In this document: in pieces, positions 1-64,000 of the stretch | Layout: every line of letters begins with the position of its first letter | How positions within the stretch are numbered: position 1 is the stretch's first letter | The notes under the pieces: generated by a model | The model's input: the letters and a program-made list of their open reading frames with translations, nothing else | Databases searched by the model: none | What the model was told of the DNA's origin: nothing | Made by a program: the position numbers and the translations under genes | NCBI GenBank assembly: GCA_039811685.1 | Contig: JBDHZC010000005.1 | Coordinates: 64,001 to 128,000 of the forward strand | DNA: 64,000 nucleotides | Origin: Armatimonadota bacterium | GTDB lineage: Bacteria; Armatimonadota; UBA5829; DSUL01 | Direction of reading: 5' to 3'

Positions 1-328
1 CGCGGTGTACGAGGCTTTTATCGCGAACAGGGCCGATCATGCGCGCGACACGGTCGTGCGCATTGCGGGAAAGCACTGTGAGACAGACATACTTATCCAG
101 CAAACCAGTATTCAGCGGCCGCAGCCGGGTGATATTCTGGCCGTGCAGGCGACCGGAGCTTACAACTACGCCATGGCCAGCAACTACAACCGCCTCAGAC
201 GGCCGGCGGTTGTTCTGGTAGAGGCAGGTCAGGCGGATGAGATCGTCAGGCGGGAGAGCCTGGAAGACCTTATCTCGCACGACCTCATTCCCGAGCGCTT
301 GCGAAGCAGGGCGCCTGCGTCCGCCTGA
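1..328 (+). CDS. lysA: Diaminopimelate decarboxylase, C-terminal part (5' truncated by window edge)
   Basis: Motifs IAGKHCETD and GDILAVQATGAYNYAMASNYN typical of the LysA C-terminal domain. Confidence 0.9.
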   Translation, partial: AVYEAFIANRADHARDTVVRIAGKHCETDILIQQTSIQRPQPGDILAVQATGAYNYAMASNYNRLRRPAVVLVEAGQADEIVRRESLEDLISHDLIPERLRSRAPASA

Positions 329-387
329 GGCAGCGCTAATTCCCGACGGATTCCTCCGTCAGAGCTGAAGGGACTTTCAGGGCGTCT

Positions 388-1011
388 ATGGACTTCTTTC
401 AGATAGGCATCACGCTGATTGCGGTTATCATCGCAATCACAATTCACGAGTTTGCGCATGCGGCGGCGGCTGTTTCGTGCGGAGACGATACGCCGAAGAA
501 GCAGGGGCGCATCTCCCTCAACCCACTGGACCATTTTGACCCGGTTGGCTTCACGATGATTGTGCTGACCAGTATCTTTGGCTTCGGGATAGGCTGGGGC
601 AAGCCGGTGATGATCGACCCGGCCAACTTCCGCAACCCGCGCTGGGACGATATCAAAGTCGCCGCCTGGGGGCCTCTGTCCAACATTCTGCAAGCCATTG
701 TGTTTTCGGTAGTCTGGCGTTTCTGGGCGCTCAAACTGTCGTATGGCGTACAGACTTTTGTGCTGATGATGGTACTGGTGAATATCGGACTCGCGCTGTT
801 CAACCTTATCCCTCTGCCGCCGCTTGACGGGTCTCATATTCTGGCCGGACTTCTCCCGAGGGAGGCAGCGAGGAAGTACGTGCGGTTTGCGGCACAATAT
901 GGCATGGCGGCTCTGTTGCTGTGCATCATGGTGCCGGTGGGCGGGCACTCTCTGATCTCGTGGGTGATCTCGCCTGCCAGCAGCCGCCTGGTTCATCTAT
1001 TGCTGCGCTGA
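388..1011 (+). CDS. Site-2 protease, M50 family membrane zinc metalloprotease
   Basis: HEFAH (HExxH) and FNLIPLPPLDG motifs, hydrophobic segments. Confidence 0.92.
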   Translation: MDFFQIGITLIAVIIAITIHEFAHAAAAVSCGDDTPKKQGRISLNPLDHFDPVGFTMIVLTSIFGFGIGWGKPVMIDPANFRNPRWDDIKVAAWGPLSNILQAIVFSVVWRFWALKLSYGVQTFVLMMVLVNIGLALFNLIPLPPLDGSHILAGLLPREAARKYVRFAAQYGMAALLLCIMVPVGGHSLISWVISPASSRLVHLLLR

Positions 1012-1047
1012 ACGGGCGGCTTTATTCAGGAAAAGGGAGACATATCA

Positions 1048-2028
1048 GTGCAAAAAAGAATGCTTTCCGGCATGCAGCCAACGGGAATTCTCCATCTGGG
1101 CAACCTGGAGGGCGCTCTGCGCAACTGGGTGCGCCTTCAGGAAGAGTATGATTCCTATTTCTGCATTGTTGACTGGCATTCTTTGACGACGCTGGCCGAG
1201 ACACCGGAGCTGATCAAAAAGCAGACTCTCGATGTGGCTATTGACTGGCTGGCGGCCGGGCTTAACCCGGAGAAATGCACGGTTTTTATCCAGTCGCACG
1301 TTCCCCAGCACGCGGAGCTTCATCTGCTCTTGTCCATGATTACTCCCGTGCCGTGGCTGGAGCGGGTGCCCACCTACAAAGAGAAGAAAGAGAATCTCAA
1401 CATTGAGTCCGCCTCCTACGGCCTGCTGGGCTACCCTGTACTGCAGGCGGCGGACATCATGATTTACAAGGCTGACGTTGTGCCGGTGGGCAAGGATCAG
1501 CTTCCGCACCTGGAGCTGACGCGCGAGATTACGCGACGCTTCAACCACTTGTATGGCGAGGTCTTTCCAGAGTGTGAAGCGCTGTTGACAGAGGCGGCTG
1601 TCGTCCCGGGTACGGACGGGCGCAAGATGAGCAAGTCGTACGATAATGCCATCTATATCCAGGACAGCGCGGAGGAGACAGCGAAGAAGATCAAGACGAT
1701 GTTCACCGATCCGCTGAAGCTGAGGATGGGTGATCCCGGACGACCTGAGGTGTGCCCGGTCTTTGCGCTGCACGAGATTTACAGTCCGAAGGATCAGGTC
1801 GCATGGATTGACGAGCATTGCCGGGCTGGAGATCTCGGGTGCGTTCAGTGCAAGAAGATGCTGACTGAAAACCTGAACGAGAAGCTGCGCCCGCTTCGGG
1901 AGCGCCGTCAGATGTACGCTGATGACCCCGCTCAGATTGAGAAAATCCTGGAAGAGGGCGCGGCCAAGGCCAGAGAAGTCGCGGAAGAGACTATGCGCGA
2001 GGTGCGCAAAGCAATGATGCTGCCGTAG
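1048..2028 (+). CDS. trpS: Tryptophan--tRNA ligase
   Basis: SGMQPTGILHLGN (HIGH-like), VPVGKDQLPHLEL and KMSKS motifs; GTG start. Confidence 0.97.
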   Translation: MQKRMLSGMQPTGILHLGNLEGALRNWVRLQEEYDSYFCIVDWHSLTTLAETPELIKKQTLDVAIDWLAAGLNPEKCTVFIQSHVPQHAELHLLLSMITPVPWLERVPTYKEKKENLNIESASYGLLGYPVLQAADIMIYKADVVPVGKDQLPHLELTREITRRFNHLYGEVFPECEALLTEAAVVPGTDGRKMSKSYDNAIYIQDSAEETAKKIKTMFTDPLKLRMGDPGRPEVCPVFALHEIYSPKDQVAWIDEHCRAGDLGCVQCKKMLTENLNEKLRPLRERRQMYADDPAQIEKILEEGAAKAREVAEETMREVRKAMMLP

Positions 2029-2070
2029 GCTGCAGGGTCACTCCTGCGGTTTCATTGAGGACGTTGCGCG

Positions 2071-3093
2071 ATGATTATCATAATGGAACCCGGCGCCTCC
2101 GCCGAACAGGTTCACGATGTTGAAGAAGAGATCCGGCGCATTGGTCTGCGGCCGTTCCTGAATCCAGGAGTTGAGCGCAAGGTCATAGCCGTGCTGGGAG
2201 AAGTGGACGTCACCAAGGCGGCGCTTGTCGGACACTTCTCCATGTATGCGGGTGTCGCGCGCGTGGAGCTGATTTCAGACCTCTGGAAGCTGTGTTCCCG
2301 CGGATATCACCCTGAGAACAGCATTGTCCAGGTTGGTGACGTGGCTTTTGGCGCGGAAAAGATCGTTGTTATCGCCGGCCCGTGCAGCGTGGAAAGCCGG
2401 GAGCAGACCCTGGAGATCGCCGAGCAGGTAAAGGAGATGGGAGCTTCACTTCTGCGCGGAGGAGCGTTCAAGCCGCGCTCCTCGCCCTACAGTTTTCAGG
2501 GGCTGGGGGAGCAGGGGCTGAAGTTTCTGGCCGAAGCGCGCGAGCGCACCGGTCTTCCGGTCGTGACTGAAGTGATGGACACCCACGAGATCGTGCTGGT
2601 AGCTGAATATGCCGATGTGCTGCAGATTGGCGCGCGCAACATGCAGAACTACTCGCTTCTTAAAGCGGTCGGGCATTCCGGGCGTGCCGTCTTGCTTAAG
2701 CGTGGGATGGGCTCGCGCGTAAAAGACCTGCTGATGTCGGCGGAGTACATCCTCAGCGAAGGCAATCCGGACGTGATCCTGTGTGAGAGGGGCATCACGA
2801 CTTTCGAAGATTCCACCCGCAACACCACGGACATAAACGCCATCCCCGTTCTCAAGCACTGGACGCATCTGCCGGTTGTACTGGACCCGAGTCACTCCAC
2901 AGGTGTGTGGCGCTATGTCGCGCCTGTCGCCTGCGCCGGAGTGGCCTGTGGCGCGGATGGCATAATTGTGGAAGTCCACAACGACCCGCAGCGGGCGATG
3001 AGCGACGGGATGCAGTCGCTGAAGTACGACAACTTCAAATCACTGATGTCTCAGGTGGGGCGCATTGCAGAGGCAGTCGGGCGCACGAGTTAG
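2071..3093 (+). CDS. aroF: DAHP synthase type I-beta with N-terminal regulatory domain
   Basis: [33 protein letters not shown] and DPSHS motifs. Confidence 0.95.
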
Positions 3094-3131
3094 GATCTCA
3101 CGGCATCTCCCTGCCGCTCGGCTGATAGCTT

Positions 3132-3545
3132 CTAGCCGGTCCTTTCGTTGATAAGCACAAATGTTGCGCTAGCCTCAGCAACAGTCTTGCCTGTGGAGTC
3201 GCTCAAGCGGCTACCGCAGAGAAAAGTGCGACCGCGGCGTTTCTCCACCCAGCCTTCCACACACAGCTTCTCTCCGGTTACAGCCGGCGCCCGGAAGCGC
3301 GTTTCCATCCGGCCGGCAATCACAGCCAGCCCCTGATCCCACAGCACCCACGCCATCGCTTCGTCCATCACCGTTGACAGGATGCCGCCATGCGTGATTC
3401 CCGCATAGCTTTCGTGCTGAGGGCCCGGAGTGAACTCGGCGCGGTTAGTGTCTCCATCGCGCTCAAAGTGCAGCTTCAGACTGATCGGGTTGTGTCTTCC
3501 GCATCCGAAGCAGTTCTGATTGTCCGTCAGTGTCAATGTGCTCAC
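3132..3545 (-). CDS. PaaI-family hot-dog thioesterase
   Basis: CFGCG and HGGILSTVMDE motifs. Confidence 0.88.
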   Translation of the reverse strand: MSTLTLTDNQNCFGCGRHNPISLKLHFERDGDTNRAEFTPGPQHESYAGITHGGILSTVMDEAMAWVLWDQGLAVIAGRMETRFRAPAVTGEKLCVEGWVEKRRGRTFLCGSRLSDSTGKTVAEASATFVLINERTG

Positions 3546-3572
3546 GGCTTCATTATAGCGCTTCGGCAGGCC

Positions 3573-3608
3573 AAAAAGAAAAGGGGCAACGCAGGCGCGC
3601 TACCCCTC
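3573..3608 (-). terminator. Intrinsic terminator downstream of pnp
   Basis: Minus strand AGGGGTAGCGC-GCCT-GCGTTGCCCCT followed by TTTCTTTTT. Confidence 0.75.
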
Positions 3609-3633
3609 CAACAACGTCCACTCGTGGTTTCTC

Positions 3634-6054
3634 TCAGGAAGCTTTTGGCCGGAATCTCGCCTGCGGCGCTCGCGGCTCGTTGTCCGCCAGTCCGCTCGGG
3701 CGATCCACCCTCGTGGAGGTCTGGGTGTGATCCGGGCGTGAAGGCCGCGACGGCCTGTCCGGCTTGTGTCCCCGGTCGCTGCGCTCCCGGCCGCCTCTGT
3801 CGCCCCGCTCGCGGTCATTGCCGCGGTGATCTTCACCACGTCCGCCACTGCGCCCACCGCGTCCACCGCGGTCGCCGCCCCGGTCACGTCCACCTCTGTC
3901 TCCCCGGTCGCCGCGCTCCTCGCGTCTGTCAGAGGGAGGCGCTGCGTTCGGGTTAATAACCAGAGGCTCAGCCAGGCCTTCGGCAATCAGGCTCCGGCGC
4001 TCCAGATTGATGCGCCCCATATCGTCAATCTCAGCGATGCGCACCATCACCTCGTCCCCGACATTGAGAGCGTCTTCCGTGCGTCCGATGCGGTGATCGG
4101 ACATCTCCTGAATCCGAAGCAGACCGTCCTTACCGCCAGCCAGTTCGATGAAAGCGCCGAAGTTTGTCGTGCGTACGACTGTTCCGGTGAAGGTTTCCCC
4201 GACGGAAAGCTCCCGCGTCATATCTTCGACAATCTTCGCGGCCCGTTCGCCTCCTGCGGCGTCCGTGGAGGTGATAAACACCCGCCCGTCCTGCTCGATA
4301 GCCAGTTTCGCGCCCGTGTCCGCCTCTATCTTCTTGATATTGCGTCCTCCCGGGCCGATGACCTCGCCAATCTTCTCAGGATTGATCTGCACTACCAGGG
4401 CGCGCGGGGCATACTGGCTCATCTCTTCGCGCGGTGCAGGCAAGGCGCTCTGAATCGAATCCAGCACAGTCTGGCGCGCCGTGTCGGCCTTCTGGATGGT
4501 CTCGGCGACCTGCTGCATGCTCAGCCCGCGAATCTTGGTATCGAGCTGAATGGCGGTCACGCCGTCGCGAGTCCCGGCTACCTTGAAGTCCATATCGCCG
4601 GAGAAGTCTTCCATCCCCTGAATGTCCGTGAGAATCTTATACCGGTCCCCATCCGTCATCAGGCCCATGGCGATTCCGCCGACCGGTTTCTTGATGGGTA
4701 CGCCGGCGTCCATAAGCGCCAGCGTGGAGGCGCACGTGCTGGCCATAGAGGTGGAGCCATTGGACTCCAGCACCTCGCTTGTCAGCAGAATGCTGTAAGG
4801 AAAAGTCTCCTCATCCGGGATCATCGGGCGCAGAGCCTTCTCCGCCAGCGCGCCGTGGCCGATCTCGCGGCGGCCGGGTCCGCGCATTGGACGCACCTCT
4901 CCCACGGAGTAGGGCGGGAAGTTGTAGTAGTGCATGTAGCGCTTGGTTGTGTCCTCTTCGATGCCGTCCACGATCTGTGCGTCATCTACCGAGCCAAGCA
5001 CCAGCGCTGTCAACACCTGCGTCTGTCCGCGCGTGAACAGGCCTGATCCGTGCACTCTGGGCAACAGACCGACTTCGGAACTCAGTGCGCGGATAGTGTC
5101 CGCGTCTCTTCCATCCGGACGCTTGTTTTCGTCCAGAATCAGACGGCGCACTTCCTTCTTGATAACTTTGTCCGCTGCCGCGCCGACATCCGCCGATCGC
5201 TCCGGATAGGCGTCCGCCAGCCGTTCAACTATGCTCTTCTTCAGATCATCCAGCGCGCTTTCACGCGCCGCCTTATCCGGATCTACCAGCGCGCTCGAAA
5301 TCTCGCTGAGAAAGTCCTTCTTGATGCGATCCATAATCTCAGGATCCGGCAGTGAGAGAATTGGCTCCGCCTTGGCGACGCCAAGCTTCCTGGCCAGCTC
5401 ATCCTGAGCGTCGCACAGCATGATAATGTTGTCGTGCGCAAGCTGAATCGCTGCCACCACGTCTTCGTTGGACGCCTCCGAAGCCTCAGCCTCCAGCATG
5501 TTGACAGTATCACGCGTGCCGGCGGCGATGATCTCCATGTCCGCCTGGGTCATCTCTTCAAAGCTCGGATTGACGATGAGCTCTCCGTCCTTGCGGATCA
5601 CGCGCACGCAGGCGACTGGGCCATCAAAGGGAATGTCCGAGACCGCCAGCGCAAAGGCCGCCGCGTTCACAGCCAGCACGTCCGGCGCTGTACTCAGGTC
5701 AACCGACAGCGGCATAGCCACGACCTGCACGTCGTTGCGCATACCGTCCGGAAACAGCGGGCGCAGCGGGCGGTCAATCAGCCTTGAAGTGAGAATCGCC
5801 TTTTCCGACGGCCGGCCGCCTCTTTTGACAAATCCGCCAGGAATCTTACCAACAGCGTACTTGCGCTCTTCGTAATCGCAAGTGAGGGGGAAGAAGTCCA
5901 TGCCCTCCCGGGCTTGTCTGGACATGGTGGCTGTGGCGAGAATAACCGTGTCGCCACAGTAGAGGAGGACAGAGCCGTTCGCCTGTTTGGCAACGCGCCC
6001 TGCCTCGATCCGGAGCTGCTTGCCTCCCAGCTCCAGAGAAACAGTATTATCCAT
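3634..6054 (-). CDS. pnp: Polyribonucleotide nucleotidyltransferase (PNPase) with long RG/RD-rich C-terminal tail
   Basis: SRLIDRPLRPLF, RREIGHGALAEKAL, GDMDFKVAGT, KH and S1 domains; follows rpsO. Confidence 0.98.
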   Translation of the reverse strand: MDNTVSLELGGKQLRIEAGRVAKQANGSVLLYCGDTVILATATMSRQAREGMDFFPLTCDYEERKYAVGKIPGGFVKRGGRPSEKAILTSRLIDRPLRPLFPDGMRNDVQVVAMPLSVDLSTAPDVLAVNAAAFALAVSDIPFDGPVACVRVIRKDGELIVNPSFEEMTQADMEIIAAGTRDTVNMLEAEASEASNEDVVAAIQLAHDNIIMLCDAQDELARKLGVAKAEPILSLPDPEIMDRIKKDFLSEISSALVDPDKAARESALDDLKKSIVERLADAYPERSADVGAAADKVIKKEVRRLILDENKRPDGRDADTIRALSSEVGLLPRVHGSGLFTRGQTQVLTALVLGSVDDAQIVDGIEEDTTKRYMHYYNFPPYSVGEVRPMRGPGRREIGHGALAEKALRPMIPDEETFPYSILLTSEVLESNGSTSMASTCASTLALMDAGVPIKKPVGGIAMGLMTDGDRYKILTDIQGMEDFSGDMDFKVAGTRDGVTAIQLDTKIRGLSMQQVAETIQKADTARQTVLDSIQSALPAPREEMSQYAPRALVVQINPEKIGEVIGPGGRNIKKIEADTGAKLAIEQDGRVFITSTDAAGGERAAKIVEDMTRELSVGETFTGTVVRTTNFGAFIELAGGKDGLLRIQEMSDHRIGRTEDALNVGDEVMVRIAEIDDMGRINLERRSLIAEGLAEPLVINPNAAPPSDRREERGDRGDRGGRDRGGDRGGRGGRSGGRGEDHRGNDRERGDRGGRERSDRGHKPDRPSRPSRPDHTQTSTRVDRPSGLADNEPRAPQARFRPKAS

Positions 6055-6071
6055 GTGTAAGGTTTACACTC

Positions 6072-6341
6072 CTATCTGCGCAGGCCGAGTTTGCTGATGA
6101 GGGAACGGTAACGCTCAATATCTTTCTTGCTGAGGTAATTAAGCAAGCGGCGGCGTTTTCCGACCATCATCAACAGGCCTCTGCGGGAGTGGTGATCCTT
6201 CTTGTGCCCCTTGAGGTGCTCTGTAAGCTCGGAAATGCGGGCTGAGAGCAGGGCAACCTGAACTTCAGGCGAGCCTGTGTCAGCCTCGTGGGTCTTGTGC
6301 TCGCCGATAATCTCTGCTTTTCGCTCTTGCAAAAGCGACAT
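6072..6341 (-). CDS. rpsO: 30S ribosomal protein S15 (89 aa from ATG at 6341)
   Basis: [13 protein letters not shown] and [12 protein letters not shown] motifs; AGGAGG upstream; rpsO-pnp synteny. Confidence 0.98.
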
Positions 6342-6442
6342 GTATCGCCTGTTCCTCCTGCGCAAAGTCTGAGGACTGCGCATAACAACGCCGGTCCGCA
6401 GACCGGCTCTTTCAATAATCTCCACGTATGTGAGTCGGCAAC

Positions 6443-6471
6443 AGTTTACCATTCCACTAAACCACTGTCAA
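6443..6471 (-). promoter_or_regulatory. sigma70-type promoter of rpsO-pnp
   Basis: Minus strand TTGACA-17 nt-TAAACT. Confidence 0.75.
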
Positions 6472-6582
6472 CGCGCACGCCCGCATGTTGCTGTGCAGTG
6501 CGACTGCATCCCTGACACGTAGCGATCCTGTCCGCCTGTTCGTCCTGCAGAAGTGTAACTCTCCCGGCTTTCGCAGTCTGAG

Positions 6583-6611
6583 TTGACACGGGCACGCATC
6601 AGGCGTAGTCT
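6583..6611 (+). promoter_or_regulatory. sigma70-type promoter at the head of the cassette array
   Basis: TTGACA-17 nt-TAGTCT, divergent from the rpsO promoter. Confidence 0.6.
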
Positions 6612-6768
6612 TGCAGTTACTGTTCGTCCGGGAGGAAAGCTGTCCTGCTGGTGAGCCGAGTCTTGCGGGCGCGGAGTTTTGCCAGTTCTCCTTCGCCTGC
6701 AGATGCCCAAAGGAGGGCCCGCAGACATGAAACTATCAGCCTGTCCCATGAGGCGGGGGAAGTCCTCG

Positions 6769-7674
6769 ATGAAAAAACACTTAGTCACGCTTATGTTGGC
6801 TATGGCCCTTGCCGTTTCCTTCGCAGGCGCTGCGCCTGTGTTCGCGGCAGATAAGACCGTTGAGACTACGTCTAGCCCAGCGCCGGACGCCCTTGAGCTG
6901 CGAACGGCGTCGGACGCGGACGTGGTGACGATGCTCTCGGATGAACGCGCGATGTACCGCGCCTTTTTTGCGACGGAAGCCGGCGGTCGCGGCTTGACCG
7001 CGGCAAAGCCCCGGTTGAAGCATCTACTCTCAGACCCGGACGAGTTGGTCCGGGTGGAGGCTGCGGGAGCTCTGCTGCGGCTTACTGAGCGCTCCGGTGT
7101 CCCCGTGCTCCGGGCGGCCCTGTCCAACGAGGCGAGCAGGAGCAGACTGACTGCGGCCCGGTACCTGTCTCTAGTCGCAGACAAGCAGGCCGTGGCTGTT
7201 CTGCAGAACTATCTCACGAGCAAGTTATCTTTTGAGCGAGACACCGCCGTGCACGCCCTTGCAGCTCTGAAGGATGACTCGATCGCCTATGCCGCGCTGG
7301 TGGCCGGGTTGCAGGATGAAAACGATCTGGTACGCCAATCGGCCATTTATCTGCTGGGTGGACGCACGGGCGAACGCTCCACCCGGATGCTGCGTGAGAT
7401 CCTCCAAACAAGTCAGGTCCAGATGGAAAGAGGGATGGCAATCTCGTCGTTGGAGCGGCTCGGCACTCCTGCCGTGGTACTATCCATCATAGACGCTCTG
7501 GCGGACGAAAGTCCGGTCGTTAGTGTGGCAGCGCGAAGAGCTCTGCTGAAGCTGACAAGGCGTATCGGTGCGCCGGAGGGGGTCGGGCTGGCGCAGGCCG
7601 AGGATTGGCGCGCCTGGTGGGCGCAACACAGGCAGGAGTATAAGGAACACGGCCTGCCAGGGGCGGGAGGCTGA
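6769..7674 (+). CDS. Exported HEAT/PBS-lyase repeat protein (array gene 1)
   Basis: Signal peptide MKKHLVTLMLAMALAVSFAGA; HEAT motifs such as LSDPDELVRVEAAGALL; C-terminal WRAWWAQH. Confidence 0.85.
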   Translation: MKKHLVTLMLAMALAVSFAGAAPVFAADKTVETTSSPAPDALELRTASDADVVTMLSDERAMYRAFFATEAGGRGLTAAKPRLKHLLSDPDELVRVEAAGALLRLTERSGVPVLRAALSNEASRSRLTAARYLSLVADKQAVAVLQNYLTSKLSFERDTAVHALAALKDDSIAYAALVAGLQDENDLVRQSAIYLLGGRTGERSTRMLREILQTSQVQMERGMAISSLERLGTPAVVLSIIDALADESPVVSVAARRALLKLTRRIGAPEGVGLAQAEDWRAWWAQHRQEYKEHGLPGAGG

Positions 7675-7835
7675 AGAACCCCCAGCGTCCGGCGGAATGA
7701 CCATTTCATGAACAGCGCAGGCTACCATAGCAGCTTCTAGTTCGCGGCGTCACGTGGAGATGAAGGAATCTACGGCCCGGCGGGTCTATTCAGTTGGGCA
7801 GCGAACGGAAGTTGCCTGTGCCGGAAGCTTTCAGG

Positions 7836-7946
7836 GCCGATTGGGAGCAGTGGTGGGCCGAGAACCAGAGCCAGTTCCCGCCTGGCGCCAAGATCAAAGC
7901 TAAAGCTGCGGCCTTCGAACCAGCCGAACCCGCAACGGAGTGGTAG
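7836..7946 (+). repeat. Orphan copy of the 3' tail of the HEAT gene at 14301-15221
   Basis: Encodes DWEQWWAENQSQFPPGAKIKAK, matching the end of that gene. Confidence 0.85.
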
Positions 7947-8046
7947 CGGTGGAACAGCGCTTCATCCGCGCAGAGGAGCGCATCTGCGCATGGACTTGGC
8001 GAATCTTTCACCCACTGGCTCCAGGTGGGGATACCTGGAGAGATGT
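7944..8046. repeat. Structured 103-bp intergenic repeat, copy R1
   Basis: TAGCGGNGGAACAGCGCTTCATCC...CTCCAGGTGGGGA(C/T)ACCTGGAGAGATGT; seven copies, three hairpins. Confidence 0.95.
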
Positions 8047-8191
8047 GATGCAAGACGATGCCTTGAGTGGGTTCTTTACGCCGACGGGTCAGTCCGGCTA
8101 CTACCTCTACAAGAAGCAGTCGCCCAGCGACGTGCGGCTGGAAGGAAGAGAAGTTCCGTACCCGTAGCGCCTATCGGCGAAAGAGGATGAA

Positions 8192-9184
8192 ATGTTTCGA
8201 CAGTTGATCTGGTTTGTCACAGCAGCGCTCCCTTTGCTCGCACTTGTGCTCGCCGCGGCCGCGTGCGGTGCAAGCGATATTCCGGTCGCTGTGCCCGCCC
8301 CCGGAGAGCCGCCTGTTCTGTTCGCTGCCGAGTCAGCAGGTGTGCTCTACACGGCAACTCTGGAGGCGGACAAGCGCGTTGCGGTCATCGCCGCCCTGCC
8401 GCTTGATCGAGTTGCGGAAAAACGGACTTACACAGTGCCGGTACCCGCTCTCGAATACGAAAGTTTCCAGCGGCTCCGCTGGAGACTGGGCAGCGGATAC
8501 GCGTGGCTGCTGCCAACGGTGCTGACGAATGGTGGCTTACGCCGCTACCCGATGTATCGCATTCCGCGCAGCGAACTCGACAAACTCCTCCACGGCAGTA
8601 ACGAAGCCAGCGGAAGCGGCTTGAAAGACATGTGGTTTCCGCCGGGCTTTGCGCCACTCACACGCGCGGACGATGAATCCGGGGTGAAAGGGCAGCCGAT
8701 CTACGGAGACTTCTACCCTATCTCTACATCAGCTATCCGGCAGTTCATTTTGCAGGGCAGCGTACTGAGCGTCTGGGACTACATCGGAAACCCAGACGCC
8801 AAGCGGCCTGGGGGAAGTGACAGAGACCTCACTCCCGTGGCTGACCGAGAGCGGTACTTCAACTGGGTCCGCGTGGTGAAGCTGAAGGCGCCTTTTACGG
8901 AGTCCTTCCACGCGTTTCCTCAGAAGGGCGGGTTCCTGCTGGTTACGGACTCCGGCGCGCTCTACTCCATCACGGGCATCAGCACCGGTACTCCAGCGAT
9001 ACGCAGGGTGGATCTGGGCGACGAGCAGATCAGGGTTATCGTGCAGACGGAGGGTGGATCGGCCATTGCGGCGACGCAGACGAAGCGCCTCGATCTGTCC
9101 TCGGCGCCGAAGCTGTCGCCGCTTTCGCATCCGCACAGCTCACCGACGGCTGCGGCCCTTGAGCTGGCCAAAGCGCTGAAGTAG
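8192..9184 (+). CDS. Putative lipoprotein of unknown function, family X copy 1
   Basis: AGAGGA RBS; lipobox-like VLAAAAC; near-identical to 13020-14012; ends LAKALK. Confidence 0.85.
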   Translation: MFRQLIWFVTAALPLLALVLAAAACGASDIPVAVPAPGEPPVLFAAESAGVLYTATLEADKRVAVIAALPLDRVAEKRTYTVPVPALEYESFQRLRWRLGSGYAWLLPTVLTNGGLRRYPMYRIPRSELDKLLHGSNEASGSGLKDMWFPPGFAPLTRADDESGVKGQPIYGDFYPISTSAIRQFILQGSVLSVWDYIGNPDAKRPGGSDRDLTPVADRERYFNWVRVVKLKAPFTESFHAFPQKGGFLLVTDSGALYSITGISTGTPAIRRVDLGDEQIRVIVQTEGGSAIAATQTKRLDLSSAPKLSPLSHPHSSPTAAALELAKALK

Positions 9185-9414
9185 TAGCGGGGTCGGCCGC
9201 GCTCAGTGAAGGAAGTCAGCCATCGCGGAGTCAAAGAATGGAGAAACAAGTAGCTCAGGCGCAGCAAACCGTTCTGACTCTTGAAGCTGCGACAGCTACC
9301 TGCGCCGATTGGAAGCAGTGGTGGGCCGAGAACCAGAGCCAGTTTCAGTCCGGCACCAGGAGCAAAGCTGAAGCTGCGGCCTTCGAACCAGCCGAACCCG
9401 CAACGGAGCAGTAG
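9185..9414 (+). repeat. Linker repeat: ~80-bp spacer plus degenerate HEAT-gene 3' tail
   Basis: Similar to 12539-12774 and 16382-16611; tail matches 15070-15221 with a frameshift. Confidence 0.85.
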
Positions 9415-9514
9415 CGGAGGAACAGCGCTTCATCCGCGCAGGTGTCCTCACCTGCGCATAGAATTGGCGAATCTTTCACCCACTGGCTCCAGGTGGGGAC
9501 ATCTGGAGAGATGT
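9412..9514. repeat. Structured 103-bp repeat, copy R2
   Basis: Ungapped match to R1; hairpin-1 variant GCGCAGGTG-TCCT-CACCTGCGC. Confidence 0.95.
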
Positions 9515-9617
9515 AAATGGGGGCCCTTCTGCCAGACTGGGACGATGATGATCCCAATCTGAACGGGGCGGAGAACGAGGACCTGGACCAGGTGACACGC
9601 GTCGAATGAGGAGACCA

Positions 9618-11090
9618 ATGGTTTACAATGGAGTTATGGTCGTCGCCCGGCAGAAAGGCCCTGCCGGCCACTATGCAGCTGTCCTCGCGATAGCCGCATT
9701 CGTGTCCGCAGTGTGTGCTGCACAAGCGGCGTGCGAACTGCCAACTCACGGTTGGGAGTTCACAGTCGCAGCGGAGCACACGCCGGCTGTAGCGATCAGT
9801 AGAGACGGCTCGCGCATCGCCGTTTCCGACTGGGCGGCCATCTATCTACTTGACCGGCAGGGCAAGGTGCTGTGGACCGCGAAGGCGCCACCGAAGAGTG
9901 GCTTCGGAGTGACCGCCATCTCTGACACCGGCCATCGTGTGCTGTGCTGGAAGATTCGGCGCCTCCCAAGTGTGGACAACGAGGATATCGACTACAACGC
10001 GGTGCTCTTCAACGGCGCCAACGGGCAGGTGCTGACCGAGATCGAGCTGGACGGGGGCCGAGTGCCGACGGCGCTGTCTGGCGATGGACGGTATATTCTG
10101 GCGGGCTATCCGCCGGACGGCCTGGGCCTGGAAATGGCAGCACAGCCTGATCCCGCCAACTACCTCATGCTCTTAGATGACACCGGCAAGACCGTCTGGC
10201 GCTCAGACAAGCTTGCCCAAAAGCCCGTTGTCGGAGCGGCTTACGGCTTTTTATCCCACACCGGTTCCTATGCGCTGCTCGGCGCAAAAGACCGCCTGAA
10301 CCTTGTGACCATCGGCGGCTATCACCTTTTCGACATTGCACTGACGTCAGACCCTGCCGTTTCCGCCGACGCTGACTTGATCATGATGGGCGCCACACCC
10401 GTGTTGTCCACAGACGTTCAGAAGTATGAGACCGCATGGCCTGTTGTCGCGCCACAGGGTGAGCAAGAGCCGCAGACATGGGGCCATGAGTCCTTTGGCT
10501 TCAAGACGTACACTGCAGCCGCGGCGCTCGCCTTGGTCCGCGTCGGGGATGTGGCCGAGGAGTCGCCTCCCCCGAACCGGCGGCATCCCTTTGCGGAGCT
10601 GGTGTGGGCGCATGGCGAGATCTGGGCGGGAAACCGGGAACGAGTGCTGGATGCGCCGAAGCTTCCGCCCATTCCCGCCGGTAATCCTGGACGGCGCGGG
10701 GTTGCCTACGGATCGGCTGGGCTGCTGGCAATTGTCGACCACACGCTGTTGGCGGCAGAGCTTGGGCAGGAGCACGCGGTGAAGTTGCTACGCCTGCCAG
10801 GGCTGGGGATTGTGAAAAGGGTCGGCGTGTCCAGCAACGCTTCCCGCGCCTACACTCTCGTCGCCGTCCCCGCTGGGTCCGATCTAGTGGGACGCGGCCC
10901 CAGCACGGGTTCGGCGGCTTCCGCTCTTGTCTGCACCGTCTGGGACAGGTCTGCCAAACCTGTTGCAACAATGCCTCTTTCAGAGCAGGAGAGGCCCTTC
11001 GCGATAGCCTTCTCCCACGCAGGCGATCTCCTGATCCTAGCGTGGAAGGGTAAGGTGCAGGCGTTCGAGATCGGAGGCGTCGCCAGGTAA
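9618..11090 (+). CDS. Exported beta-propeller (WD40/PQQ-like) protein
   Basis: GAGGAG RBS before ATG 9618; signal-like hydrophobic stretch; blade motifs VAISRDGSRIAVS, ALSGDGRYILAG, AFSHAGDLLILA. Confidence 0.75.
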   Translation: MVYNGVMVVARQKGPAGHYAAVLAIAAFVSAVCAAQAACELPTHGWEFTVAAEHTPAVAISRDGSRIAVSDWAAIYLLDRQGKVLWTAKAPPKSGFGVTAISDTGHRVLCWKIRRLPSVDNEDIDYNAVLFNGANGQVLTEIELDGGRVPTALSGDGRYILAGYPPDGLGLEMAAQPDPANYLMLLDDTGKTVWRSDKLAQKPVVGAAYGFLSHTGSYALLGAKDRLNLVTIGGYHLFDIALTSDPAVSADADLIMMGATPVLSTDVQKYETAWPVVAPQGEQEPQTWGHESFGFKTYTAAAALALVRVGDVAEESPPPNRRHPFAELVWAHGEIWAGNRERVLDAPKLPPIPAGNPGRRGVAYGSAGLLAIVDHTLLAAELGQEHAVKLLRLPGLGIVKRVGVSSNASRAYTLVAVPAGSDLVGRGPSTGSAASALVCTVWDRSAKPVATMPLSEQERPFAIAFSHAGDLLILAWKGKVQAFEIGGVAR

Positions 11091-11293
11091 CCCGGGTCGA
11101 GAACCCAATGCAGTTGACTTACTACGCCGACTGGAACTCAGAGACCGTAGCGATGGCCGGACTGCTTGCCGGAGGGGACGGCCAGTGCGGCTCCGCCTCA
11201 GGCGCAGCACGACGGCCTGGAGGGCCCGGCCTAGCAGCAGATGGTCGCCTGTCTCACGGATATGAAGACCGCGCTGGGGTGTCCCCAGGCTAT

Positions 11294-11381
11294 GCTTCAT
11301 CCGCGCAGGTGTCCTCACCTGCGCATAGAATTGGCGAGTCCTTCGCCCACTGGCTCCAGATGGGGACACCTGGAGAGATGT
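11294..11381. repeat. Structured repeat, copy R3 (88-bp core, 5' flank absent)
   Basis: Starts at GCTTCATCC and ends GAGATGT; all three hairpins present. Confidence 0.93.
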
Positions 11382-11455
11382 AAAGCTCGACCTGATATCG
11401 AGTGACGTAGCCGGCAGGGAAGCCTCGTATCCATAGCGTTAGAAGGAGTCACTAG

Positions 11456-12538
11456 ATGAAGATCACCGCTGTTGCCAAAGCTCTTCTTGTCTGTTGGTTG
11501 GCGGTCGACGCCGTCAGCCCTGCCGTCGCCGAGAGCTATCTATTCAGTGAAGAGACGAAGCACCCCCTGATCGTCCAGCGCCCGCTGACAGGCATACTGG
11601 TTGATGAGACTATGTACACTCTCTCGATCGCGCCAGAGTCGGGCTATGCGCCTGTACTGACGGAGACGCCGATGACCGCGCTTGCCGCGCCTGTCAGCTA
11701 CGCTCTCACCGCAGTAGCCGACGCCAGACGCCCGGCCTTTCCTGTTCACTGGTCGCTGCGTGGAGGTTTTGTTTGGACGTTGACTGAGTCCGATACGCCG
11801 CTGAGTGGCATAGTGCCGTTTTACTTCAGTCTTCAGCGGACTGCGCTGACTGGCCTGGAGCCGTGTGCCGCAGCCACCACGCATGTGGTCAAGCCCGGTA
11901 CTGTTGCCGATGTGTGGCACGCTCATCTGGCTAAGTGGGAGCGTGTCGCTTTCACTGAGCCCGAGACGCTGAACGACGCGACGCGGGCCGCCCGGCCTCC
12001 CGAGGTACCCTATCCTCTTGCCGCTATCGTGGTGACGGGACCGGTGACCGTCCAGCTTTTCCAGTTGACCGCCCCACATATGATGGGATGGGAGTACCGT
12101 GGGCCGGAGAAGCCTCGGCGGTGGAAAGCCGCGTTTGGGCCGGGGATGGCGCCGATCTCTCCCGAGAGTCAGCGGGGCGTGCCTCTCAAGGAGCGTACTC
12201 ACTCCGGCGACTGGTGGCGCATAGGGATGTTCGACGTTCCCTTCAGCGAGGCCTAGGAAGTGGCCAAGGTCGAAGGTACCTACTACGCCGTGACACAGAG
12301 CGGAGAGGTTTTCTCTCTGGGCGACCTTACCGGGAAAGTAAAGAAGATCGACATAGGAGGCAGACGTGTGACGGCGATTCTGACGCTGGAGGAGAGCGGA
12401 AAGGTGTATCTTTGTTCGCATGAGGACTACGCGCCGCTGTCGGATTCGCCTGGATTCAAATCCATTCCTGGAGGACACCCAGACGTCACCAGATCGGCAA
12501 CGCAGTGCCTGCTGGACCTGGCGAAGGCGTTGAACTAG
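11456..12538 (+). pseudogene. Family X exported protein interrupted by an in-frame TAG at 12254-12256
   Basis: ORFs 11456-12256 and 12260-12538 share a frame; PFSEA*EV aligns with PFAEPFEV of 15380-16381; AAGGAG RBS and signal peptide. Confidence 0.8.
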
Positions 12539-12774
12539 CGCAGGGACTGCCATCCGCACGCAGTGAAGGAAGGCAGCCATCGCGGAGTCAAAGAATCGAG
12601 AAATGAGCGGCTCAGGCGCAGTAAAGCGATCTGAATCTGAAGGCCGCGGAAGCTGCCAGGTCCGATTGGGAGCAGTGGCGGGCAGAGGACCAGAGCCAGT
12701 TTCAGTCCGGCACCAAGATCAAAGCTGAGGCTGGCGCACCCTCGATGTCGCCCGGCCCCGCGGCTCAGCCGTAG
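12539..12774 (+). repeat. Linker repeat: spacer plus HEAT-gene 3' tail
   Basis: Similar to 9185-9414 and 16382-16611. Confidence 0.85.
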
Positions 12775-12874
12775 CGGAGGAACAGCGCTTCATCCGTGCA
12801 GATGAGCGCATCTGCGCATAGAATTGGCGAATCTTTCACCCACTGGCTCCAGGTGGGGACACTTGGAGAGATGT
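12772..12874. repeat. Structured 103-bp repeat, copy R4
   Basis: Ungapped match to R1. Confidence 0.95.
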
Positions 12875-13019
12875 GATGCAAGACGATGCGTTGAGCGGGT
12901 TCTTTAGGCCGGCGGGTCAGTCCGGCTACTACCTCTACAAGAAGCAGTCGCCCAGCGATGTGCGGCTGCAAGATACTGAAGTTCCGTACCCGTAGCGCCT
13001 ATCGGCGAAAGAGGATGAA

Positions 13020-14012
13020 ATGTTTCGACAGTTGATCTGGTTTGTCACAGCAGCGCTCCCTTTGCTCGCACTTGTGCTCGCCGCGGCCGCGTGCGGTGCA
13101 AGCGATATTCCGGTCGCTGTGCCCGCCCCCGGAGAGCCGCCTGTTCTGTTCGCTGCCGAGTCAGCAGGTGTGCTCTACACGGCAACTCTGGAGGCGGACA
13201 AGCGCGTTGCGGTCATCGCCGCCCTGCCGCTTGATCGAGTTGCGGAAAAACGGACTTACACAGTGCCGGTACCCGCTCTCGAATACGAAAGTTTCCAGCG
13301 GCTCCGCTGGAGACTGGGCAGCGGATACGCGTGGCTGCTGCCAACGGTGCTGACGAATGGTGGCTTACGCCGCTACCCGATGTATCGCATTCCGCGCAGC
13401 GAACTCGACAAACTCCTCCACGGCAGTAACGAAGCCAGCGGAAGCGGCTTGAAAGACATGTGGTTTCCGCCGGGCTTTGCGCCACTCACACGCGCGGACG
13501 ATGAATCCGGGGTGAAAGGGCAGCCGATCTACGGAGACTTCTACCCTATCTCTACATCAGCTATCCGGCAGTTCATTTTGCAGGGCAGCGTACTGAGCGT
13601 CTGGGACTACCGCGGAAACCCAGACGCCAAGCGGCCTGCGGAAAGTGACAGAGACCTCACTCCCGTGGCTGACCGAGAGCATTACTTCGACTGGGTCCGC
13701 GTGGTGAAGCTGGAGGCGCCTTTCACGGAGTCCTTCCACGCGTTTCCTCAGAAGGGCGGGTTCCTGCTGGTTACGGACTCCGGCGCGCTCTACTCCGTCG
13801 CGGGCATCAGCACCGGCACTCCAGCGATACGCAGGGTGGATCTGGGCGACGAGCAGATCAGAGTTATCGTGCAGACGGAGGGTGGATCGGCCATTGCGGC
13901 GACGCAGACGAAGCGCCTCGAGCTGTCCTCGGCGCCGAAGCTGTCGCCGCTTTCGCATCCGCACAGCTCACCGACGGCTGCGGCCCTCGATCTGGCCAAA
14001 GCGCTGAAGTAG
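13020..14012 (+). CDS. Putative lipoprotein of unknown function, family X copy 2
   Basis: Duplicate of 8192-9184 at an offset of 4828 bp; differences confined to the 3' part. Confidence 0.85.
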   Translation: MFRQLIWFVTAALPLLALVLAAAACGASDIPVAVPAPGEPPVLFAAESAGVLYTATLEADKRVAVIAALPLDRVAEKRTYTVPVPALEYESFQRLRWRLGSGYAWLLPTVLTNGGLRRYPMYRIPRSELDKLLHGSNEASGSGLKDMWFPPGFAPLTRADDESGVKGQPIYGDFYPISTSAIRQFILQGSVLSVWDYRGNPDAKRPAESDRDLTPVADREHYFDWVRVVKLEAPFTESFHAFPQKGGFLLVTDSGALYSVAGISTGTPAIRRVDLGDEQIRVIVQTEGGSAIAATQTKRLELSSAPKLSPLSHPHSSPTAAALDLAKALK

Positions 14013-14115
14013 TAGCGGGGGAACAGCGCTTCATCCGCGCAGATGAGCTCATCTGCGCAAAGCATTGGCGAGTCCTTCACCCACTGGCTCCAGGTGGGGA
14101 CACCTGGAGAGATGT
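14013..14115. repeat. Structured 103-bp repeat, copy R5
   Basis: Perfect hairpins GCGCAGATG-AGCT-CATCTGCGC and CTCCAGGTG-GGGA-CACCTGGAG. Confidence 0.95.
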
Positions 14116-14300
14116 AAAGCGACGTTCGTGGCGGCAATCAACCAGGAGAGGATCGCGGGTGATAAGGATTACGAGGAGCAGGCCTACGGCGCGGAGGCCG
14201 TGTGCGAAATGGACCTGCTGGAGGAGACGTGCGCGTACGTCACGCCGCCATGTGAGGCGTGTCCATGACCATGGTATGCAGTCCTAGAACGGAGGTCGTT

Positions 14301-15221
14301 TTGAAACTCTTTATTGTGCTACTGCTTGCTGCTGCTCTTTGTGTTACGGCAATATCCGAGGGTGCGTCGGCCGAGCGCACGTGTGCCGCCACCAGGTATT
14401 ACCGCTCCACGGTTTCTGAGTTGGTCGGGCTGCTTTCGAGTGGGCTGTCTATCGACCGGTTCGACGCGGCTCTCGAACTCGGGCGGCGAGGCGATGTGTC
14501 AGTGATCCCTGCAATGAAGGCTGCGCTTGGCGATCCGGAGCGTTTCGTGCGGATGCGGATAGCTGCTGCGCTGCTGGATCTCGGCGATCGAAGCGGCGTG
14601 GAGGTACTTCACGAAGTTGTTACGTCGGGTGAGCCCTACTGGAGTCTGGCAGCGGCGGAGGTGCTTGCCCATCACGGTGACACCTTTGGCCGTGATCTCA
14701 TCAGGAAGGCTCACTCTTCGAGCAGTTGGGTCGCTCGCTCCTCAGCCTTAAGGGCCTCGGCCGACCTTCCGGAGGGGCCGCCCTACGACGCCGTGGCTGC
14801 CGGACTGGAGGACTCGCAGCAGATTGTCCGCTTGACCGCCCTGAGGGCTGCTCAAATGTGCCATGACCCCCGGGTGAAGGATCTGGTCCGCAAGGCGTTG
14901 TCTTCTTCCGATACGCTTCTGAGGGCGCGCGCGGCCATCATAATTGCGGAGGAGGGGCAGCCCGCAGACATTCCGGCTCTGATAGCGCTGTTGACAGCTC
15001 CGGATGGGGTTACCCGTTCTGCCGTTCTCAGAGCACTGCAGTCGCTGACGGGGCGTGCTTCTCCGTCGAAAACCGTTCTGACTCTTAAGGCTGCGACAGC
15101 TATCCGCGCTGAGTGGGAGCAGTGGTGGGCCGAGAACCAGAGCCAGTTCCCGCCTGGTACCAAGATCAAAGCTGAGGCTGGCGCACCCTCGGTGTCGCCC
15201 GGACCCGCGGCTCAGCCGTAG
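14301..15221 (+). CDS. Exported HEAT/PBS-lyase repeat protein
   Basis: GGAGG RBS before TTG 14301; signal peptide; ALGDPERFVRMRIAAALLDLGD repeats; WEQWWAEN tail. Confidence 0.85.
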   Translation: MKLFIVLLLAAALCVTAISEGASAERTCAATRYYRSTVSELVGLLSSGLSIDRFDAALELGRRGDVSVIPAMKAALGDPERFVRMRIAAALLDLGDRSGVEVLHEVVTSGEPYWSLAAAEVLAHHGDTFGRDLIRKAHSSSSWVARSSALRASADLPEGPPYDAVAAGLEDSQQIVRLTALRAAQMCHDPRVKDLVRKALSSSDTLLRARAAIIIAEEGQPADIPALIALLTAPDGVTRSAVLRALQSLTGRASPSKTVLTLKAATAIRAEWEQWWAENQSQFPPGTKIKAEAGAPSVSPGPAAQP

Positions 15222-15321
15222 CGGAGGAACAGCGCTTCATCCGTGCAGAGGAGCGCATCTGCGCATGGACTTGGCGAATCTTTCGCCCACTGGCTCCAGA
15301 TGGGGACACCTGGAGAGATGT
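15219..15321. repeat. Structured 103-bp repeat, copy R6
   Basis: Ungapped match to R1; begins on the HEAT gene stop codon. Confidence 0.95.
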
Positions 15322-15379
15322 AAGTCGCGAATACTGAGCGCAACTGAGATGCACAATGAGAAGCAAAGGACACAGTAAA

Positions 15380-16381
15380 ATGAGGGTACGGAAACGGCCT
15401 CTTCTTCTTCTCTTCGGAGTCCTACTTGTCACCACTCCACCAGCTGTCGGGCAGCCGTCTCCTGGTGTTCGCCTACGTCCTGGTCAAAGCCAACTGGTGC
15501 AGACTCCGCTGACGGCCTCTTCACGTGCGGGCGTTCTTTACACAGTGATCATTGACAAAGGGCGTGCCTTGCTGCGGCAGACGCCTCTTGATACTTCATC
15601 GCCCGTTCGCTTCGCAAGTCTGGAGTCCTCCAGCCGTTTGACCGGTATCGGCCCGATGTTTCCAGCGCATTGGGGACTTGCAGACGGCTTCCTTTGGTCG
15701 CTGGTTCTTGAAGAAGGAGACGCATACTGGGCCAGCCCACATCTAAGCCGCTTCGCGCTGGAGGACATGCGTCTCGTGGACCCGGACAACGCCCTTCCGC
15801 CTCGAGGCGCGCACCGCACAAGGCGCACAGAAGTCCCCCCGTATCCTCTCCTGGATGCCATCGCGGAAGGGTCAAACCGTGACTTACTGGTCTTCCCCGC
15901 GCTTCAGCCCCTGTCGCGCAAATCCGTCCGCCTGTTCGTGCTGCAGCCGCCCGTGCTGACGGTATGGGTGAACGAAGACCCCGCGCTTTTCGCACCACGA
16001 ACGTCCGGACGCAGCGTCGAAGGACGCGTGAAGGAAAAGGGCAGGATTGAGAACTGGTTGAAGGTTGCGTCTATCAGTGTTCCTTTCGCCGAGCCTTTCG
16101 AAGTTGTTGGGTGCGGTTCCGTCTGCTACTTCATCACAGGAAGCGGGGACCTCTATGCAGATAAAGATCTGAAGGCAAGTCCGCAGAAGATCGACACAGG
16201 AGGCAGGCGCGTGACGGCGATTCTGACGCTGGAGGAGAGCGGAAAGGTGTATCTTTGTTCGCACGAGGACTACGCGCCGCTGTCGGATTCGCCTGGATTC
16301 AAATCCATTCCTGGAGGTCACCCAGGCGTCACCAGGTCGGCAACGCAGTGCCTGCTGGACCTGGCCAAAGCGCTGAAGTAG
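15380..16381 (+). CDS. Family X exported protein of unknown function
   Basis: AAGGA RBS; signal peptide; shares AGVLYT, PF.E.F, T.SG.LY and LDLAKAL motifs with other family X genes. Confidence 0.82.
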   Translation: MRVRKRPLLLLFGVLLVTTPPAVGQPSPGVRLRPGQSQLVQTPLTASSRAGVLYTVIIDKGRALLRQTPLDTSSPVRFASLESSSRLTGIGPMFPAHWGLADGFLWSLVLEEGDAYWASPHLSRFALEDMRLVDPDNALPPRGAHRTRRTEVPPYPLLDAIAEGSNRDLLVFPALQPLSRKSVRLFVLQPPVLTVWVNEDPALFAPRTSGRSVEGRVKEKGRIENWLKVASISVPFAEPFEVVGCGSVCYFITGSGDLYADKDLKASPQKIDTGGRRVTAILTLEESGKVYLCSHEDYAPLSDSPGFKSIPGGHPGVTRSATQCLLDLAKALK

Positions 16382-16611
16382 TAGCGGGGTCGGCCGCGCT
16401 CAGTGAAGGAAGTCAGCCATCGCGGAGTCAAAGCATGGAGAAACGAGCGGCTCAGGCGCAGCAAACCGTTCTGACTCTTAAAGCTGCGACAGCTATCCGC
16501 TCCGATTGGGAGCAGTGGTGGGCCGAGAACCAGAGCCAGTTCCCGCCTGGCGCCAAGATCAAAGCTGAGGCCGCACCCCCGGCGTCGCCCGGACCCGCGG
16601 CTCAGCCGTAG
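16382..16611 (+). repeat. Linker repeat: spacer plus HEAT-gene 3' tail
   Basis: Tail 16463-16611 near-identical to 15070-15221. Confidence 0.88.
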
Positions 16612-16711
16612 CGGTGGAACAGCGCTTCACCCGTGCAGAGGAGCGCATCTGCGCATTGAATTGGCGCATCTTTCGCCCACTGGCTCCAGGTGGGGACATC
16701 TGGAGAGATGT
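16609..16711. repeat. Structured 103-bp repeat, copy R7
   Basis: Ungapped match to R1. Confidence 0.95.
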
Positions 16712-16857
16712 AAACAAACAACGTGATGAAGAAGAAGCGTACTCCGAACAGGAGATGTGCGAGAGGCTTACGTTGGACGACTGGTGTACATTTGGTATCC
16801 ACGGGCCCTGCACGGCGTGCGATGATCTCAATGACTAGCAAGATGATGGAGGAAAGA

Positions 16858-17772
16858 ATGACGAAGATGGTAGCGCTGGTTCTAATCTGCGGGTGGTTCG
16901 GCTGGGGTGGTGTCTGTGCTGCGGGGCCGGCTACCCCTGTCACCGCCACAAATGGCTCAGCGACTCGTTCACCGGATTGTGACGAGGCGAGTGTCCCTGA
17001 ATTGATTGCCATCCTTCGTGAGCGTGGAACCTTTGCTGTCCGTGCAGCACAGCTCCTTGCGGATCGCCACGCGACGTCTGCAATTCCGGATCTCGCGCTG
17101 TTGTTGACGGATCCGAAAATCTCTCTGCGGATAAATGCGGCGCGTGCAATGGCGCTCCTGGGAGACCGGAGCGGGTTACCAGTGCTGCGGGCGGCGCTGA
17201 CAGAGGGTGACGATTTCCACGCCTCTATCGCGGCCGCTTTTCTGGCGCAGCTTGGCGACGACAGTGGGCGCGCGGTTTTGGAGAGGGAACTCAGTAGTCA
17301 AAACTGGATCGACCGGAGGCAGGCCCTGTACGCATTGGCGCTTCTTCCGGATGGTCTGTCTGATGTGGCTGTTGCAGCGGCTCTAGAGGACGAAAGGCCG
17401 GAGGTACAAAGAAGCGCGTTTCGTGTGGCCTGGAAAAATGCGTCTGATAGGGTGCGGGAGGTGTTGATTAAAAAGACACAGTCCCCGGATCCGCTTACCC
17501 GCTGGCGGGCGACTGAGGCCCTGTTTATGAGTAACCCGCACCGAAACGCAGAGATTGCTATTGGCATGATTACGGATCCGGACCGCCTCGTACAGGGACA
17601 AACATCCATGATGCTGGCGCATTTCTCCCGTGTGGCTGTGCCTCGGGTGAGCGGGTGGATGAGGAGTGCCGAGCGGGCAAGAGATCTCAAGCAGGCGTAT
17701 CTGGAGTGGCTGGCGGTTAACAGGGACGTGGCGTTCCCGCCAACCGAGCCGGCGCCGCCTGCACCGCAATAG
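16858..17772 (+). CDS. Exported HEAT/PBS-lyase repeat protein (last array gene)
   Basis: GGAGG RBS before ATG 16858; signal-like N-terminus; LLTDPKISLRINAARAMALLGDRSG repeats. Confidence 0.85.
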   Translation: MTKMVALVLICGWFGWGGVCAAGPATPVTATNGSATRSPDCDEASVPELIAILRERGTFAVRAAQLLADRHATSAIPDLALLLTDPKISLRINAARAMALLGDRSGLPVLRAALTEGDDFHASIAAAFLAQLGDDSGRAVLERELSSQNWIDRRQALYALALLPDGLSDVAVAAALEDERPEVQRSAFRVAWKNASDRVREVLIKKTQSPDPLTRWRATEALFMSNPHRNAEIAIGMITDPDRLVQGQTSMMLAHFSRVAVPRVSGWMRSAERARDLKQAYLEWLAVNRDVAFPPTEPAPPAPQ

Positions 17773-17820
17773 CAGCGGCTGCGAGCGGGCAAACGCTCAT
17801 TCAGTCGGAGATACGCACGC

Positions 17821-17852
17821 AAAAGTAAGGGGGCAGCCGGTTGGCCGCCCCC
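17821..17852 (-). terminator. Intrinsic terminator after the PEP-CTERM gene
   Basis: Minus strand GGGGGCGGCC-AACC-GGCTGCCCCC followed by TTACTTTT. Confidence 0.65.
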
Positions 17853-17884
17853 AATTGCTTGAATCACGCTGTGGATGAGACGCT

Positions 17885-18775
17885 CTACACCCGCTTGCGG
17901 CGAACCACCCCTGCCAGTGATACCAGGCCGGCTCCCAGCGCGAGCAGGGAACCCGGCTCAGGCACCAGCGTCAGCGAGAAGTCATCAAAGTAGCCAGTCT
18001 GGCTTCCGAACTTTGAGTTCACTTCTATAACATTGTAGCCGTAGTTGAGCACGGAATTATGAGTCAGCGTCGGATTCACCATGTCGTCAATGTAGAACCA
18101 GACGTCGTTTGTGCCGTCGCCGAGCGCAGGCCCAACCACGATGCGCGCCTGATGCCAACCAACGCTTCTGCTGGTGCTGGTGTTGAACCATCCGTTAGGG
18201 CCGCCGTAGCCGTCGCTGGACCCGACAACGCGAGCCTGATACTTGCTGGTATCCCCGGTGCTTTGCGCTCCCAGTGAAAGCCGCTGGATCTTGCTGGCGC
18301 CGGCGTTCAGGCTGCCCGATCCAGGATAGTCAGTGCCGGAAGGCGCCGTGTTGTAATAGCCAAGAGCGACGTAGTCCTTGAAGTTGCCGTCACCCGCGCC
18401 ACCGACGTCGTAGAACCACCAGTCGAGCGTCAGATTCCCGGTAAAGACGTTGCCGCCGTTGAAGCGATAGGCGATATTCAACCAGTTCTGGTCAATGTCT
18501 GCCCCGCCTACGAAGGCTCCGCGAAGCATGTGGTCACCACTGTGGGGCGTGACGCCGCTGTCGGTCGAAACTACCTGTCCGTTTGGCGGGTTGGGGCCGA
18601 ACCAGGGGTTGCCGGACCCGTTTGGCGCCGAGTTCGCGCCACCGGGGGCATTCTTGTCGAGCGCGCCGATATTGGCGCCCTCAAATCCGTCTGTAAAGAC
18701 GGGAGCCGCCTGCGCCGTGAAAGCTGTGGCCACAACCAAAAGTCCCACCGCGCAGAGGAGCATTCCTCTTTTCAT
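17885..18775 (-). CDS. PEP-CTERM sorting-domain protein
   Basis: Signal peptide MKRGMLL; C-terminal VPEPGSLLALGAGLVSLAGVVRRKR; GAAGGAG RBS. Confidence 0.92.
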   Translation of the reverse strand: MKRGMLLCAVGLLVVATAFTAQAAPVFTDGFEGANIGALDKNAPGGANSAPNGSGNPWFGPNPPNGQVVSTDSGVTPHSGDHMLRGAFVGGADIDQNWLNIAYRFNGGNVFTGNLTLDWWFYDVGGAGDGNFKDYVALGYYNTAPSGTDYPGSGSLNAGASKIQRLSLGAQSTGDTSKYQARVVGSSDGYGGPNGWFNTSTSRSVGWHQARIVVGPALGDGTNDVWFYIDDMVNPTLTHNSVLNYGYNVIEVNSKFGSQTGYFDDFSLTLVPEPGSLLALGAGLVSLAGVVRRKRV

Positions 18776-18854
18776 ACTTTCTCCTTCTGTCTGCCTGCAG
18801 TCAGCCGATCTTACGCCGGCTTGCACTCTAGCAGTACACAAACGTACTTAATTT

Positions 18855-18883
18855 AGAATATCACTGCGTACTTATAGAGTCAA
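18855..18883 (-). promoter_or_regulatory. sigma70-type promoter of the PEP-CTERM gene
   Basis: Minus strand TTGACT-17 nt-TATTCT. Confidence 0.6.
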
Positions 18884-19030
18884 CTGGTAATTTGGTGTCA
18901 AAATCTCATCCTTTTTCCAGGTGAAGCGCAGAAAGCGCAGGATGCCTTTACTGTTGCGCGACCGGACCGGTGTCTGACGTATTTGCATTCGGATTGCGCT
19001 AAGGCCACCGCCCGTGGTATACTCCTGCGT

Positions 19031-19048
19031 CTGTGAAAGTCGTCACAG
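19031..19048 (+). promoter_or_regulatory. Rex operator (probable autoregulation)
   Basis: CTGTGAA-AGTC-GTCACAG resembles the Rex consensus TTGTGAA-N4-TTCACAA; lies just downstream of TGG-TATACT extended -10 at 19015-19023. Confidence 0.75.
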
Positions 19049-19185
19049 GCTTTGCACTTACAGAGACGATGGCCACTTCTTGAGGGCAGAGCCAGCGCAA
19101 CAGAGTTCCACAGACACATAGTTGAGGGTGGAATCAGAACCACGGCCGACTGTGGCAACTCCGCCTGCTGCTCGTAAATGCTCGC

Positions 19186-19818
19186 ATGAACCAACAGACC
19201 CAAAAGGTGCCGGTGCCGACTCTGGAGCGCATGGCAAGATATCTTGCCTGCCTGCTTGATCTCGACGCAAAAAGCGTTGAGACGATCTCTTCCGCGGACA
19301 TGGAGCGCTATACGGACGTCAACGCCGCTCAATTCCGCAAAGATCTCTCGTACTTTGGCGAGTTTGGACGTCCCGGCATCGGCTACAGCGTGCCGGAGCT
19401 CACCCGCCGGATCAGCAAGATTCTAAAAGTGGACAGAGAGCAGCCGGTGCTACTGGTAGGAGCGGGCAATCTGGGGTCGGCGCTTGCGGGCTACCCGAGT
19501 CTCTCCCGGGAACACTTCAGAATCGCTGCGGTTTTCGACAACAATCCCGCCAAGATCGGTCACAAACTCTGGGACGTAGATATTTACGACATTTCGAAGA
19601 TTGCGGAGGTCAATGCGCGGAGCATAGACGCCAGACTCGCCATTATCGCAGTGCCATCCGCAGCAGCTCAACAGGTGGCGGACGCAGTTGTGAAGTGCGG
19701 GGTCACCGCTATTCTCAATTTCGCTCCAGTGACACTGCGAGTTCCGCGTGAAGTGACAGTGCGCAATGTAGATTTTGTGCAGGAGCTTGCCGTACTGTCG
19801 TTTCACCTGGCTCCCTGA
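19186..19818 (+). CDS. rex: Redox-sensing transcriptional repressor Rex
   Basis: QFRKDLSYFGEFGRPGIGY, VGAGNLG and ILNFAP motifs. Confidence 0.96.
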   Translation: MNQQTQKVPVPTLERMARYLACLLDLDAKSVETISSADMERYTDVNAAQFRKDLSYFGEFGRPGIGYSVPELTRRISKILKVDREQPVLLVGAGNLGSALAGYPSLSREHFRIAAVFDNNPAKIGHKLWDVDIYDISKIAEVNARSIDARLAIIAVPSAAAQQVADAVVKCGVTAILNFAPVTLRVPREVTVRNVDFVQELAVLSFHLAP

Positions 19819-21333
19819 ATGGCGCGCGTCAGGGATATACGCACTGTCTCGGTGCGTACAAAAATCCTCGTGCCGGTTCTCTTCATTGTTGTCGCTGTCT
19901 TTGCCGCTATTCTCTACGGCGCCGCTCTGGTACTGGAAGCGCAGCGGCACGAATACTCCCGAAGAATTGGTAGAAGAGTCTCCAGCGCTGTTGCTGGCGG
20001 GTTGCACTCCGCTCTGATGACTGGACGCAAAACCGAAGCACAGGAAGCCATCCGGGTTATGCTCTCCGAAGCGGACCTCCCTCCCAGTCAAATCGCTATT
20101 CGCAAGCTGGACGGCGCTTACTGGATTCGCGGCGGCGACAATACAATCCCGCCGCATTCGTTTGCGCTGAAACCGTCTCTAAAGGAGAACTCCAGCCGAG
20201 AGTTCAGCGTTGGCGCTGCCCGTTTCATCAATACCACATCAGTTCTCCCGAATGAGCCTGAGTGTCAAAGCTGTCACAGCCCCGCCACCCGAGTGCTCGG
20301 CTATCTCGAAGTGGACCTTCCCGTGGTCTGGGTGCGCCAGCGCCACCAGGCGACTCTCACGGCTATCGCCGTTATTGCGGGGCTGACGCTTCTGCTGCTG
20401 GCTGTTGCAATCGTTTTGTCCGTCCAGATAGCGGTTGTTACGCCGATCAAGGGTCTGGCAAGCGCTATGACGGTGGTTAAGGGCGGGCATCGCGATGTTC
20501 AGGTGGAAGCCGGACCGGAAGACGAGATCGGCATGCTGAGCAGACGGTTCAACGAGATGGTGGATGAAGTGGCTGAGGCGGAACACTCTCTTGTCGAAAA
20601 AGAGCACCAGCTTGCGCGGGCGGAGAAGCTGGCTGGGATTGGGCTGATGGCTGCGGGAATCGCCCACGAGATAAATAACCCGCTGACCGCTGTGTCGATG
20701 GCCGCGGAGAGTATCAATCTCCCCAACGCCACACAAGAGCAGCGGCAAAGGCTGAGCGCCTACATTCTGGAGGGTACGCGGCGAATCCAGGATATTGTGG
20801 CTGAGCTTCTGACGCTGGATCAGAAGCGAGCTTTGAATGTGACTGAGCAGGACGTTGCGGAGATCGTCCACGCCGCGCTGGCTGGCAGACAGATTCCCGG
20901 TAACATCACGGTGCACGCCAGTTTGGCTCCGGATCTTCCAAAAGTTCACGTGGACTGGGAACGAATTGTGAGGGCAATCGGCAACCTTGTGAAAAACGCT
21001 CTCCAGGCGATGCCTGACGGGGGAGAATTGACTTTGTCTGCAGAAGCTGGAAAAGGCGAGGTACTGATTGACATCAAGGATACAGGTGGAGGTATAGCCC
21101 CCGAACATCTCCACCGCATTTTTGATCCTTTTTTCAGCACGCGGGAGGTCGGAGAAGGCTTTGGACTGGGACTGGCTTTTGCGCACGCTGTGGTGAAGCA
21201 GCACGGGGGGGACATAACAGTCAGCAGCGAACCTGGCCGTGGAACGGCATTTACAATCTCGTTGCCCGTTGAGCCGGGAGCGAACCCAGAGGAACCTGGT
21301 GATTCCAGGGACGTGTCAGAGATGGAGGAATAG
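19819..21333 (+). CDS. Membrane sensor histidine kinase with HAMP domain and periplasmic CxxCH motif
   Basis: Two TM segments, CQSCH, DEIGML, AHEINNPL, N/G1/F/G2 boxes. Confidence 0.92.
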   Translation: MARVRDIRTVSVRTKILVPVLFIVVAVFAAILYGAALVLEAQRHEYSRRIGRRVSSAVAGGLHSALMTGRKTEAQEAIRVMLSEADLPPSQIAIRKLDGAYWIRGGDNTIPPHSFALKPSLKENSSREFSVGAARFINTTSVLPNEPECQSCHSPATRVLGYLEVDLPVVWVRQRHQATLTAIAVIAGLTLLLLAVAIVLSVQIAVVTPIKGLASAMTVVKGGHRDVQVEAGPEDEIGMLSRRFNEMVDEVAEAEHSLVEKEHQLARAEKLAGIGLMAAGIAHEINNPLTAVSMAAESINLPNATQEQRQRLSAYILEGTRRIQDIVAELLTLDQKRALNVTEQDVAEIVHAALAGRQIPGNITVHASLAPDLPKVHVDWERIVRAIGNLVKNALQAMPDGGELTLSAEAGKGEVLIDIKDTGGGIAPEHLHRIFDPFFSTREVGEGFGLGLAFAHAVVKQHGGDITVSSEPGRGTAFTISLPVEPGANPEEPGDSRDVSEMEE

Positions 21334-21340
21334 CAGGGAT

Positions 21341-21961
21341 ATGCCTAAGCGAGTCTGGACAGCAGAGCGTGTTGTCGAGGAAATACAGCAACTCGAGAAA
21401 TCGGGCGTCGATCTGAGGCACGGTTCTGTCCAGGACGAGCACAAGAGGCTGGTAAGCGCGGCGATCCGTTACTTTGGAAGCTGGAGAGCGGCGGTTGAAG
21501 CCTCAGGGCTTGACTATGAAAAGCTGCGGCAGTCCTCTGAAGAGCAGCGCCTTCAGAAGATTGGAAAATGGTCGGAGGAGAGGATTCTTGCGGAAATCAA
21601 GGATCTGAAGGACAAAGGAGACGATCTGCGCGCTGTGATGGTCAAGAACAAGTACCCCGCGCTGTTCTCAGCGGCGGTCAGCCCCAGGTACTTTGGCAAC
21701 TGGCGAAAAGCTCTGACAGCGGCGGGAGTGGACTACGATACAGTGCTGTCCCGGTCCCCGCGCGGGCGTCCAAAAAGGACCGACGTCTGGCACGCAGGGC
21801 TGATTCTGCAGAAAATCCGTGAGATGCATGCGAAGGGGCAGAGCCTGGAGTCCGAGGCGATATCTTCGCACTATCCCCGCCTTCTCCGGCTTGCGACAAT
21901 GCGCTTTGGAAGCTGGCACTCTGCGGTGGATGAGGCCCTCTCAAAAGACAACTCCGCATAG
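21341..21961 (+). CDS. Protein with three homing-endonuclease-associated-type (FGSW..A) repeats, putative DNA-binding
   Basis: Repeats RYFGSWRAAVEASGLDY, RYFGNWRKALTAAGVDY, RFGSWHSAV; no nuclease motif seen. Confidence 0.7.
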   Translation: MPKRVWTAERVVEEIQQLEKSGVDLRHGSVQDEHKRLVSAAIRYFGSWRAAVEASGLDYEKLRQSSEEQRLQKIGKWSEERILAEIKDLKDKGDDLRAVMVKNKYPALFSAAVSPRYFGNWRKALTAAGVDYDTVLSRSPRGRPKRTDVWHAGLILQKIREMHAKGQSLESEAISSHYPRLLRLATMRFGSWHSAVDEALSKDNSA

Positions 21962-22013
21962 TTGCGCTCTTTTCTTACGGGCTTCGATATGGCTGACGGC
22001 GCACACAGCGCGG

Positions 22014-22042
22014 TTGACGTTGCGCGTGCAAAGCTTTATTAT
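22014..22042 (+). promoter_or_regulatory. sigma70-type promoter, probably leaderless transcript
   Basis: TTGACG-17 nt-TATTAT, 8 nt before GTG 22051. Confidence 0.7.
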
Positions 22043-22050
22043 ACGGTCAC

Positions 22051-22830
22051 GTGAGCAGGGCGCTTTATATCTTCGACCTTGACGGCGTCATCTACCGCGG
22101 AGACACTCCTCAACCCCACGCAGCCGACTGTATCCGGCGATTGACGGCTGCCGGACACGCCATCTATTATCTGACCAACAACGCATCGCGAACGCGCGAG
22201 AGCTTCGCGCAGAAGTTGTCCGCAATGGATATTCCCACCGAACCTCGGCAGGTGATGAACAGCTCGTACGGTACGGTCTTGTGGCTGCGAGAGTTTGGAC
22301 AGGTGGCAAGTACTGTGATGGTTGTGGGGGAGCAAGGCTGTTTTGATGAGTTGAACGCCGGAGGAATGCGGACTGTGACGCCAGGTGACGGGCATCAGCC
22401 AGACTACGTGGTAGTTGGCATTGACCGGAGCTTCACCTACCAGAAGCTCTGGCAGGCTCAGACGGCGATTCTGAACGGCGCTGTTTTCATCGCCACGAAC
22501 CGGGACTCGACTTTCCCGTATGAAAGCGGCATCGCTCCGGGCGCTGGCTCGATTGTTGCGGCAGTCGCGGAGGCAGTGGGACGCCAACCGTTTACAATAG
22601 GCAAACCAGAAACATTTCTGCTGGATCAGGTTATCAAGGATTCGGGAATCGCGCGGGAGCGCGCTATCATGGTGGGAGACCGGCTGGATACAGACATTGC
22701 GGCTGGCAACAGGGCCGGGGTAAAGACTGTACTGGCGCTCGGCGGAGTGGCGAGCCGTGAAGATGCGGCTATCGCTGAAGAGGAAATGCGCCCGCAAGTC
22801 ATCATTGACAATCTCTCGGAGCTTGAGTAG
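22051..22830 (+). CDS. HAD-IIA family hydrolase (NagD-like)
   Basis: FDLDGV, LTNN, GKP and MVGDRLDTDI motifs. Confidence 0.93.
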   Translation: MSRALYIFDLDGVIYRGDTPQPHAADCIRRLTAAGHAIYYLTNNASRTRESFAQKLSAMDIPTEPRQVMNSSYGTVLWLREFGQVASTVMVVGEQGCFDELNAGGMRTVTPGDGHQPDYVVVGIDRSFTYQKLWQAQTAILNGAVFIATNRDSTFPYESGIAPGAGSIVAAVAEAVGRQPFTIGKPETFLLDQVIKDSGIARERAIMVGDRLDTDIAAGNRAGVKTVLALGGVASREDAAIAEEEMRPQVIIDNLSELE

Positions 22831-23517
22831 GTGTCAATTCTGGCAATCGGTGCGGCAGATTCATCTGGCTTGTCCGGGCTTTGGATGTATGCTCACAGCG
22901 CAGAGTGTGACTGCCGGATATTCCCTGTGACCGCGTGCGTGATCGCCAGGAGCAGAGATGGCCGCGTCAAAGCAGTATCCGCAACCCCGCCAACGATTAT
23001 CGCGCGCCAGATTGATGCCGCTACTGAGATAGAGCATCCACAGGCCTGCATCGTCGGGATGCTGGCGCGGCATCAGGCGGTGCACAGGGTGGCGGAACGG
23101 ATTCAGAGGCGAGAGATCTGCAACATTGTCCTGGCGCCGGTGTTAGGGCGCGAAGACGGGCGCGATCTGATGACAGCGCAGGGGATCAAGCAGACCAGAA
23201 GGCAGCTTGTCCCGCTGGCTGATATCATCGTTGGTGATGCGCAGACACTTCAAAGCCTTGCCAACAGTGAACGGGGCGTTGCTGCCGCGGCACAGGCACT
23301 GAGAGATAACGGTGCGAAAAGCGTCATTGCGCTCTGGCAGCAGGCGGACAAGTTTGTCTGCCGCGTGTTTGCCGGGCAAACGGCGCAGTTCTCTCTGGGT
23401 CCGGGAAGCCAGATGGACCAGACGCTCATCGACAGGCTCGCTGTTGCTTCGGCGCTGAGTCTTACGGAGGGCAAGAGCCTCACGGAGCGCCTGAGTCAGT
23501 GGAGCGCCGGGTGTTAG
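22831..23517 (+). CDS. Divergent ThiD/PfkB-like kinase homolog
   Basis: ILAIGAADSSGLSG N-terminus resembles ThiD; canonical C-terminal HGTGC is absent. Confidence 0.65.
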   Translation: MSILAIGAADSSGLSGLWMYAHSAECDCRIFPVTACVIARSRDGRVKAVSATPPTIIARQIDAATEIEHPQACIVGMLARHQAVHRVAERIQRREICNIVLAPVLGREDGRDLMTAQGIKQTRRQLVPLADIIVGDAQTLQSLANSERGVAAAAQALRDNGAKSVIALWQQADKFVCRVFAGQTAQFSLGPGSQMDQTLIDRLAVASALSLTEGKSLTERLSQWSAGC

Positions 23518-23617
23518 TCAACTCAGGCTCAGCCGCTGCAGCAGGAAGTGGAATCTGCGTGTGCGGGTAGAGTACGGGGACAAAGAGCTATACGGATTGT
23601 TCGGTGATTTTTAGCAG

Positions 23618-24352
23618 ATGGCTGAGCTGAAACAACAACATTTTGACAGTGGTGAATACTGGATAAAGCGGCACGAAGAGTTCGATCGCTCGCATCAGGC
23701 GACCGGGCTTCTCGGCTCTTCAGAGCGATCCAACACCGTGCTCTACGATCTGCGCAGACAGGCGCTGATGGAGGCGATTGGCTCCGTCGATCTCAGTGGG
23801 CGGCGCGTGCTGGACGCGGGCTGCGGGCTTGGCGACTTCTCCCGGTTTTACAAGGAACGCGGGGCGCTGGTGAGCGGGTGTGATATCTCAGATCTGGCGG
23901 CTGAGAAGTGTCAGCAGGCGGGACTTGGTACTTTCCGGGCCGGACGCTTGAAGGACATCCCCACGCTTTTCCCCGGACAGACCTTTGACATTGTTCACTG
24001 CTTTGACGTCCTGTATCACATTGTGGACGATGAGGAGTGGCGCGAAACGCTGGATGCTTTCGAACAGGTCTCAGGACCAGAAACAGTCTGGTATATTATC
24101 GAGCTTGCGCGGGCGAAAGGGTCTTCTGTTCACGTGAAGGTCCGCGGTACACGTACTTACGGGCAAGAGCTGGCAAAGCGCGGGCGCTTCATCGCGCGTG
24201 ACCGTCGTATCCACTGGTTGCTGAGTGTCTTTCCGCGCCTGCACGCCCTCAATCCCCGGCTGTCCTATGCCTTCGAGCGTCTGACAAAGTGGAGCCCGAC
24301 GGCGAAGGCGCCGAGGGGAGCGCTGTGGACGATAAAGCGGGGGCAGGCATGA
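23618..24352 (+). CDS. Class I SAM-dependent methyltransferase
   Basis: VLDAGCGLG motif I; FDIVHCFDVLYH. Confidence 0.9.
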   Translation: MAELKQQHFDSGEYWIKRHEEFDRSHQATGLLGSSERSNTVLYDLRRQALMEAIGSVDLSGRRVLDAGCGLGDFSRFYKERGALVSGCDISDLAAEKCQQAGLGTFRAGRLKDIPTLFPGQTFDIVHCFDVLYHIVDDEEWRETLDAFEQVSGPETVWYIIELARAKGSSVHVKVRGTRTYGQELAKRGRFIARDRRIHWLLSVFPRLHALNPRLSYAFERLTKWSPTAKAPRGALWTIKRGQA

Positions 24353-24398
24353 TGGCGTATGCAATCAAAGCGATGCACGCAGAAAGGCTTTCTGGTCT

Positions 24399-25139
24399 GT
24401 GGCCTCTTTGCTGAAGGCTCTGAGGCTTGGCGCGGCTTCGGCGCGGGTGAAGGATCCCGCGATGAGCGAAGCGCTTCGCGAGGGCGCATCAGCCTGGGGA
24501 AGTGTGACGGGCTGGTCCATTCATCCGGATGCTCTCGGCGCACTTGCTGAATATGTCCCAGACAGCTCGGTACGTGTAATCGAGTGTGGATCGGGCTACT
24601 CAACCGGCGTCCTGCACCTGTGGGCCCGAAAGCGTAGGGCAGCATGCTCTGTGACCAGCTATGAACACGAGGACGAACAGATTGAGCGTTTGCACAGTGT
24701 TCTGGACGGGGAGGCTCTGAACGGAGTTGTCAAATCCAGCCTCAGCCAGCTCACGGAGCACCGGTTTCGGGAATTGCTTGGGTCCGGCGCAAACGCAGTA
24801 AACTACTGGAAGCAGTGGGCAGACCCTCTTCCACATGACCTCTACTCCACAACCCGCGTCTCCCGCGTCTTCTACACAGAGCTTGCCGAGAATCCGCCAA
24901 CACTTTCAGACGATGAGACGCTGGTGGTCATCCTGGACGGGCCGCACGGCAACGGCCGCTCGGTCGCGTTTCCGATTCTGGCCGCCTCTTCAAAGCGCGA
25001 GTCCATCTGGCTGATTGACGACTACGACCACTACCCCTTTGTTGAGGAGATGAGCCAGGTCTATGCGCTTTCGGATCAGCAGACGCGCCACGAAGGCACA
25101 AAGCGCTGGACTATCGTCCGCGCGACACCAAAGAGCTGA
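24399..25139 (+). CDS. Methyltransferase-like hypothetical protein (start uncertain)
   Basis: VIECGSGYST, SYEH, LDGP and LIDD motifs. Confidence 0.65.
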   Translation: MASLLKALRLGAASARVKDPAMSEALREGASAWGSVTGWSIHPDALGALAEYVPDSSVRVIECGSGYSTGVLHLWARKRRAACSVTSYEHEDEQIERLHSVLDGEALNGVVKSSLSQLTEHRFRELLGSGANAVNYWKQWADPLPHDLYSTTRVSRVFYTELAENPPTLSDDETLVVILDGPHGNGRSVAFPILAASSKRESIWLIDDYDHYPFVEEMSQVYALSDQQTRHEGTKRWTIVRATPKS

Positions 25140-25147
25140 GAGGCGAC

Positions 25148-26167
25148 TTGAAAGTCCTGCACGCCGGGATATTCCAGGATCATGAGCTTGGCGGGGACAT
25201 CATCCTTGAAAAGGGTCTGCAGCAGAACGGCTGCGAAGTCGAACGCTTCGAGTTTCGTGAACTAGCACAGCGCGAAGGACCGGAAGCGATGAACCGCGCG
25301 CTGTTGGAGCATGGAGGCGACGCGGATCTGGTTTTTATCGGCAAGGGCAATTTCATTCGCCCGGAGACGCTTCGCGCCCTGCGCGGCAAAGGGGCGCAGG
25401 TTGCCGTGTGGTACGGGGACATCCGGCCGGAGCCCGAGCCGTGGCTGGTGGAGCTTCTTGGGGAGGTGGACGTCTTCTTCATGACCAGTGGTGGAGAGAT
25501 GCTGCGCCGGCACAAGGAGATGAGCGGTTGTGGACGTGCAGCCTACTTTTTCAACCCGACCGACCCCGAGCTTCCGGTCAAGTACAGCTATCTGCCGCGG
25601 GGAACGCAAAACGTCGTGTGGACGGGAACGATGCACGATGTCGCACAGACAGAGCGCCGCCAGACGCTGGAGTATCTTCAGACGCGCGCAGACGTCGCCT
25701 TCTACGGATTTGAGCGTCCGCGCAGCGCACTTGCGCGGCTCGCGCGGCGAGTCCAGCGGAAAATCCGCCCGAAGGGGCCGCCTCTGGTGCGCGGGGAAGC
25801 CTACATCACGGCTATCAAGAGCGCGAAAATCGGCGTGGGCGTCAGCGCGCTGCAAAATGTGACCCGCTACTCAAGCGACCGCATCTCTCACTACCTCACC
25901 TTCGGGACGTTCTACCTGGCGTGGCGCTTCCCGGAGGCAGAGCGCCTCTTTGAGCCGGGCACGGAATTGGTGACTTTTGACAGCGTAGGCGAGCTTCACC
26001 GCAAGATTGAATACTTTCTTGCCAACCCGCAGGAGCGGGAGGCCATAGCGTGGGCTGCTCAGAAGCGAGCGCTGGAGCAGTACAACACGCGGGCTGTCAC
26101 GAAGATGATGTTGGACATCCTGCAGAAAGGCCGCAGCGGGGTCTTTGAATGGGAGGAAGTCCTCTAG
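25148..26167 (+). CDS. Glycosyltransferase, CgeB/Glyco_trans_1_2-like
   Basis: YSSDRISHYLTFG and REAIAWAAQKRAL C-terminal pattern. Confidence 0.82.
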   Translation: MKVLHAGIFQDHELGGDIILEKGLQQNGCEVERFEFRELAQREGPEAMNRALLEHGGDADLVFIGKGNFIRPETLRALRGKGAQVAVWYGDIRPEPEPWLVELLGEVDVFFMTSGGEMLRRHKEMSGCGRAAYFFNPTDPELPVKYSYLPRGTQNVVWTGTMHDVAQTERRQTLEYLQTRADVAFYGFERPRSALARLARRVQRKIRPKGPPLVRGEAYITAIKSAKIGVGVSALQNVTRYSSDRISHYLTFGTFYLAWRFPEAERLFEPGTELVTFDSVGELHRKIEYFLANPQEREAIAWAAQKRALEQYNTRAVTKMMLDILQKGRSGVFEWEEVL

Positions 26168-26182
26168 CAGGCGTCACGGGCT

Positions 26183-27421
26183 ATGAAACCGACTGTTGGC
26201 ATAGTAACAACCTGGTTTGAGCGCGGAGCTGCCTACGTCAGCCGCGCCTACAGGGAGCTGCTCGTCCCGGACTTTGACGTGCAGATTTATGCGCGAGGCG
26301 GGGAGAGCTTCGCCCGCGGCAACCCGGACTGGGACGACGCCTCAGTGTGGTGGAGCGAGCACCGCGCCGGCACATTCATTGACCGTGCAGACTTTGAGCG
26401 CTGGATTGACGAGCGCGGCGTCGGGCTGATTCTGTTCAACGAGCAGAACTGGCTGCCTCCTGTAATCTGGGCGCATGAGAAGGGCTGCCGGACAGTGGCT
26501 TACGTGGACTTCTACACTCCTGAGCTTGTGCCGCTCTTCCGCGCGTACGATGAGGTCTGGTGCAACACGCGCCGTCACCACTCCGTTTTTGAGAACCATC
26601 CGCGGGCGCGCTACATTCCGTGGGGGACTGACCTGGACCTCTTCAAACCCGCCGGACACGAGCCGTCTGAAGAGCTGATCTTCTTTCACTCAGCGGGGAT
26701 GGGAGGAGCGGACCTGGCGCGGGGAATTCTACCCCGCAAAGGCACCGATCTTGCGACTCAGGCCTTTCGGCGCGTGCAGGGACCGGCGCGGCTCATCGTT
26801 CATTCCCAGCTTCCCCTGGCGGCTTTTGGCAGCGTGACAGAAGAGGCTGTGCAGGCGGATGAACGCATTCAGTTCATCGAAAAAACTGTTCCCGCTCCGG
26901 GTCTGTACCATCTGGGTGACGTCTATCTTTACCCGACACGGCTGGAAGGCATCGGGCTGAGCATTATTGAAGCGCTGGCGTGCGGTCTCCCGGTCATCGC
27001 CACCGGTACCGGGCCCTGCAATGAGTTTGTCGTCGAGGGCAAGAGCGGCTGGCTGGTTCCGGTCGCGCGCCGTCAGATGCGCCGGGATGGCTATTACTGG
27101 CCACTGGCCGAGTGCGATCTGGACGCGCTGGTCCGCATCATACAGACCTGCATAAATGAGCGCAAATGTCGCCCCCAGTGGAGAGCGAACGCTCGCGATT
27201 TTGCCACTGAGCGTTTGGACTGGATCGCCAACCGGGCGGCGGTTCAGGGCTACGTGCGGGAGCTACTGGCTTCGGACCCTCTTCCTGTGCCGGCGGCCAT
27301 CCGGCGGGAGATTCTGGCGCAGGGCGCCTCAGGAAGCCTGGCCACCAGGCTGCTGCGCCGGATGAAGCGGCAGGCGGTGCGTCTGAGACATGATCTGGCC
27401 ATGAGGCATGTCCATGCGTAA
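26183..27421 (+). CDS. Glycosyltransferase family 4
   Basis: PTRLEGIGLSIIEALACGLPVI (E-X7-E). Confidence 0.9.
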   Translation: MKPTVGIVTTWFERGAAYVSRAYRELLVPDFDVQIYARGGESFARGNPDWDDASVWWSEHRAGTFIDRADFERWIDERGVGLILFNEQNWLPPVIWAHEKGCRTVAYVDFYTPELVPLFRAYDEVWCNTRRHHSVFENHPRARYIPWGTDLDLFKPAGHEPSEELIFFHSAGMGGADLARGILPRKGTDLATQAFRRVQGPARLIVHSQLPLAAFGSVTEEAVQADERIQFIEKTVPAPGLYHLGDVYLYPTRLEGIGLSIIEALACGLPVIATGTGPCNEFVVEGKSGWLVPVARRQMRRDGYYWPLAECDLDALVRIIQTCINERKCRPQWRANARDFATERLDWIANRAAVQGYVRELLASDPLPVPAAIRREILAQGASGSLATRLLRRMKRQAVRLRHDLAMRHVHA

Positions 27422-28355
27422 GACGCCGCTCGCCCTGTTCACCTACAACCGTCCTCAGTACACTCGCAGCGCGATGGAGGCGCTCGCTCGCTGCCGCAGA
27501 CTGGAGGAATGTGAGGTTTTTGTCTTTTGTGACGGCCCGAAGACCCTGGAGCACGCGAGCGCCGTCGAAGAAAGCCGCAGGGCTGCTCACGAACTTGCGC
27601 CTGCTGTAAACGCAACTGTTGTTGAGCGTCCGGAAAACTTCGGACTGGCTCGCAGTATTGTCGAGACAGTGACAGCTCTTTGCGCGGACTACGGGAGGGT
27701 CATTGTTCTGGAGGACGATCTCACGGCTCATCCGCGCTTTGTTGACTACATGCTGCAGGCGCTGGAGCGCTATGAGAATGACCACCGCGTGTATCAGGTA
27801 TCCGGCTTCATGTTCCCGGTATCGCACCCGCCTGGGCCGGATGCGTTTCTGATGCCTCTGTCCACGACGGTCGGCTGGGCGACGTGGGAGCGGGCATGGA
27901 AGGCGTTCGACCCGCAGCCGACGGACTGGGAGGCAGACCTGCGGGACGCGGAGTTCCGGGGCCGGCTGGACCTGGACGGGGCATGCGACTTCTCAGACAT
28001 GCTTCGCCAGCGCATGAACGGAGGCAATCAGTCGTGGGGGGTGCTTTGGTACTATGCGCTGGTCAAAGCCCGCGCTCTGGTGGCGCAACCGAGGCGTTCG
28101 CTGATCTATGTTGGAGGATTTGACAACAGCGGCGTTCACTGCGGGGCGCCCTCACCCATCTACAAACACGACCGCGATACGCTGCTGAGCCAGGAGTTTC
28201 CCGAGCGCTTCGTATTTTCAGACGCAGAGGATGAGCATGCCTTTCTGCGCGTGAAAGCCTTTCTGGCCGCTCAGAAGCCGGGGCCGATCCGGCGTCTCGG
28301 GTCATCCCTGCGCCAACGCGCCAGAAGCGCCTTTGGAGCCTTGCGAGCCGGATGA
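27408..28355 (+). CDS. GT-A fold glycosyltransferase (family 2-like)
   Basis: LFTYNRP, FCDGPK, VIVLEDD and GWATW motifs. Confidence 0.88.
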   Translation: MSMRKTPLALFTYNRPQYTRSAMEALARCRRLEECEVFVFCDGPKTLEHASAVEESRRAAHELAPAVNATVVERPENFGLARSIVETVTALCADYGRVIVLEDDLTAHPRFVDYMLQALERYENDHRVYQVSGFMFPVSHPPGPDAFLMPLSTTVGWATWERAWKAFDPQPTDWEADLRDAEFRGRLDLDGACDFSDMLRQRMNGGNQSWGVLWYYALVKARALVAQPRRSLIYVGGFDNSGVHCGAPSPIYKHDRDTLLSQEFPERFVFSDAEDEHAFLRVKAFLAAQKPGPIRRLGSSLRQRARSAFGALRAG

Positions 28356-28951
28356 TTCAGCGTCTCTACAACGGGCTGCGGCGCCGCACCCACCGCCGTT
28401 CGCTCAACGCGCAGCTTCATCCGGAGGCGGTCGTGACGCCCGAGACACAGGTGGAGAACTTCGCCGGAGGCCCTGAGCGCGTGCAGATCGGCGCCCACTC
28501 CTGCGTCCGCGGCAGGCTGATCACTTACGGCCACGGAGGGCGCATTGCGATAGGCGAGTGGTGCTATGTGGGAGTGCGCACAGAGATATGGAGCATGGAC
28601 GCGATCACCATCGGGGACCGGGTGATGATTGCGCACGACGTCAACATTCACGACGGAACCGCCCACTCGATGGACCCGGAAGAGCGTCACCGGCACTACC
28701 GCCACATCGTGGAGCGCGGCCACCCCAGGACATCTGAGGAGATGCCGGGAGTGTTTTCCGCTCCGGTAGTGATCGAGGACGACGTGTGGATATCGTTTGG
28801 CGTGACAATTTTGAAAGGCGTCACGATCGGCAAAGGCAGCGTGATCGCAGCTAAAAGCACAGTTCTGCGGGACGTCCCGCCGGGTGTGCTCTACCGGTGC
28901 GAGGTGACTCCTGTCATCACACCGCTGAAGCTCGGAGTCAGCGATGCTTAG
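28352..28951 (+). CDS. Hexapeptide-repeat (LbH) O-acyltransferase
   Basis: PVVIEDDVWISFGVTILKGVTIGKGSVI. Confidence 0.9.
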   Translation: MIQRLYNGLRRRTHRRSLNAQLHPEAVVTPETQVENFAGGPERVQIGAHSCVRGRLITYGHGGRIAIGEWCYVGVRTEIWSMDAITIGDRVMIAHDVNIHDGTAHSMDPEERHRHYRHIVERGHPRTSEEMPGVFSAPVVIEDDVWISFGVTILKGVTIGKGSVIAAKSTVLRDVPPGVLYRCEVTPVITPLKLGVSDA

Positions 28952-29540
28952 ACGGTGCCTGAAACGGGCGGCCACAGCGCTCGGAGTTCGCCGGGACGCT
29001 CTGAAGTGGCTTGGCGAGCGGGCGAAGGTGGGCGAAGGCGCGCGCATTGTTCACGCCTGCATCTCCGCTCCTGACCCTGCGGAGTGCGCGCTGACAATAG
29101 GTCAGGGCAGCAACATCGAGTGCAGTATCTGCTTTGAGCGCGCGGGAGCGAAGGTGACAATCGGGGCGCGCACGCATCTGGGCGGCAGGACGCTTCTGGA
29201 CTGCGCAAGCGAAATCTCTATCGGAGACGACGTGCTGGTGGCCTTTGACACGCTGATTGCCGATCACGACAGCCATTCCCTCGTCTTCAGCGAAAGACAG
29301 TACGACGTGCGCGACTGGATGAACGGGCGCAAGGACTGGTCGCATGTCAAAATGGCGCCGGTGAGGATCTGCGACAAAGCCTGGATCGGCGCACGGGCCA
29401 TCATCCTGAAAGGTGTCACAATCGGTGAGGGCGCGGTGATCGGCGCAGGCAGCGTGGTCACAAAGGACGTTCCGGCGTGGTGTGTGGCCGCCGGTAACCC
29501 TGCGCGTGTAATCAGGCAGGTGGAGGAGGCGTCCCCGTGA
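28944..29540 (+). CDS. Hexapeptide-repeat (LbH) O-acyltransferase
   Basis: AWIGARAIILKGVTIGEGAVIGAGSVVTKDVP...AGNPAR. Confidence 0.92.
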   Translation: MLRRCLKRAATALGVRRDALKWLGERAKVGEGARIVHACISAPDPAECALTIGQGSNIECSICFERAGAKVTIGARTHLGGRTLLDCASEISIGDDVLVAFDTLIADHDSHSLVFSERQYDVRDWMNGRKDWSHVKMAPVRICDKAWIGARAIILKGVTIGEGAVIGAGSVVTKDVPAWCVAAGNPARVIRQVEEASP

Positions 29541-30337
29541 GTGCGCCTCTCACCTGGGAAGAAGCCGTCCGGCGCTACCGTAGCGAACCCGCCAACGACA
29601 AGGGCGTGCGCGACAACTACTTTGACCTGCCCGTGTTGCAGGCAGCCCGGCGCTATGCGGATAGTGAAGAGTTCGCCGAAGTCGAGCGGCTGCTTGGCCC
29701 TCCGGATGGCGGTAGAGTCCTGGATCTTGGCGCGGGCAACGGGATAGCGAGCTTTGCGCTGGCGAAGGCCGGCTGGCAGGTGAGCGCGATTGACCCGGAC
29801 GGCAGCGCGGAAGTCGGAGTAGCGGCCATTCAGGCGCTCGCGGAAGAGACAGGTCTCAATATTGACACTCAGCGCACGCAAGGGGAAACGCTGCCTTTTG
29901 CCGATGCGTCCTTCAACGCCGTCCACGCGCGGCAAGTTCTTCACCATGCAGCCGATCTGGAGCTGATGCTGCGGGAGGTGGCCCGCGTTCTGAAGCCGGG
30001 CGGCTCTCTGCTGGCGACCCGAGAACACGTGGCGGACAACCCGCGCCAGCTTGAGCAGTTCCGGGCGTCTCATCCGCTTCACGGGCTCTATGGGGGCGAG
30101 AACGCTTTCTCTCTCCCGCGCTATCTCAGCGCTATTCAGGCCGCCGGATTGAGGATTGAAAAGGTCTGGGGACCGCTGGACTCCATTCTGAACTTCTACC
30201 CGGGAAGTGAAGAGCAGAGGCAGGCGGCGCTGCGCCGATCCGGGCGGCTGAAGTGGGCGCTTATCGGGTTTGTCATGGAGAAGCGGCGCGCGAGCGCCGC
30301 CGGCAGACTCTACAGTTTTCTGGCGGTACGCCCGTGA
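29537..30337 (+). CDS. Class I SAM-dependent methyltransferase
   Basis: VLDLGAGNG, LPFADASF and RVLKPGG motifs. Confidence 0.9.
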   Translation: MSAPLTWEEAVRRYRSEPANDKGVRDNYFDLPVLQAARRYADSEEFAEVERLLGPPDGGRVLDLGAGNGIASFALAKAGWQVSAIDPDGSAEVGVAAIQALAEETGLNIDTQRTQGETLPFADASFNAVHARQVLHHAADLELMLREVARVLKPGGSLLATREHVADNPRQLEQFRASHPLHGLYGGENAFSLPRYLSAIQAAGLRIEKVWGPLDSILNFYPGSEEQRQAALRRSGRLKWALIGFVMEKRRASAAGRLYSFLAVRP

Positions 30338-31254
30338 GGATGATTGTCACAGGCAGCCGCGGATTCCTCGGGGCGGCCTTTGGGCGTGTCGCCGGCGCTT
30401 CAGGATGGGAAGTGCTCGGAATTGCCCGGTCGAACCAGAGCGAGCCTGACTGGCTGGGGGAACACGTGTCAGCCGATGTCGCCTTTGCCGATCTCACCTC
30501 CGTCATAAGAGACTACAAGCCGGACGTCTTTGTTCACTGCGCGGGAACCGCCTCTGTTGGGGCGTCTTTTGAGTCGCCGGTGGACGATCTACGGGCGGCT
30601 GTTATGACATGGGCCAATGCGCTGGAGAGCATCCGGCGCTCTGGAGTGGGATGCGCCGTGATCTTCCCCTCCAGCGCGGCGGTGTACGGCAATCCTCTTG
30701 CTTTGCCAGTCGCTGAAGACGCGCCAGTCGCGCCAATCTCACCTTACGGGTTTCACAAAGCTGCATGTGAGCTGCTGGCAAAGGAGTATACGCACTGCTT
30801 CGGCCTGAGCGTGGTGGTCTGCCGGCTGTTCTCCGTCTTTGGACCTTCGCAGCGGCGGCTTCTGGTCTGGGAACTGTATGAACAGCTTACAAACGCGGGA
30901 CAGGATATCCACCTTCAAGGGACGGGGGAGGAGACACGCGACTACCTCTATGTGGACGACGCAGTGCAGGCGTGCCTGGCGGTCGCTGATGCGGCAAAGC
31001 TGCAGCCCGGCTCGGTGAGTGTAAACATCGCCAGCGGGCAGGAAACCAGAGTCGCTGATCTTGCTGAGGAGATGAGAGAGCTGATTAATCCTGGCAAGCG
31101 GCTTTTCTGCGCTCAGACTCAGCGCCGGGGCGACCCGCAGCGCTGGCGGGCCGACACCGGGCTTCTGCAATCGCTTGCGCCCCGGTGGGCGGCGCGGCCA
31201 CTGAGAGAGGGGCTCGAAGCGTGCGTGCAAGCCTGGGGGAAGCACTGCCCTTGA
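30334..31254 (+). CDS. NAD-dependent epimerase/dehydratase
   Basis: TGSRGFLG, SSAAVYG and YGFHK; GTGA overlap with the previous stop. Confidence 0.9.
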   Translation: MRMIVTGSRGFLGAAFGRVAGASGWEVLGIARSNQSEPDWLGEHVSADVAFADLTSVIRDYKPDVFVHCAGTASVGASFESPVDDLRAAVMTWANALESIRRSGVGCAVIFPSSAAVYGNPLALPVAEDAPVAPISPYGFHKAACELLAKEYTHCFGLSVVVCRLFSVFGPSQRRLLVWELYEQLTNAGQDIHLQGTGEETRDYLYVDDAVQACLAVADAAKLQPGSVSVNIASGQETRVADLAEEMRELINPGKRLFCAQTQRRGDPQRWRADTGLLQSLAPRWAARPLREGLEACVQAWGKHCP

Positions 31255-32387
31255 AGCTGGGAATCATTCTTGATCCCGCCGACTCAAGCTGGATTGGCGG
31301 CGCTATCTACATGCAGAACGTGCTCAGGAGTCTGTGCTCCTCGCAGGCGGATGTGGAAATCCTGGTCTGGTGCCAGCGTGGACGCATCGATGGGGTTCTT
31401 AGTGAACCAGTGGCGCAAGGCGTTCAGGTCATCGAGACATCTGCCGGCCGCCTGCCTGATGCCGCGGCACGACTGGTCCAGGTGCGCTCCATGCTGAAGC
31501 ATCGGATAGACGTACTTTTCGGAAGCCTGTCACGCCTGCCATGGTCGCCAGTGCCCTGGATTGGCTGGATTCCAGACTTCCAGCACGTGCGCCTTCCTGA
31601 GCATTTTTCCCCGGCTCAGCGCTCGCAACGAGACCGCATCTTTCGCAGAGTGATACAGCGCTCAAGCCGCATGATTTTCAGCAGTCAGGACGCGTTTGGC
31701 GACTTCACGCAGTTCGCTCCTGGCTTCACGGACAAGGGACACGTTGTTCCGTTTGTCTCTTTGTTCCCGGAAGCGTTTTACGAACCAGACCCCGAACAGA
31801 CAGTGTGCAAGTTCAACATTCAGCGCCCCTTCGCACTGACGCCAAATCAGTGGTGGGCACACAAGAATCACGAAACGCTGATCAGAGCAGCGGGAATACT
31901 CAGGCAGCGCGGCGTCGCGTGCCAGTTTGTGTTGACCGGAGCGCTCTCGGATGTGAGGGCTTCAGGTCATATTTCGCACCTGCTGCAATTAATGGCGGAG
32001 TTGAATGTACAGGATCGTTTTGTCCTTCTGGGGTTGCTCCCACGCGCTGAGCAGGTGCAACTTCAGCGCGCCGCGGATATTATTGTCCAACCGTCTCTGT
32101 TCGAAGGGTGGAGCACGGTTGTTGAAGACGCAAAGACGCTTGGAAAGACTATGGTAGTGTCAGACATCGCCGTACATCGGGAGCAGCAACCGCCAGGCAG
32201 TCTGTTCTTTGAGCCGGCAGACGCGGTGGACCTGGCGGACAAGATACAGCACGCGCTGGGCGGAGCCGGCCAGTGGGAGGACGAACAGAAGGCGAGACAA
32301 GACGCTTTACAGCGCGCAAGAGTATTCTCTGATGCATTTCTCGAAGTGTGTCGCTGTGCCGCGGCGCGAAGCTCTCCCCCAAAGTAA
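31251..32387 (+). CDS. Glycosyltransferase family 4
   Basis: PNQWWAHKNH and PSLFEGWSTVVEDAK; TTGA overlap. Confidence 0.9.
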   Translation: MKLGIILDPADSSWIGGAIYMQNVLRSLCSSQADVEILVWCQRGRIDGVLSEPVAQGVQVIETSAGRLPDAAARLVQVRSMLKHRIDVLFGSLSRLPWSPVPWIGWIPDFQHVRLPEHFSPAQRSQRDRIFRRVIQRSSRMIFSSQDAFGDFTQFAPGFTDKGHVVPFVSLFPEAFYEPDPEQTVCKFNIQRPFALTPNQWWAHKNHETLIRAAGILRQRGVACQFVLTGALSDVRASGHISHLLQLMAELNVQDRFVLLGLLPRAEQVQLQRAADIIVQPSLFEGWSTVVEDAKTLGKTMVVSDIAVHREQQPPGSLFFEPADAVDLADKIQHALGGAGQWEDEQKARQDALQRARVFSDAFLEVCRCAAARSSPPK

Positions 32388-32390
32388 GAT

Positions 32391-33563
32391 ATGAACCTTA
32401 GACACTCCTCGCCATCACCTGAAGACGGAGACTATCTGCTGTGGCTTGGGCCAATTCTGGACGAATCCACTCTGCAGCGGTCTCCAGCCGCCAGCCCCGC
32501 AGCGGCTCGATGGCAATTCGGCCTGGTTCAGGCCCTGCAGGATCTGGGGCAGAGCGTGTTCAACATCGGCCATGTCCCCGAAAGGCTCTGGCCTAAGGGA
32601 CGCCTGTTTATGGGGCGAAGCGCCGGGCGGCTGCCTTCCGGAATAGCAGGGCGGATCGTCAGGTATGTTAACGCTCCTTTCATCCGGCGCGGGAGTCTGC
32701 ACCGGCGCTACCTGCACTCCATGGCCCGCGCTGTCAGAAAACGCGGCCGCCCTTCAGCCGTTGTCACCTACAACGCCTACCCTCATAACGCTGTCTGCGG
32801 CCTGCGCGCAGTGCGCGATCTCAACGTACCCTGGGTATGTATAGCCGCAGACGCTCCCGGTGAGACCGCAGAGCGCAAAGTGCACGACGCAATCCTGGCA
32901 CAGGCTTCCGGACGGGTGCTCCTGTCCTGGGGTCTCTACCGTGACACGCCAGGCGAACCCAGGCTGCATCTTGACGGAGGGATAGAGGAGATTCGTTTTG
33001 CCCCTTCTTCAATGGAGCCTCAGCCAACCCCGGTGATTCTCTACACAGGGGCGCTCACCAAATGGGGCGGCGTGAGCCTGTTGATAGACGCTTTTGCACT
33101 CATTCGCTCACAAAGCGCGGAATTGTGGATATGCGGTCACGGAAACGACGCACAGGTGCGCGAAGCGGCGCAGGCTAATCCCCGCATCAAGTGGCTGGGA
33201 ATGGTCTCAGAAGAGAAGCTGCGCGAGGTCTCTGAAGCAGCCAGCGTTTTTGTCAATCCACGCCCGCCGGAGATCAAAGACAACGCGATGAACTTTCCGT
33301 CCAAGGTGCTTGAGTATCTGTCTTACGGCCGGCCGGTTGTGAGCACGTGGACGGACGGCCTCAGCCCTGATTACCGCGATGCGCTCATCGTACTCCAAAG
33401 CAGCGATCCGGAAGCTCTGGCTTCGGAAATCGACACAGTGCTGAGCTGGGATACGGAGCGCCTGCGGCTTCAGGCGCAAAAGGCGCACAGTTTCCTGCAA
33501 CAGAAGCTGTGGTCTCGTCAAGCGGAGCGGTTTCTGAAGTGGATGGAGACGGTGCGTGTCTGA
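32391..33563 (+). CDS. Glycosyltransferase family 4
   Basis: LYTGAL and FPSKVLEYLSYGRPVVS. Confidence 0.88.
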   Translation: MNLRHSSPSPEDGDYLLWLGPILDESTLQRSPAASPAAARWQFGLVQALQDLGQSVFNIGHVPERLWPKGRLFMGRSAGRLPSGIAGRIVRYVNAPFIRRGSLHRRYLHSMARAVRKRGRPSAVVTYNAYPHNAVCGLRAVRDLNVPWVCIAADAPGETAERKVHDAILAQASGRVLLSWGLYRDTPGEPRLHLDGGIEEIRFAPSSMEPQPTPVILYTGALTKWGGVSLLIDAFALIRSQSAELWICGHGNDAQVREAAQANPRIKWLGMVSEEKLREVSEAASVFVNPRPPEIKDNAMNFPSKVLEYLSYGRPVVSTWTDGLSPDYRDALIVLQSSDPEALASEIDTVLSWDTERLRLQAQKAHSFLQQKLWSRQAERFLKWMETVRV

Positions 33564-34665
33564 GGAGCAGCAGATTGTCTTCTGGCAGAACACCCTCAGC
33601 ATTCACCAGTCCGCGCTGATTTCGGCTTTGGCGGAGCGGGCGCAGGTGACTCTGGTGGCTGAGGAGGATGTTTATCCGGAGCGCTCGGACATGGGCTGGT
33701 TCCGGCCGGATTTTGGAAAGGCGAAGGTAGTTGTCGCACCCGGCGACGCGCAACTTCTCGAGTTCGCCCGCATGAGCCAGGCCGCCCATATCTTCACCGG
33801 TATTGGCGCCTACCCAATGGTGAGCCGGGCCATGGCGTCGTGCGCGGAGGCGGGTGGCTGGATGGCGATGCAAAGCGAGCCGGCGGACTGGCGAGGGCCA
33901 CTTGCACTTGCGCGCCTGGCGCGAGGACGCCACTACGCCCGTCGCTACGGGCAGACGCTTTCACTCGCTCTGGCGATCGGTCATCTGGCGCGGCAGTGGT
34001 TCCGCAGGATTGGCCTGCCAGAGTCCAGGACGCGCCCTTTCGCCTATTTCACCCAGGGCCCTGAGTCTGGGGTGGACGTGGAAGAGCGCGACGAGGTGCG
34101 TCTGATAGTTGTGGCAAGTCTTGTCACCCGCAAAGGAGTGGATATTCTGCTGCGAGCGTTGAGCGACGTGCCGGGGCCATGGTTTCTGACAATCGTGGGC
34201 GACGGCCCTGAGCGCAATACTCTGGAGAAGCTGGCGCTGTCTCGTGGATTGGATGAAAAAGTGCGCTTTGCAGGCTCACTCGCCAATGACGAAGCGATGC
34301 GCTTGCTCTCGCAGAGTGATCTCTTGATCCTTCCCAGCCGGTGGGATGGCTGGGGCGCAGTGGTGAACGAGGCTTTGATGCGGGGAGTTCCGGTTGTCTG
34401 TAGCAACCGCTGTGGAGCCTCTGATCTGATAGTCTCCGCAGAGCTTGGCGCAGTCTACGCGTGGCAGTCGCAGAGCGCTCTTTCTCAGGAGCTTGCGCGG
34501 CGTGTGGCGCACGGCCCGGCAATCAGCAGCCAGCGGCAGAGGATTCGTCAGTGGGCTGAATGTATCAGCGGAGAGCGAGCGGCGCAATACGTCCTGGATC
34601 TGATCAGAAGCGCGCGTGACAGCTCCGAAGCCCCGCGCCCTCCGTGGCGGCCATTTGTGGACTGA
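33556..34665 (+). CDS. Glycosyltransferase family 4
   Basis: LPSRWDGWGAVVNEALMRGVPVV. Confidence 0.9.
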   Translation: MSEEQQIVFWQNTLSIHQSALISALAERAQVTLVAEEDVYPERSDMGWFRPDFGKAKVVVAPGDAQLLEFARMSQAAHIFTGIGAYPMVSRAMASCAEAGGWMAMQSEPADWRGPLALARLARGRHYARRYGQTLSLALAIGHLARQWFRRIGLPESRTRPFAYFTQGPESGVDVEERDEVRLIVVASLVTRKGVDILLRALSDVPGPWFLTIVGDGPERNTLEKLALSRGLDEKVRFAGSLANDEAMRLLSQSDLLILPSRWDGWGAVVNEALMRGVPVVCSNRCGASDLIVSAELGAVYAWQSQSALSQELARRVAHGPAISSQRQRIRQWAECISGERAAQYVLDLIRSARDSSEAPRPPWRPFVD

Positions 34666-34684
34666 GCAGGCGCGGTGATTGATT

Positions 34685-34858
34685 TTAGAACGGGCTACCG
34701 GCGTCAACATCGGTAGGATGATCTATCAGGCGCTGGACGGCGGCTGTTCGCGTGGACGGGCTGGAAGCGCCTATCCCGCACGCGCTGGCGCTGCGGATTA
34801 TACAGAACGCCGGGAAAGCAACCAGCGCGACAAGAAACAAAACGATTATCAGCTTCAT
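34685..34858 (-). CDS. Small 57-aa putative membrane or secreted protein (below ORF-track cutoff)
   Basis: MKLIIVLFLVALVAFPAFCIIRSASACG...; AAGAGGAAG just upstream of the ATG. Confidence 0.55.
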   Translation of the reverse strand: MKLIIVLFLVALVAFPAFCIIRSASACGIGASSPSTRTAAVQRLIDHPTDVDAGSPF

Positions 34859-35003
34859 GGGAATCTTCCTCTTTCGTTTGCAGTAGCTTTGTCTATCTTA
34901 GGACCCGGCTACTGGAAAAAACAGAGCGCGCAGATTCCCCGCATTGGTACGGGTCTTTGCCTGTAGGGGGCAAAAAATCGGGCTTTTTGGGGCACTGGCA
35001 GGC

Positions 35004-35085
35004 AAAAAAATAGCCCGCGGAAGTAGCTTCAGCGGGCTCCAGAGAAAATATCTGACAGAAGGAGAAAAAGATATTTGGTTTCCAT
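35004..35085 (-). ncRNA. Candidate sigma54-dependent small RNA
   Basis: Follows a consensus sigma54 promoter; hairpin AAATATCT/AGATATTT with loop TTTTCTCCTTCTGTC; terminator AGCCCGC...GCGGGCT-ATTTTTTT. Confidence 0.55.
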
Positions 35086-35095
35086 CATTAATAAG

Positions 35096-35112
35096 TGCAA
35101 GAACCGTGCCAA
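35096..35112 (-). promoter_or_regulatory. sigma54 (RpoN) -24/-12 promoter
   Basis: Minus strand TTGGCACGGTTCTTGCA matches YTGGCACG-N4-TTGCW with GG-N10-GC spacing. Confidence 0.8.
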
Positions 35113-35270
35113 AAGCCAGATAGCGCTGAATTTTGTCCAGATTTTGCGTCAACAGGAGATGGGCAGTCTCTCCTGTGTCTCCTCTGCTGATGCCTGGAGC
35201 AGTGCTCCGGAGTGCGTCTGCGTCTGATATTCTGCTTGCGGATGACTGTCTCTGAAAGGATGCTGGGCCA

Positions 35271-36020
35271 TTGGGTCTTACAGCCGCTTTAGTCTGCAAA
35301 AATGAAGAGAAGAACATGGAGCGCGTCCTGCGCAGCGTGCAGTTTGCAGATCAAATCCTGGTTGTGGACTCCGGCTCGACGGACAAGACTCTGGAGATCG
35401 CGCGCAGGTTCACCGGGGACGTTATTGTGCGCGACTGGCCTGGCTTCTCGGCGCAGAAGAACTTCGCGTTGTCACAGGCCTCCGAGGAGTGGGTTTTATG
35501 CATGGACGCAGACGAGGAAGTCTCACCCGAGCTTGCCCTGGAGATTCAGGAGGTTGTAGCGGGCAGGCGTACCGGTTTTCGCTTCTACAACATGCCGCGC
35601 CTTACCCGTTTTGTGGACAGATGGATGCGCCACGGAGGATGGTATCCCGATCGGCAACTGCGCCTGCTTCAAAACGGAGCGGGGGAGTACAATGACCATC
35701 CGGTGCATGCGGCTATCACGCCAGACGAGCCCGTAGGCAAGCTGCAGGGAGACATCCTGCACTACAGCTTCGAATCCATTTCCGACTATGTGGACAGGAT
35801 GAATGGATACTCCTCCACTATGGCGCGAATGCTGCTGGAACGCACGCACCCTCCGCGCGTTGGACCGTTTGGTCTCGGACTGACGCTCGCGCGGAAATTT
35901 CTGGAAGTTTATCTCCTTAAGCGCGGCTTTTTGGACGGGGGCGACGGGTTTGTGGTGGCCTGCCTGGGAGCCTACAGCGTCTTTCTGCGGCAGGCGAAAG
36001 TCTGGCGGCCTGAAAAGTAA
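35271..36020 (+). CDS. Glycosyltransferase family 2, LPS-core beta-1,4-glucosyltransferase (WaaE/KdtX)-like
   Basis: VVDSGSTD, MDADE, HGGWYPD and RGFLDG motifs. Confidence 0.9.
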   Translation: MGLTAALVCKNEEKNMERVLRSVQFADQILVVDSGSTDKTLEIARRFTGDVIVRDWPGFSAQKNFALSQASEEWVLCMDADEEVSPELALEIQEVVAGRRTGFRFYNMPRLTRFVDRWMRHGGWYPDRQLRLLQNGAGEYNDHPVHAAITPDEPVGKLQGDILHYSFESISDYVDRMNGYSSTMARMLLERTHPPRVGPFGLGLTLARKFLEVYLLKRGFLDGGDGFVVACLGAYSVFLRQAKVWRPEK

Positions 36021-36126
36021 ACGGGACGAACGGGGCCTCAGAAGCGTTCTAATGGGTGAGGCTGTCAAGGCAGCCAGTCTCAAATGGAGAGTCGGCGTCA
36101 GACAAAACACAAAGGAAGGTTTGCCA

Positions 36127-36870
36127 TTGCCATTTAGAAAGATAGCTGCCACGTTATTTGTGGCTTTTGTCGCCGTTCTGGCGGCTGAAGGAGTTTCCCG
36201 GGCGGAGTCACCCGCAGAGCTGCGAAAGCAGGTGCACGAAGCGACAAAAGGCTTCAGAGACATCCAGGCGGATGTGAACATAGCCTACTCCAACCAGACT
36301 GAGCTCGCAAAGATCGGAAAAGACTTCGGGCAGGCGTACAGATTCAAGAACTCCAGGATGATGTTCGAGACGCCGAACAAGTTCAAAATGACAGCTCGTG
36401 CCGGGCTGGTCAACGTCAGCTATATTGTCACCGGTAACACCAAGAAAATCCGGGCTGGCATAATCAACAAGACCGAAGATATCTCAAAAGAACCGCATAA
36501 GCGGCAGACGATTTTGGATGCGGGGCTTGCCAACGACAGTCTGTGGAGCTCGTACAACGTGGAGCAGGTGTCGAAAAGTGCGTGGGACAAGCAGCCTGCG
36601 CTGAAAGTGCAGTTGTCCCTGTCAAACTCGCCACAGAAGAAGCAGTACATCTATCTCAATCCGAAAGACTTCCGGCTGCTGGCGCGAGAGAAGCGGGAAG
36701 CGAACGGATCATTGATTGCCCGCTATGTTTACAGCAAGTTCAAAGAGTACGCGGGCGTGTGGATTCCCACAGAGATACGCGTGTATAACGGGGCGGGAAA
36801 ACTGGGTGGCACCAGCGTTTACAGCAACATCAAAGTCAACAAGGGGATTCCCGACAGCGAGTTCAAATGA
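36127..36870 (+). CDS. Exported LolA-like / outer-membrane lipoprotein-sorting protein
   Basis: AAGGAAGG RBS, signal peptide, FETPNKFKM, GVWIPTEI and NIKVNKGIPDSEF terminus. Confidence 0.7.
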   Translation: MPFRKIAATLFVAFVAVLAAEGVSRAESPAELRKQVHEATKGFRDIQADVNIAYSNQTELAKIGKDFGQAYRFKNSRMMFETPNKFKMTARAGLVNVSYIVTGNTKKIRAGIINKTEDISKEPHKRQTILDAGLANDSLWSSYNVEQVSKSAWDKQPALKVQLSLSNSPQKKQYIYLNPKDFRLLAREKREANGSLIARYVYSKFKEYAGVWIPTEIRVYNGAGKLGGTSVYSNIKVNKGIPDSEFK

Positions 36871-36936
36871 GCAGGTGGGACGGATACAGATAGAAAGATC
36901 CAAAAGTTTGCGCGCGGCCAGTGAGTCTGAAGACTG

Positions 36937-37947
36937 ATGCCGAGCCGCTACCGCACTATTGACCTCAGCCAGATCACACCGACGAGCATTCAGGGGCGTG
37001 AGAGCAAAGTTCACATTGCCGACTTCGCCTCTCCTCTGAAACCTGGGGCTACTGTCCGGGAGCTGATTGACAGTCTGCCGCACATTCTGGCCGGTGACGA
37101 TTTACGCACCGCTATCGACGCCGTAGCGCAGGCCGCCCTGAAACGCCGCGCTGTTGTGTTGTGCTTTGGAGCGCACGTCATCAAGACTGGTCAGGCGCCA
37201 GTGCTGATAGATCTGATGCGCCGCGGCGTAATCTCCACTCTCGCTACTAACGGCGCCAGCGTCATTCACGACTCGGAGATAGCGCTGTTCGGACACACAA
37301 GCGAGCACGTCGAGAAGGGAATCGGCCGCGGGCTTTTCGGGATGATGAGAGAGACTGCCGACTTCGTAAATACCGCCGCCGTCAGAGGAGCGGAGTCGCA
37401 GCTTGGTTTTGGTGAGGCCGTCGGCAAAGCCCTGCTGGACGCGGACGCGCCGAACAAAGCCGTCTCACTTTTCGCTGCAGCCTACGAGATGAAAATCCCA
37501 ATCACTGTGCATGTGGGAGTGGGGACAGATATCGTGCACATGCATCCGAGTGCGGACGGGGCGTCCATTGGTGATGTGTCGCACAGGGATTTCAAGATTC
37601 TGATCGAATACATGCGGGGTCTTGCGCACGGTGGGGCGTTGCTCAATTTCGGCTCGGCTGTAGTCATGCCGGAAGTCGTTCTGAAAGCTCTGACTGTGCT
37701 GCGCAATCTCAACGTGGATATGAGCGGATTTACGAGTGTCAACATGGACTTTCTGCAGCACTACAGGTCCAGCCAGCAGATTGTGGAGCGCGTCCGGGAG
37801 ATTGGTGGGCAGGGAGTGAGTCTGACGGGTCACCACGAGATAATGATCCCGCTATTTGCCGCTGGCGTTCTGGAAAGGCTCAGGGAGTCTCGCGAGGAGA
37901 CAGAGTCCCCTGCGCTTTCGGACGCAGAGGTGAACACGGTTGGCTGA
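36937..37947 (+). CDS. Conserved hypothetical protein, deoxyhypusine-synthase-like fold, in the LPS-core cluster
   Basis: GAHVIKTG, IHDSEIA, GTDIVHMHP and GHHEIMIPL motifs. Confidence 0.65.
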   Translation: MPSRYRTIDLSQITPTSIQGRESKVHIADFASPLKPGATVRELIDSLPHILAGDDLRTAIDAVAQAALKRRAVVLCFGAHVIKTGQAPVLIDLMRRGVISTLATNGASVIHDSEIALFGHTSEHVEKGIGRGLFGMMRETADFVNTAAVRGAESQLGFGEAVGKALLDADAPNKAVSLFAAAYEMKIPITVHVGVGTDIVHMHPSADGASIGDVSHRDFKILIEYMRGLAHGGALLNFGSAVVMPEVVLKALTVLRNLNVDMSGFTSVNMDFLQHYRSSQQIVERVREIGGQGVSLTGHHEIMIPLFAAGVLERLRESREETESPALSDAEVNTVG

Positions 37948-38947
37948 CGGACACGCAGCGCTGCTGGAACTCCTGGAGCGGCTCCCCGGGCGGCGTATCG
38001 CTGTCGTCGGCGATGTGATGCTGGATGAGTACCTGCACGGCGGCGTGAAGCGGGTCTCCCCGGAGGCCCCGGTCCTGGTGGTGGACGTTGACAGGATGAC
38101 CTGGGCGCCGGGAGGAGCGGCCAACGTCGCGGCCAATATCCGCGCGCTCGGCGCGGAGGTGTCGCTGATCGGGCTTGTTGGAAAAGACTACGCAGCAGAC
38201 AGGCTGCGAAGGCTGCTCGAGGATATGCAGGTTGGCACAGATGGCCTGCTGGAAGACCCGAACAGGGACACAAGTCTCAAGACGCGCATCATTGCGCACC
38301 ATCAGCAGGTCGTACGCGTGGATCGAGAGAGGCGAGAGAAGCCGTCCGAAGCCCTGGTGCGCAAGCTCCGGCTACAGATTGAGGAGAAGCTGGCTGAGTG
38401 CGACGCACTGGTTGTCTCGGACTACAACAAGGGCGTTGTCGGAGAGCTTACGCAGACGGCTGTAACAAAAGCCCGTGAAGCCGGGGTCCTGGTGACGTCA
38501 AACCCCAAGCCTGCAAATCTGCGCTTCTTTCAGGGCGCTGATGTGATTACCCTCAACAACCTTGAGGCGGAAGCGGCTTCCGGGGAAAGTATTGACGGAC
38601 TGAAGGCGCTGGTCAGGGCCGGAGCGAAAATAGTGCGCAAGACCCGCGCCGGATGTATTGTCATCACGCGGGGCGCGAACGGAATGAGCGTTTTCCGCCA
38701 GGCGGAGCAATCCGCAGAACCCGCGCATATCCCGGGAATGCCGGTTGAGGTTTACGACGTGGCTGGCGCAGGCGATACGGTCGTCAGCACACTCACGCTT
38801 GCAATGGCGGCTGGAGCGGACGAAGTGCAGGCCGCGACACTGGCTAACTACGCTGCTGCGACTGTCGTTAGAAAAGTGGGCGTGGCATGCGTGTCCACCG
38901 CAGAAGTTGCCAATCTGATCAGAGAATCCGAGAGCAGATCAATTTGA
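37940..38947 (+). CDS. rfaE1: D-glycero-beta-D-manno-heptose-7-phosphate kinase
   Basis: VVGDVMLDEY...RVSPEAPV, SDYNKG and DVAGAGDT. Confidence 0.93.
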   Translation: MADGHAALLELLERLPGRRIAVVGDVMLDEYLHGGVKRVSPEAPVLVVDVDRMTWAPGGAANVAANIRALGAEVSLIGLVGKDYAADRLRRLLEDMQVGTDGLLEDPNRDTSLKTRIIAHHQQVVRVDRERREKPSEALVRKLRLQIEEKLAECDALVVSDYNKGVVGELTQTAVTKAREAGVLVTSNPKPANLRFFQGADVITLNNLEAEAASGESIDGLKALVRAGAKIVRKTRAGCIVITRGANGMSVFRQAEQSAEPAHIPGMPVEVYDVAGAGDTVVSTLTLAMAAGADEVQAATLANYAAATVVRKVGVACVSTAEVANLIRESESRSI

Positions 38948-39465
38948 GCAATCTCCATGGCGCAAAGCCCGGCGACGAAGACTCCACCTGCCGGATACTG
39001 GACAGAAAACGGCTCAGCGAGTATTGCGCGCGCTGGCGCGAAGAAGGTCTGACCATCGTCTTCACAAACGGCTGCTTTGACATTTTGCACATTGGACATG
39101 CCCGCTACCTGGCGCAGGCGAAAGCTCTCGGAGACCGGTTGGTAGTGGGTGTAAACTCAGACGCATCCACCCGGCGTCTCAAGGGTCCCGAGCGCCCGAT
39201 AGTTCCGGAAAGCGAGCGCGCGGAAATGCTGGCGAGTCTGCGCGTTGTAGATGCCGTGTCAATTTTCGACGAACCTCGCCCGGACGACCTCATCCGCGCC
39301 GTACGCCCACATATCCACACTAAGGGTGGAGACTACCGGCCGGAGGAGCTGCCCGAAGCGGCGACGGTGGCAGAAGTGGGTGGCGTTGTGAAGATTTTGG
39401 GACTCGTGCAAGATCGCTCGACATCGCGCCTGCTGGAGCTTATTCGACGCACGGAGCAGGACTGA
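38944..39465 (+). CDS. rfaE2: D-glycero-beta-D-manno-heptose-1-phosphate adenylyltransferase
   Basis: FTNGCFDILHIGH, VGVNSDAS and KGGDY. Confidence 0.94.
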   Translation: MSNLHGAKPGDEDSTCRILDRKRLSEYCARWREEGLTIVFTNGCFDILHIGHARYLAQAKALGDRLVVGVNSDASTRRLKGPERPIVPESERAEMLASLRVVDAVSIFDEPRPDDLIRAVRPHIHTKGGDYRPEELPEAATVAEVGGVVKILGLVQDRSTSRLLELIRRTEQD

Positions 39466-39477
39466 GAGGCCCTCTGC

Positions 39478-40209
39478 ATGCGCGGTCAAAAGACTCTCGG
39501 AGTAATCCCGGCCAGGCTGGCGGCTACCCGGCTTCCCAACAAGCCACTGTTGGAGATTTGCGGCAGGCCAATGATTCAGTGGGTATGGGAGCGCTGCCGC
39601 CGGGCGAAGTTGCTGGATGATATCGTCGTAGCTACGCCGGACGAGGCAATTGCGGAAGCCTGTCGCAGCTTTGGCGCGAACGCTGTGTTGACAAAGCCAG
39701 AGCACCCGACCGGAACAGACCGTGTTGCGGAAGTAGCCGCAACCTGTGACGCGGATATCATCGTCAACATCCAGGGCGATGAGCCGCTGATTGCTCCGGA
39801 GGCGCTGGATGAGCTCATTCGGGCCTTTACGGAGTCCGACGCGCAAATGGGCAGCCTGATGTTCCAAATACCACCTGAAGAGGACGCCGCTGATCCGAAC
39901 CTGGTCAAGGTAGTCACGGCTTTGGACTCTACAGCGCTCTATTTCTCCCGCAGCCCTGTGCCCTTTGCTAGAGGTGCCCCGGATCCACTTCGCTACGGAC
40001 ATGTGGGAATCTACATCTACCGCCGGGCTGATCTGCTTGCGTTCACACGGCTTGCCCGCACGCCGCTGGAGATTGCGGAGTCACTGGAGCAGCTCCGGGC
40101 TCTTGAGTCTGGTTGGAAGATAAAGATGGCGCTGACGGACTACCGTCCGATTGGAGTGGACACACCGGCGGACCTGGAGCGTGTGCGCGAGGCTCTTTCG
40201 GCGGCCTGA
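39478..40209 (+). CDS. kdsB: 3-deoxy-manno-octulosonate cytidylyltransferase
   Basis: IPARLAATRLPNKPL, NIQGDEP, ALYFSRSPVP and ESLEQLRALE. Confidence 0.95.
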   Translation: MRGQKTLGVIPARLAATRLPNKPLLEICGRPMIQWVWERCRRAKLLDDIVVATPDEAIAEACRSFGANAVLTKPEHPTGTDRVAEVAATCDADIIVNIQGDEPLIAPEALDELIRAFTESDAQMGSLMFQIPPEEDAADPNLVKVVTALDSTALYFSRSPVPFARGAPDPLRYGHVGIYIYRRADLLAFTRLARTPLEIAESLEQLRALESGWKIKMALTDYRPIGVDTPADLERVREALSAA

Positions 40210-40212
40210 CGC

Positions 40213-40653
40213 TCAGCCTTGCCGCGAGCGGTTCCTATTGTGGAAATACACCCGGACGAACTCTCGCTGTGCCTCTGTCTGAGGCAACCCGACCCACGTA
40301 AATGCCCGCTCAAGATCCTGCAGCCGCGCAGCCAAATGAGCGCAAGCCACAGTGCGGCAGCGTCCAACGCCCATGTAGCAGTGCACCAGAGCCGGCTTAC
40401 CTTCCGCGCGCCACCGCTCAAGCAGTCCATCCATCTCCTCCATCAGGCGCAATCCGGGAGAGGTCATATCCTCCAACCGGCGAAACCGGTGTTCAATTTC
40501 CGCCTGCCTGAAGAGAGCCTGAATATTCCCTGAAACAGGGTGGAGCGACAACACAGCCCGAATGCCCATGCGCTCAAGAAGACGAACGTCGCCCTCGGTT
40601 GACGGCAAGGAGCCGGTAGCCAGTTCATTTTCGACAGCCCAGTGAAAGTCCAT
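40213..40653 (-). CDS. Dual-specificity / tyrosine protein phosphatase family protein
   Basis: VHCYMGVGR (HCX5R). Confidence 0.88.
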   Translation of the reverse strand: MDFHWAVENELATGSLPSTEGDVRLLERMGIRAVLSLHPVSGNIQALFRQAEIEHRFRRLEDMTSPGLRLMEEMDGLLERWRAEGKPALVHCYMGVGRCRTVACAHLAARLQDLERAFTWVGLPQTEAQREFVRVYFHNRNRSRQG

Positions 40654-40952
40654 AATGTCGCATTATGCAACGTCAACGACGATAGTTCTGTCTTTTGGAT
40701 GACAAAAGTATCTGCGGTTGACGGCTGGACACGGGCTATGGAGTGTTTTGTCGGCAGGCCCCAACCGTGTCGCAGGTTAGAAGCGACTGATTTTCGGACA
40801 ATCGAAGTCCAAAGGACGCGCGCAAAAGTTGAGAATCGCATCCCTGCTGCGCCGAAGTGTCCGTCCGGCGTCTTCAGGTTTGCCGGGCGGCCGGTCGCGG
40901 TATATAATCCAGCAGCCCTGGCAGGCTGAACTTTGCAAGGAGAAGCACTATC

Positions 40953-42305
40953 TTGGCAGACCTGAACCCGACCATCTTCAAAGCGTACGACATCCGCGGA
41001 ACCTACCCGGACCAGTTGAACGAAGACGCCGTTTACCGGATTTGCCGCGCCTATGGCACGATGCTGAAGGGAAAGACGGCGATTGTCGGGCACGACATGC
41101 GCCTGTCGTGGGAAGCCCTGTTCCCTGAAGTTCTGCGAGGCCTGACAGACGCGGGGCTGGATGTATGGGACGTCGGGCTGGTCAGCACGCCGCTGTACTA
41201 CTACTGCGTAAATGCACTGAAAGGCGATGTCGGAATAATGCTCACGGCATCGCACAACCCCGGCGAGTACAACGGCATCAAACCCACGGGCCCGCAGGCC
41301 ATCCCCAGCATCTCTTTCGTGTCCAACACAGAGATTCAGAAGCTCGCCAACTCACAGGATTTTCCGCAACCTCCTCAAAAGGGGCGCATCCTGGGCAAGA
41401 AGGACGTGCTGAATGACTACATTGAAGCAGTCATAAAGACTTCCGGCCTGCACGACGCAGGCGGTATGAAGGTGGCCATTGATACCGCTAACGCTATGGG
41501 TGGCCTGACGGCTCCCAAGATCGCTGAGCGCATCAATCTGAAGGCCTTTCCGCTCTACTGGGACATTCACGGCGGCTTTCCCAATCACGAAGCCAACCCG
41601 CTGCACGAGGAGACTCTGATTGCGCTAAAAGCCAAAGTCCGCGATGAAGGCGCCGCGCTGGGAGTGGCCTATGACGGAGACGCGGACCGTGTGGGTTTCG
41701 TTGACGAAAAAGGCGACACCATTCCCGGAGATATGATCACCGCGCTTCTGGCGCGCCAGATTCTCAAGCAGCACCCCGGCGCCACAATCCTTTACGATCT
41801 ACGCTCAAGCTGGTCGGTGAAAGAAGAGATTGAGAAGGCAGGCGGCAAGGCTGTGATGTGCCAGGTTGGGCACGGACTCATCAAGCGGCAGATGCGCGAA
41901 GGCGACGCGATTTTCGCCGGCGAGCTCTCCAGCCACTACTACTTCCGCGACTTCTTCATCACTGACAATGGAGATCTGGCGATGCTGGGCATATTGTCTC
42001 TGCTGAAAGAAGCCAGCGAGACTGCAAGTGAGCTCTGGCGGCCCATCAAGCGCTACTTCCATTCAGGAGAAATCAACTCGCAGGTGAAAGATCAGCACGC
42101 TAAACTCCAGGAGCTGGAAGACAAGTATGGCCCCAGCGCGCAGACAGTGCTGCACCTTGACGGACTGACAGTGGAGTACGCGGACTGGTGGTTCAATGTG
42201 CGCCCATCCAACACGGAGCCTTATCTGCGCCTCAATCTGGAATCCAAAGACGAAAAGCAGATGGAGGCCAAACGCGACGAACTCCTTGCGTTGATCCGCA
42301 GTTAG
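40953..42305 (+). CDS. Phosphomannomutase/phosphoglucomutase
   Basis: FKAYDIRG, TASHNP, DGDADR and RPSNTEP. Confidence 0.95.
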   Translation: MADLNPTIFKAYDIRGTYPDQLNEDAVYRICRAYGTMLKGKTAIVGHDMRLSWEALFPEVLRGLTDAGLDVWDVGLVSTPLYYYCVNALKGDVGIMLTASHNPGEYNGIKPTGPQAIPSISFVSNTEIQKLANSQDFPQPPQKGRILGKKDVLNDYIEAVIKTSGLHDAGGMKVAIDTANAMGGLTAPKIAERINLKAFPLYWDIHGGFPNHEANPLHEETLIALKAKVRDEGAALGVAYDGDADRVGFVDEKGDTIPGDMITALLARQILKQHPGATILYDLRSSWSVKEEIEKAGGKAVMCQVGHGLIKRQMREGDAIFAGELSSHYYFRDFFITDNGDLAMLGILSLLKEASETASELWRPIKRYFHSGEINSQVKDQHAKLQELEDKYGPSAQTVLHLDGLTVEYADWWFNVRPSNTEPYLRLNLESKDEKQMEAKRDELLALIRS

Positions 42306-42428
42306 AGTGAGTGGCCTTCAGCGGCGCACAGGCCCGGCCGGGACTGCTGGCAGGAAGGAATAAGCCCGCTTTGCGTCATAGTCTGCAACTGACACATACG
42401 CATCAAACAGGCGGGCACACTCTCTACC

Positions 42429-43706
42429 ATGCTTGACATCAAACTTATCCGATCAGACCCTGACGCTGTACGCCGGCGGCTCAGCCGCCGCGGTTATGGC
42501 GAGGCCGTCGATCAGCTCTTGAGCCTGGATGAAGACCGCCGCCGTTTGATCCAACAGGTTGAAGACCTCAAAGCGCGACGCAACGCCGCTTCTGAAGAAA
42601 TTGCCCGGGTCAAAAAGGAAAAAGGCGACGCCTCCAGCATCATCAGCGAGATGAAGCAGGTCTCCGACGAGATTAAAGCGCTGGACGCAGAGCTGAAGTC
42701 TGTCGATGATGCGCTGGATGAGCGCCTGAGTGACCTGCCTAACCTTCCTGACGAGAGCGTGCCGGACGGCGCCGGGGAAGAGGACAATGTCGAGATTGAG
42801 CGCTCAGGTGATCCGCCATCGCTCAGCTTTGAGCCGAAACCCCACTGGGATATTGCGACTGCGCTGGACATCATAGACTTCGAGCGTGGGGCAAAGCTGG
42901 CTGGCTCCGGTTTCATTCTCTACAAGAGGCTGGGCGCGCGGCTTGAGCGGGCGCTGATCAACTTCATGCTGGACATGCATACCACCAGTCACGGCTATAC
43001 CGAGGTGTGGCCACCGTACCTGGCGCTGCCTTCCGTGATGTACGGGACGGGTAAGCTTCCGAAGTTCAAGGACGACATGTACTGGGTGACCGAGGACGAT
43101 CTGTATCTCAACCCAACTGCGGAGGTCCCGATTACCTGTATCCACATGGACGAGATTCTGTCGCCAGGAACACTGCCACTTCGCCACACCGGATATTGCG
43201 CCAGCTTTCGCCGCGAAGCCGGCGCCGCCGGCAAAGACACCCGGGGACTTATCCGCCTGCACCAGTTTGACAAAGTGGAGCTCGTACAACTCACGGAACC
43301 GGAAAAGAGCTACGACGCGCTGGAGGAGATGCTGAAGCAGGCAAAAAATGTTGTCGAAGCGCTTGGCTTTACTTACCGCGTCCTCAACTGCTGTGCGGGA
43401 GACATCGGTCAGGCCGCCTCCAAGATGTACGATGTGGAGATCTGGGCGCCCGGGCTGGGCAAGTGGCTGGAGGTCTCCAGCGTTTCAAACTGCACGGACT
43501 ACCAGGCGCGCCGCGCCAACATTCGCTTTCGCAGAGAGCCAACCGCAAAGCCGGAGTTTGTCCACACGCTGAACGGCAGCGGAATAGCGCTTCCGCGCAC
43601 GATGATCACGCTCATAGAAACTTATCAACAACCTGACGGCTCTGTCCTCATCCCCGAAGTCCTGCGCCCCTATATGGGCGGCATGGAAGTCATTTCCTCA
43701 TCCTAG
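42429..43706 (+). CDS. serS: Serine--tRNA ligase
   Basis: MLDIKLIR, PTAEVP, FRREAG, HQFDKVE and HTLNGSG. Confidence 0.98.
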   Translation: MLDIKLIRSDPDAVRRRLSRRGYGEAVDQLLSLDEDRRRLIQQVEDLKARRNAASEEIARVKKEKGDASSIISEMKQVSDEIKALDAELKSVDDALDERLSDLPNLPDESVPDGAGEEDNVEIERSGDPPSLSFEPKPHWDIATALDIIDFERGAKLAGSGFILYKRLGARLERALINFMLDMHTTSHGYTEVWPPYLALPSVMYGTGKLPKFKDDMYWVTEDDLYLNPTAEVPITCIHMDEILSPGTLPLRHTGYCASFRREAGAAGKDTRGLIRLHQFDKVELVQLTEPEKSYDALEEMLKQAKNVVEALGFTYRVLNCCAGDIGQAASKMYDVEIWAPGLGKWLEVSSVSNCTDYQARRANIRFRREPTAKPEFVHTLNGSGIALPRTMITLIETYQQPDGSVLIPEVLRPYMGGMEVISSS

Positions 43707-43856
43707 ACGGCACGCACCTCTGTTTCTGAGCGAGTAGTCGCGGACGTTAGCACCTGGCAGGGCTTCATTTCCTGTACGGATGAGTCTGCCAAACACGCTG
43801 AGAAAAGGAAGCGGTTCTGCGTGGCTTTTCCGTATCGCGGTTATAATTTCACAGCC

Positions 43857-45347
43857 ATGAAAACACAAACTCAGATTTCCTCCGTCACAGAGCATGCTTG
43901 CGACGCTCTGATTGTCAATCTTTTTGAAGGCGTTACCACACCGGGCGGCGCGACAGGCGCGGTGGACAAGGCGCTCGGCGGCCTGATCAGCCAGCTTATC
44001 GCGCAGGAGAAGTTCGAGGGCAAGCTCGGAAAGACTCTGCTCATTCACTCGCAGGGGAAGATTCCCGCTGCTCGCGTTGTGCTGGTGGGACTGGGCAAAT
44101 CGCAGGACTTCACGCTGGAAGCTGTGCGCAGAGCGTCCGCTGCCGCTATTCGCAAAGCCAGAGAAGCCCGTGCGGCCAGCGTGTCGTCCATCTCGCACGG
44201 GGCGCGCATCGGCGGGCTGGAGCCAGCCTCCGCCGCTCAGGCGACAGTGGAAGGCGCCCTGATCGCCAGCTATGAGTTCACCAAGTACAAGAGCAAGCCA
44301 GACAACGCCGCAATCGAGAGCTTCACCCTCATAAGCAACGATCCGGCTGAGGTTGAAAAGCTGGAACGGGGGGCGCGGAAGGGTCAGATCGTAGCGGAGG
44401 CTGTCAACGAAGCGCGCGACCTCATCAACACACCGGCAAGCGATGTGTATCCGGAGATGCTTGCCGGGTATGCGGAGGCGCTGGCGCATGAGGCGGGCCT
44501 CGGCGCGCGGGTGCTGGACCGCGAGGAGTGCGAGCGCATGGGTATGGGCGCTTTTCTGGCGGTAGCCAAAGGCTCTGAGCGGCCCCCCAGATTCATCGTC
44601 CTGAAGCACACGGTCGAAGGTGCGAAAAAGACTGTCGCTATTGTCGGCAAGGGTGTTACATTCGACACCGGCGGCTACTGCATCAAGACGGCGGAATCCA
44701 TGTTTACGATGAAGGATGATATGTCCGGGGCGGCGGCGGTGCTTGCGGCGATGCGGGCCGTCGGCAGGCTGAAGCCCGGCGTAAACGTCATGGGCATCGT
44801 GGCGGCCACGGAGAACATGATCAGCGGGTCAGCGTACCGTCCGGGCGATGTGGTGCGCGCGATGAACGGCAAGACCATCGAGATTGAGAACACGGACGCC
44901 GAGGGGCGCGTCACCCTCTCCGATGCGCTGTCCTACGCCGCTTCTGAAGGCGCGGATGAGATTATTGATCTGGCTACGCTGACGGGCGCATGCGTGGTGG
45001 CTCTTGGAAGGCGCATCAGCGGGCTGTTCTGCAACAACGACGCTTTGAGAGCGCGGCTGATGGAGGCTTCCGATACCTCAGGGGATCTTCTCTGGGACAT
45101 GCCGCTGCTTGCCGACTACTTCGAGCAGATTGAAAGCAAGGTCGCGGATATGAAGAACACCGGCGGCCGGGAAGCCGGAGCGACGACCGCCGCGCTTCTG
45201 CTGCAGGAGTTTGTGGACGCTAAGCCCTGGGCGCACATTGACATCGCCGGTCCGGCATTTGTGAGTAAGGACAACGGGCTGGTCTCCTACGGCGGGACGG
45301 GAGCGGGCGTGCGGCTGCTGATTGAGTATCTGACGCGAGGGCAGTAG
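43857..45347 (+). CDS. pepA: Leucyl aminopeptidase (M17)
   Basis: VGKGVTFDTGG, MKDDMSG, NTDAEGR and WAHIDIAG. Confidence 0.96.
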   Translation: MKTQTQISSVTEHACDALIVNLFEGVTTPGGATGAVDKALGGLISQLIAQEKFEGKLGKTLLIHSQGKIPAARVVLVGLGKSQDFTLEAVRRASAAAIRKAREARAASVSSISHGARIGGLEPASAAQATVEGALIASYEFTKYKSKPDNAAIESFTLISNDPAEVEKLERGARKGQIVAEAVNEARDLINTPASDVYPEMLAGYAEALAHEAGLGARVLDREECERMGMGAFLAVAKGSERPPRFIVLKHTVEGAKKTVAIVGKGVTFDTGGYCIKTAESMFTMKDDMSGAAAVLAAMRAVGRLKPGVNVMGIVAATENMISGSAYRPGDVVRAMNGKTIEIENTDAEGRVTLSDALSYAASEGADEIIDLATLTGACVVALGRRISGLFCNNDALRARLMEASDTSGDLLWDMPLLADYFEQIESKVADMKNTGGREAGATTAALLLQEFVDAKPWAHIDIAGPAFVSKDNGLVSYGGTGAGVRLLIEYLTRGQ

Positions 45348-45351
45348 GCGC

Positions 45352-46203
45352 TTGCTGTGGGTTCTGCTGGCTCTGGCGGGTCTGATCGCCTATGCGCTTC
45401 TGATAGAGCCTTTCGCCGTGCGTCTGCGGAGGGTGACGATGTGGTGCCCGCGTCTGCCGGAGAGCTTCGACGGCTTTACCGTTCTTCAGATCAGCGATGT
45501 GCACATGGAGAAGATGGGGCTGCGGGAGCGCCGGGTCGCGCGTCTGATTCGCGGGCTGACGCCGGATGTCGTCGCCATCACAGGGGACCTTGCCGGGGAC
45601 GGGCCTTCGGGGGAAGCCCTCGCTCAGATAGCGCTTGAGAGCCAGCCGCGCCTCGGCGTCTTTGCGATCTCCGGCAACTCCGATGTGCGCCATCCGGAGC
45701 AGTACCGCGAGGTGCAGGCGGCCATGCGCTCGCTTGGAGTGGTCTTTCTGGAGAACGAACACCGGGCGCTGGAGCGCGGCGGAGAGAAGTTTGTGCTGGC
45801 CGGTGTCGAAGACCCACACACGGGGCTGGACGATCTGAACAAAGCTCTCGAAGGCGCGCCGCCGGGAGCTTTCATCTTTCTTCTTGCCCATGCGCCCTCC
45901 ATCGCCATCCCCGCTATCGAAAAGGGCGTGGACTGCGTGATCAGCGGACACACGCACGGCGGGCAGCTTGCGCTCCCCTTTTTGGGACCTCTCTTTACCC
46001 GCTCCGGGCACGGCAAAGCGCTCGCGGCGGGTCACGTTTACGGGCAGAAGCTGAAGGACGCGGTCGAGGTGGACCCTGGCGTAACCCAGATCTACGTCAG
46101 CCGGGGCATTGGCGCGAGCTTCCTGCCCGTGCGCTTTCTCAGCCCTCCGGAGGTGGCCATCTTCACCCTCCGCCGCGCTTCCGGCCCTCACCTGAAGACC
46201 TGA
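45352..46203 (+). CDS. Calcineurin-like metallophosphoesterase (YkuE-like)
   Basis: SDVH, TGD, GNSD and SGHTHGGQ motifs. Confidence 0.9.
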   Translation: MLWVLLALAGLIAYALLIEPFAVRLRRVTMWCPRLPESFDGFTVLQISDVHMEKMGLRERRVARLIRGLTPDVVAITGDLAGDGPSGEALAQIALESQPRLGVFAISGNSDVRHPEQYREVQAAMRSLGVVFLENEHRALERGGEKFVLAGVEDPHTGLDDLNKALEGAPPGAFIFLLAHAPSIAIPAIEKGVDCVISGHTHGGQLALPFLGPLFTRSGHGKALAAGHVYGQKLKDAVEVDPGVTQIYVSRGIGASFLPVRFLSPPEVAIFTLRRASGPHLKT

Positions 46204-46290
46204 TGGAGCGCGCTCGCCGGAGCAAGGAGGCGCAGAACGGGTAACTTTTTCCGGAATATCACAAAGCCTTCTTGACTCCCGCCCACCCGG

Positions 46291-46719
46291 ATGCTAGCGT
46301 ATGTCTGCGGGCGCTACGCGCGTCCAGCCAGGGAGGACCGGCAGGTGTTCAGACGTCTGGCGTCAGTGGTCATTGCGCTGGCTGCCGCAGGAGTTCTTAT
46401 TCTGAGGTCGGGTCAGAAGACGGCGCAGCCTTCTGGCTACGAGCTCGCACGTGAAACGCCACCTGAGATTTCCATAGTCGCGGGCGAGCGAACCACTATT
46501 TTCGCGAATCTTTCGCTGGATGGCAGTCCTGTTGATGGGGCTACGTTCGACATCACCATTAGCGGCGGCCGACAGCTTCCCCGCAACCACGACCCATCCA
46601 CGATCGGCGCCGCCAAAGCCGCCACCCCGGGTGACGGGATCACGCTGCGCTCCGCCGGAAGCCCGGGGGTACCTGCCGGTGGCCACCGCGTCTTATCATC
46701 TAAAGTAGGACCTTCATGA
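46291..46719 (+). CDS. Hypothetical protein, possibly a truncated gene remnant
   Basis: One hydrophobic segment; ATGA overlap with the next ORF; no recognised domain. Confidence 0.35.
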   Translation: MLAYVCGRYARPAREDRQVFRRLASVVIALAAAGVLILRSGQKTAQPSGYELARETPPEISIVAGERTTIFANLSLDGSPVDGATFDITISGGRQLPRNHDPSTIGAAKAATPGDGITLRSAGSPGVPAGGHRVLSSKVGPS

Positions 46720-47243
46720 TGCAGCACGACACGCGCCCGCGACAGGAATACGCCGGCGGGTACCGCTTCTGGGGCGCAAGGACGTGGCTGCTGTACGCTG
46801 GCGGCTTGGCGGCTTACCTTATACTGTGGCTGCTCGGCCTTGCGCTCAAACCTGTGCCCCCTGTCTTTCCCGGGGCGCAGGTGACTGGCGGCCAGACCTC
46901 GGCCGCACCGCTGTTTTCGGCGCGGGTTACGCGGGATTTCGTGAGCCATGCGGATTTCGAGAAAGTTCTCGCGTGGTACCGGGTGGCGCTCCAAAGCACT
47001 TCCGCGTCACCCGTAAATGGGCTCTTCGTCGATACGGCAGGAAAAGCTGGCAGCCGTAGCGCTCGTCTCCTTCACCCTTCCTGGCGCGGAACCACCCAGG
47101 TGACGCTCCGCCAGGCGTCGCAGCAGACGCAGATACGCCTGGTCAGCTCGGGGCAGCCCCCGCCTTCGCCTATCGCCCTCATGGCTCTATTGTTTGGAGT
47201 GTGGGTGGCGCAGCGGCTGCGCCGGTTTCGGATAACGGAGTAG
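46716..47243 (+). CDS. Hypothetical membrane protein
   Basis: Two hydrophobic segments flanking a soluble loop. Confidence 0.55.
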   Translation: MMQHDTRPRQEYAGGYRFWGARTWLLYAGGLAAYLILWLLGLALKPVPPVFPGAQVTGGQTSAAPLFSARVTRDFVSHADFEKVLAWYRVALQSTSASPVNGLFVDTAGKAGSRSARLLHPSWRGTTQVTLRQASQQTQIRLVSSGQPPPSPIALMALLFGVWVAQRLRRFRITE

Positions 47244-47340
47244 CCCTCCGCGTCAGATAGCGCCCTACTTATTCCGCATGCTTCTTTCATCCAGCATCGA
47301 TTTCATCTCTGTGCGACTACCCATGATACAATTCGGCTGC

Positions 47341-47369
47341 TTGACGCGGTGCAGAGGCTGCACTAGAAT
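47341..47369 (+). promoter_or_regulatory. sigma70-type promoter
   Basis: TTGACG-17 nt-TAGAAT. Confidence 0.7.
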
Positions 47370-47476
47370 AAGCATCCCAATACGGGCGCGCTTCGTGCTG
47401 GAGCGCTAACAATGCTGTTTCCGGGAGCGGCGACCAGCGATGAAGCCGGTGAAAGACAAAGGAGGACCTGACGACT

Positions 47477-48859
47477 ATGAGGCTGTCTACAGTATTTCGG
47501 CTGTTGGCGAAAGTGAGCTCAGCTTTATCTGCTGTGCTCATAGTAGCCTTCGCTACCGGGCCGCTTGCGGCTGACTACGGCAATATTGTAGTCAACGGTG
47601 ACTTTGAGAACGGACTGACAGGCTGGAATCTGGCCACCCCCACAAAACCAGCCTACAACTACAACAATCCCCCGATCTCCCCACAGATATTCAGCGGTAA
47701 CGGTCCTGTAAAGACCCAAACCTATCAGGGGACGTTTGGAGACCCGGTCAATACCATTCCGGCAGCCTACAACAATCACTCCATCGGGTGGTTTCGCTCG
47801 GGACCGCCCGCTGACAACTACGGAACGCTACCGGGCGGCTTTCTCTACAACTTCGTTTATCAGAACATCTTCGTAACGCCCGGCGTCGAGTACACCATTG
47901 AAAGCGCCAACTGGCAAGCCTCGGCCTGGAACACCTACGACGACTCGAAAAACAGCATCAACGAGATCGCTGCGATGCTGCTGATCCGTATGGATTCGCA
48001 GCTCGATACTCCCTACGACCCGAACGATCCGTCCACCTACAGCTTCCGGAGCACCTGCTGGAATCTGGCGTCGCTCGGAAACTGGGTTCCAAAGCAGTTG
48101 ACGCCGGGGTCTAAGTTCACCAGTACAACTGGGCGCGTCCAGATTCAGGTTCACTTTCAGGACGGCTACTACGACCGGGACTACGGGGACGCCTACACCA
48201 ACGTGATGATGGACGACCTCTACATCGGGCTGGACAAGCCGCTTGTCGCTCCGCCGACAGTTGCGTCTATCGCTGAGGCTAAGTCCAATCCCGATAGCAG
48301 CACGTTCAACATCGCCAATGACGCTGTGGTTACCCTTGCGGGGCAGGGCTTCTTCTACGCCCAGGACCCGGACGGCACAGCGGGTATCCACGTGAACTCG
48401 AGCGCCACTGTCGCCGTTGGAGACACGGTCAAGCTGGATGGCGTGACGATCGTCACGAACCCGGACGGTGAACGTCAGCTTAACGTTCTGACAGCCACGG
48501 TCACGGGCACAGGGACCACCAAAGTCCGAAAGACCACTAACAGAACGATTGACGGCAATGGCTATCCGGACGGTGAGATCCCGCTCAACCAGGGGCTGCT
48601 CATGAAGACCTCGGGCCGCGTGATGGACTCGCAGGTGGACCAAGACGGTAACCCGGTCCTGTTCATTGACGATGGCTCAGGTGTGGACGGCGGCAATACG
48701 CTCGGGCTGAACGGACTGCGCGTGATTGGCGACGGTACGGTGGATCTGTTTACGAACTACATCTTCACGGGTGTCGTCTCATCGGTTCGCGTGGATGGCA
48801 GGATCATCCGGGTCCTGCGCCTGCGCGGACCCTCAGATATCGTGCGCGCCGACCTGTAG
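47477..48859 (+). CDS. Exported protein with CBM-like N-terminal domain and uncharacterised ~200-aa C-terminal domain
   Basis: AAGGAGG RBS, signal peptide, NIVVNGDFENGLTGW; paralogous to 49004-49831. Confidence 0.82.
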   Translation: MRLSTVFRLLAKVSSALSAVLIVAFATGPLAADYGNIVVNGDFENGLTGWNLATPTKPAYNYNNPPISPQIFSGNGPVKTQTYQGTFGDPVNTIPAAYNNHSIGWFRSGPPADNYGTLPGGFLYNFVYQNIFVTPGVEYTIESANWQASAWNTYDDSKNSINEIAAMLLIRMDSQLDTPYDPNDPSTYSFRSTCWNLASLGNWVPKQLTPGSKFTSTTGRVQIQVHFQDGYYDRDYGDAYTNVMMDDLYIGLDKPLVAPPTVASIAEAKSNPDSSTFNIANDAVVTLAGQGFFYAQDPDGTAGIHVNSSATVAVGDTVKLDGVTIVTNPDGERQLNVLTATVTGTGTTKVRKTTNRTIDGNGYPDGEIPLNQGLLMKTSGRVMDSQVDQDGNPVLFIDDGSGVDGGNTLGLNGLRVIGDGTVDLFTNYIFTGVVSSVRVDGRIIRVLRLRGPSDIVRADL

Positions 48860-49003
48860 AGAACTCTCTTCTACGGGTGGTAGTGGCCGGAGCGGGAAGC
48901 TCCGGCCCGCGCCGGAAACGGCAGGGAAGCTCTTACGAGCTGTGATACTGACATCATCTACAGCTCACGCGGGACACAGCGGTCCCTTAGAAAGGACATA
49001 GTC

Positions 49004-49831
49004 ATGCGAGGTTCAGTGCTTTTGCGCCTCATAGCGCCACTGCCGGTTGTCTTGGCAATGGCCGCGCCGGCGTTGGCGGATTTTGGCAACGTCATAACAA
49101 ACGGCGACTTTGAAAACGGTCTCACGGGCTGGTCTGTTGCCGGCCCCAGCAAGGCGGGGTATAACTACAACGATCCTGCACTGCCGCCACAGACCTATAG
49201 CGGAACGGGGCCGGTAGATCTGCGAACCTACCAGGGCACGTCCGGTGGTTCGGCCAGCGCGTTCACGTCTGCTTACAGCGGATCGTCTCTCGGCTGGTTC
49301 CGCACGGGTGACCCCAGCACCAACCACGGATCACTTCCCGGCGGATTCCTGTACAACTATGTGTATCAGGACATTTACGTGACTCCGAACGTCGAATACA
49401 CGATTGAATCAGCAACGTGGCAGGCGTCGGCGTGGAATGGCTACAACAACGCCAAGAACGATGCCAATGAGATCGCCGCGATGTTTCTCGTTCGCATCGA
49501 TGGGCAGATTGATTCGATATACGATCCGAACGACTCGGCAACATTTGCGTTCCGCTCAACGTGCTGGAATTTGGCGTCACAGGGAAACTGGATATCCAAG
49601 AGCCTGGCGGCGAACTCGAAGTTCACCAGCACCACAGGCCGCGTGCAGGTGCAGCTTCACTTCCAGGACGGGTTCTACGACAGGACTTATACGGGCGAAA
49701 ACACGGACGTAGGATTCGATAATCTCTATATCGGACTCAACAGACCCGTTGTGCCGGAGCCTTCAAGTGCATTAGCGCTGTTTGGTGGCCTTGTTGGCCT
49801 GGCGCCCTTGGTGAGGCGCAAACAGAGCTAG
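49004..49831 (+). CDS. PEP-CTERM protein, paralog of the N-terminal domain of 47477-48859
   Basis: NVITNGDFENGLTGW; VPEPSSALALFGGLVGLAPLVRRK. Confidence 0.9.
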   Translation: MRGSVLLRLIAPLPVVLAMAAPALADFGNVITNGDFENGLTGWSVAGPSKAGYNYNDPALPPQTYSGTGPVDLRTYQGTSGGSASAFTSAYSGSSLGWFRTGDPSTNHGSLPGGFLYNYVYQDIYVTPNVEYTIESATWQASAWNGYNNAKNDANEIAAMFLVRIDGQIDSIYDPNDSATFAFRSTCWNLASQGNWISKSLAANSKFTSTTGRVQVQLHFQDGFYDRTYTGENTDVGFDNLYIGLNRPVVPEPSSALALFGGLVGLAPLVRRKQS

Positions 49832-50035
49832 ATCCGGTGACTGGCCGGAGCGCAAGGCGGGCGCGGGGGCTTCTCTCTATTGAGCCTCCGCGCCTTTCTT
49901 GTACGCTCGTCGCTAAGTCCGGGCGCCGGGAAACGTTCAAAGGCAAAGGAGATGGGCTCTCTTTCGGCAAATACGAGTGCGGCCTCCTATAGATTTTGGG
50001 TGATGGAGGCCGTTGCAAAGACCAGGAGGTAACCA

Positions 50036-51988
50036 ATGCGAAGAGTCACCGCAGCTATAGTGGCGGGACTGACTATCTACGGGGCAACGACGGCCTGTAG
50101 CCAGGTGGTGATTAGCGGGCGCGTAAGGACAGCTTCCAGCCCGCAGTCCGCTGACCTGACACCGGTTGGCGGAATGTTTGTGTATGCCAGCCTGGACGGC
50201 TCCGGCAGCCAGTCCCTCGGGTCTCGCACCTGGGAAACAGAGCCGGGAGGATGGTACAGAGTGTCGGGTAGCGCCGGGCGCTACAGCATGGTTTTTTCCA
50301 ACCCCGGCGACGGGATTCGGCCTGCGATTCTCACGAACATCTTCACCAGAAAAGGAGACGATATTGACGTCAGCCCCCATCTCAATCTGGACTACGCTGT
50401 CCTGGAGTTCAAGGGCTGGGACACCAAAGCCGCCCACACCTACTACCAGCCGTTCACCGCGCGTGGACGCAGCATAACACAGGTATCCTTTCGCCTGGCC
50501 ACCGATGGCGTGGACGGGCAGGGTCCGGGCGGCCAGAACATGCTGCTGTCGATAGTGGAGGTCGGGCCTGGCAAACCGGATACATGGAAACAGACCGGCG
50601 CGACAATGCTCGTGCGCGACGTTGACACAGGCGGGGTAAAAAACTATGCCTACGGCGCCGGCTGGAACTCGGGCGAAGCTCCGACTGTTCCGGGGCGGCG
50701 GTACGCGGTGCGCCTGACAACAGAGAAATCTGATGGCAGCTTTCAGCCCTTCTGGAACAAGGCTGCCTCCGGTAACGGCTGCTACAGGGAGGGCGGTGCG
50801 CCGGGGAGCACAGACGGGTGGACCGGCAATGACATGTGCATGGTGATCGGCAGCGACTGTGACGGCCTTCTCATCCCCTACAACAAGCGCACCCTCAAGC
50901 CCTATCAGGACCTGGATGCGACACAGTCCGCGAGGAAATGGTCTCAGACCTATGTAGCGCAGGGTCGCAGCCTCGCCTCTGTTATCCTCTACTCCGCATG
51001 GAGCGGCGTTCAGCCGGGGCTATTCCGCCAGCGCGCGGCAGTGCGGGTTCGGGAAGGCGGACCAAACGGCCCTGTCGCCGGAGTGGAGAAAATCGCCACT
51101 GGCAATGGCATGCATACCGGAGACGCTTCCTGGGGAACATGCGGGGCCGTGTATTCACCCGGGGAAGTCCCGCTCAAGCCCGGAAAGACTTACGCAATAG
51201 AGTTTGAAAGCATTGAAAATATCGAGTCCCTGCACGACTATGTGGACATTAAAGATCATCCAACCGACGTGACACCCGCGTTCCACCCGTATGCCAAAGC
51301 CGCGCCCGACAGCTACCCGAAAGGGCGCGCCTACCAGGATGGCAAGCCAACTGACCTCGACCTGGATATGCAGATCATCGAATATGACAGAGATCTACCG
51401 CAGTGGAATCTGGCGGAGACGGGCCCGAATCTGATTGCGAATAGCTCTATGGACAGGGGAGCTCTCAGTGACGACGTTAAGGCTTTTGACGGATGGAGTC
51501 CTTTCCGCGTGAAGCCGGAGACGCAGCTTCAGGCTGTGGCGGACAAGTGGGACAATGGCAACCGCCTGTTGCGCGTACGCGGCGGCGGCACACAGCGAAG
51601 AGTCAACGGAGGCATAGAGGGCAAAGCAGCGGACGGCGGCTTTGTCACCGAAGTAGCGAAGGTAGCTGGCTCGCAGACCTACCGCCTGAAGGGGCGTGTC
51701 CGCTCTTCGTGGCCGGTGGATGACAAGCACTGGCTGGCTGTCGGCATTGACCGCACAGGGCAAACGGCAAATCCGGAGTCTTCGACAATTGAGTGGACCT
51801 ATCTGCCACCCACGCACAGCCTCTGGACACCGTACCTTTCCGAGCCGGTGCGCCCGGCTGAGGGCAGTCTGAGCGTCTGGCTTCGAGGTTACTGTTCAGA
51901 AAAGAGCGGCTTTCCGTTCACTGCGGACTTCGACGATTTTGAGTTGAGACAGGTGCAGACCAGTGTCTCCGAGGCAAACTCCAGATAA
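50036..51988 (+). CDS. Exported hypothetical protein with repeated beta-sandwich-like modules
   Basis: AGGAGG RBS, signal peptide; internal repeat QPFTARGRSIT / QTYVAQGRSLA and PGRRYAV / PGKTYAI. Confidence 0.75.
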   Translation: MRRVTAAIVAGLTIYGATTACSQVVISGRVRTASSPQSADLTPVGGMFVYASLDGSGSQSLGSRTWETEPGGWYRVSGSAGRYSMVFSNPGDGIRPAILTNIFTRKGDDIDVSPHLNLDYAVLEFKGWDTKAAHTYYQPFTARGRSITQVSFRLATDGVDGQGPGGQNMLLSIVEVGPGKPDTWKQTGATMLVRDVDTGGVKNYAYGAGWNSGEAPTVPGRRYAVRLTTEKSDGSFQPFWNKAASGNGCYREGGAPGSTDGWTGNDMCMVIGSDCDGLLIPYNKRTLKPYQDLDATQSARKWSQTYVAQGRSLASVILYSAWSGVQPGLFRQRAAVRVREGGPNGPVAGVEKIATGNGMHTGDASWGTCGAVYSPGEVPLKPGKTYAIEFESIENIESLHDYVDIKDHPTDVTPAFHPYAKAAPDSYPKGRAYQDGKPTDLDLDMQIIEYDRDLPQWNLAETGPNLIANSSMDRGALSDDVKAFDGWSPFRVKPETQLQAVADKWDNGNRLLRVRGGGTQRRVNGGIEGKAADGGFVTEVAKVAGSQTYRLKGRVRSSWPVDDKHWLAVGIDRTGQTANPESSTIEWTYLPPTHSLWTPYLSEPVRPAEGSLSVWLRGYCSEKSGFPFTADFDDFELRQVQTSVSEANSR

Positions 51989-52076
51989 CGGCTTGATCAC
52001 CGCGACTTCTGAGCGGCCGTGAGATGATGCGCGAGTGGAATATTCTCACGCGCTGGCATGGGCGCGACAGCCGGGA

Positions 52077-52871
52077 CTACGGACAGGGAAACTCATCTGA
52101 CGTGCCCGGCTGTCCGCGGAAGATGTAGCGGCCATCCGGGTACTTTCCATCGTTCCACGTCACTCCGCCGGGCACAGTGCCCGCGTGGCCGTCCAGAAAG
52201 CTGACACACGCCCTGCCGTTGTGCCGGGTTGTTGAGGCGTCCGTGCCCTGAAAGCGTTCGTTGTTGATTTGAGTGCACGCAGGGTCGCTGCCTTCCTCGA
52301 TCTTGCCAACCGCCTGATCTACCACGTGAACCACGGACGAAGGGTTGGCGAACATCGAGAGCTTCATGCCGGTAGTGCGCGCTTTCTCGTAGTCCGGCAC
52401 GCGGCATCCGGCCCAGGTCGTATAGCCGTTCACGGCATAGGTCCACTTCAGATCTGTGCCAAACTGGTTTTTGTACCAGTTCTGGTACTTCGGCGGGCAG
52501 GATGGACACATCACCATTACTTTGGTAGTGAGATAGCGCGTAATCACACCATCAAACTGACCGGTAGTGACATTTTCGTGGGTGACTGTGGTAAGGTGGA
52601 ACGCCTGGAGGCCCGGAAGAGTCTCTTTGTAGTCACCCGCGTACATAAGAAACGCCTGTGTTATCTGGCGCACTGTCTGCAGACACTTCGTCTGCCGCGC
52701 GGTCTCTCTGGCGCGGGCAAACACAGGGAAAAGGATCGCTGCGAGAATGGCGATGATGGCGATCACAACCAAAAGCTCGATTAGCGTGAATCCGCGCACT
52801 TCAGCAACAGGGCTGCGCCCGGTGAACAAGCGCCTGGCGTAGATCACGCGACCAGAATCTTCATTGACCAT
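52077..52871 (-). CDS. Prepilin-type N-terminal cleavage/methylation protein with H-X9-DG motif (DUF1559-like)
   Basis: GFTLIELLVVIAIIAILAAILFPVFARARE; RHNGRACVSFLDGH. Confidence 0.92.
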   Translation of the reverse strand: MVNEDSGRVIYARRLFTGRSPVAEVRGFTLIELLVVIAIIAILAAILFPVFARARETARQTKCLQTVRQITQAFLMYAGDYKETLPGLQAFHLTTVTHENVTTGQFDGVITRYLTTKVMVMCPSCPPKYQNWYKNQFGTDLKWTYAVNGYTTWAGCRVPDYEKARTTGMKLSMFANPSSVVHVVDQAVGKIEEGSDPACTQINNERFQGTDASTTRHNGRACVSFLDGHAGTVPGGVTWNDGKYPDGRYIFRGQPGTSDEFPCP

Positions 52872-53015
52872 TATCCCCTCACTCTCCACTACATTGTTGA
52901 GTGATTATCAAAGTGGGAACTCCCGCTTGACCCATCAATGATACTCTGTTTATCTCCCAGACCTCAAGAACAACGCTGCCGCACGGTTTCCAGGACCCGT
53001 TGAAATCTTTGACAC

Positions 53016-53546
53016 TCAGATGATCTTGGCGATGTTGGAAAGCGAGCGCCCATCCAGCCGGGAGACATCGCGAATTTCGAAGCGGTTTCCGTGCATATCA
53101 ATGAGGATTATGCGGTTATTTGGAAGGCGCACCACGTTGTCGCGCAGGTTTCTCAGGAAGAACTCACGCGGCCCCTTATCGGTTTCCACCATCAGGCGAA
53201 ACAGGCCAAACTCCTCCTTCATAGAGCGCACGCGGCGAATACGCGCCGTAAAGTAGCGCTGCTCCAGTTCATCTTCCAGCAGTTTGCGCATCTCAATCGG
53301 AAGCTGGCGGATGTCTTTGAGCATTCCGATCTCCTGCTCCTGATGATCAAAGAAGGTGACGTAGAGGTACTTGTTGCTGAGTGGGAACGCCCGGCGCGCC
53401 TCAACCTGAAAATACGAGACATCCGGCAAACTCAAGGCCAGGTCATCCCCTACCTTGCGCAGGGTGACCTGTTGCGGGTCCAGGAAGTGAAGGTCCAGGT
53501 CAATAGGAGGCTGCGGGACCAGACTGTTCGTTACGCTCATACTCAT
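53016..53546 (-). CDS. DUF1854 domain protein
   Basis: RRAFPLS, EIGML, LEQRYF, VETDKGPREF and DMHGNRFEI; adjacent to an ABC exporter. Confidence 0.85.
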   Translation of the reverse strand: MSMSVTNSLVPQPPIDLDLHFLDPQQVTLRKVGDDLALSLPDVSYFQVEARRAFPLSNKYLYVTFFDHQEQEIGMLKDIRQLPIEMRKLLEDELEQRYFTARIRRVRSMKEEFGLFRLMVETDKGPREFFLRNLRDNVVRLPNNRIILIDMHGNRFEIRDVSRLDGRSLSNIAKII

Positions 53547-53548
53547 CT

Positions 53549-55816
53549 CTAGGCGGTCATCCTGTCGCTTTCTTCCGCGGGCTCTCCCACCCGGCTGGCA
53601 GCCATCTCCGTCTGGATCTGCACCAGTTTCCAGTAAGACCCGCGTTTTTCCATCAATTCGTCGTGCGTTCCAAGCTCTGCGATGCCGCCATCTTCGATGA
53701 CCATAATGCGATCAGCATTGCGCAGCGTTGAGAGGCGGTGCGCAATGGCAAAGGTCGTGCGGTTTTCCACAAGGCGTTCAATCGCCTCCTGAATCTGGCG
53801 CTCGGTCTCGGTATCCACGGCGCTGGTGGCTTCGTCGAAAATCAGGATGCGCGGGTTGTGCAAAATAGCGCGCGCTATGGAGATGCGCTGACGCTCTCCT
53901 CCGGACAGCCGCCCGCCGCGCTCACCCACCTGCGCGTCGTATCCATCCGGAAAGCGCATGATGAAGTCGTGCGCGTTAGCAGCCTTTGCCGCCCGCATAA
54001 TCTCTTCTGCGTGAGCAGTTGGCTTCCCGTAAGCGATGTTTTCGGAAATAGTGCCGCTGAACAGAAACGCTTCCTGTAGCACTACGCCGATCTGACTGCG
54101 CAAATCTCTCAGACGCACCTGGCGCAAGGGTTGACCGTCAATTAGTATTTCGCCGGCCTGCGGGTCGTAGAAACGGCAGACAAGATTGATAAATGTGCTC
54201 TTGCCCGCGCCAGTCTTGCCCACAAGGCCAATCATTTCGCCGGGCTGCACTTCCAGGCTGACATTCTTGAGGATAGGCTTGTTCTTATCGTAGCCAAAGG
54301 TGATGTCTTTGATCTCAATGTGTCCCTTGAGATCAGGCAGCGGAATGGAGTTCTCGACATCCGCTACCTCAGGCTCTGTATCGAGCACTTCAAACACGCG
54401 CTCCGCAGCGGTGAGAGAGCGTGGCAGAGAATCGGCGAGGTTCGTCAACCACTGCAAAGGTCCGTAGAACATCGCCAGATAGCCAGTGAACATCAGCAGT
54501 GTTCCCATGGTCATCGAGTTGTTGATGACCATGATGCCGCCCACCAGCCACACCGGATACAGGCCGAACTCGATAAGAAGGGACAGAGTCGGCACAAGAA
54601 CATTCACAAGGCGCGTGGCGGAGTACTCGCTTTCAAACAGCCCGGTACTGGAGTCGGAGAAGCGCTTCATTTCGCGCCCCTCCTGCGCAAACGCGCGCAC
54701 CACCCGAATTCCGGCCAGCGAGTCGCTGAGCATGGCGGTCAGACGGCTCCAGGAAGACCAGTAGCGCGTATAGACAAAGCGCAGCCGCTTGGTAAACAGA
54801 AACGTAATCCCGGAGACAATTGGCGCTGGAGAAAGCGCGATAAGCGCCAGCTTCCAGTTCGTGACAAACAGCATGATGCAGATGCCGATAATCTGCAGAA
54901 TAAACACCAGAAAGTACTGCGCGCTGGAAACCAGAAACACCTGAAGCGCTCCGGTGTCCTGCGTCACGCGGCTCATCACCGCGCCCGTCTGGCGCTTGTC
55001 GAAGTACGCAAGCGACAAACGCTGAAGGGCGCTGTACACTTCACGACGCACATCCAGCGTTACGCGCCCGCCGAGCCACGCGGCCACCTGTTGTCTCCAG
55101 ACGCCTGTGCCATACGTCAGCAAGCGCACTCCCAGCATTCCCGCGACTATCAAAAGCAGCGAATGCACGCGCGAAGCCGCCGGAATGGGGACCTTTGCCT
55201 TGGGCATCAGGGAGATATCCCAGAGCGCCCGGCTGAGCATGGGAGGAACCAGAGACACCGCCGTGCTCGCCAGCAACAGCAGCGTGACAAGAGCGGACTT
55301 GCCCTTGTACGGCTTGAGATAGGCCAGCAGGCGCCGCATGACCTTGCCCTTGTCCAGACAGTGAGGACAGACTTTGGTGTACTTGGGAAGGCTTCGCCCG
55401 CAAGACGGACACAGAGCCTCCTGATCCTCGTCTTCTTCTTCAGGCGTCTCCTCGTTGTTGGCGATGGCCTGGAGGACACGGGCGGCGCGGTTGAACTTGC
55501 CAGACAACGTGTTGGAGTAGTGCAGCAGCGTGATGCGCTGTCCGTCGTGCAGAACTGTGAGTACGCCCCCACCCACCAGCGGCTCAGCGTTGACTTCGGT
55601 AATCTCCGAGTAGGGCACGTCCACGAGCACAGACGCCTGAGCCGGAGTGGGGTCCAGAACCAGAGCGCGGTCGTCTATAGCGACAAGCCAGCGCTCTCCG
55701 AAGTTGCCGTCCCGGGTGATGTCCGTAGAGGTTGCAAACTGGACGGTGTCCGTGGATTTGCCGAGAGATGCCAGAGCCTTCTCTACGGACGGAGGTAAGT
55801 TTTCGACGACAGACAT
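53549..55816 (-). CDS. ABC exporter (TMD+NBD) with N-terminal extension and Zn-ribbon
   Basis: CPSC..CPHC, GKTGAGKST, LSGGERQR and DEATS; start assigned to MSVVEN. Confidence 0.93.
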   Translation of the reverse strand: MSVVENLPPSVEKALASLGKSTDTVQFATSTDITRDGNFGERWLVAIDDRALVLDPTPAQASVLVDVPYSEITEVNAEPLVGGGVLTVLHDGQRITLLHYSNTLSGKFNRAARVLQAIANNEETPEEEDEDQEALCPSCGRSLPKYTKVCPHCLDKGKVMRRLLAYLKPYKGKSALVTLLLLASTAVSLVPPMLSRALWDISLMPKAKVPIPAASRVHSLLLIVAGMLGVRLLTYGTGVWRQQVAAWLGGRVTLDVRREVYSALQRLSLAYFDKRQTGAVMSRVTQDTGALQVFLVSSAQYFLVFILQIIGICIMLFVTNWKLALIALSPAPIVSGITFLFTKRLRFVYTRYWSSWSRLTAMLSDSLAGIRVVRAFAQEGREMKRFSDSSTGLFESEYSATRLVNVLVPTLSLLIEFGLYPVWLVGGIMVINNSMTMGTLLMFTGYLAMFYGPLQWLTNLADSLPRSLTAAERVFEVLDTEPEVADVENSIPLPDLKGHIEIKDITFGYDKNKPILKNVSLEVQPGEMIGLVGKTGAGKSTFINLVCRFYDPQAGEILIDGQPLRQVRLRDLRSQIGVVLQEAFLFSGTISENIAYGKPTAHAEEIMRAAKAANAHDFIMRFPDGYDAQVGERGGRLSGGERQRISIARAILHNPRILIFDEATSAVDTETERQIQEAIERLVENRTTFAIAHRLSTLRNADRIMVIEDGGIAELGTHDELMEKRGSYWKLVQIQTEMAASRVGEPAEESDRMTA

Positions 55817-56054
55817 AACGCGGGCACCCCCGGCCCCGATGGCTTGAGCGCAGCTCAGTGGAGAAGCGCGCGGGATCCACCGGCGGCCCGGCTCACGGAC
55901 GGCGTTAGCGCTTGCGCCGTACCATTGCCTGGGGCACACCAACCCCTTTCTCTCCAGATTCTATCACTCGCCCGTTTGAGTGTAAACACGAAGAACTCTT
56001 TGAAGGAGACTGTTTTGAACTTCTCGCGATCCGGATTGACGGCGGCGTGAATTG

Positions 56055-56648
56055 TTACGCCTGATTCAACAGATTGAGAGCATCCTTGAGGATGACAGCG
56101 GGGTTGCGCTGGTCCGTGTGATTCTTGGCGGCGTCCTGAGCGGCTTTGCGAGCATCCGCCCGATTGTACCCCAGAGCGATCAAGCCTTCGATGACGTCTC
56201 CCATCACGTCAAAGCGCTGATGATCCGCGTCCACAGAGGCCGCCAGTGCAATTTCCTGCAACTTCTCGCCGATTTCAAGCGATATTCGCTGCGCGGTTTT
56301 CTTGCCGACGCCTGGAATAGTCTGCAGACGGACGCCGTTGTCCTGCGCGGCATGCGCCAGCTCTCGCACGTCCATTGAAGAGAGCATCCCCAGCGCAATC
56401 TTAGGACCCACACCTGACACTGAGATCAACACTTCGAAAGCCTGCTGATCCAGCTCGCTGACAAATCCATAGAGATCGATTGCGTCCTCTTTGACAATGG
56501 TGTGGACGTGGAACGCCGCAGGCTCATTCTCAATCAGCCTCGTCAGCGCAGATGCGGGGGTATTTACCCGGTAGCCTACTCCGGCGACATCAACCACTAC
56601 ATAGCCTGCGCCGATCTTCAGAACAGTTCCCCTGATGTGTGCGATCAT
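56055..56648 (-). CDS. ruvA: Holliday junction branch migration protein RuvA
   Basis: VVVDVAGVGY, LISVSGVGPKIAL and IPGVGKKTAQRI. Confidence 0.96.
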   Translation of the reverse strand: MIAHIRGTVLKIGAGYVVVDVAGVGYRVNTPASALTRLIENEPAAFHVHTIVKEDAIDLYGFVSELDQQAFEVLISVSGVGPKIALGMLSSMDVRELAHAAQDNGVRLQTIPGVGKKTAQRISLEIGEKLQEIALAASVDADHQRFDVMGDVIEGLIALGYNRADARKAAQDAAKNHTDQRNPAVILKDALNLLNQA

Positions 56649-56788
56649 AGGACGATTATGACCTTTCGTTTACCAGTTGGCAGTCATCTGACGTCCCAGG
56701 CTCACGGCAGGGCATGCGGCTGGTGACAACGAAGGACACATCAGCGCCAGTTTTGTTGACGCCCAACACCGAATCACAGGACAATACT

Positions 56789-64000: not shown

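Follow-up and report, generated by a model that had tools for sequence, protein, structure and literature searches.

The window, a 64,000-nt stretch of an Armatimonadota genome, contains an array of eight co-oriented genes, each encoding an exported protein, which are parted by seven copies of one element (hereafter E) with a single gene per interval (Table 1). The N-termini of all eight proteins were hydrophobic and signal-like when their sequences were judged by eye, and this layout agrees with the original prediction. The repeat intervals, which it had put at ~1.2-1.9 kb, ranged from 1206 to 1867 nt start to start (1468, 1867, 1493, 1241, 1206 and 1390 nt), and an RBS of its own, further downstream of E, was present for each main gene, as it had also proposed. 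The array is flanked upstream by rpsO and pnp on the opposite strand and downstream by genes for a PEP-CTERM protein, Rex and a kinase. Its windows showed a GC content of 0.597-0.626, against 0.568-0.595 for the contigs. The sigma70-like promoter suggested ahead of the first gene could be read from the sequence, but it failed the -10 criterion of the consensus scan. The hairpin behind the last gene was the only intergenic terminator-like hairpin within positions 6300-18100. The array is probably polycistronic.

Table 1 Features of the array, with positions counted from the first nucleotide of the window
Feature	Position	Strand	Remarks
Candidate promoter	6583..6611	+	TTGACA-17-TAGTCT, weak -10; read from sequence, absent from consensus-scan list
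H1	6769..7674	+	Exported HEAT-repeat protein, 301 aa; HEAT_2 107.8 bits; signal-like N-terminus
W stub	7764..7946	+	Degenerate HEAT-gene 3' end, no in-frame start codon
E copy r1	7943-8048	+	
Small ORF, 39 codons	8048..8167	+	Overlaps ATG-TGA of r1 (ATGTGATG)
X2	8192..9184	+	Exported X/Y-family protein, predicted beta-propeller
W ORF, 58 codons	9238..9414	+	Free-standing; own GGAG-N8-ATG; no Pfam family
E copy r2	9411-9516	+	
Small ORF, 30 codons	9517..9609	+	Acidic; stop overlaps next ATG (ATGA)
P3	9606..11090	+	Exported protein, 494 aa; propeller resemblance from weak leads only
E copy r3	11278-11383	+	First 16 nt lost, homology from 11294
Y4	11456..12538	+	X/Y-family gene broken by in-frame TAG at 12254-12256
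W pseudo-ORF	12625..12774	+	Start lost, frame broken
E copy r4	12771-12876	+	
Small ORF, 39 codons	12876..12995	+	Second copy
X5	13020..14012	+	97% identical to X2, part of 1374-nt duplication
E copy r5	14012-14117	+	Abuts X5 stop directly, no W
Small ORF, 46 codons	14128..14268	+	Acidic, 4-Cys; stop overlaps H6 start (ATGA)
H6	14265..15221	+	Exported HEAT protein; W module is its own C-terminus; HEAT_2 73.3 bits
E copy r6	15218-15323	+	
Y7	15356..16381	+	Exported X/Y-family protein
W ORF, 58 codons	16435..16611	+	Second intact free-standing copy
E copy r7	16608-16713	+	
Open frame before H8	16714..16838	+	4-Cys peptide-like, no clear start
H8	16858..17772	+	Exported HEAT protein; start set at GGAGGA-N5-ATG; HEAT_2 73.1 bits
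GC-rich hairpin	17829..17852	.	Between array and convergent PEP-CTERM gene

Three of the genes (H1, H6 and H8) matched HEAT_2 above the Pfam cut-off, and X2, X5, Y4 and Y7 constitute a single family, with amino acid identities of 97% between X2 and X5, 40% between Y4 and Y7, and 28% between X and Y members. The previous division into three HEAT genes and four genes of a family X was thereby retained; the family itself, which had been described as unknown, is predicted to adopt a beta-propeller fold. P3, previously named as the lone beta-propeller gene, did yield propeller-like leads, but all of them were sub-threshold (PQQ_2, E 0.022; Atlas PQQ_2/WD40 clusters, 0.90-0.93 with low recognition). 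A further correction to the prediction is that Y4 is interrupted by a stop codon. X2 and X5 are included in a duplication of 1374 nt with 95.3% identity (7822-9192 and 12647-14020).

The seven copies of E, all on the plus strand, have a core of 106 nt and pairwise identities of 75-94%. Each copy is a composite of a private 60-nt imperfect hairpin on the 5' side and, on the 3' side, a variant of a REP-like palindrome that is dispersed in the genome. Full-length E was confined to the array, where all seven BLAST matches in the 3.42-Mb genome were located and where nhmmer returned the same seven. By exact 21-mer search, full E was found in 0 of 185,579 species genomes and in 0 JGI metagenome contigs; a covariance model gave nothing above about 30 bits across 60 relatives, no Rfam family matched, and relatives of the 5' hairpin were found nowhere searched. 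Five of the units carry, ahead of E, a module W that corresponds to the terminal 150-230 nt of a HEAT gene and takes the form of the genuine end of H6 (once), a free-standing 58-codon ORF (twice) or a decayed stub (twice). A gene-end stub had been described after each repeat; the stubs were instead found before E in five of seven cases, and small ORFs come after it. At the 3' border of E the homology stops abruptly past ...GAGATGT, with five different sequences beyond, and its 5' limit is unequal among the copies, with W present, absent or partial.

The predicted fold of E consists of two separate stem-loops, with a z-score of only -2.47. Within the stems, 97% of the cells were paired, and five of six G-C pair transitions, counted by hand, yielded G-U on the plus strand; covariation gave no proof of an RNA structure, with a double change at one pair only, which shuffles gave likewise. 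In all seven copies, GGAG lies within the 3' arm of hairpin 2 and is followed by ATG-TAA or ATG-TGA, and in r1, r2 and r4 the stop of this mini-ORF is met or overlapped by the start of the next ORF. Such an arrangement, together with the pairing, would suit a cis-regulatory RNA, namely an SD-sequestering hairpin with a start-stop mini-ORF that would adjust or couple the translation of every downstream ORF; in this reading E is chiefly kept by selection and recombination is secondary. We regard this as unlikely. The gap between GGAG and ATG is 2 nt, the main genes use RBSs of their own, and the hairpin with GGAGGGATG is the consensus of a palindrome dispersed over 20 other sites, which lie on both strands and in diverse contexts, so its SD-ATG look appears inherited rather than designed for the array genes.

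Those sites were obtained by searching the genome with the pattern CTCCAGGTNNGGANACCTGGAGGGATG at up to 2 mismatches, which returned 27 sites (7 within E and 20 elsewhere); its reversed control returned 0. The dispersed palindrome is 27 nt long, and the 20 non-E copies occur on both strands and in varied contexts, scattered or clustered near RAYT genes, and form no gene-delimiting arrays. Of 52 other genomes from the class, 5 also contained it, four of them with multiple copies. A co-occurring RAYT had been among the enzymes to be looked for, and two RAYT-like ORFs were found in the genome. They scored 76.5 and 75.8 bits (E about 1e-21) with NF047646, the NCBIfam REP-associated tyrosine transposase, just under its cut-off of 80, and their matches were below the Pfam cut-off as well; the sole PDB match of the first was TnpArep (4ER8). 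Both ORFs lie between inverted palindromes, on contig C3 (184560-185276, between 184458(-) and 185751(+)) and on contig C5 (24073-24606, between 23561(+) and 24750(-)), and RAYT genes are as a rule flanked by inverted REPs in the account of Nunvar 2010 (PMC2817692). Judged by sequence likeness, the 3' hairpin of E is akin to this REP-like repeat family, the variant beside the C3 RAYT (GGTG...CACC stem) being the nearest. A repeat scattered genome-wide like a REP had been named as evidence against gene capture; such scatter, linked to RAYT-like genes, was found for the 3' hairpin, but not for full E.

The kinship of the E hairpin with a palindrome that flanks RAYT-like genes, closest to the one at C3, and the same-strand orientation of all seven copies raise the idea that directly repeated REP-like hairpins serve as IS200/IS605-like ends, on which one of the two RAYT-like enzymes, in trans, would cut, rejoin and so move single-stranded cassettes. 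For BIME formation, a route has been proposed in which a RAYT cleaves at directly repeated REPs and circular intermediates arise (Nunvar 2010, PMC2817692). If this were true, the array would be an HUH-based counterpart of the integron, with inhibitor or immunity genes shuffled, duplicated and taken up without a tyrosine recombinase. This seems very improbable, because all seven E hairpins depart from the dispersed consensus in the same private way (GAGATGT in place of GGGATGA), indicating descent from one local ancestor rather than repeated insertion, and because the palindrome elsewhere does not delimit gene arrays. There was no positive sign of movement either: excised circles or re-ordered joints were seen in none of four metagenome runs, in which contigs break at the repeats.

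The alignment of the W-E modules provided a different picture of how the array changes. Its 36 informative sites sorted into 8 partitions with a block-like arrangement, the four-gamete test found 392 of 630 site pairs incompatible, and a PHI-like permutation test gave 0 of 5000; a patchwork was likewise seen among the E copies. On these tests, the W-E modules are a recombination mosaic of the gene-conversion kind. Their identity was 85-95%, in contrast to about 30% amino acid identity for the genes. W was lost before r5, with the breakpoint between two GTAGCGGNG words. Differences among strains, as read from metagenomic sequences, are of the conversion type as well. Two runs (X4 and X8) differed at 12475 and 12483, matching the Y7 state, and in run X4 the tail of Y4 runs on as a Y7/X2-type tail. 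All gene segments were recovered with at least 99% identity in four of four sludge/wastewater metagenome runs from four studies, and every 434-nt bin was covered in the four runs, save one X2/X5 twin in three of them. The gene set, whose content would vary across strains under the capture idea, was unchanged in the four runs. Gene order could be checked only in part because contigs break at repeats (r5 was bridged in run X1), and no credible rearranged joint was seen in the four runs, one joint having only a 21-nt side.

The original prediction had interpreted the locus as an acquired-defence array built by site-specific capture at a repeat that is neither attC nor CRISPR. The latter description was supported. 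The attC core consensus is RYYYAAC for R'' and GTTRRRY for R', and neither motif occurred in any of the seven E copies (+/-10 nt, either strand). As also predicted, integrase, transposase, RT or other recombinase domains were found in 0 of the 20 ORFs flanking the array; a tyrosine recombinase linked to the array was not detected, with the genome's only two PF00589 genes on contig C2, away from it. Under the capture hypothesis, a site-specific recombinase from another locus would use E as its attachment site, and every gene would be a captured cassette. It would account for the one co-oriented gene per interval behind a single possible promoter, for the sharp 3' end of the homology, and for the lack of the array at the rpsO-adjacent locus in all three genomes examined from the same family. 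The HEAT genes, moreover, were 29-32% identical to each other versus 33% to one from the genome of another family, and with three unrelated-looking families on one module, independent arrival fits as well as ancient duplication. Nevertheless, capture did not withstand the remaining evidence and is extremely unlikely: besides the missing recombinase and cores, E forms two separate hairpins rather than a site-spanning stem, its 5' homology boundary varies by copy, the content was identical in all four runs, full E was absent from the genome and metagenome collections searched, and the modules are mosaic.

We therefore lean, with modest confidence, towards a lineage-specific array in which homologous recombination, centred on a REP/BIME-like intergenic element, has driven both expansion and homogenisation. 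In this model, RecA-type recombination between W-E modules would have enlarged and reshaped the array, with unequal crossing-over producing duplications (the copying of X2/X5) and deletions (the W loss before r5), and gene conversion would hold W-E at its high identity while the genes drift apart; a dedicated recombinase would be unnecessary. At the RNA level, E could act as an intercistronic stem-loop module by analogy with REP/BIME elements, its GGAG-ATG-stop tail being inherited from the REP consensus. Counting against this explanation are the 27 palindrome copies, the RAYT scores just below the cut-off, the covariation and fold score, which do not prove an RNA structure, the relative-less 5' hairpin and the identities of the HEAT genes given above. 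The weakest step would be a periplasmic role of the array proteins as inhibitors or immunity proteins retained without toxins.

To this last point, only five credible relatives of the X/Y family were identified among 1.84e9 representative proteins. In three metagenomic loci (L047, L048 and L049), X/Y and HEAT relatives are located behind large secreted proteins that terminate in a tail of either the HExxH or the Cys/His 'YYDPS' type. Three of four contigs thus show relatives downstream of secreted proteins with a zincin-like or Cys/His tail, and these three contigs are short. This makes the array content plausibly inhibitor- or immunity-like at the level of motif homology: the upstream domains are alike only via short motifs (E 0.03 and 0.11), and zincin-family matches were all sub-threshold. 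HExxH or Cys/His tail domains were not found in the array's own genome with the queries used. Of the claim that these are orphan immunity genes, the toxin-less content was supported and an immunity-like role is plausible, but none matched a named immunity family in Pfam or NCBIfam. The genes may encode orphan inhibitor or immunity proteins. Alternatively, their products could be ordinary proteins of the periplasm or cell surface that are specific to the lineage, for instance partners or chaperones serving large adhesin-like proteins, or an envelope-variation set, a less probable but serious reading. It is favoured by the lack of a named immunity family, by the FN3, CARDB or OmpL47-like surface domains of the large neighbours in L047, by the fourth contig (L046), where an X relative adjoins a housekeeping-like gene with no toxin-like neighbour, and by other genomes of the class, which hold exported HEAT paralogs singly or in pairs without toxins (and, in G032, without repeats too). 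The position of exported repeat-protein genes directly behind HExxH or Cys/His-tailed proteins, the rapid divergence of the paralogs and the extreme rarity of the family argue against it. Overall, the array has the look of a private gene family whose products may block toxins, and not that of a new machinery for gene capture.

Among known systems, chromosomal integrons and CALIN likewise line up genes in one orientation, most of them without promoters, and behind each comes a highly similar structured repeat of ~100 nt. The array differs from them in having no intI (not required for CALIN) and no R'/R'' cores, in the two independent hairpins of E versus the single attC stem, in a variable 5' boundary with gene-tail stubs, and in constant content. 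With the REP/BIME and RAYT systems as described by Nunvar et al. 2010 (PMC2817692), it has in common a short dispersed palindrome, represented in E by the 3' hairpin alone, inverted copies on both sides of RAYT-like genes, and composite intergenic elements within operons. Unlike those elements, usually present at >100 REPs per genome, the palindrome has 27 copies here, full E is not dispersed but adds a private hairpin amplified only inside the array and on one strand, and the host lies outside the Proteobacteria covered by that survey. In the description of Ross et al. (10.1101/471110), the defining marks of the Bacteroidales rAID-1 arrays are a XerD-like recombinase gene on the 5' side and a GC content below the surroundings. 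Two or more co-directional, toxin-less possible immunity genes with repetitive intergenic sequences, as in rAID-1, are found here too, but the array lacks a recombinase, its GC of 0.60-0.63 is not below the 0.57-0.60 of the contigs, and its genes match no known immunity family. The T6SS orphan immunity arrays of V. cholerae were built via effector displacement and homologous recombination, according to Kirchberger et al. 2017 (PMC5361080). As presented there, they lie 3' of a T6SS effector and their orphans match immunity genes of other strains' effector-immunity pairs, whereas the E array has no adjacent effector or secretion genes, possesses one recurring intergenic element, and carries left-over ends from a HEAT (putative immunity) gene rather than from an effector. 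Both systems are nevertheless mixed series of toxin-less genes among which remnants of gene ends persist; they have no specific integration site and form a mosaic shaped by homologous recombination.

A direct repeat was found seven times in a repeat search of the window, and its shared core after trimming was a 106-nt intergenic element, E, whose copies (r1-r7) separate eight co-oriented genes. Pairwise identity was 88-94% among six copies and 75-83% for r3, which is missing the first 16 nt. BLAST of the genome (3.42 Mb in 15 contigs, 97% complete) with a one-copy query placed all full E matches at the array (7/7), and an nhmmer profile returned the same seven as the only full-length copies in this genome. 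Each interval contained one plus-strand ORF, in the order H1, X2, P3, Y4, X5, H6, Y7 and H8. The seven repeats, the eight co-oriented genes and the single gene per interval of the original prediction were therefore borne out by these searches, and the repeat-punctuated array is real, far beyond chance.

HEAT_2 was detected above the Pfam cut-off in H1, H6 and H8, whose proteins are mutually 29-33% alike, and the remaining five array genes matched nothing in Pfam. X2 and X5 shared 97% amino acid identity with each other and 28% with Y7, and Y4 and Y7 shared 40%. Signal-like N-termini had been claimed for all the products; this held in that a hydrophobic signal-like N-terminal segment could be read by eye from the sequence in eight of eight. 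An in-frame TAG interrupts Y4, and no variant was listed at this codon in four metagenome runs (X1, X4, X8 and X10). The array is flanked by pnp and rpsO on the opposite strand and, downstream, by a convergent gene for a PEP-CTERM protein and the genes for Rex and a histidine kinase. The end of the kinase gene is overlapped by an ORF bearing two HNH_repeat ('homing endonuclease associated repeat') domains. The sigma70-like promoter proposed upstream had a poor -10 element and did not appear in the promoter scan list. The hairpin 3' of H8 was the sole terminator-like one located between genes. The RNA runs X19 and X20 contained 0.06 of the stretch's words.

Self-comparison of the window showed that the repeated unit mostly exceeds E in length (see table), and the longest pair appears to be a recent duplication. 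The additional segment, W, corresponds to the final 150-230 nt of a HEAT gene and carries DWEQWWAENQSQF. In H6 it is the genuine C-terminus of the protein; 3' of X2 and of Y7 it forms an intact ORF of 58 codons that has a GGAG-N8-ATG of its own and for which no Pfam family was found; and 3' of H1 and of Y4 it is decayed. No W precedes r5, where the X5 stop abuts E directly, with a GTAGCGGNG word on either side of the break. The gene-end stub originally placed after the repeat in fact precedes E. The small ORFs 3' of E comprise a 39-codon ORF in two copies and an acidic one of 30 codons, and two related acidic frames with the pattern C-x7/8-C-x6/8-C-x2-C precede H6 and H8.

Coordinates of features in the window, in the contigs of the same genome (C1-C11) and on metagenomic contigs carrying X/Y relatives (L046-L049)
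Feature	Location	Identity, length or spacing	Content or surroundings
E copies r1-r7	window 7939-16716	spacing 1206-1867 nt	
Repeated unit	window 7822-9192 and 12647-14020	95.3%, 1374 nt	W-tail, E, small ORF, X gene
Repeated unit	window 12342-12874 and 16185-16711	88%	Y tail, W, E
Repeated unit	window 9158-9517 and 16355-16714	87%	
Repeated unit	window 15070-15323 and 16463-16713	93%	H6 tail and E
Free-standing W ORFs	window 9238-9414, 16435-16611		Trp-rich HEAT-protein tail, own ribosome site, no signal peptide
Acidic 4-Cys frame	window 14128-14268		between E and H6; ends in ATGA overlapping H6 start
Acidic 4-Cys frame	window 16714-16838		between E and H8; no clear start codon
In-frame TAG of Y4	window 12254-12256		
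HNH_repeat ORF	window 21239-21961		
Palindrome sites	C3:182914-187397; C10:1371-3486; C11:882, 44499-48066; C5:4631-4855, 23561-24776; C1:82390, 311139		
Palindrome clusters	C3:182.9-187.4 kb; C10:1.3-3.5 kb; C11; C5:4.6-4.9 and 23.5-24.8 kb		
RAYT-like ORFs	C3:184560-185276; C5:24073-24606		
Second short repeat	C10:1300-1420; C5:23590-23700; C3:183700-183760		
IS110-family transposase	C11:48238-49494	intact	DEDD_Tnp_IS110 and Transposase_20; beside Fic-family gene
IS110 gene fragment	C5:23541-23840	99 codons	part of the C11 gene; beside C5 RAYT-like gene
Large secreted proteins	L047:1-8095		three in tandem
X/Y-relative surroundings	L047		protein ending HEMGH, then exported HEAT protein
X/Y-relative surroundings	L047		1080-aa secreted protein, then X relative and helical protein, then another large protein
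X/Y-relative surroundings	L049		HELGH domain, then HEAT protein and Y relative
X/Y-relative surroundings	L048		tail with Cys, His and YYDPSYG, ahead of Y relative
X/Y-relative surroundings	L046		no such toxin-like neighbour

E is predicted to fold (RNAalifold and single-sequence folding, z = -2.47) into two stem-loops, of which one is an imperfect hairpin of 60 nt and the other a 9-bp hairpin, CTCCAGGTG-GGGA-CACCTGGAG. Although 97% of stem cells pair, a double change occurs in one pair only, and shuffled controls do equally well on these seven near-identical copies, so that covariation is no proof of RNA structure. Rfam contained no family for E; two naRNA4 matches at 27 bits were below threshold and lay inside X2 and X5. 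As a coding sequence E was rejected: a 33-codon open frame through it is broken in r7, r2, r3 and r4 all interrupt an 'EQRFIRA' frame, and since every frame is either interrupted in some copy or has no start, E is non-coding. Reading E as a sigma-54 or ECF promoter was discarded by eye, the spacing being wrong.

A covariance model of E gave matches of at most 33 bits in 60 relatives, and these proved to be a dispersed palindrome. The weak E-profile matches all fell on model positions 62-106, and their sequences formed the perfect palindrome CCTCCAGGTT-GGGA-AACCTGGAGG-GATG. A fuzzy search of the genome located 20 further copies on both strands outside the array, 27-30 nt long with the sequence CCTCCAGGTTGGGAAACCTGGAGGGATG. 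With a wildcard pattern allowing at most two mismatches, 27 matches were obtained, seven of them E, compared with 0 for the reversed control; among 52 other genomes of the class, five carried the palindrome (12, 9, 6, 4 and 1 copies), and it was absent from all five same-family genomes. Rfam assigned it to no family, returning tRNAs only. The 5' hairpin of E had no relative anywhere searched. Genome-wide scattering in the manner of a REP, originally named as grounds for abandoning the capture model, thus applies to the 3' hairpin and not to full E, which is confined to the array.

Two ORFs within the palindrome clusters, paralogs with 31% identity, both carry an HUH-like MPxHxH motif. They scored 76.5 (C3) and 75.8 bits (C5) against the NCBIfam model 'REP-associated tyrosine transposase' (RAYT; cut-off 80) and were sub-threshold for Pfam Y1_Tnp; the sole PDB match of the first was 4ER8, E. 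coli TnpArep. Inverted palindrome copies flank each ORF, which is the rule for RAYTs according to Nunvar et al. (PMC2817692). Both the palindrome kinship and these flanked RAYT-like genes indicate that the 3' third of E is a local variant of the genome's own REP-like element, and the 'GGAG ... ATG' of E, which resembles a sequestered ribosome site, is part of the REP consensus. Private changes common to all seven E copies (GAGATGT in place of GGGATGA, and a stem of GGTG/CACC) show descent from one local ancestor rather than seven insertions. The genome likely holds a REP/RAYT system, and few such systems have been described from its phylum. Many palindrome copies are accompanied by a second short repeat (GGCTCCAACCTGGAAATCCCGAAATGAGGGG and relatives), and several clusters lay at contig ends and beside three tRNA genes on C10.

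W and E from five units were aligned for a mosaic test. The 36 informative sites supported eight bipartitions arranged in blocks (r1 with r4 at sites 9-43, r2 with r4 at 85-91 and r1 with r2 at 112-180), the four-gamete test was failed by 392 of 630 site pairs, and a PHI-like permutation gave 0/5000; E on its own showed the same patchwork. At least 17 DNA runs, drawn from 13 studies of activated sludge, wastewater and biofilm, contained the stretch, and Logan contigs were compared for runs X1, X4, X8 and X10, from four studies. In these, 28-30 of 30 bins were covered, the empty ones being only one or other of the X2/X5 twins, and long pieces differed from the window at 0-13 positions. At 12475 and 12483, the bases of runs X4 and X8 depart from the window and match the Y7 state exactly, and in X4 the Y4 tail runs on as a Y7/X2-type tail; these differences are conversion tracts between units. 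Contig depth (6.8 versus about 5.2 in X4, 5.6 versus about 4.4 in X8) hints that both runs carry one X2/X5 twin instead of two, although the measure is too coarse to settle the copy number. One joint was reported in the four runs, with one side of 21 nt. Loose ends, at which a match gives way to unlike sequence, were seen for example at 10638 and 14468, each in both X1 and X10, and in X4 at a point 14 letters before 9517; such ends could stem from other organisms or mark variant junctions. From the mosaic pattern and the population data, rather than from an observed event, we infer that homologous recombination between W-E modules would both homogenise the modules and yield duplications and deletions.

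The original prediction explained the array by integron-like capture of cassettes. A sharp 3' edge of E, the single gene per interval and HEAT genes as near a gene in a genome of another family (33%) as one another all fit that model; however, the 5' homology edge differs from copy to copy and E does not form a single stem across the whole site. The attC core consensus is GTTRRRY / RYYYAAC, and these motifs were absent from both strands of all seven E copies. As foreseen, no recombinase, transposase or reverse transcriptase domain was found in 20 ORFs scanned around the array. Elsewhere in the genome, away from the array, lie the two RAYT-like genes, the only two tyrosine recombinases, both on contig C2, and one IS110 transposase, which adjoins palindrome copies on C11. 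Variable cassette content did not materialise: gene content was the same in all four populations, with gene order visible in part, since Logan contigs stop at repeats (one X1 piece spans r5). An exact 21-mer of E had 0 matches in 185,579 species genomes and 0 in JGI metagenome contigs. The array was missing beside rpsO in three same-family genomes, and the X2 query found no X/Y genes in 52 class genomes, which makes the locus specific to its lineage. The array falls outside the integron, CALIN and rAID-1 classes, since defining features of these were looked for and not found, and a RAYT-driven single-strand cassette system is very improbable. Homologous recombination at W-E modules is the reading we retain.

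A model of X2 from a seven-sequence alignment was all-beta (pLDDT 73.8, pTM 0.76), and its best Foldseek matches were Kelch and designed propellers, streptogramin lyase and methylamine dehydrogenase (probability 1.0, TM 0.36-0.43); X2 is predicted to be a generic beta-propeller. P3 gave weak propeller leads only. HMMER with X2 over 1.84 billion representatives returned six proteins: itself/X5, four credible relatives and P0005, an FN3-repeat protein judged spurious and left out of the alignment. Searches found only Y7 itself for Y7, nothing for X2 in 52 class genomes, and no match for the X/Y family alignment in the species-genome collection. The X/Y relatives are encoded on four metagenomic contigs. 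On L047, the large proteins share N-terminal and FN3-like segments and differ in their tails, with one or two small exported genes behind each, a layout that resembles a polymorphic-toxin locus. Zincin assignments of the tails were sub-threshold (E 0.006-0.016), the tails match one another through short motifs only, and queries with these tails found none of them in the array's own genome. For the L047 C-terminal domain, AlphaFold was unusable (pLDDT 34.5). Atlas gave transglutaminase-like clusters as a lead only (score 0.78); a complex predicted between the zincin-like domain of L049 and the adjacent HEAT protein scored 0.01 and counts neither way. Because the relatives are laid out as toxin-immunity or protease-inhibitor pairs are, an array of orphan inhibitor or immunity genes is a reasonable idea to entertain, one on which we lean slightly towards doubt.

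If that idea is true, the locus would be an array of the polyimmunity type from outside Bacteroidales and Proteobacteria, held by a REP-derived module and ordinary recombination without a recombinase, a second and cheaper route; if the genes merely encode periplasmic proteins, it is a curiosity of a single sludge lineage. It also offers, in compact form, a natural example of concerted evolution, with modules of 250-360 nt at 85-95% identity beside genes at about 30% amino acid identity, and suggests a REP/RAYT pair in a phylum that has been little studied. Among known systems, rAID-1 is characterised, in the preprint by Ross et al., by a XerD-like recombinase on the 5' side and by low GC, whereas this array has neither. 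Orphan immunity arrays of Vibrio cholerae are argued, in PMC5361080, to be shaped by homologous recombination with no specific site, and the likeness lies in that process; the likeness to REP/BIME lies in the type of intergenic element. By analogy, the locus would work most like an orphan immunity/paralog array combined with a REP/BIME-type intergenic element.

Follow-up and report, generated by a model that had tools for sequence, protein, structure and literature searches.

Seven 103-bp repeats in a 64,000-nucleotide window of an Armatimonadota genome (the window being the whole stretch of DNA that was analysed) belong to a known class of selfish DNA and do not represent a new structured RNA, because they are inverted pairs of a small palindromic unit, copies of which are scattered through the genome and also flank a transposase gene of the REP type. 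Since such units flank genes for REP-associated tyrosine transposases (RAYTs) here and in three other genomes, we favor the view, with a probability of about 0.85 for the REP/RAYT reading as a whole, that the 88-bp core of the repeat represents a REPIN-type REP doublet. Such a core would comprise two ~30-bp palindromic units, inverted with their tags outward and their hairpins a 29-nt spacer apart, each unit having a 10-bp stem, a GGGA-type loop, and an unpaired GGATGA tag.

Results

The repeats punctuate an array of co-oriented genes (6679..17772) at a spacing of 1.2-1.9 kb. The genes, all on the + strand, are HEAT A (6679-7674), B1 (8192-9184), C (9606-11090), D (11456-12538, carrying an in-frame TAG), B2 (13020-14012), HEAT E (14259-15221), F (15356-16381), and HEAT G (16723-17772). 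A repeat search combined with MAFFT alignment gave seven gap-free copies, likewise all on the + strand and all intergenic. R1 (7944..8046) opens with a 15-nt shared linker, which starts at the TAG that terminates the tail ORF upstream and is followed by the core (7959-8046). The same arrangement of repeat and core is found in R2 (9412..9514; core 9427-9514), R4 (12772..12874; core 12787-12874), R5 (14013..14115; core 14028-14115), R6 (15219..15321; core 15234-15321), and R7 (16609..16711; core 16624-16711), while R3 (11294..11381) is the exception in sharing only the 88-bp core with the others. The repeat search placed all seven in one family with in-register starts at 7939, 9407, 11274, 12767, 14008, 15214, and 16604 and with 73-92% identity to the reference copy, and the MAFFT alignment of the 103-bp stretch contained no indels. 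BLAST of the whole 3.42-Mb assembly with one copy as the query returned these seven places and no others. The positions of the copies, the lack of indels, and the shortened R3 are thus as initially annotated.

The hairpin sequences in the alignment were also as initially described. H1 is GCGCAGATG-AGCT-CATCTGCGC in R5 and GCGCAGGTG-TCCT-CACCTGCGC in R2 and R3, H2 is GGCGA(A/G/C)-TCY-TTC(A/G)CC, and H3 is CTCCAG(G/A)TG-GGGA-(C/T)A(C/T)(C/T)TGGAG, with CATC and GATG located at the two ends. As had been noted, the frame that R1 leaves open is interrupted by TAG (CATAGAAT) in R2, R3, and R4. Folded as ssDNA, the 90-nt copies of either strand reached z = -3.8 to -4.6 relative to 200 dinucleotide shuffles, none of which folded as well as the real copies. 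On the + strand, RNAalifold predicted H1 and H3 and neither H2 nor a CATC/GATG helix; H2 carries a C.A mismatch on this strand in four of seven copies, with 88% of cells paired. The ssDNA minimum free energy (MFE) fold of R5 recovered H1, H3, and the CATC/GATG helix, and that of R2 was without the junction. Of the three hairpins proposed initially, H1 and H3 are retained as genuine conserved stem-loops, while H2 is a weak hairpin that was not seen in other doublets. The compensatory change that had been claimed was not significant in the seven local copies alone, where 145 of 500 column shuffles reached the observed score and both sides had changed in one of 28 proposed pairs, in two of seven copies. 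It became much clearer when the wider unit family was aligned.

H1 and H3 each correspond to a single unit of a palindromic family that is dispersed in this genome and has the consensus CCTCCAGGTT-GGGA-AACCTGGAGG-GATGA; H1 is the unit in reverse complement, with the outer 3 bp compensatorily switched from CTC/GAG to GCG/CGC. The left unit of R5 (14028..14058, - strand) consists of the tag GCTTCATCC (14028-14036) and H1 (14037-14058), and its reverse complement can be aligned to the consensus of the family, ...hairpin-GGATGAA. The right unit (14088..14115, + strand) consists of H3 (14088-14109) and the tag AGATGT (14110-14115; family consensus GGATGA), and the 29-nt spacer between the two (14059..14087) carries H2 and is specific to the local sub-family. 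CATC and GATG, which had been proposed to close a junction, are merely the unit tags (GGATGA) in opposite orientations. In an alignment of 24 units of this genome, H3 and reverse-complemented H1 matched the consensus TTCAATGCCTCCAGGTT-GGGA-AACCTGGAGGGATGAAA, and 95.8% of cells were paired as compared to only 33-59% in slid controls. Both-sided changes occurred in five of the 10 stem pairs, and 0 of 500 shuffles reached the covariation score.

Further units (n = 18) lie on five contigs of this genome, which together with the 14 in the array makes about 32. Outside the array, here as well as in other genomes, they occur singly, in both orientations, and as doublets. A canonical doublet with tags outward at G000:C10:3392-3492 (42 bits; G000 is this genome) looks like a transposase cassette minus its gene. 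The spacer is not conserved, its place in other doublets being taken by an unaligned insert of 10-24 nt in the cmsearch alignments. Only six of the 18 non-array units fall within an open frame of at least 150 codons, as compared to 92.6% of 2000 random sites, and remnants of the 5' end of the transposase gene adjoin several units. The local sub-family is marked by a left stem with GCG/CGC instead of CTC/GAG and by the right tag AGATGT. BLAST detected the GCG/CGC form nowhere outside the locus in this genome, nor did it appear in two metagenome scans; the seven copies are a private, locus-specific sub-family. Because the GCG/CGC form was found at one locus only, the local doublet gives no direct sign of transposition. 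The sole hint of such an event is the left boundary of R3, which coincides exactly with the outer tag (GCTTCATCC) of the left unit.

An intact HUH/Tyr (Y1) transposase gene (ORF G000:C3:184560-185276), on a contig other than that of the array, lies between two units, one in reverse orientation 76 nt upstream of the protein match and one in forward orientation 478 nt downstream of it. In R2, H1 has an inner stem and loop (CAGGTG-TCCT-CACCTG) identical to those of the left-end unit of this gene, and the local doublets have the same tags-outward polarity as the transposase cassette. The protein matched the NCBIfam model NF047646 (REP-associated tyrosine transposase) over the whole model (positions 1-146 of 146; E 1.9e-21). 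This genome has two RAYT-like genes, intact and divergent, whose products score 76.5 and 75.8 bits, slightly below the curated cut-off of 80. Fourteen relatives retain the His-x-His motif and the Tyr of LEYMHNNPV without variation. A profile of the RAYT-like proteins matched Escherichia coli TnpArep (4ER8) with E 2.5e-13, and three other PDB chains titled only "transposase," which we take to be IS200/IS605-type enzymes, ISDra2 TnpA, with E about 0.005. The C3 protein also gave weak Pfam Y1_Tnp and NCBIfam IS200 matches, the latter at 18.1 bits versus 76.5 for the REP-associated model. The initial suggestion that ssDNA might be acted on by a recombinase pointed the right way. A confident match to a known IS end had been named beforehand as a refuting result, and the REP-associated gene flanked by units comes close to it.

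RAYT genes with flanking units also occur in three further genomes of the class. In G043 (contig C26), a reverse unit lies 64 nt upstream and forward units lie 78 and 135 nt downstream; in G035 (C219), two units lie at 91 and 223 nt upstream, both in reverse orientation; and in G008 (C60), one unit precedes the gene at a distance of 125 nt. Against NF047646, the proteins of G043 and G035 reach 99.4 and 98 bits, both above the cut-off. In G004, which belongs to the same family as this genome, a RAYT pseudogene (55% identical) has a compensated variant unit, CCTCCAGTTG…CAACTGGAGG, 152 nt upstream (176 nt by the extended stem). The exact palindrome was present in nine of 61 related genomes, 1-85 times each, while a reversed control pattern had no occurrence in all 61. 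A RAYT-like match was found in all nine palindrome-bearing genomes versus 24 of the 52 others. In a sample of 401 genomes of the phylum, the tagged unit occurred in seven, every one of them from the same class. Five other genomes of the class contained 13-93 unit-model matches each, a count in which one site may figure on both strands, and G043 has at least six tags-outward doublets among the matches listed. Several genera share a nearly unchanged stem, beside which lie at least three RAYT lineages that are only 31-35% identical to one another. The exact unit was found in none of the five genomes of the same family, and its distribution is therefore patchy. Within 450-600 bp, a perfect hairpin of at least 8 bp was absent from six of the seven closest RAYT relatives checked (47-55% identity).

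The seven copies multiplied largely by segmental duplication of modules consisting of a gene, a tail, and a doublet. In self-BLAST, the array is a mosaic in which a 1374-bp duplication (12647-14020), which includes R4, matches 7822-9192 with 95% identity. An orphan "tail" ORF (7794..7946, +; …DWEQWWAENQSQF…), homologous to the C terminus of HEAT gene E, was duplicated jointly with the doublet. A 58-aa tail ORF (9238..9414, +; MEKQVAQ…DWKQWWAENQSQF…) ends at the TAG where R2 starts, and the ORF at 16255..16611 (+), whose last 58 codons are the tail module, ends at the TAG where R7 starts. R6 starts at the TAG of HEAT E, and R5 directly follows the stop codon of B2 with no tail ORF in between. 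On average, two copies are 91% identical in the core, with 80% for the upstream tail and 53% for the sequence downstream. Sequence has been exchanged among the copies, as 38 of 78 informative-site pairs contain all four gametes in a four-gamete test; gene conversion would be the cause and would hold the core more alike than its flanks.

Discussion

The units resemble the REP/REPIN-RAYT systems of E. coli (REP/BIME with TnpArep) and Pseudomonas fluorescens, as defined in PMC3337134, PMC5581495, and PMC3733652, in being short palindromes that carry a conserved, unpaired tag on one side, in being dispersed, mostly extragenic, and single or in inverted doublets, and in flanking a HUH/Tyr transposase gene of low copy number whose product matches the REP-associated model and 4ER8. 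They differ in their host, which is an Armatimonadota lineage, as the nearest RAYT relatives also indicate, and not a proteobacterium, in a stem near-invariant across genera beside several RAYT lineages, and in a locus-private sub-family spread by duplication. In Di Nocera et al. 2013 (PMC3733652), the GTAG- and CGTC-tagged super-families are stem-loops with an unpaired tag, located mainly downstream of coding regions, and a RAYT gene flanked by repeats is a "REPtron." The architecture, the position, and the repeat-flanked RAYT genes of such REPtrons and TIRtrons are shared by the present units, which however have neither GTAG nor CGTC at either end. On the other strand the tag reads TCATCC, in which CATC is one base from CGTC; this may be coincidence. 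Counting against the REP reading are the tag GGATGA itself, in place of the GTAG/CGTC of most described REP families (PMC3733652), a copy number low for a REP family, the scores of both local RAYT-like proteins just below the curated cut-off, the detection of the GCG/CGC sub-family at this locus alone, the patchy distribution, and the lack of an adjoining perfect hairpin in most of the closest RAYT relatives.

The alternative raised by the initial annotation, a self-contained three-way-junction RNA (cis-regulator, ribozyme, or small RNA) acting on a polycistronic transcript of the array, now appears unlikely. It would explain why all seven copies are on the coding strand between co-oriented genes and why R5 folds with H1, H3, and the CATC/GATG helix. 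A single long transcript also fits the finding that no sigma-70-like promoter or intrinsic terminator was detected on the + strand between the array genes, and the tail plus R7 (16468-16706) is covered by an RNA-library contig of about 92% similarity. The copies matched no Rfam family at the gathering score, in agreement with the view that no known RNA family is involved; at E up to 10, the sole match overlapping a copy was SNORA43 (19.5 bits versus a gathering score of 80). However, covariation support for H2 or the junction is nil, RNAalifold and the R2 fold lack the junction, the spacers of other family doublets are unrelated, and the wobble-type variants, confirmed here on both strands, do not single out one of them. 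Units that also stand alone, in both orientations and beside transposase genes, replace the unitary RNA with an inverted REP-type doublet. Ends or remnants of an autonomous IS200/IS605-type element, or PATE-like derivatives of one, in place of a domesticated REP/RAYT system, are less probable still. PMC6006769 describes a single-strand "peel and paste" mechanism for this family, with subterminal hairpins recognised as ssDNA. Elements such as IS608 and ISDra2 share with our system a Y1 HUH transposase and hairpins, the weak Pfam, NCBIfam, and PDB similarities fit, the transposase remnants beside units would be expected, and a relative (G050) has 46 RAYT-like matches, an IS-like behaviour. Yet the REP-associated model is the best family match, TnpArep is the best solved relative, two intact divergent genes face about 32 hairpin units, and both ends are inverted copies of one palindrome instead of distinct left and right ends.

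We give very little weight to duplex-DNA operators, that is, two CAGRTG-N4-CAYCTG palindromes ~51 bp apart through which a dimeric regulator would control each downstream gene. The inner half-sites CAG(A/G)TG/CA(T/C)CTG are common to H1 and H3, whose centres are about five helical turns apart, and every copy lies upstream of a gene. The distance from the repeat end to the next start codon nevertheless varies from 12 nt (R7 to HEAT G) to about 145 nt, and units flank transposase genes and adjoin their remnants. Moreover, both the CTC/GAG to GCG/CGC switch and the change of the loop-closing pair from T-A to G-C or A-T keep the pairing and not the half-site. Least credible is a set of integron-like attC analogues at which a tyrosine recombinase shuffles gene cassettes, even though the array looks like a row of cassettes in its co-oriented genes, behind each of which stands a single folded repeat, and in the uniform orientation and 1.2-1.9 kb spacing of these repeats, with sharp repeat boundaries and unrelated flanks. 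No integron integrase was found, and the only two Phage_integrase-family genes of the genome are both on contig C2, with none on C5. The repeat has two short, separate, perfect hairpins where attC has one long, bulged stem, units are scattered singly outside arrays in association with a Y1 HUH transposase, and plain segmental duplication, coding sequence included, accounts for much of the array.

Under the REP/RAYT reading, analogy with E. coli and Pseudomonas suggests that the hairpins form in ssDNA, where the RAYT would bind them, cut beside the tag, and mobilise the doublets in trans. Because the local doublets lie between co-oriented genes, they are probably co-transcribed with the genes of the array. 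In this mRNA, their RNA hairpins may have a secondary role as REP-type barriers or processing sites.

A hairpin-forming repeat in seven direct copies

Repeat finding in the window yielded a single family of seven direct copies between 7939 and 16716 (R1 to R7), all on the + strand and each located between + strand ORFs. The 103-bp stretch was aligned by MAFFT without indels, the third copy (R3) being reduced to an 88-bp core (11294-11381), and a BLAST search of the entire assembly (3.42 Mb in 15 contigs) with one copy as the query recovered the same seven sites and nothing else. The sequences given in the initial annotation for the three hairpins (H1, H2, and H3) were correct when we re-read the alignment. 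Two of the copies, folded as single-stranded DNA, had z values between -3.8 and -4.6 whichever strand was used; none of the 200 shuffles folded equally well. Because copies, hairpin sequences, and shuffle-tested folds all check out, the original observation is confirmed.

The proposed architecture, a three-hairpin junction closed by a CATC/GATG helix and supported by compensatory changes, held only in part within these copies. When it was imposed on all seven, 94.4% of cells paired, while a single pair of 28 changed on both sides, in two of the seven copies, and 145 of 500 column shuffles matched the covariation score. RNAalifold on the + strand predicted H1 and H3, but neither the CATC/GATG helix nor H2, which carries a C.A mismatch in four of the seven copies.

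As previously proposed, the repeat matches no known Rfam family, with no match in the window reaching a gathering score; searches at E up to 10 returned chance-level matches only. A SNORA43 match over R3 (19.5 bits versus a gathering score of 80) was at chance level, and naRNA4 matches inside genes B1 and B2 of the array (8488-8548 and 13316-13376), outside the repeats, probably also arose by chance (27.2 bits versus 59.5). In E. coli, naRNA4 is REP-derived.

Both halves of the repeat belong to a family of palindromic units

We built a covariance model from the seven copies and searched it in the genome studied (G000) and its relatives. Elsewhere in G000, the model matched at C10:3392-3492 (42 bits), C10:1321-1403, and C3:184452-184530, and matches were also obtained in four related genomes. 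The alignments revealed a common architecture, TCATCC-CTCCAGGT…ACCTGGAG, a variable spacer, and CTCCAGGT-GGGA-ACCTGGAG-GGATGA. In a census of the genome, we counted 18 units lying outside the array (contigs C1, C3, C5, C10, and C11; both orientations) and 14 more within it, which is a low copy number for a REP family. The units are mainly extragenic by a crude proxy: open frames of at least 150 codons contained 6 of the 18 non-array units as compared to 92.6% of 2000 random sites.

We aligned 24 units, the 18 dispersed ones plus six from the window (three H3 and three reverse-complemented H1 sequences); the consensus was TTCAATGCCTCCAGGTT-GGGA-AACCTGGAGGGATGAAA, with a 10-bp stem, a 4-nt loop, and 95.8% of cells paired. 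Both halves of the 103-bp repeat plainly belong to this family. The H1 of R2 and R3 contains the inner stem and loop CAGGTG-TCCT-CACCTG exactly as in the unit at C3:184463, with the outer three pairs changed from CTC/GAG to GCG/CGC. In this wider alignment, the earlier claim of compensatory change was borne out: 5 of the 10 stem pairs (19 cells) changed on both sides, the covariation score was reached by none of 500 shuffles, and slid controls paired in only 33 to 59% of cells, the changes representing few events among related copies.

Within each repeat, H1 is a reverse unit and H3 a forward unit, separated by a 29-nt spacer and with their tags facing outward; the same doublet geometry recurs on contig C10 of G000 and in the related genome G043. 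In REPs as described, one end carries an unpaired tag, GTAG or CGTC (PMC3733652). In contrast to these known REPs, the conserved unpaired tag of the G000 units is GGATGA (TCATCC on the other strand). The 3′ end of each copy (e.g., 14106-14117) also forms a start-stop mini-ORF, GGAGAG-ATG-TAA (or TGA), which is kept in all seven. It is probably a by-product of the diverged tag. The ATG follows GGAG by 2 nt, which we judge too close for a ribosome-binding site.

G000 carries two intact RAYT-like genes with neighboring units

A Pfam Y1_Tnp search of the genome identified one weak site, within the ORF at C3:184560-185276. This ORF is bracketed by units: measured from the protein match, a reverse one lies 76 nt upstream and a forward one 478 nt downstream. 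The encoded protein matched the full length of the NCBIfam model NF047646, "REP-associated tyrosine transposase" (RAYT), with an E value of 1.9e-21 and 76.5 bits against a curated cut-off of 80 bits, and scored only 18.1 bits with the IS200 model. Its H98 and H100 (His-x-His) and Y175 (the tyrosine of LEYMHNNPV) are invariant in 14 relatives and align with the motifs of E. coli TnpArep (4ER8). A profile of these 14 proteins matched 4ER8 with an E value of 2.5e-13, as compared to ~0.005 for three PDB chains named only "transposase," which we take to be of the IS200/IS605 type. The nearest public relatives of the RAYT, at 44 to 52% identity, come from metagenome-assembled Armatimonadota genomes.

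Another intact RAYT-like gene is located at C5:24073-24606 on the minus strand (L186:774-1307), ~40 kb before the window begins, with a forward unit ~490 nt away. Its 177-aa product carries HVH and NYIHANPV motifs, scores 75.8 bits on NF047646 (cut-off, 80), and is 31% identical to the C3 RAYT.

Next to several units lie short remnants derived from the 5′ ends of the two genes (ATGCTGCGGGAATG… and …AAGTGGAAGAGCATTGACACTGG…), at C3:185277-185340, C10:2780-2830, C5:4660-4690, C11:46740-46770, C11:48070-48090, and C1:82430-82455. This suggests that many units are descendants of decayed transposase cassettes. In the doublet at C10:3392-3492, 41 bases identical to the C3 cassette at its left end are followed directly by a forward unit, and the element looks like the C3 cassette after deletion of its gene.

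Units and RAYT-like genes occur together in related genomes

The exact palindrome was present in 9 of 61 related genomes (14 sites in G000, 61 in G008, 10 in G010, 85 in G032, 23 in G035, 47 in G043, 3 in G045, 16 in G047, and 1 in G048), while a reversed control pattern was found in none of the 61. All nine palindrome-bearing genomes contained RAYT-like matches, as compared to 24 of the 52 others. Besides the locus of G000 itself, we inspected the sequence flanking 23 RAYT-like matches in relatives: five had units nearby and 18 had none. Units lie on both sides of the RAYT at G043:C26; at G035:C219, two units precede the gene and the contig stops just past it. A unit is close to the match at G035:C35, another is on one side of that at G008:C60, and a compensated variant lies close to that at G004:C2. 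The unit-flanked proteins of G043:C26 and G035:C219 score 99.4 and 98 bits, above the NF047646 cut-off of 80.

A single-unit model gave 13 to 93 matches per genome in five genomes, a count in which both strands of one site may be included. The stem hardly varies among these genomes, the exception being the loop-closing pair (T-A, A-T, or G-C). In G043, minus/plus pairs ~49 nt apart, i.e., doublets with tags outward, are frequent. The distribution is patchy, since the tagged unit was detected in 7 of 401 phylum genomes sampled, all of the same class, and was absent from the five genomes of G000's own family. In G050, another genome of this class, we observed 46 RAYT-like matches on many contigs. 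Many of them are ~180 aa in length, and tandem copies and copies with an internal TGA are included; this is an insertion sequence–like expansion of the same protein family. A literature search for RAYTs in Armatimonadetes returned no work on REP elements as far as titles and abstract openings indicate.

The copies punctuate a duplicated gene array and exchange sequence

The co-oriented genes A to G are arranged in the order HEAT-repeat gene A, tail ORF, R1, B1, tail ORF, R2, C, R3, D, a decayed tail, R4, B2, R5, HEAT-repeat gene E, R6, F, tail ORF, R7, and HEAT-repeat gene G. The tail ORFs (7794-7946, 9238-9414, 12603-12771, and 16255-16611) are copies of the C terminus of HEAT E (…DW(E/K)QWWAENQSQF…; …W-x2-WW-x-EN…). 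Two of them have a plausible GGAG and ATG and one has lost its ATG (ATC at about 12595), and they are probably gene remnants duplicated together with the doublet. Gene D (11456-12538) has an in-frame TAG at 12254-12256 followed by 92 further codons homologous to the C terminus of gene F; D is a pseudogene or else is decoded by read-through.

The proteins encoded by B1 (8192-9184), B2 (13020-14012), F (15356-16381), and C (9606-11090) have signal peptide–like N termini and belong to no Pfam family; for B1, the ESM Atlas gave weak leads only (top score, 0.88; beta-propeller–like or lipoprotein clusters). We found no homologues of C and B1 in the five genomes of the same family, which therefore offered no doublet-free orthologous locus for an empty-site comparison. 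The array is lineage specific. Directly upstream, pnp (PNPase) and rpsO occupy 3634-6452 on the minus strand, and a PEP-CTERM protein gene is located at 17885-18841, also on the minus strand. The + strand between the array genes was searched for sigma-70–like promoters and intrinsic terminators, with no match to either. RNA-library contigs touch four short places, including 16468-16706, which is not proof of transcription.

Self-BLAST revealed that the array is a mosaic of segmental duplications, the largest of which (7822-9192 versus 12647-14020) is 95% identical over 1374 bp. R5 follows immediately after the B2 stop; at this point B1 carries an insert of 228 nt that terminates in the same GTAGCGG(G/A)GG, and the joint reads as a deletion between these short direct repeats. 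The repeat core averaged 91% pairwise identity, compared with 80% for the upstream tail and 53% for the downstream sequence. All four gametes were present in 38 of 78 pairs of informative core sites, and therefore the copies exchange sequence. The tags that bound each gene cassette between doublets face inward, opposite to those of the transposase cassette. Thus, the doublet and not the gene cassette has the polarity of a mobile unit. All seven copies are confined to one locus, with R3 present as a bare 88-bp core in a different context.

Metagenome scans for the right half and for the left half of this sub-family gave 0 matches each, in a collection from which records close to G000 may be missing. 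Among public reads, 17 DNA runs each contain at least half of the window's sampled words, and the 20 runs with any part of the window trace to 11 studies, whose organism labels include activated sludge, sludge, wastewater, bioreactor, and biofilm metagenomes. Contigs from three DNA runs contained no joints; they break at the repeats and are thus uninformative on rearrangement.

Discussion

The repeat is most likely a REP doublet (REPIN type), with most of the features that define such elements. The membership of both hairpins in the unit family, the association with a RAYT-type gene, the doublet geometry, and the duplication and sequence exchange of the copies are all established. The structured-RNA reading was right about the hairpins and their compensation, which are real, but it is superseded by the REP-doublet identity. 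An inverted pair of palindromic units always mimics a multi-hairpin fold with a closing helix, and this candidate "new structured RNA" thereby resolves into an element of known class. Another source of folded repeats between genes, the attC sites of integrons, was rejected: no IntI-type recombinase was identified next to the array, and the two PF00589 genes of G000 are both on contig C2 and none on C5, which carries the array.

In enterobacteria, REPs can be join-points of tandem duplications. For the REP doublet, published work suggests how it might act. The hairpins would form in single-stranded DNA, and the RAYT would bind them and cut beside the tag, as the E. coli RAYT is described to cleave single-stranded REP at the tag (PMC3733652; see also PMC5581495, PMC3337134, PMC3116915, and PMC3479197). 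If co-transcribed, the RNA hairpins could serve as REP-type stabilizers, a role that the source itself presents as "hypothesized" (PMC3733652).

A bolder view is that the doublets are more than passengers and serve as the joints by which this lineage-specific array, with its secreted-protein and HEAT-repeat genes, is built and reshuffled. Whole gene modules could be moved either by recombination or gene conversion between doublets or by a Y1 HUH transposase acting on the folded hairpins; the latter would amount to a single-strand, integron-like cassette system run by a RAYT. The sharp boundaries of the core against unrelated flanks, the one bare core (R3), the deletion joint immediately before R5, the higher identity of the core than of its surroundings, and the pervasive four-gamete failures are all compatible with such a role, which we nevertheless consider improbable.

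The locus provides a compact natural example of REP doublets within a gene array that is duplicating and actively exchanging sequence, and it brings to light a further REP/RAYT system, in a lineage that has been little studied. Unusual features of the system are its tag, which is neither GTAG nor CGTC, the near-invariant stem across several genera, and the presence of several divergent RAYT lineages next to one and the same unit, and these features bear on the persistence of repeat populations and their possible movement between lineages.

Follow-up and report, generated by a model that had tools for sequence, protein, structure and literature searches.

REP-type repeats, short stubs and genes for exported HEAT-repeat and family X proteins form an array in an Armatimonadota sludge bacterium

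Introduction

Loci of the Rhs and CdiA type carry 5'-truncated ends of variable toxin C-termini, each with its cognate gene directly after it, arranged in tandem modules. Islands of orphan immunity genes are known mainly from gut Bacteroidales, and REP/BIME elements and the domesticated transposase associated with them have, to our knowledge, long been without an agreed function. HEAT-repeat proteins are among the described classes of immunity protein for polymorphic toxins, as set out by Zhang et al. (2012, PMC3482391). The rAID-1 clusters of Bacteroidales combine genes of the orphan-immunity type, set in arrays, with intergenic sequences that are repetitive and integron-like (Ross et al., bioRxiv 10.1101/471110). 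Finally, TnpAREP has been found to cleave and recombine BIMEs in vitro (Ton-Hoang et al. 2012, PMC3333891).

How does the locus described here compare with these systems? The window, that is, the whole stretch of 64,000 nucleotides that was analysed (positions 64,001 to 128,000 of contig JBDHZC010000005.1, assembly GCA_039811685.1), contains a row of modules from a sludge bacterium, each made up of a composite REP-type repeat, E, then a short stub and then a gene for an exported protein. The likeness to polymorphic toxin loci lies in an apparent 5'-truncated tail that precedes a cognate gene, in tandem with other modules, and in an intact relative whose constant body is joined to a variable C-terminal region. 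Unlike such loci, this genome lacks a main toxin gene, the remnants amount to just 5-50 codons and include nothing of the conserved pre-toxin region, domains of known toxin, RHS or secretion type are absent, and a REP-type repeat borders the modules.

Organisation of the array

All features of the array lie on the forward strand, and positions are those of the window. The first gene, HEAT0 (6679..7674), encodes an exported HEAT-repeat protein (Pfam HEAT_2, E 3e-31) with a probable start codon near 6724, and its upstream region holds neither repeat nor stub, only rpsO on the opposite strand; in the synteny comparison rpsO is the only gene shared beside pnp in genomes G001 and G004. The first complete module consists of the composite REP-like repeat E1 (7944..8049, aligned copy 7939-8051; 126 bits), the X-type stub st1 (8047..8167), with a 39-codon ORF from an ATG at 8048 that overlaps the TGA coming after the ATG of E, and X1 (8192..9184), a 330-aa exported protein of family X that matched no Pfam or NCBIfam family. 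Behind it lies W58 (9238..9414), a stand-alone version of the Trp-rich module that forms the C-terminus of the HEAT proteins. It is 67% identical to the C-terminus of HEAT1; copies of this W module with E <= 1e-12 are all located inside the array. The second module comprises E2 (9412..9517, aligned copy 9407-9519; 131 bits), st2 (9515..9609), an acidic 30-codon ORF from an ATG at 9517 for which no second copy was found elsewhere in the genome, and G494 (9606..11090), the start of which is overlapped by the stub stop (ATGA). G494 is a 494-aa exported protein that matched no Pfam or NCBIfam family and had no homologs at E <= 1e-5 in the other 400 genomes of the phylum.

In E3 (11279..11384, aligned copy 11274-11386; 99 bits) the 5' part has been replaced, and an ORF, s91 (11108-11383), extends into the repeat. 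It is followed by st3 (11382..11436), an X-type stub without a canonical start codon, and by G266 and s92, which together form a single family X gene (11456..12538) with an in-frame TAG at 12254-12256, the family X match running across the stop ('1 TAG'). Recoding of TAG, raised by this codon and by TAGs in E, was rejected because TAG ends 697 of 1983 long ORFs. E4 (12772..12877, aligned copy 12767-12879), st4 (12875..12995), a copy of st1, and X2 (13020..14012) then repeat the first module: X1 and X2 are 97% identical in amino acid sequence and their cassettes are 100% identical over 8200-8700, which marks them as recent duplicates. E5 (14013..14118, aligned copy 14008-14120) directly adjoins the X2 stop and leads into st5 (14116..14268), a stub with four Cys, a possible start at GTG 14128 and a stop that overlaps the start of HEAT1 (ATGA). 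HEAT1 (14265..15221) is again an exported HEAT-repeat protein and ends in the W module. E6 (15219..15324, aligned copy 15214-15326) and the 5-codon st6 (15322..15337), too short for assessment, precede the family X gene G341 (15356..16381; E 5e-19 against X1), a mosaic that shares 81% identity with s92 over its last 83 aa and 26% with G266 over the remainder. The last module is formed by E7 (16609..16714, aligned copy 16604-16716), st7 (16712..16838), a second four-Cys stub with no start codon at the junction and its sole in-frame ATG at 16755, and HEAT2 (16858..17772), 3' of which a G+C-rich hairpin lies near 17830.

No secretion-system genes occur among the array-flanking genes scanned against Pfam. 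Three further studies yielded DNA contigs that match these cassettes almost or entirely without differences and show no different cassette order, within the limits that contigs break at repeats and that some bins are uncovered. The single joint seen, 6902 to 14195 in X10, was set aside since one of its sides is only 21 letters long. Rfam returned nothing in the window at gathering scores and, at E <= 1, nothing on E, the only matches being two sub-threshold ones to naRNA4 inside X1 and X2.

The repeat and its relation to REP elements

E occurs as seven direct copies of about 106 nt that are 73-92% identical to the reference copy, and as a whole element it has no occurrence outside the array in a search of the genome. 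The heptamer GAGATGT stands in register in every copy. By itself it is not rare (10 in the window vs 7.3 expected). Similarity between all seven copies drops off abruptly at the same base, after GAGATGT+RA, where six different sequences join E. The repeat is composed of REP-type hairpins, two in direct orientation, and its right end corresponds to the REP 3' end; its own two ends are not complementary and do not pair. A hairpin-plus-GATG pattern matches the genome 21 times, with 7 matches in the array and 14 elsewhere (contigs C1, C3, C5, C10 and C11), and was found in none of the 5 other genomes of the family. The dispersed hairpins, like the seven E copies, lose similarity directly after GATG, a hint that the transposase may cut at a fixed position next to the hairpin.

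The genome holds a single RAYT-like gene, a 238-aa ORF at C3:184560-185276. It matches NCBIfam REP_Tyr_transpos over the full model length with 76.5 bits (E 1.9e-21), the cut-off being 80 bits, scores 20.2 in Pfam, below the cut-off of 23, and matches TnpArep of PDB 4er8 with E 0.002. Hairpins lie on both of its sides, 78 nt upstream and about 480 nt downstream, and the upstream one differs from the second hairpin of E at 2 of 27 bases (manual count). The locus resembles REP/BIME systems with a RAYT in its many short palindromic hairpins, in one hairpin-flanked gene for a Y1-transposase-like protein, whose match is just under the curated cut-off, and in two-hairpin composites that are intergenic within operons. 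It differs from them in low copy number (the 21 pattern matches), in the direct rather than inverted orientation of the two hairpins of E, in the restriction of the 106-nt composite to one locus and in the truncated gene that seems to adjoin every E copy. The REP-hairpin make-up of E and the presence of the same hairpin family on either side of the RAYT-like gene are new here; a role for the RAYT-like protein in the array is inferred.

A structured repeat between unrelated genes also brings to mind an integron-like or rAID-like acquisition system, in which E would be the target of a site-specific recombinase, and this enzyme would capture cassettes that each join a toxin tail to an immunity gene. 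The cassettes are indeed co-oriented, with a structured repeat of about 100 nt between them and a sharp boundary, as in integron arrays, and unrelated cassettes (X, HEAT and G494) are split by a homogeneous repeat, 85-94% identical, alongside HEAT paralogs only about 30% identical to each other. The joining of six different sequences to one base of E, and the seven E repeats between immunity-type genes, as in rAID-1 clusters with their orphan immunity genes and integron-like intergenic repeats (10.1101/471110), fit the same idea. However, no recombinase was found among 16 large ORFs scanned in and around the array; there is no IntI nearby and no XerD-like recombinase adjacent, and the genome's only two tyrosine recombinases (PF00589) are on another contig, C2. 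There are no attC core sites (RYYYAAC / GTTRRRY), E ending in GAGATGT+RA rather than in a GTTRRRY core and with non-complementary ends, and the cassettes, unlike those of integrons, have their own ribosome-binding sites and gene remnants. Differences from rAID-1 include the phylum, a GC content in the array that is not skewed from its surroundings, and the lack of a match between any array gene and a known immunity family. With the hairpins of E being members of a REP family that is dispersed in the genome and associated with a RAYT-like gene, and with the same cassettes in no other order in the contigs of three further studies, we consider acquisition of this kind very unlikely.

E was also considered as a RiPP-like coding leader, and this was rejected: one frame through the repeat is open in E1, E5, E6 and E7 and carries TAG in E2-E4, the open frame is in phase with the stub in E1, E6 and E7 only, the substitutions that distinguish the copies compensate each other within the hairpin instead of being synonymous, and the peptide of E does not match the 365-aa protein described below.

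The stubs and the genes behind them

From the repeat end to the stub stop, st1 to st7 measure 121, 95, 55, 121, 153, 16 and 127 nt, with phases of 1, 2, 1, 1, 0, 1 and 1. The description in the first-pass annotation, of stubs of 16 to 153 nt in all three frames relative to the repeat, is thus literally correct, but five of the seven share one phase; once duplicates are removed, one phase is shared by 4 of 6 junctions, for which p is about 0.3 (own binomial estimate). Each stop lies 18-24 nt ahead of the following start codon, except at st2/G494 and st5/HEAT1, where the two overlap as ATGA. The proposal of that annotation that stub type predicts the gene family downstream holds at 7 of 7 junctions (4 X, 2 HEAT, 1 other), including all four X cassettes and both stub-bearing HEAT cassettes; counting the recent duplicates X1 and X2 once leaves 3 X, 2 HEAT and 1 other as independent junction types.

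An open frame of 40-50 codons is not unusual by itself. Between st1 and st4, over 40 codons with the stop counted, 32 are unchanged, 3 differ synonymously and 5 non-synonymously; between st1 and st3, over 12 aligned codons, the numbers are 3 identical, 6 synonymous and 3 non-synonymous. The match of st5 to st7 (E 0.003-0.005; 39% identity) keeps all four Cys. It had been proposed that every repeat is fused to the truncated 3' end of a gene. Homology identifies two of the seven, st5 and st7, as such ends, and for st1, st3 and st4 the codon pattern suggests that they may be of the same nature. No parent of the X-type stubs was found by BLASTP or, for st1, in a search among longer proteins, and a kinship of st1 with YYDPS-type tails, noticed by eye, was unsupported by BLASTP and had an hhalign probability of 0.13%.

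Could the stubs instead be working small genes? They would then encode leader or partner peptides, translated from the last hairpin of E (GGAG, then ATG followed by a stop) and coupled to the next gene, perhaps derived from a longer gene and kept for a function of their own such as HEAT binding. An ATG lies 1-3 nt past the repeat end in st1, st4 and st2, and a GTG 12 nt in for st5, so that some stubs may be translated; the ATGA overlaps at st2/G494 and st5/HEAT1, the mostly synonymous changes between st1 and st3 and the Cys retention between st5 and st7 would fit peptides that are still translated and selected, and the stub-homologous stretch of the 365-aa protein lies within its predicted interface with the HEAT protein. 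Nevertheless, st3, st6 and st7 lack a usable start codon where they join E, stub length ranges from 5 to 50 codons with G341 intact behind the shortest, and non-synonymous changes outnumber synonymous ones between st1 and st4. Furthermore, st5 and st7 join E in different phases, their sequence is that of the end of the 365-aa protein in G004, and the REP family beyond the array has GGAGGGATG without a stop after it, because of which the start-stop of E may be incidental. On balance we regard a small-gene function as unlikely.

An intact partner of the HEAT proteins

For the HEAT-type stubs a parent was found in a sister genus. In genome G004, st7 aligns to residues 334-364 (E 3e-4) and st5 to residues 336-365 (E 0.009) of a secreted 365-aa protein, both end-to-end with its C-terminus, and the gene for this protein ends 57 nt upstream of a co-oriented homolog of the HEAT genes that bears the W module. 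A profile of the tail gave strong matches at only 4 places in 3 of 53 genomes of the class (G000, which is the present genome, twice; G002; G004). The protein is known from one genus only, and there is no full-length copy in the present genome. The earlier expectation that the stubs are C-termini of partner genes, and that intact genes for long secreted proteins would be found upstream of cassette homologs, is supported for the HEAT type; X-type stubs have no detectable parent. In a sister species, G002, a plain deletion has produced the same kind of stub, and frameshifts and stops interrupt the HEAT gene.

The C-terminal region of the 365-aa protein exists as two alleles among the members that span it (13 cluster members aligned among 15 listed, from a cluster of 20). 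In the 259 aa that precede the region the alleles have 5 differences and are about 98% identical (manual count, pairwise alignment), while the last 89 aa are about 53% identical. Complex models of the 365-aa protein with the HEAT protein reached an ipSAE of 0.69 (runs 0.67, 0.70 and 0.69), with 0.00 for the best control; runs share >= 66% of contacts, the partner pLDDT is >= 74, and the ipSAE mark is reached by 51 of 78 solved complexes vs 2 of 108 mismatched pairs. The predicted interface takes in partner residues 323-347, the stub-homologous stretch, and HEAT variants assigned to the other allele differ at residues 145-148, a predicted contact patch, the pairing of HEAT and C-terminal alleles being indirect, from contigs of equal size. 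The models support binding of the variable C-terminal region by the HEAT protein, as a prediction whose score expresses model confidence and is not a measurement.

As to the nature of this partner, the first-pass annotation had thought of toxins, of the RHS/YD type or with a zincin-like metallopeptidase domain. Neither Pfam nor NCBIfam gives a toxin domain in the 365-aa protein, which is neither RHS/YD nor zincin, and the HExxH ORF of a metagenome locus, L020, matches neither it nor st5. AlphaFold, run on a single sequence or shallow alignment, did not model its fold (pLDDT 36), and the protein atlas had nothing usable for it. On a rival account the pairs have nothing to do with toxins and immunity: the 365-aa protein and the partners of the X proteins would simply be exported proteins of the envelope, which HEAT or X proteins chaperone or anchor, and the array a paralog expansion that decays by REP-adjacent deletions. 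The lack of a recognised toxin domain, the housekeeping neighbourhood of the G004 pair after a TPR gene, the simple decay of the G002 pair and a GC content of the array like that of its surroundings are all in keeping with it. Less easily accommodated are the abrupt fall in identity, from about 98% to about 53%, with co-located HEAT changes, typical of antagonistic or specificity-driven pairs, the rarity or lineage restriction of X, G494 and the 365-aa protein, and the several diverged orphan binders without a bound protein, which are hard to explain for a chaperone. This account is somewhat unlikely in our estimation.

Family X beyond the array

Family X is rare, with 35 matches at E <= 1e-3 among 1.84 billion representatives, and among 401 genomes of the phylum it occurs in the present one only. 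Four metagenome loci gave context. In L022 an X gene comes after an ORF of at least 1131 aa with weak PKD/Ig matches; in L019 two homologous gene-tail remnants (E 2e-7) each precede an X gene; in L020 the HExxH ORF is followed by a HEAT-like gene and then an X fragment; and in L021 an X gene follows a folC-like gene. X homologs do follow a large surface protein or its remnants in metagenomes. For the C-terminal part of the L022 protein, AlphaFold (single-sequence or shallow alignment) gave a pLDDT of 32.5, a PDB sequence search matched none and no homologs were found among proteins of 192-613 aa. The protein atlas returned weak leads only, transglutaminase-like at 0.80.

Origin and significance of the array

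Since the G004 pair is built like a polymorphic toxin and its immunity protein, the array is best explained as an island of orphaned immunity-like genes, the toxin genes of which have been cut to their last 5-50 codons by truncation and duplication linked to REP elements, a reading to which we give an even chance. Remnant and downstream gene would once have been an adjacent pair, inherited and sometimes duplicated as one piece, because of which stub type would track family. The HEAT-type pair persists intact in the sister genus, with its constant body, its swapped two-allele C-terminal region of about 90 aa and the HEAT gene next to it. The constant breakpoint is the 3' end of a REP hairpin of the family that flanks the RAYT-like gene, and truncations and duplications would likely have come about by REP-associated cleavage or recombination, plus homologous exchange between E and W copies. 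Capture of tails and truncation in place would both be consistent with the junctions of the array. Homology, synteny, allele structure and REP kinship are observed and the binding is modelled, whereas toxicity of the 365-aa protein and immunity conferred by the HEAT protein are inferred.

A bolder version, improbable as we see it, is that REP/RAYT, and not an integrase, built and maintains an island for interbacterial defence. E would serve as the breakpoint at which toxin genes are removed and immunity modules duplicated or reshuffled, and the island would store HEAT, X and G494 antidotes to unrecognised secreted toxins with swappable, Cys-bearing C-termini of about 90 aa that are used by related sludge bacteria.

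The phylum is poorly studied and common in wastewater plants. If the preferred reading of the array as an orphan-immunity island is true, it would extend such islands to another phylum and habitat, and would link REP elements and their domesticated transposase to the shaping of one. The secreted 365-aa protein, with its two C-terminal alleles, and the HEAT-repeat protein predicted to bind it would then represent a new candidate toxin/immunity family, and would offer a concrete pair for a cheap bench test.

Organisation of the array

The array under study is co-oriented, extends over 6679-17772 of the window, and is bounded by rpsO/pnp and by a convergent PEP-CTERM gene. It contains three HEAT-repeat genes (HEAT0, HEAT1 and HEAT2), which are about 30% identical to each other, four members of an unnamed family, family X (X1, X2, G341 and the interrupted G266/s92), and one 494-aa gene that belongs to no known family; by eye, signal-like hydrophobic segments are present at the N-termini of the encoded proteins. 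HEAT1 (14265-15218) and HEAT2 (16858-17769) match NCBIfam TIGR02270, a HEAT-like family of unknown function, weakly and far below the threshold (E 7e-8 and 3e-5). Between the genes are seven copies of a repeat, E, of about 106 nt, each of which closes with GAGATGT and then TAA or TGA, and the similarity among the copies stops at the same base in all seven. Beyond this base comes a short open stub (st1-st7). The arrangement of repeat, stub and gene described by the first-pass annotation is real, and the stubs are where it had placed them. From the end of E to the stop of the stub the distances are, for st1 to st7, 121, 95, 55, 121, 153, 16 and 127 nt, in phases 1, 2, 1, 1, 0, 1 and 1, and the stop is found either 18-24 nt ahead of the next start codon or in an ATGA overlap with that start. 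Neither E nor a stub precedes HEAT0.

The stub-family rule

The type of stub had been said to predict the family of the downstream gene, and this holds at all seven junctions. Not all of these junctions are independent, because the X1 and X2 cassettes, stubs included, are a recent duplication, and discounting it leaves three X-type, two HEAT-type and one other. The duplicated cassettes are 100% identical over 8200-8700 and 94% identical in the stub region, with 91-98% identity outside the 500-nt identical block. Between X1 (8192-9184) and X2 (13020-14012) there are 10 non-synonymous and 4 synonymous codon differences among 331, all of which fall outside that block, a mosaic that fits recent gene conversion together with relaxed or diversifying selection. 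The tail of G341 and s92 likewise share 94% DNA identity, and homologous exchange between E copies, and between copies of W, the Trp-rich module, is evident from the patchwork of these two pairs. G266/s92 (11456-12538) is one gene split by a single in-frame TAG at 12254-12256, its stub st3 has no start codon, and together they are probably a decaying module. Second copies of any stub were not found elsewhere in the source genome.

Over the last 12 codons, which st1 and st3 share, 6 pairs are synonymous, 3 are identical and 3 are non-synonymous, which means that this frame has been translated in the past or is translated now. Some stubs may be retained as translated leaders, as the start codons of st1, st4 and st2 at the end of E and the two ATGA overlaps with the next gene would suggest, a reading that is compatible with an origin of the stubs as gene tails. 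An RNA-library contig (run X19) covering 16712-16879 of the window begins, after 8 unmatched letters, exactly at the first base past E7; this could be an RNA 5' end, a strain variant or an adapter residue. Further RNA contigs cover 9254-9428, 17021-17171 and 17490-17789.

A partner gene for the HEAT-type stubs

A genome of the same family but another genus (G004) encodes a HEAT homolog with the same Trp-rich C-terminal module, and 57 nt upstream of it is an ORF of 365 aa that contains many Cys residues, matches PKD weakly and has an N-terminus resembling a signal sequence. Both HEAT-type stubs align with this protein, st7 with residues 334-364 (E 3e-4) and st5 with residues 336-365 (E 0.009), in alignments that reach its very end and in which four Cys are invariant. 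The proposal that the stubs are C-termini of partner genes is thus right for the HEAT type, where on this homology the stubs are the tails of such a gene, and no more than plausible for the X-type and remaining stubs. A full-length 365-aa gene was not found in the source genome; the protein is present in 2 of the 401 phylum genomes searched and has one related cluster in a 5.8-billion-protein collection.

In a sister species (G002) the 365-aa gene is reduced to its final 43 codons (72% identical), which stand ahead of a HEAT gene disrupted by frameshifts and stops, following a deletion that runs from the start of an upstream reductase gene into the 365-aa gene. This scar (L017, contig C83, 1003-1413, minus strand) joins the 40-codon TAT-signal start of the reductase to the 43-codon tail and the broken HEAT gene, and is without an E element.

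In an alignment of 13 of the 15 listed members of the protein cluster, whose size is 20, two forms are found, which are about 98% identical over the first ~260 aa (5 differences in 259 aa by our count from the pairwise alignment) and, after an abrupt switch, about 53% identical over the last 89 aa. The partner is also predicted to bind the HEAT protein. A complex model of residues 25-303 of the G004 HEAT protein with residues 130-365 of the partner gave an ipSAE of 0.69 (runs 0.67, 0.70 and 0.69) against 0.00 for the best of three controls; 51 of the 78 solved complexes attain this mark, as do 2 of the 108 mismatched pairs. The runs have at least 66% of contacts in common and a partner pLDDT of at least 74. 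The predicted interface takes in the stub-homologous part of the partner, residues 323-347. HEAT variants paired with fragments of the second allele indirectly, by an equal length of the longest contig, differ from the G004 form at positions 145-148, 151-152, 191 and 195, of which 145-148 are predicted contacts with the partner. HEAT-repeat immunity proteins are described as a known class in polymorphic toxin systems (PMC3482391), and it is the architecture that suggests a toxin; against this count the lack of any recognised known toxin family in the 365-aa protein and a fold model that gave no usable structure.

Family X outside the array

Family X is rare, with 35 matches at E <= 1e-3 among 1.84 billion representatives and none beyond the source genome in either 52 class or 400 phylum genomes. 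Homologs are found at four metagenome loci. At L022 an ORF of at least 1131 aa with weak PKD/Ig matches is followed within about 14 nt by an X gene, at L019 two gene-tail remnants, homologous to each other (E 2e-7), each stand ahead of an X gene, one of which is truncated, at L020 the order is HExxH ORF, HEAT-like gene and X fragment, the protein of which its source assigns to an Armatimonadota MAG, and at L021 the X gene is preceded by a folC-like gene. From these gene orders the pattern of a gene tail followed by X therefore recurs outside the window. The X-type stubs of the window match none of the gene tails at these loci, and no longer parent of them was found. The suggestion that the stub parents carried zincin-like domains is not supported. 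At L020 (842-2202) the HExxH ORF overlaps the start of the HEAT-like exported protein, and in a Planctomycetota MAG (L015, 340-2686) a zincin-like gene comes after an ORF with weak similarity to X.

The repeat as a REP-type composite

By BLAST, E is confined to this array within the 3.4-Mb source genome and is not found in 40 relatives, and a covariance model scores the seven copies at 99-131 bits with nothing else above 34 bits in 53 class genomes. E folds into two hairpins of 9 bp each, and one base pair varies in a compensatory way among the copies. The second hairpin, taken together with GATG, is a member of a family scattered over the genome, where the pattern has 21 matches, 7 of them within the array and 14 on contigs C1, C3, C5, C10 and C11, and a loop variant of the first is found again on C10 and C3. 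A repeat-rich, apparently non-coding stretch (C10:1000-3500, L048) holds five REP hairpin copies, two copies of a 265-nt repeat (1002-1266 and 1397-1661; 99% identity) and three of an 89-nt repeat. GTAGCGG opens E in six of seven copies (window 7944-7949 and equivalents), and the TAG within it terminates the preceding ORF (the W module or X2); in E. coli REPs GTAG is a conserved tetranucleotide at the hairpin foot, whereas that of E is placed otherwise.

E-type hairpins also stand on both sides of a RAYT-like gene, a 238-aa ORF at C3:184560-185276 (L049:2061-2777), the upstream one differing from the E hairpin at 2 of 27 bases by our count. This ORF matches NCBIfam REP_Tyr_transpos over the full model length (76.5 bits against a cut-off of 80; E 1.9e-21) and the solved E. 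coli TnpArep 4er8 (E 0.002), and is the sole Y1-transposase-like match in the genome, under the Pfam cut-off. No integrase was found near the array, and the two tyrosine recombinases of the genome are both on another contig. The repeat is a REP-type composite and does not correspond to any known kind of capture site. None of the five other genomes of this bacterial family gave a match to the hairpin family, which places the origin of E in this lineage, well after the divergence of the HEAT paralogs and their stubs.

Origin of the modules

Metagenomes of 12 studies, on sludge, wastewater and bioreactors, contain words from the array, and in three of these studies DNA contigs match the same cassettes, differing little or not at all, with no credible rearrangement seen. 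The stub-family rule would follow because each remnant and its downstream gene are inherited as one module. The cut point is always the 3' end of the REP, which suggests that deletions or joins start at the end of the element; the homologous exchange among E copies and among W copies, evident in the mosaics above, comes in addition. The modules of the array resemble orphan genes of immunity type, the partners of which have been cut down.

Follow-up and report, generated by a model that had tools for sequence, protein, structure and literature searches.

The minus strand of the window, by which we mean the whole 64,000-nucleotide stretch of Armatimonadota DNA analyzed here, very likely encodes a real small regulatory RNA that has not been described before and of which the genome has five copies, and we place high confidence in its being a genuine sigma-54-dependent small RNA. 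Sequence comparisons suggest that it probably represents a multi-copy family of base-pairing small RNAs in one class of Armatimonadota, which would be activated by sigma-54 and would repress a subset of the PEP-CTERM genes. The strongest argument against chance is the recurrence of the promoter together with the seed, both within the genome and in its relatives.

A sigma-54 promoter on the minus strand, proposed in an earlier, sequence-only reading of this DNA, was confirmed as an exact consensus match, TGGCACGGTTCTTGCA (35111–35096), with GG at −24, GC at −12, the canonical spacing TGGCAC-N5-TTGC, and an additional T flanking it at 35112. The exact pattern TGGCAC-N5-TTGCW was found once in the window versus 0.09 expected, and 9 of 100 shuffled sequences contained at least one match; with one mismatch allowed, no enrichment was observed in the 64-kb window (2 found versus 2.65 expected). 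The predicted small RNA is ~80 nt long (about 35004–35083, minus strand), and we inferred both of its ends from the sequence and the fold. The start was placed at the GG 35083–35082, which lies 14–15 nt past the C of the −12 GC and belongs to a purine block where conservation among 54 copies sets in (alignment A2), and the end was placed at a run of seven T. The putative seed, AUCUUUUUCUCCUUCUGUCA (35053–35072, minus strand), is the same over all 20 nt in the four copies with a consensus promoter, and its first 15 nt (35072–35058) form the class-wide core.

In the minimum-energy fold, the window copy forms a hairpin with the arms AAAUAUCU and AGAUAUUU (35046–35076, minus strand). An 8-bp AU stem pairs AAATATCT (35076–35069) with AGATATTT (35053–35046) and encloses the 15-nt loop TTTTCTCCTTCTGTC (35068–35054), which contains CUCCUU. 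The sequence-only reading had described such a stem; it is present in the fold of the window copy, with its 5' arm shifted left by one base relative to the position that reading implied, but it is not conserved in paralogues or orthologues. The CTCCTT-bearing loop was recovered as described and is mostly unpaired, and so was the intrinsic terminator (35004–35038, minus strand), in which a G+C-rich helix (35038–35012) is followed by seven T/U (35010–35004). Folding of an 84-nt stretch gave −22.8 kcal/mol (z = −2.59), a value equaled by 2 of 200 shuffles. Folding from the likely start at 35083–35082 gave −21.6 kcal/mol, included the 8-bp stem, and left the loop bases 0.7–0.97 unpaired.

Two plus-strand glycosyltransferase genes identified by Pfam flank the element. 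One (Glycos_transf_1; 33556–34665, L006:44-1168) is convergent with the small RNA, and the other (Glycos_transf_2; 35271–36020, L006:1762-2523) is divergent from its promoter. Metatranscriptome contigs from four runs of three studies, placed on 34700–35500, cover 34700–34880 and 35177–35500; none covers any part of 34889–35158, and this gap is uninformative on the expression of the small RNA, bearing on it neither way. No Rfam family reached its gathering score in the 64-kb window, and the weak matches to His_leader, ar14, and mmgR were dismissed (E of 0.75–3.6, far under the gathering scores).

The genome of the window (3.42 Mb in 15 contigs, 97% complete) carries four copies with a consensus promoter, located in the window and on contigs C1, C2, and C3. 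A fifth copy lies ~130 nt downstream of the C1 copy and has a degenerate promoter, the spacing of which is one base short, and a slightly altered seed. Each of the four consensus copies consists of the sigma-54 promoter, a variable 12–15 nt, a start rich in purines (GGAAACC or GAGAACC), and the same 20 nt ATCTTTTTCTCCTTCTGTCA, past which the copies diverge and each has its own terminator of different sequence. The seed AUCUUUUUCUCCUUC and the promoter are common to all copies in the genome, and the terminators are individual. Indels of 2 and 3 bases separate the paralogues, whose 3' halves are unrelated. A conserved promoter and seed combined with a free 3' half and 2- and 3-base indels is the pattern of paralogous base-pairing RNAs.

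Scanning prokaryote genomes, one per species, for TGGCAC-N5-TTGC-N(20–36)-TTTCTCCTTC gave 73 loci. The loci that resembled small RNA genes in having terminators and, frequently, a tandem arrangement were nearly all from Armatimonadota; the others, two deltaproteobacterial loci excepted, appeared to be chance matches in coding DNA lacking terminators and were set aside. Loci L035, L037, L046, L065, L068, L079, L094, and L098 were left out of the family alignment by eye, and a sequence-only model of the promoter and seed (R1) was built from 54 distinct copies. Among these copies, the distance between promoter and seed was constant; GG, TTGC, and A9 were invariant, and the rest of TGGCAC was at least 90% conserved. 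Within the seed, TTT was invariant and CTCCTTC at least 90% conserved. Using R1 at E ≤ 1e-6, matches were obtained in 40 of the 53 genomes of the class, with 1–5 copies each. Head-to-tail tandem arrays of 2–3 copies were common, each unit having a promoter and a terminator. Conservation in relatives, the absence of which would by the sequence-only reading have refuted the proposal, was thus found, as it was among the 4–5 paralogues of the genome itself. Of 151 sampled genomes of the phylum, 11 gave seed-reaching matches (model position 59 or beyond, E ≤ 1e-10), all of them in the class of the window; outside the class, the sample yielded weak partial matches only, mostly to the promoter alone.

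Three subtypes were distinguished. Type A, found in the family of the window, is ~80 nt long, has the seed end ..CUUCUGUCA, and usually carries a small GUCA/UGAC hairpin. Type B is ~110 nt long, and between its seed (..CUUCCUUAAAG) and the terminator it has the conserved block GUGUUGUGG and then a second hairpin; type C is ~70 nt long, with the terminator directly after the seed. Nine loci with copies of all three subtypes gave no Rfam family at the gathering score. RNAalifold detected no shared structure around the seed of the 54 copies and returned nothing beyond a trivial helix of 3 pairs inside the promoter, and the seed was single-stranded at the 5' end in most paralogue and orthologue folds, including most of type A. 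The conserved feature of the family is the anti-Shine-Dalgarno seed as a sequence, and the 8-bp stem is specific to the window copy. Inspection by eye of the 200 nt upstream of the 54 copies revealed nothing more than A/T tracts and, before −24, a loose ..TGCNGGG.. block. As a separate observation, an inverted repeat from −11 to +3 was paired in 57.7% versus 28–39% with slid partner columns, a weak signal limited to a subset of copies.

The presence of rpoN, which the sequence-only reading had proposed to check, was confirmed in the window's genome (126.7 bits), and hfq was also detected (96.8 bits). Sigma54_activat gave one strong match in the genome (235 bits), the other five scoring 33.4 bits or less. 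The strongly matching activator is a protein of 399 aa composed of Response_reg, Sigma54_activat, and AAA_lid, in which Pfam detected no HTH domain. It aligned with NtrC-type models only to about position 385 of 445–463 and reached no cut-off of the curated models, PrsR and LuxO included. As the activator has no DNA-binding domain, an upstream site would be unnecessary, which fits the ~50–60 bp spacers between tandem copies. The gene upstream of the activator gene encodes a kinase of 1,187 aa with four GAF domains, PAS, HisKA, and HATPase. An activator gene adjoining the small RNA was considered and dropped, as no Sigma54_activat was found in 150 stop-to-stop frames of at least 150 aa around 25 loci (~1.5 kb on either side of the copy).

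An orthologue of the activator, about 400–430 aa long in most genomes and 60–79% identical, was read in 45 of the 53 class genomes, a count obtained from the 46 genomes with a match at E ≤ 1e-30 by subtracting G015, whose sole match resembles a longer paralogue. In the genomes lacking the orthologue, the small RNA was missing in 8 of 8 and rpoN above the cut-off in 7 of 8, and, since related genomes are not independent, these co-occurrence counts make the support look larger than it is. In five genomes that have the activator orthologue, the small RNA model gave no match. Many genomes of other families have a second rpoN beside a second, longer activator; G015 apparently has only this second pair, and it has no small RNA.

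Predicted targets were ranked in a set of 4,088 ORFs bearing a Shine-Dalgarno sequence (crude calls, with spurious ORFs included), of which 47 (1.15%) were PEP-CTERM candidates as identified with a regular expression. Leaving aside the small RNA genes, the longest stretches of the genome matching the seed complement measured 16, 15, 15, and 14 nt; all four cover the Shine-Dalgarno sequence, reach or abut the ATG, and belong to genes with a signal-peptide-like start and a PEP-CTERM tail. One of the 47 candidates lies in the window (17888–18775, minus strand) and encodes 296 aa with a signal-peptide-like N-terminus and the tail ..LVPEPGSLLALGAGLVSLAGVVRRKRV. Its predicted target site, GACAGAAGGAGAAAG (18777–18791, minus strand), covers the ribosome-binding site and ends one base before the ATG at 18775–18773. 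With the seed, this site forms 14 contiguous Watson-Crick pairs and one G-U pair at −24.3 kcal/mol (rank 2 of 4,088). An AAGGAG-type site before 18775 had been singled out from the sequence alone, and it proved to be the second-best predicted target genome-wide. The other example given there, before 11456, has no more than 8 contiguous bases (AGAAGGAG) in common with the seed complement, and the ORF translation of its gene has no PEP-CTERM tail.

The mean duplex energy was −16.0 kcal/mol for the PEP-CTERM candidates versus −10.7 kcal/mol for the other ORFs (Mann-Whitney p = 1e-14), and PEP-CTERM genes held 6 of the 10 best sites (about 0.1 expected) and 11 of the best 30. When 40 control seeds were used, in which CUCC was kept and the flanks were shuffled, the top 30 contained a mean of 1.3 and a maximum of 8 PEP-CTERM genes. 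Among relatives from four families, 8 of the 13 seed-complement sites starting ORFs of at least 149 aa were at PEP-CTERM genes. In three relatives (G004, G007, and G010), 30 PEP-CTERM genes averaged −13.9 kcal/mol versus −7.5 kcal/mol for 67 neighboring ORFs, a contrast matched by 1 of 200 shuffled seeds. From these results, we lean, by a modest degree, toward PEP-CTERM mRNAs as the main targets of the small RNA.

The target signal is in part generic. The PEP-CTERM difference obtained with the real seed was −5.3 kcal/mol in this genome and −6.4 kcal/mol in the relatives, and shuffled seeds gave means of −2.1 and −4.2 kcal/mol, respectively, thereby already yielding two thirds of the effect in the relatives. 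The shuffled seeds also favor PEP-CTERM genes because these have strong, purine-rich ribosome-binding sites. Support for conservation at the level of single sites was not obtained, as in G004 the site of the best target's probable orthologue (GAACGAGAAAAGGATG) is far weaker. None of the seed-complement matches in G006 was a PEP-CTERM gene. Co-variation of the seed subtype (..CUUCUGUC versus ..CUUCC) with the target flank (AGAAGGAG versus GGAAGGAG) was considered and is not claimed, since the sites are too few and both flanks are present in the genome of the window.

A sigma-54-dependent small RNA of general action would account for part of this signal. Through its 16S-like CUCCUU core and its U-run, such an RNA would reduce the translation of every mRNA that combines a strong GGAG with an A-rich spacer, and PEP-CTERM genes would score well merely through having such sites. 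The resemblance of CUCCUU in the seed to the 16S 3' tail CACCUCCUUUCU, the preference for PEP-CTERM sites that persists with CUCC-keeping shuffled seeds, and the non-PEP genes among the top sites, such as one for a prepilin-like protein, are consistent with this account. However, none of the 40 flank-shuffled seeds did as well as the real seed in this genome, in the relatives the real seed beat 199 of 200 shuffled ones, and the four longest perfect matches (14–16 nt) all fall in PEP-CTERM genes, which make up ~1% of the ORF set. We therefore regard general action as rather unlikely, while still giving it some weight.

It is improbable that the invariant U/C-rich block serves as a sponge titrating an RNA-binding protein and not as a base-pairing seed. 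The block is conserved in sequence and not in structure, the copies are multiple and in tandem as for sponges of the Csr/Rsm type, and type B has the second conserved block GUGUUGUGG, all of which a sponge would explain. Each RNA, however, has a single block, the GGA repeats of the CsrA type are absent, and long perfect complements located exactly at start sites would not be predicted by a protein-binding site. Still weaker is the view of the element as a cis-acting leader or attenuator of a downstream minus-strand gene, or as a mere terminator for the neighboring genes. A small minus-strand ORF does begin ~145 nt downstream (34858), and the weak His_leader-like match in Rfam scored 18.3 bits, but this match falls short of the gathering score of 49 with E = 2.2, a strong terminator precedes any ORF, and the copies adjoin unrelated genes and form head-to-tail arrays with their own promoter and terminator per unit, making this view very improbable.

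A protein-coding gene on either strand is hardly credible: overlapping ORFs occur (one of 139 aa on the minus strand, 34898–35317, and two plus-strand ORFs of 59 and 50 aa), GAAGGAGAAAAAGAT(G) on the plus strand resembles a ribosome-binding site with a start codon, and the antisense strand of two paralogues reads GAAGGAGAAAAAGATG, but the antisense frames are unconserved (7–36 codons in five orthologous loci and 24–50 in paralogues), and it is on the strand of the small RNA that promoter and terminator are conserved. The 2- and 3-base indels among the paralogues, their unrelated 3' halves, and the absence of a Pfam match in the corresponding stop-to-stop frame (150 aa) indicate that the 139-aa minus-strand ORF is not coding, in agreement with the sequence-only reading, which had seen no credible ORF.

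Under the preferred reading of a base-pairing RNA directed at PEP-CTERM start sites, the distribution of sigma-54 promoters among the PEP-CTERM genes suggests a second arm of the same regulon. Consensus sigma-54 promoters precede 5 of the 47 PEP-CTERM genes versus 9 of the remaining 4,041 ORFs; one more PEP-CTERM gene has such a promoter at a distance of 496 nt upstream, and one promoter precedes a receiver-PilZ gene. The PEP-CTERM genes with sigma-54 promoters have mediocre seed complements, and a sigma-54 promoter is missing from 9 of the 10 PEP-CTERM genes whose duplex energy is at or below −20 kcal/mol, a split that rests on 5–6 sigma-54-driven and 10 seed-matched genes. C14:1517 has both a sigma-54 promoter and a strong seed match. 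The genome has three exosortase genes of the EpsH family. With a seed-targeted subset and a separate sigma-54-driven subset, the small RNAs would constitute the repressing arm of an activator-only regulon. These small numbers suggest that the kinase/activator pair may induce one PEP-CTERM set directly and repress the other via the small RNAs.

In the proposed mechanism, sigma-54 RNA polymerase would bind TGGCAC-N5-TTGCA, as judged from sequence and co-occurrence, and the only enhancer-binding protein of the genome would activate the promoter from solution, since it has no DNA-binding domain. The adjacent cytoplasmic kinase, with its four GAF domains and PAS, would phosphorylate this activator. 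The resulting ~80-nt RNA, with its intrinsic terminator and U tail, would have a form suited to Hfq, which is encoded in the genome. Its seed AUCUUUUUCUCCUUC is predicted by complementarity to pair with GAAGGAGAAAAAGAU(G) over the Shine-Dalgarno sequence and the start codon, and such pairing would block ribosome entry. The preferred targets would be some of the ~47 genes that encode PEP-CTERM (exosortase-sorted) exported proteins. Sigma-54 promoters occur at a different PEP-CTERM subset, and firing of the kinase would thus cause one set to be made and the other to be shut off. As a tentative possibility, a minimal sigma-54 circuit composed of a soluble multi-GAF kinase, a DNA-binding-free activator, and 1–5 near-identical anti-Shine-Dalgarno small RNAs may switch the cargo of the exosortase.

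Armatimonadota are widespread in soils, sludge, and sediments and are hard to culture, and PEP-CTERM proteins are tied to exopolysaccharide and the biofilm matrix. The control of PEP-CTERM genes outside Proteobacteria was left open in the accessible part of the paper that defined the system (PMC1569441). A literature search combining PEP-CTERM and small RNAs found nothing on such regulation, a search on Armatimonadota found no small RNA of the phylum as judged by title and abstract, and broader searches gave nothing relevant among the matches listed. The proposal of the sequence-only reading that the RNA is an undescribed one thus held, as no Rfam family reached the gathering score and no description was found in the literature searched. 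Should this reading be true, no post-transcriptional layer would have been described before it for the PEP-CTERM/exosortase system, nor any small RNA regulon for Armatimonadota, and if the targeting holds, small RNAs would here have independently given a repressing arm to an alternative sigma factor. The family offers a testable circuit comprising a sensor kinase, a DNA-binding-free activator, sigma-54, redundant small RNAs, and defined exported proteins, and the invariant 15-nt seed together with the promoter would provide a compact marker of the circuit in metagenomes.

Qrr1–5 of Vibrio are Hfq-binding small RNAs dependent on sigma-54 and LuxO. The present family resembles them in having several paralogous small RNAs per genome, each with its own sigma-54 promoter and terminator, a shared conserved pairing block, and one response-regulator activator that would drive all copies. 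It has no sequence relation to Qrr, which, as every Rfam family, scored below the gathering score in the window and the nine loci. Unlike LuxO, the activator has no DNA-binding (HTH) domain and scored 352.9 against the LuxO cut-off of 800, and the seed is here an anti-Shine-Dalgarno block whose predicted targets are genes for exported proteins. RybB and MicA, which depend on sigma-E, and OmrA/B of enterobacteria provide a repressing arm for an activator-only regulator and remodel the envelope through a conserved 5' seed. The arm proposed here would likewise remodel envelope proteins through a conserved 5' seed, but the sigma factor, the phylum, and the targets (porins in their case, PEP-CTERM proteins here) are different, and there is no homology.

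The ar14 or 'cuckoo' RNAs of alpha-proteobacteria, CcsR1–4, and LhrC1–5 of Listeria present their motif in two or more hairpin loops and are not known to depend on sigma-54. They share with the present family a multi-copy, often tandem arrangement and a C/U-rich motif pairing with the Shine-Dalgarno sequence, and the covariance model of ar14 (RF02344) gave 17.5 bits versus a gathering score of 58.8 (E = 0.75), setting the two apart. FlgR of Helicobacter and CtcC of Chlamydia are receiver and AAA+ activators without a C-terminal HTH, and each serves as the sole or principal activator in a small sigma-54 regulon of flagellar or developmental genes. The present activator has the same architecture and would be the sole activator of a small sigma-54 regulon; it differs from FlgR in scoring 330.9 against a model cut-off of 750, and the regulons of FlgR and CtcC consist of flagellar or developmental genes, unlike the one proposed here.

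In Desulfovibrio vulgaris, sigma-54 promoters drive four small RNAs without ORFs, three of which adjoin their own DNA-binding activators and the fourth of which is a DVU1419 target, according to the accessible portions of two reports (PMC3333781, PMC4641369). The promoters driving ORF-less small RNAs are common to both cases as far as these portions describe them, and the D. vulgaris RNAs differ in having defined upstream sites and different promoters and in belonging to another phylum (PMC3333781, PMC4641369). The closest parallel in target genes comes from Proteobacteria, in which sigma-54 and PrsK/PrsR were tied to PEP-CTERM genes, with PrsR binding an upstream motif and the motifs occurring only in Proteobacteria, as stated in the available part of that study (Haft 2006, PMC1569441). 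Both systems have sigma-54 promoters before single-gene PEP-CTERM operons, a two-component kinase/activator pair, and exosortase genes. The present activator scored 386.9 bits against the PrsR (TIGR02915) cut-off of 502.6, its match stops at position 374 of 445, and it has no HTH; the kinase is, unlike PrsK, a soluble 4xGAF-PAS protein. To the regulation set out in the available part of PMC1569441, the system proposed here would add a layer of small RNAs.

A small ORF of 57 aa with a hydrophobic N-terminus (MKLIIVLFLVALVAF..) was found on the minus strand (window 34858-34685), approximately 145 nt downstream of the terminator of the small RNA. Metatranscriptome contigs from three runs in two studies ended at 34859-34880, just upstream of the ATG of this ORF, and these contig ends may represent a transcript end.

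Outside the window, a fifth and degenerate copy of the small RNA was located in the same genome (G000:C1:768533-768600, minus strand), in tandem with the copy on contig C1. Its -24/-12 spacing was short by one base and its seed read ..CUCCUUUUGUCAG; it carried hairpins and a terminator of its own. This copy may be decaying or may be made by read-through. Other sigma-54 sites were also identified in this genome. A consensus promoter at G000:C1:547704 preceded a gene encoding a receiver and PilZ protein (C1:547848-548849), which hints that the regulon is tied to c-di-GMP signalling. A second sigma-54-like site with one mismatch, TGGCACGGCACTGGCT, was present in the window (56981-56996, minus strand), and a further consensus site was found at G000:C5:128152, 152 bases past the end of the window.

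Many copies of the small RNA, especially those of type C (~70 nt, with the seed followed directly by the terminator), carried an inverted repeat, for example, CAGGTA-N4-TACCTG, across the melting region of the promoter (approximately -12 to +3; columns 19-34 of A2, the alignment of 54 copies). Pairing in this repeat was 57.7% in A2, compared with 28-39% in slid controls. The repeat could be an operator, a melting aid, or a chance occurrence. Type B copies (~110 nt; e.g., the scanned loci L013, L014, and L028) had a conserved block, GUGUUGUGG, immediately 3' of the seed and a conserved UUUGUAC block just past the U run of the terminator.

In other families of the class, the small RNA occupied recurrent gene neighbourhoods (loci L013, L014, L019, and L028; L015, L022, and L023). 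In one of them, the small RNA was flanked by a PPDK_N-domain gene and a phosphofructokinase gene, and in the other, by a Peptidase_C25 gene and a gene for a ParA-like ATPase. Many genomes of these families also harbored a second rpoN and, at a distance of 1-3 kb, the gene for an additional activator that was longer (~460-500 aa; e.g., contigs G031:C134, G012:C8, and G040:C93), and thus, two parallel sigma-54 systems exist. The sole pair in the window's family is the one whose activator lacks a DNA-binding domain.

Beyond the phylum, two loci from Desulfobacterales and Deltaproteobacteria MAG records (L058 and L067) carried ..UUUUCUCCUUCC and a terminator-like hairpin downstream of a sigma-54 promoter. 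Both have the appearance of similarly designed small RNAs from a different phylum, and their resemblance to the Armatimonadota small RNAs is either convergent or due to relatedness.
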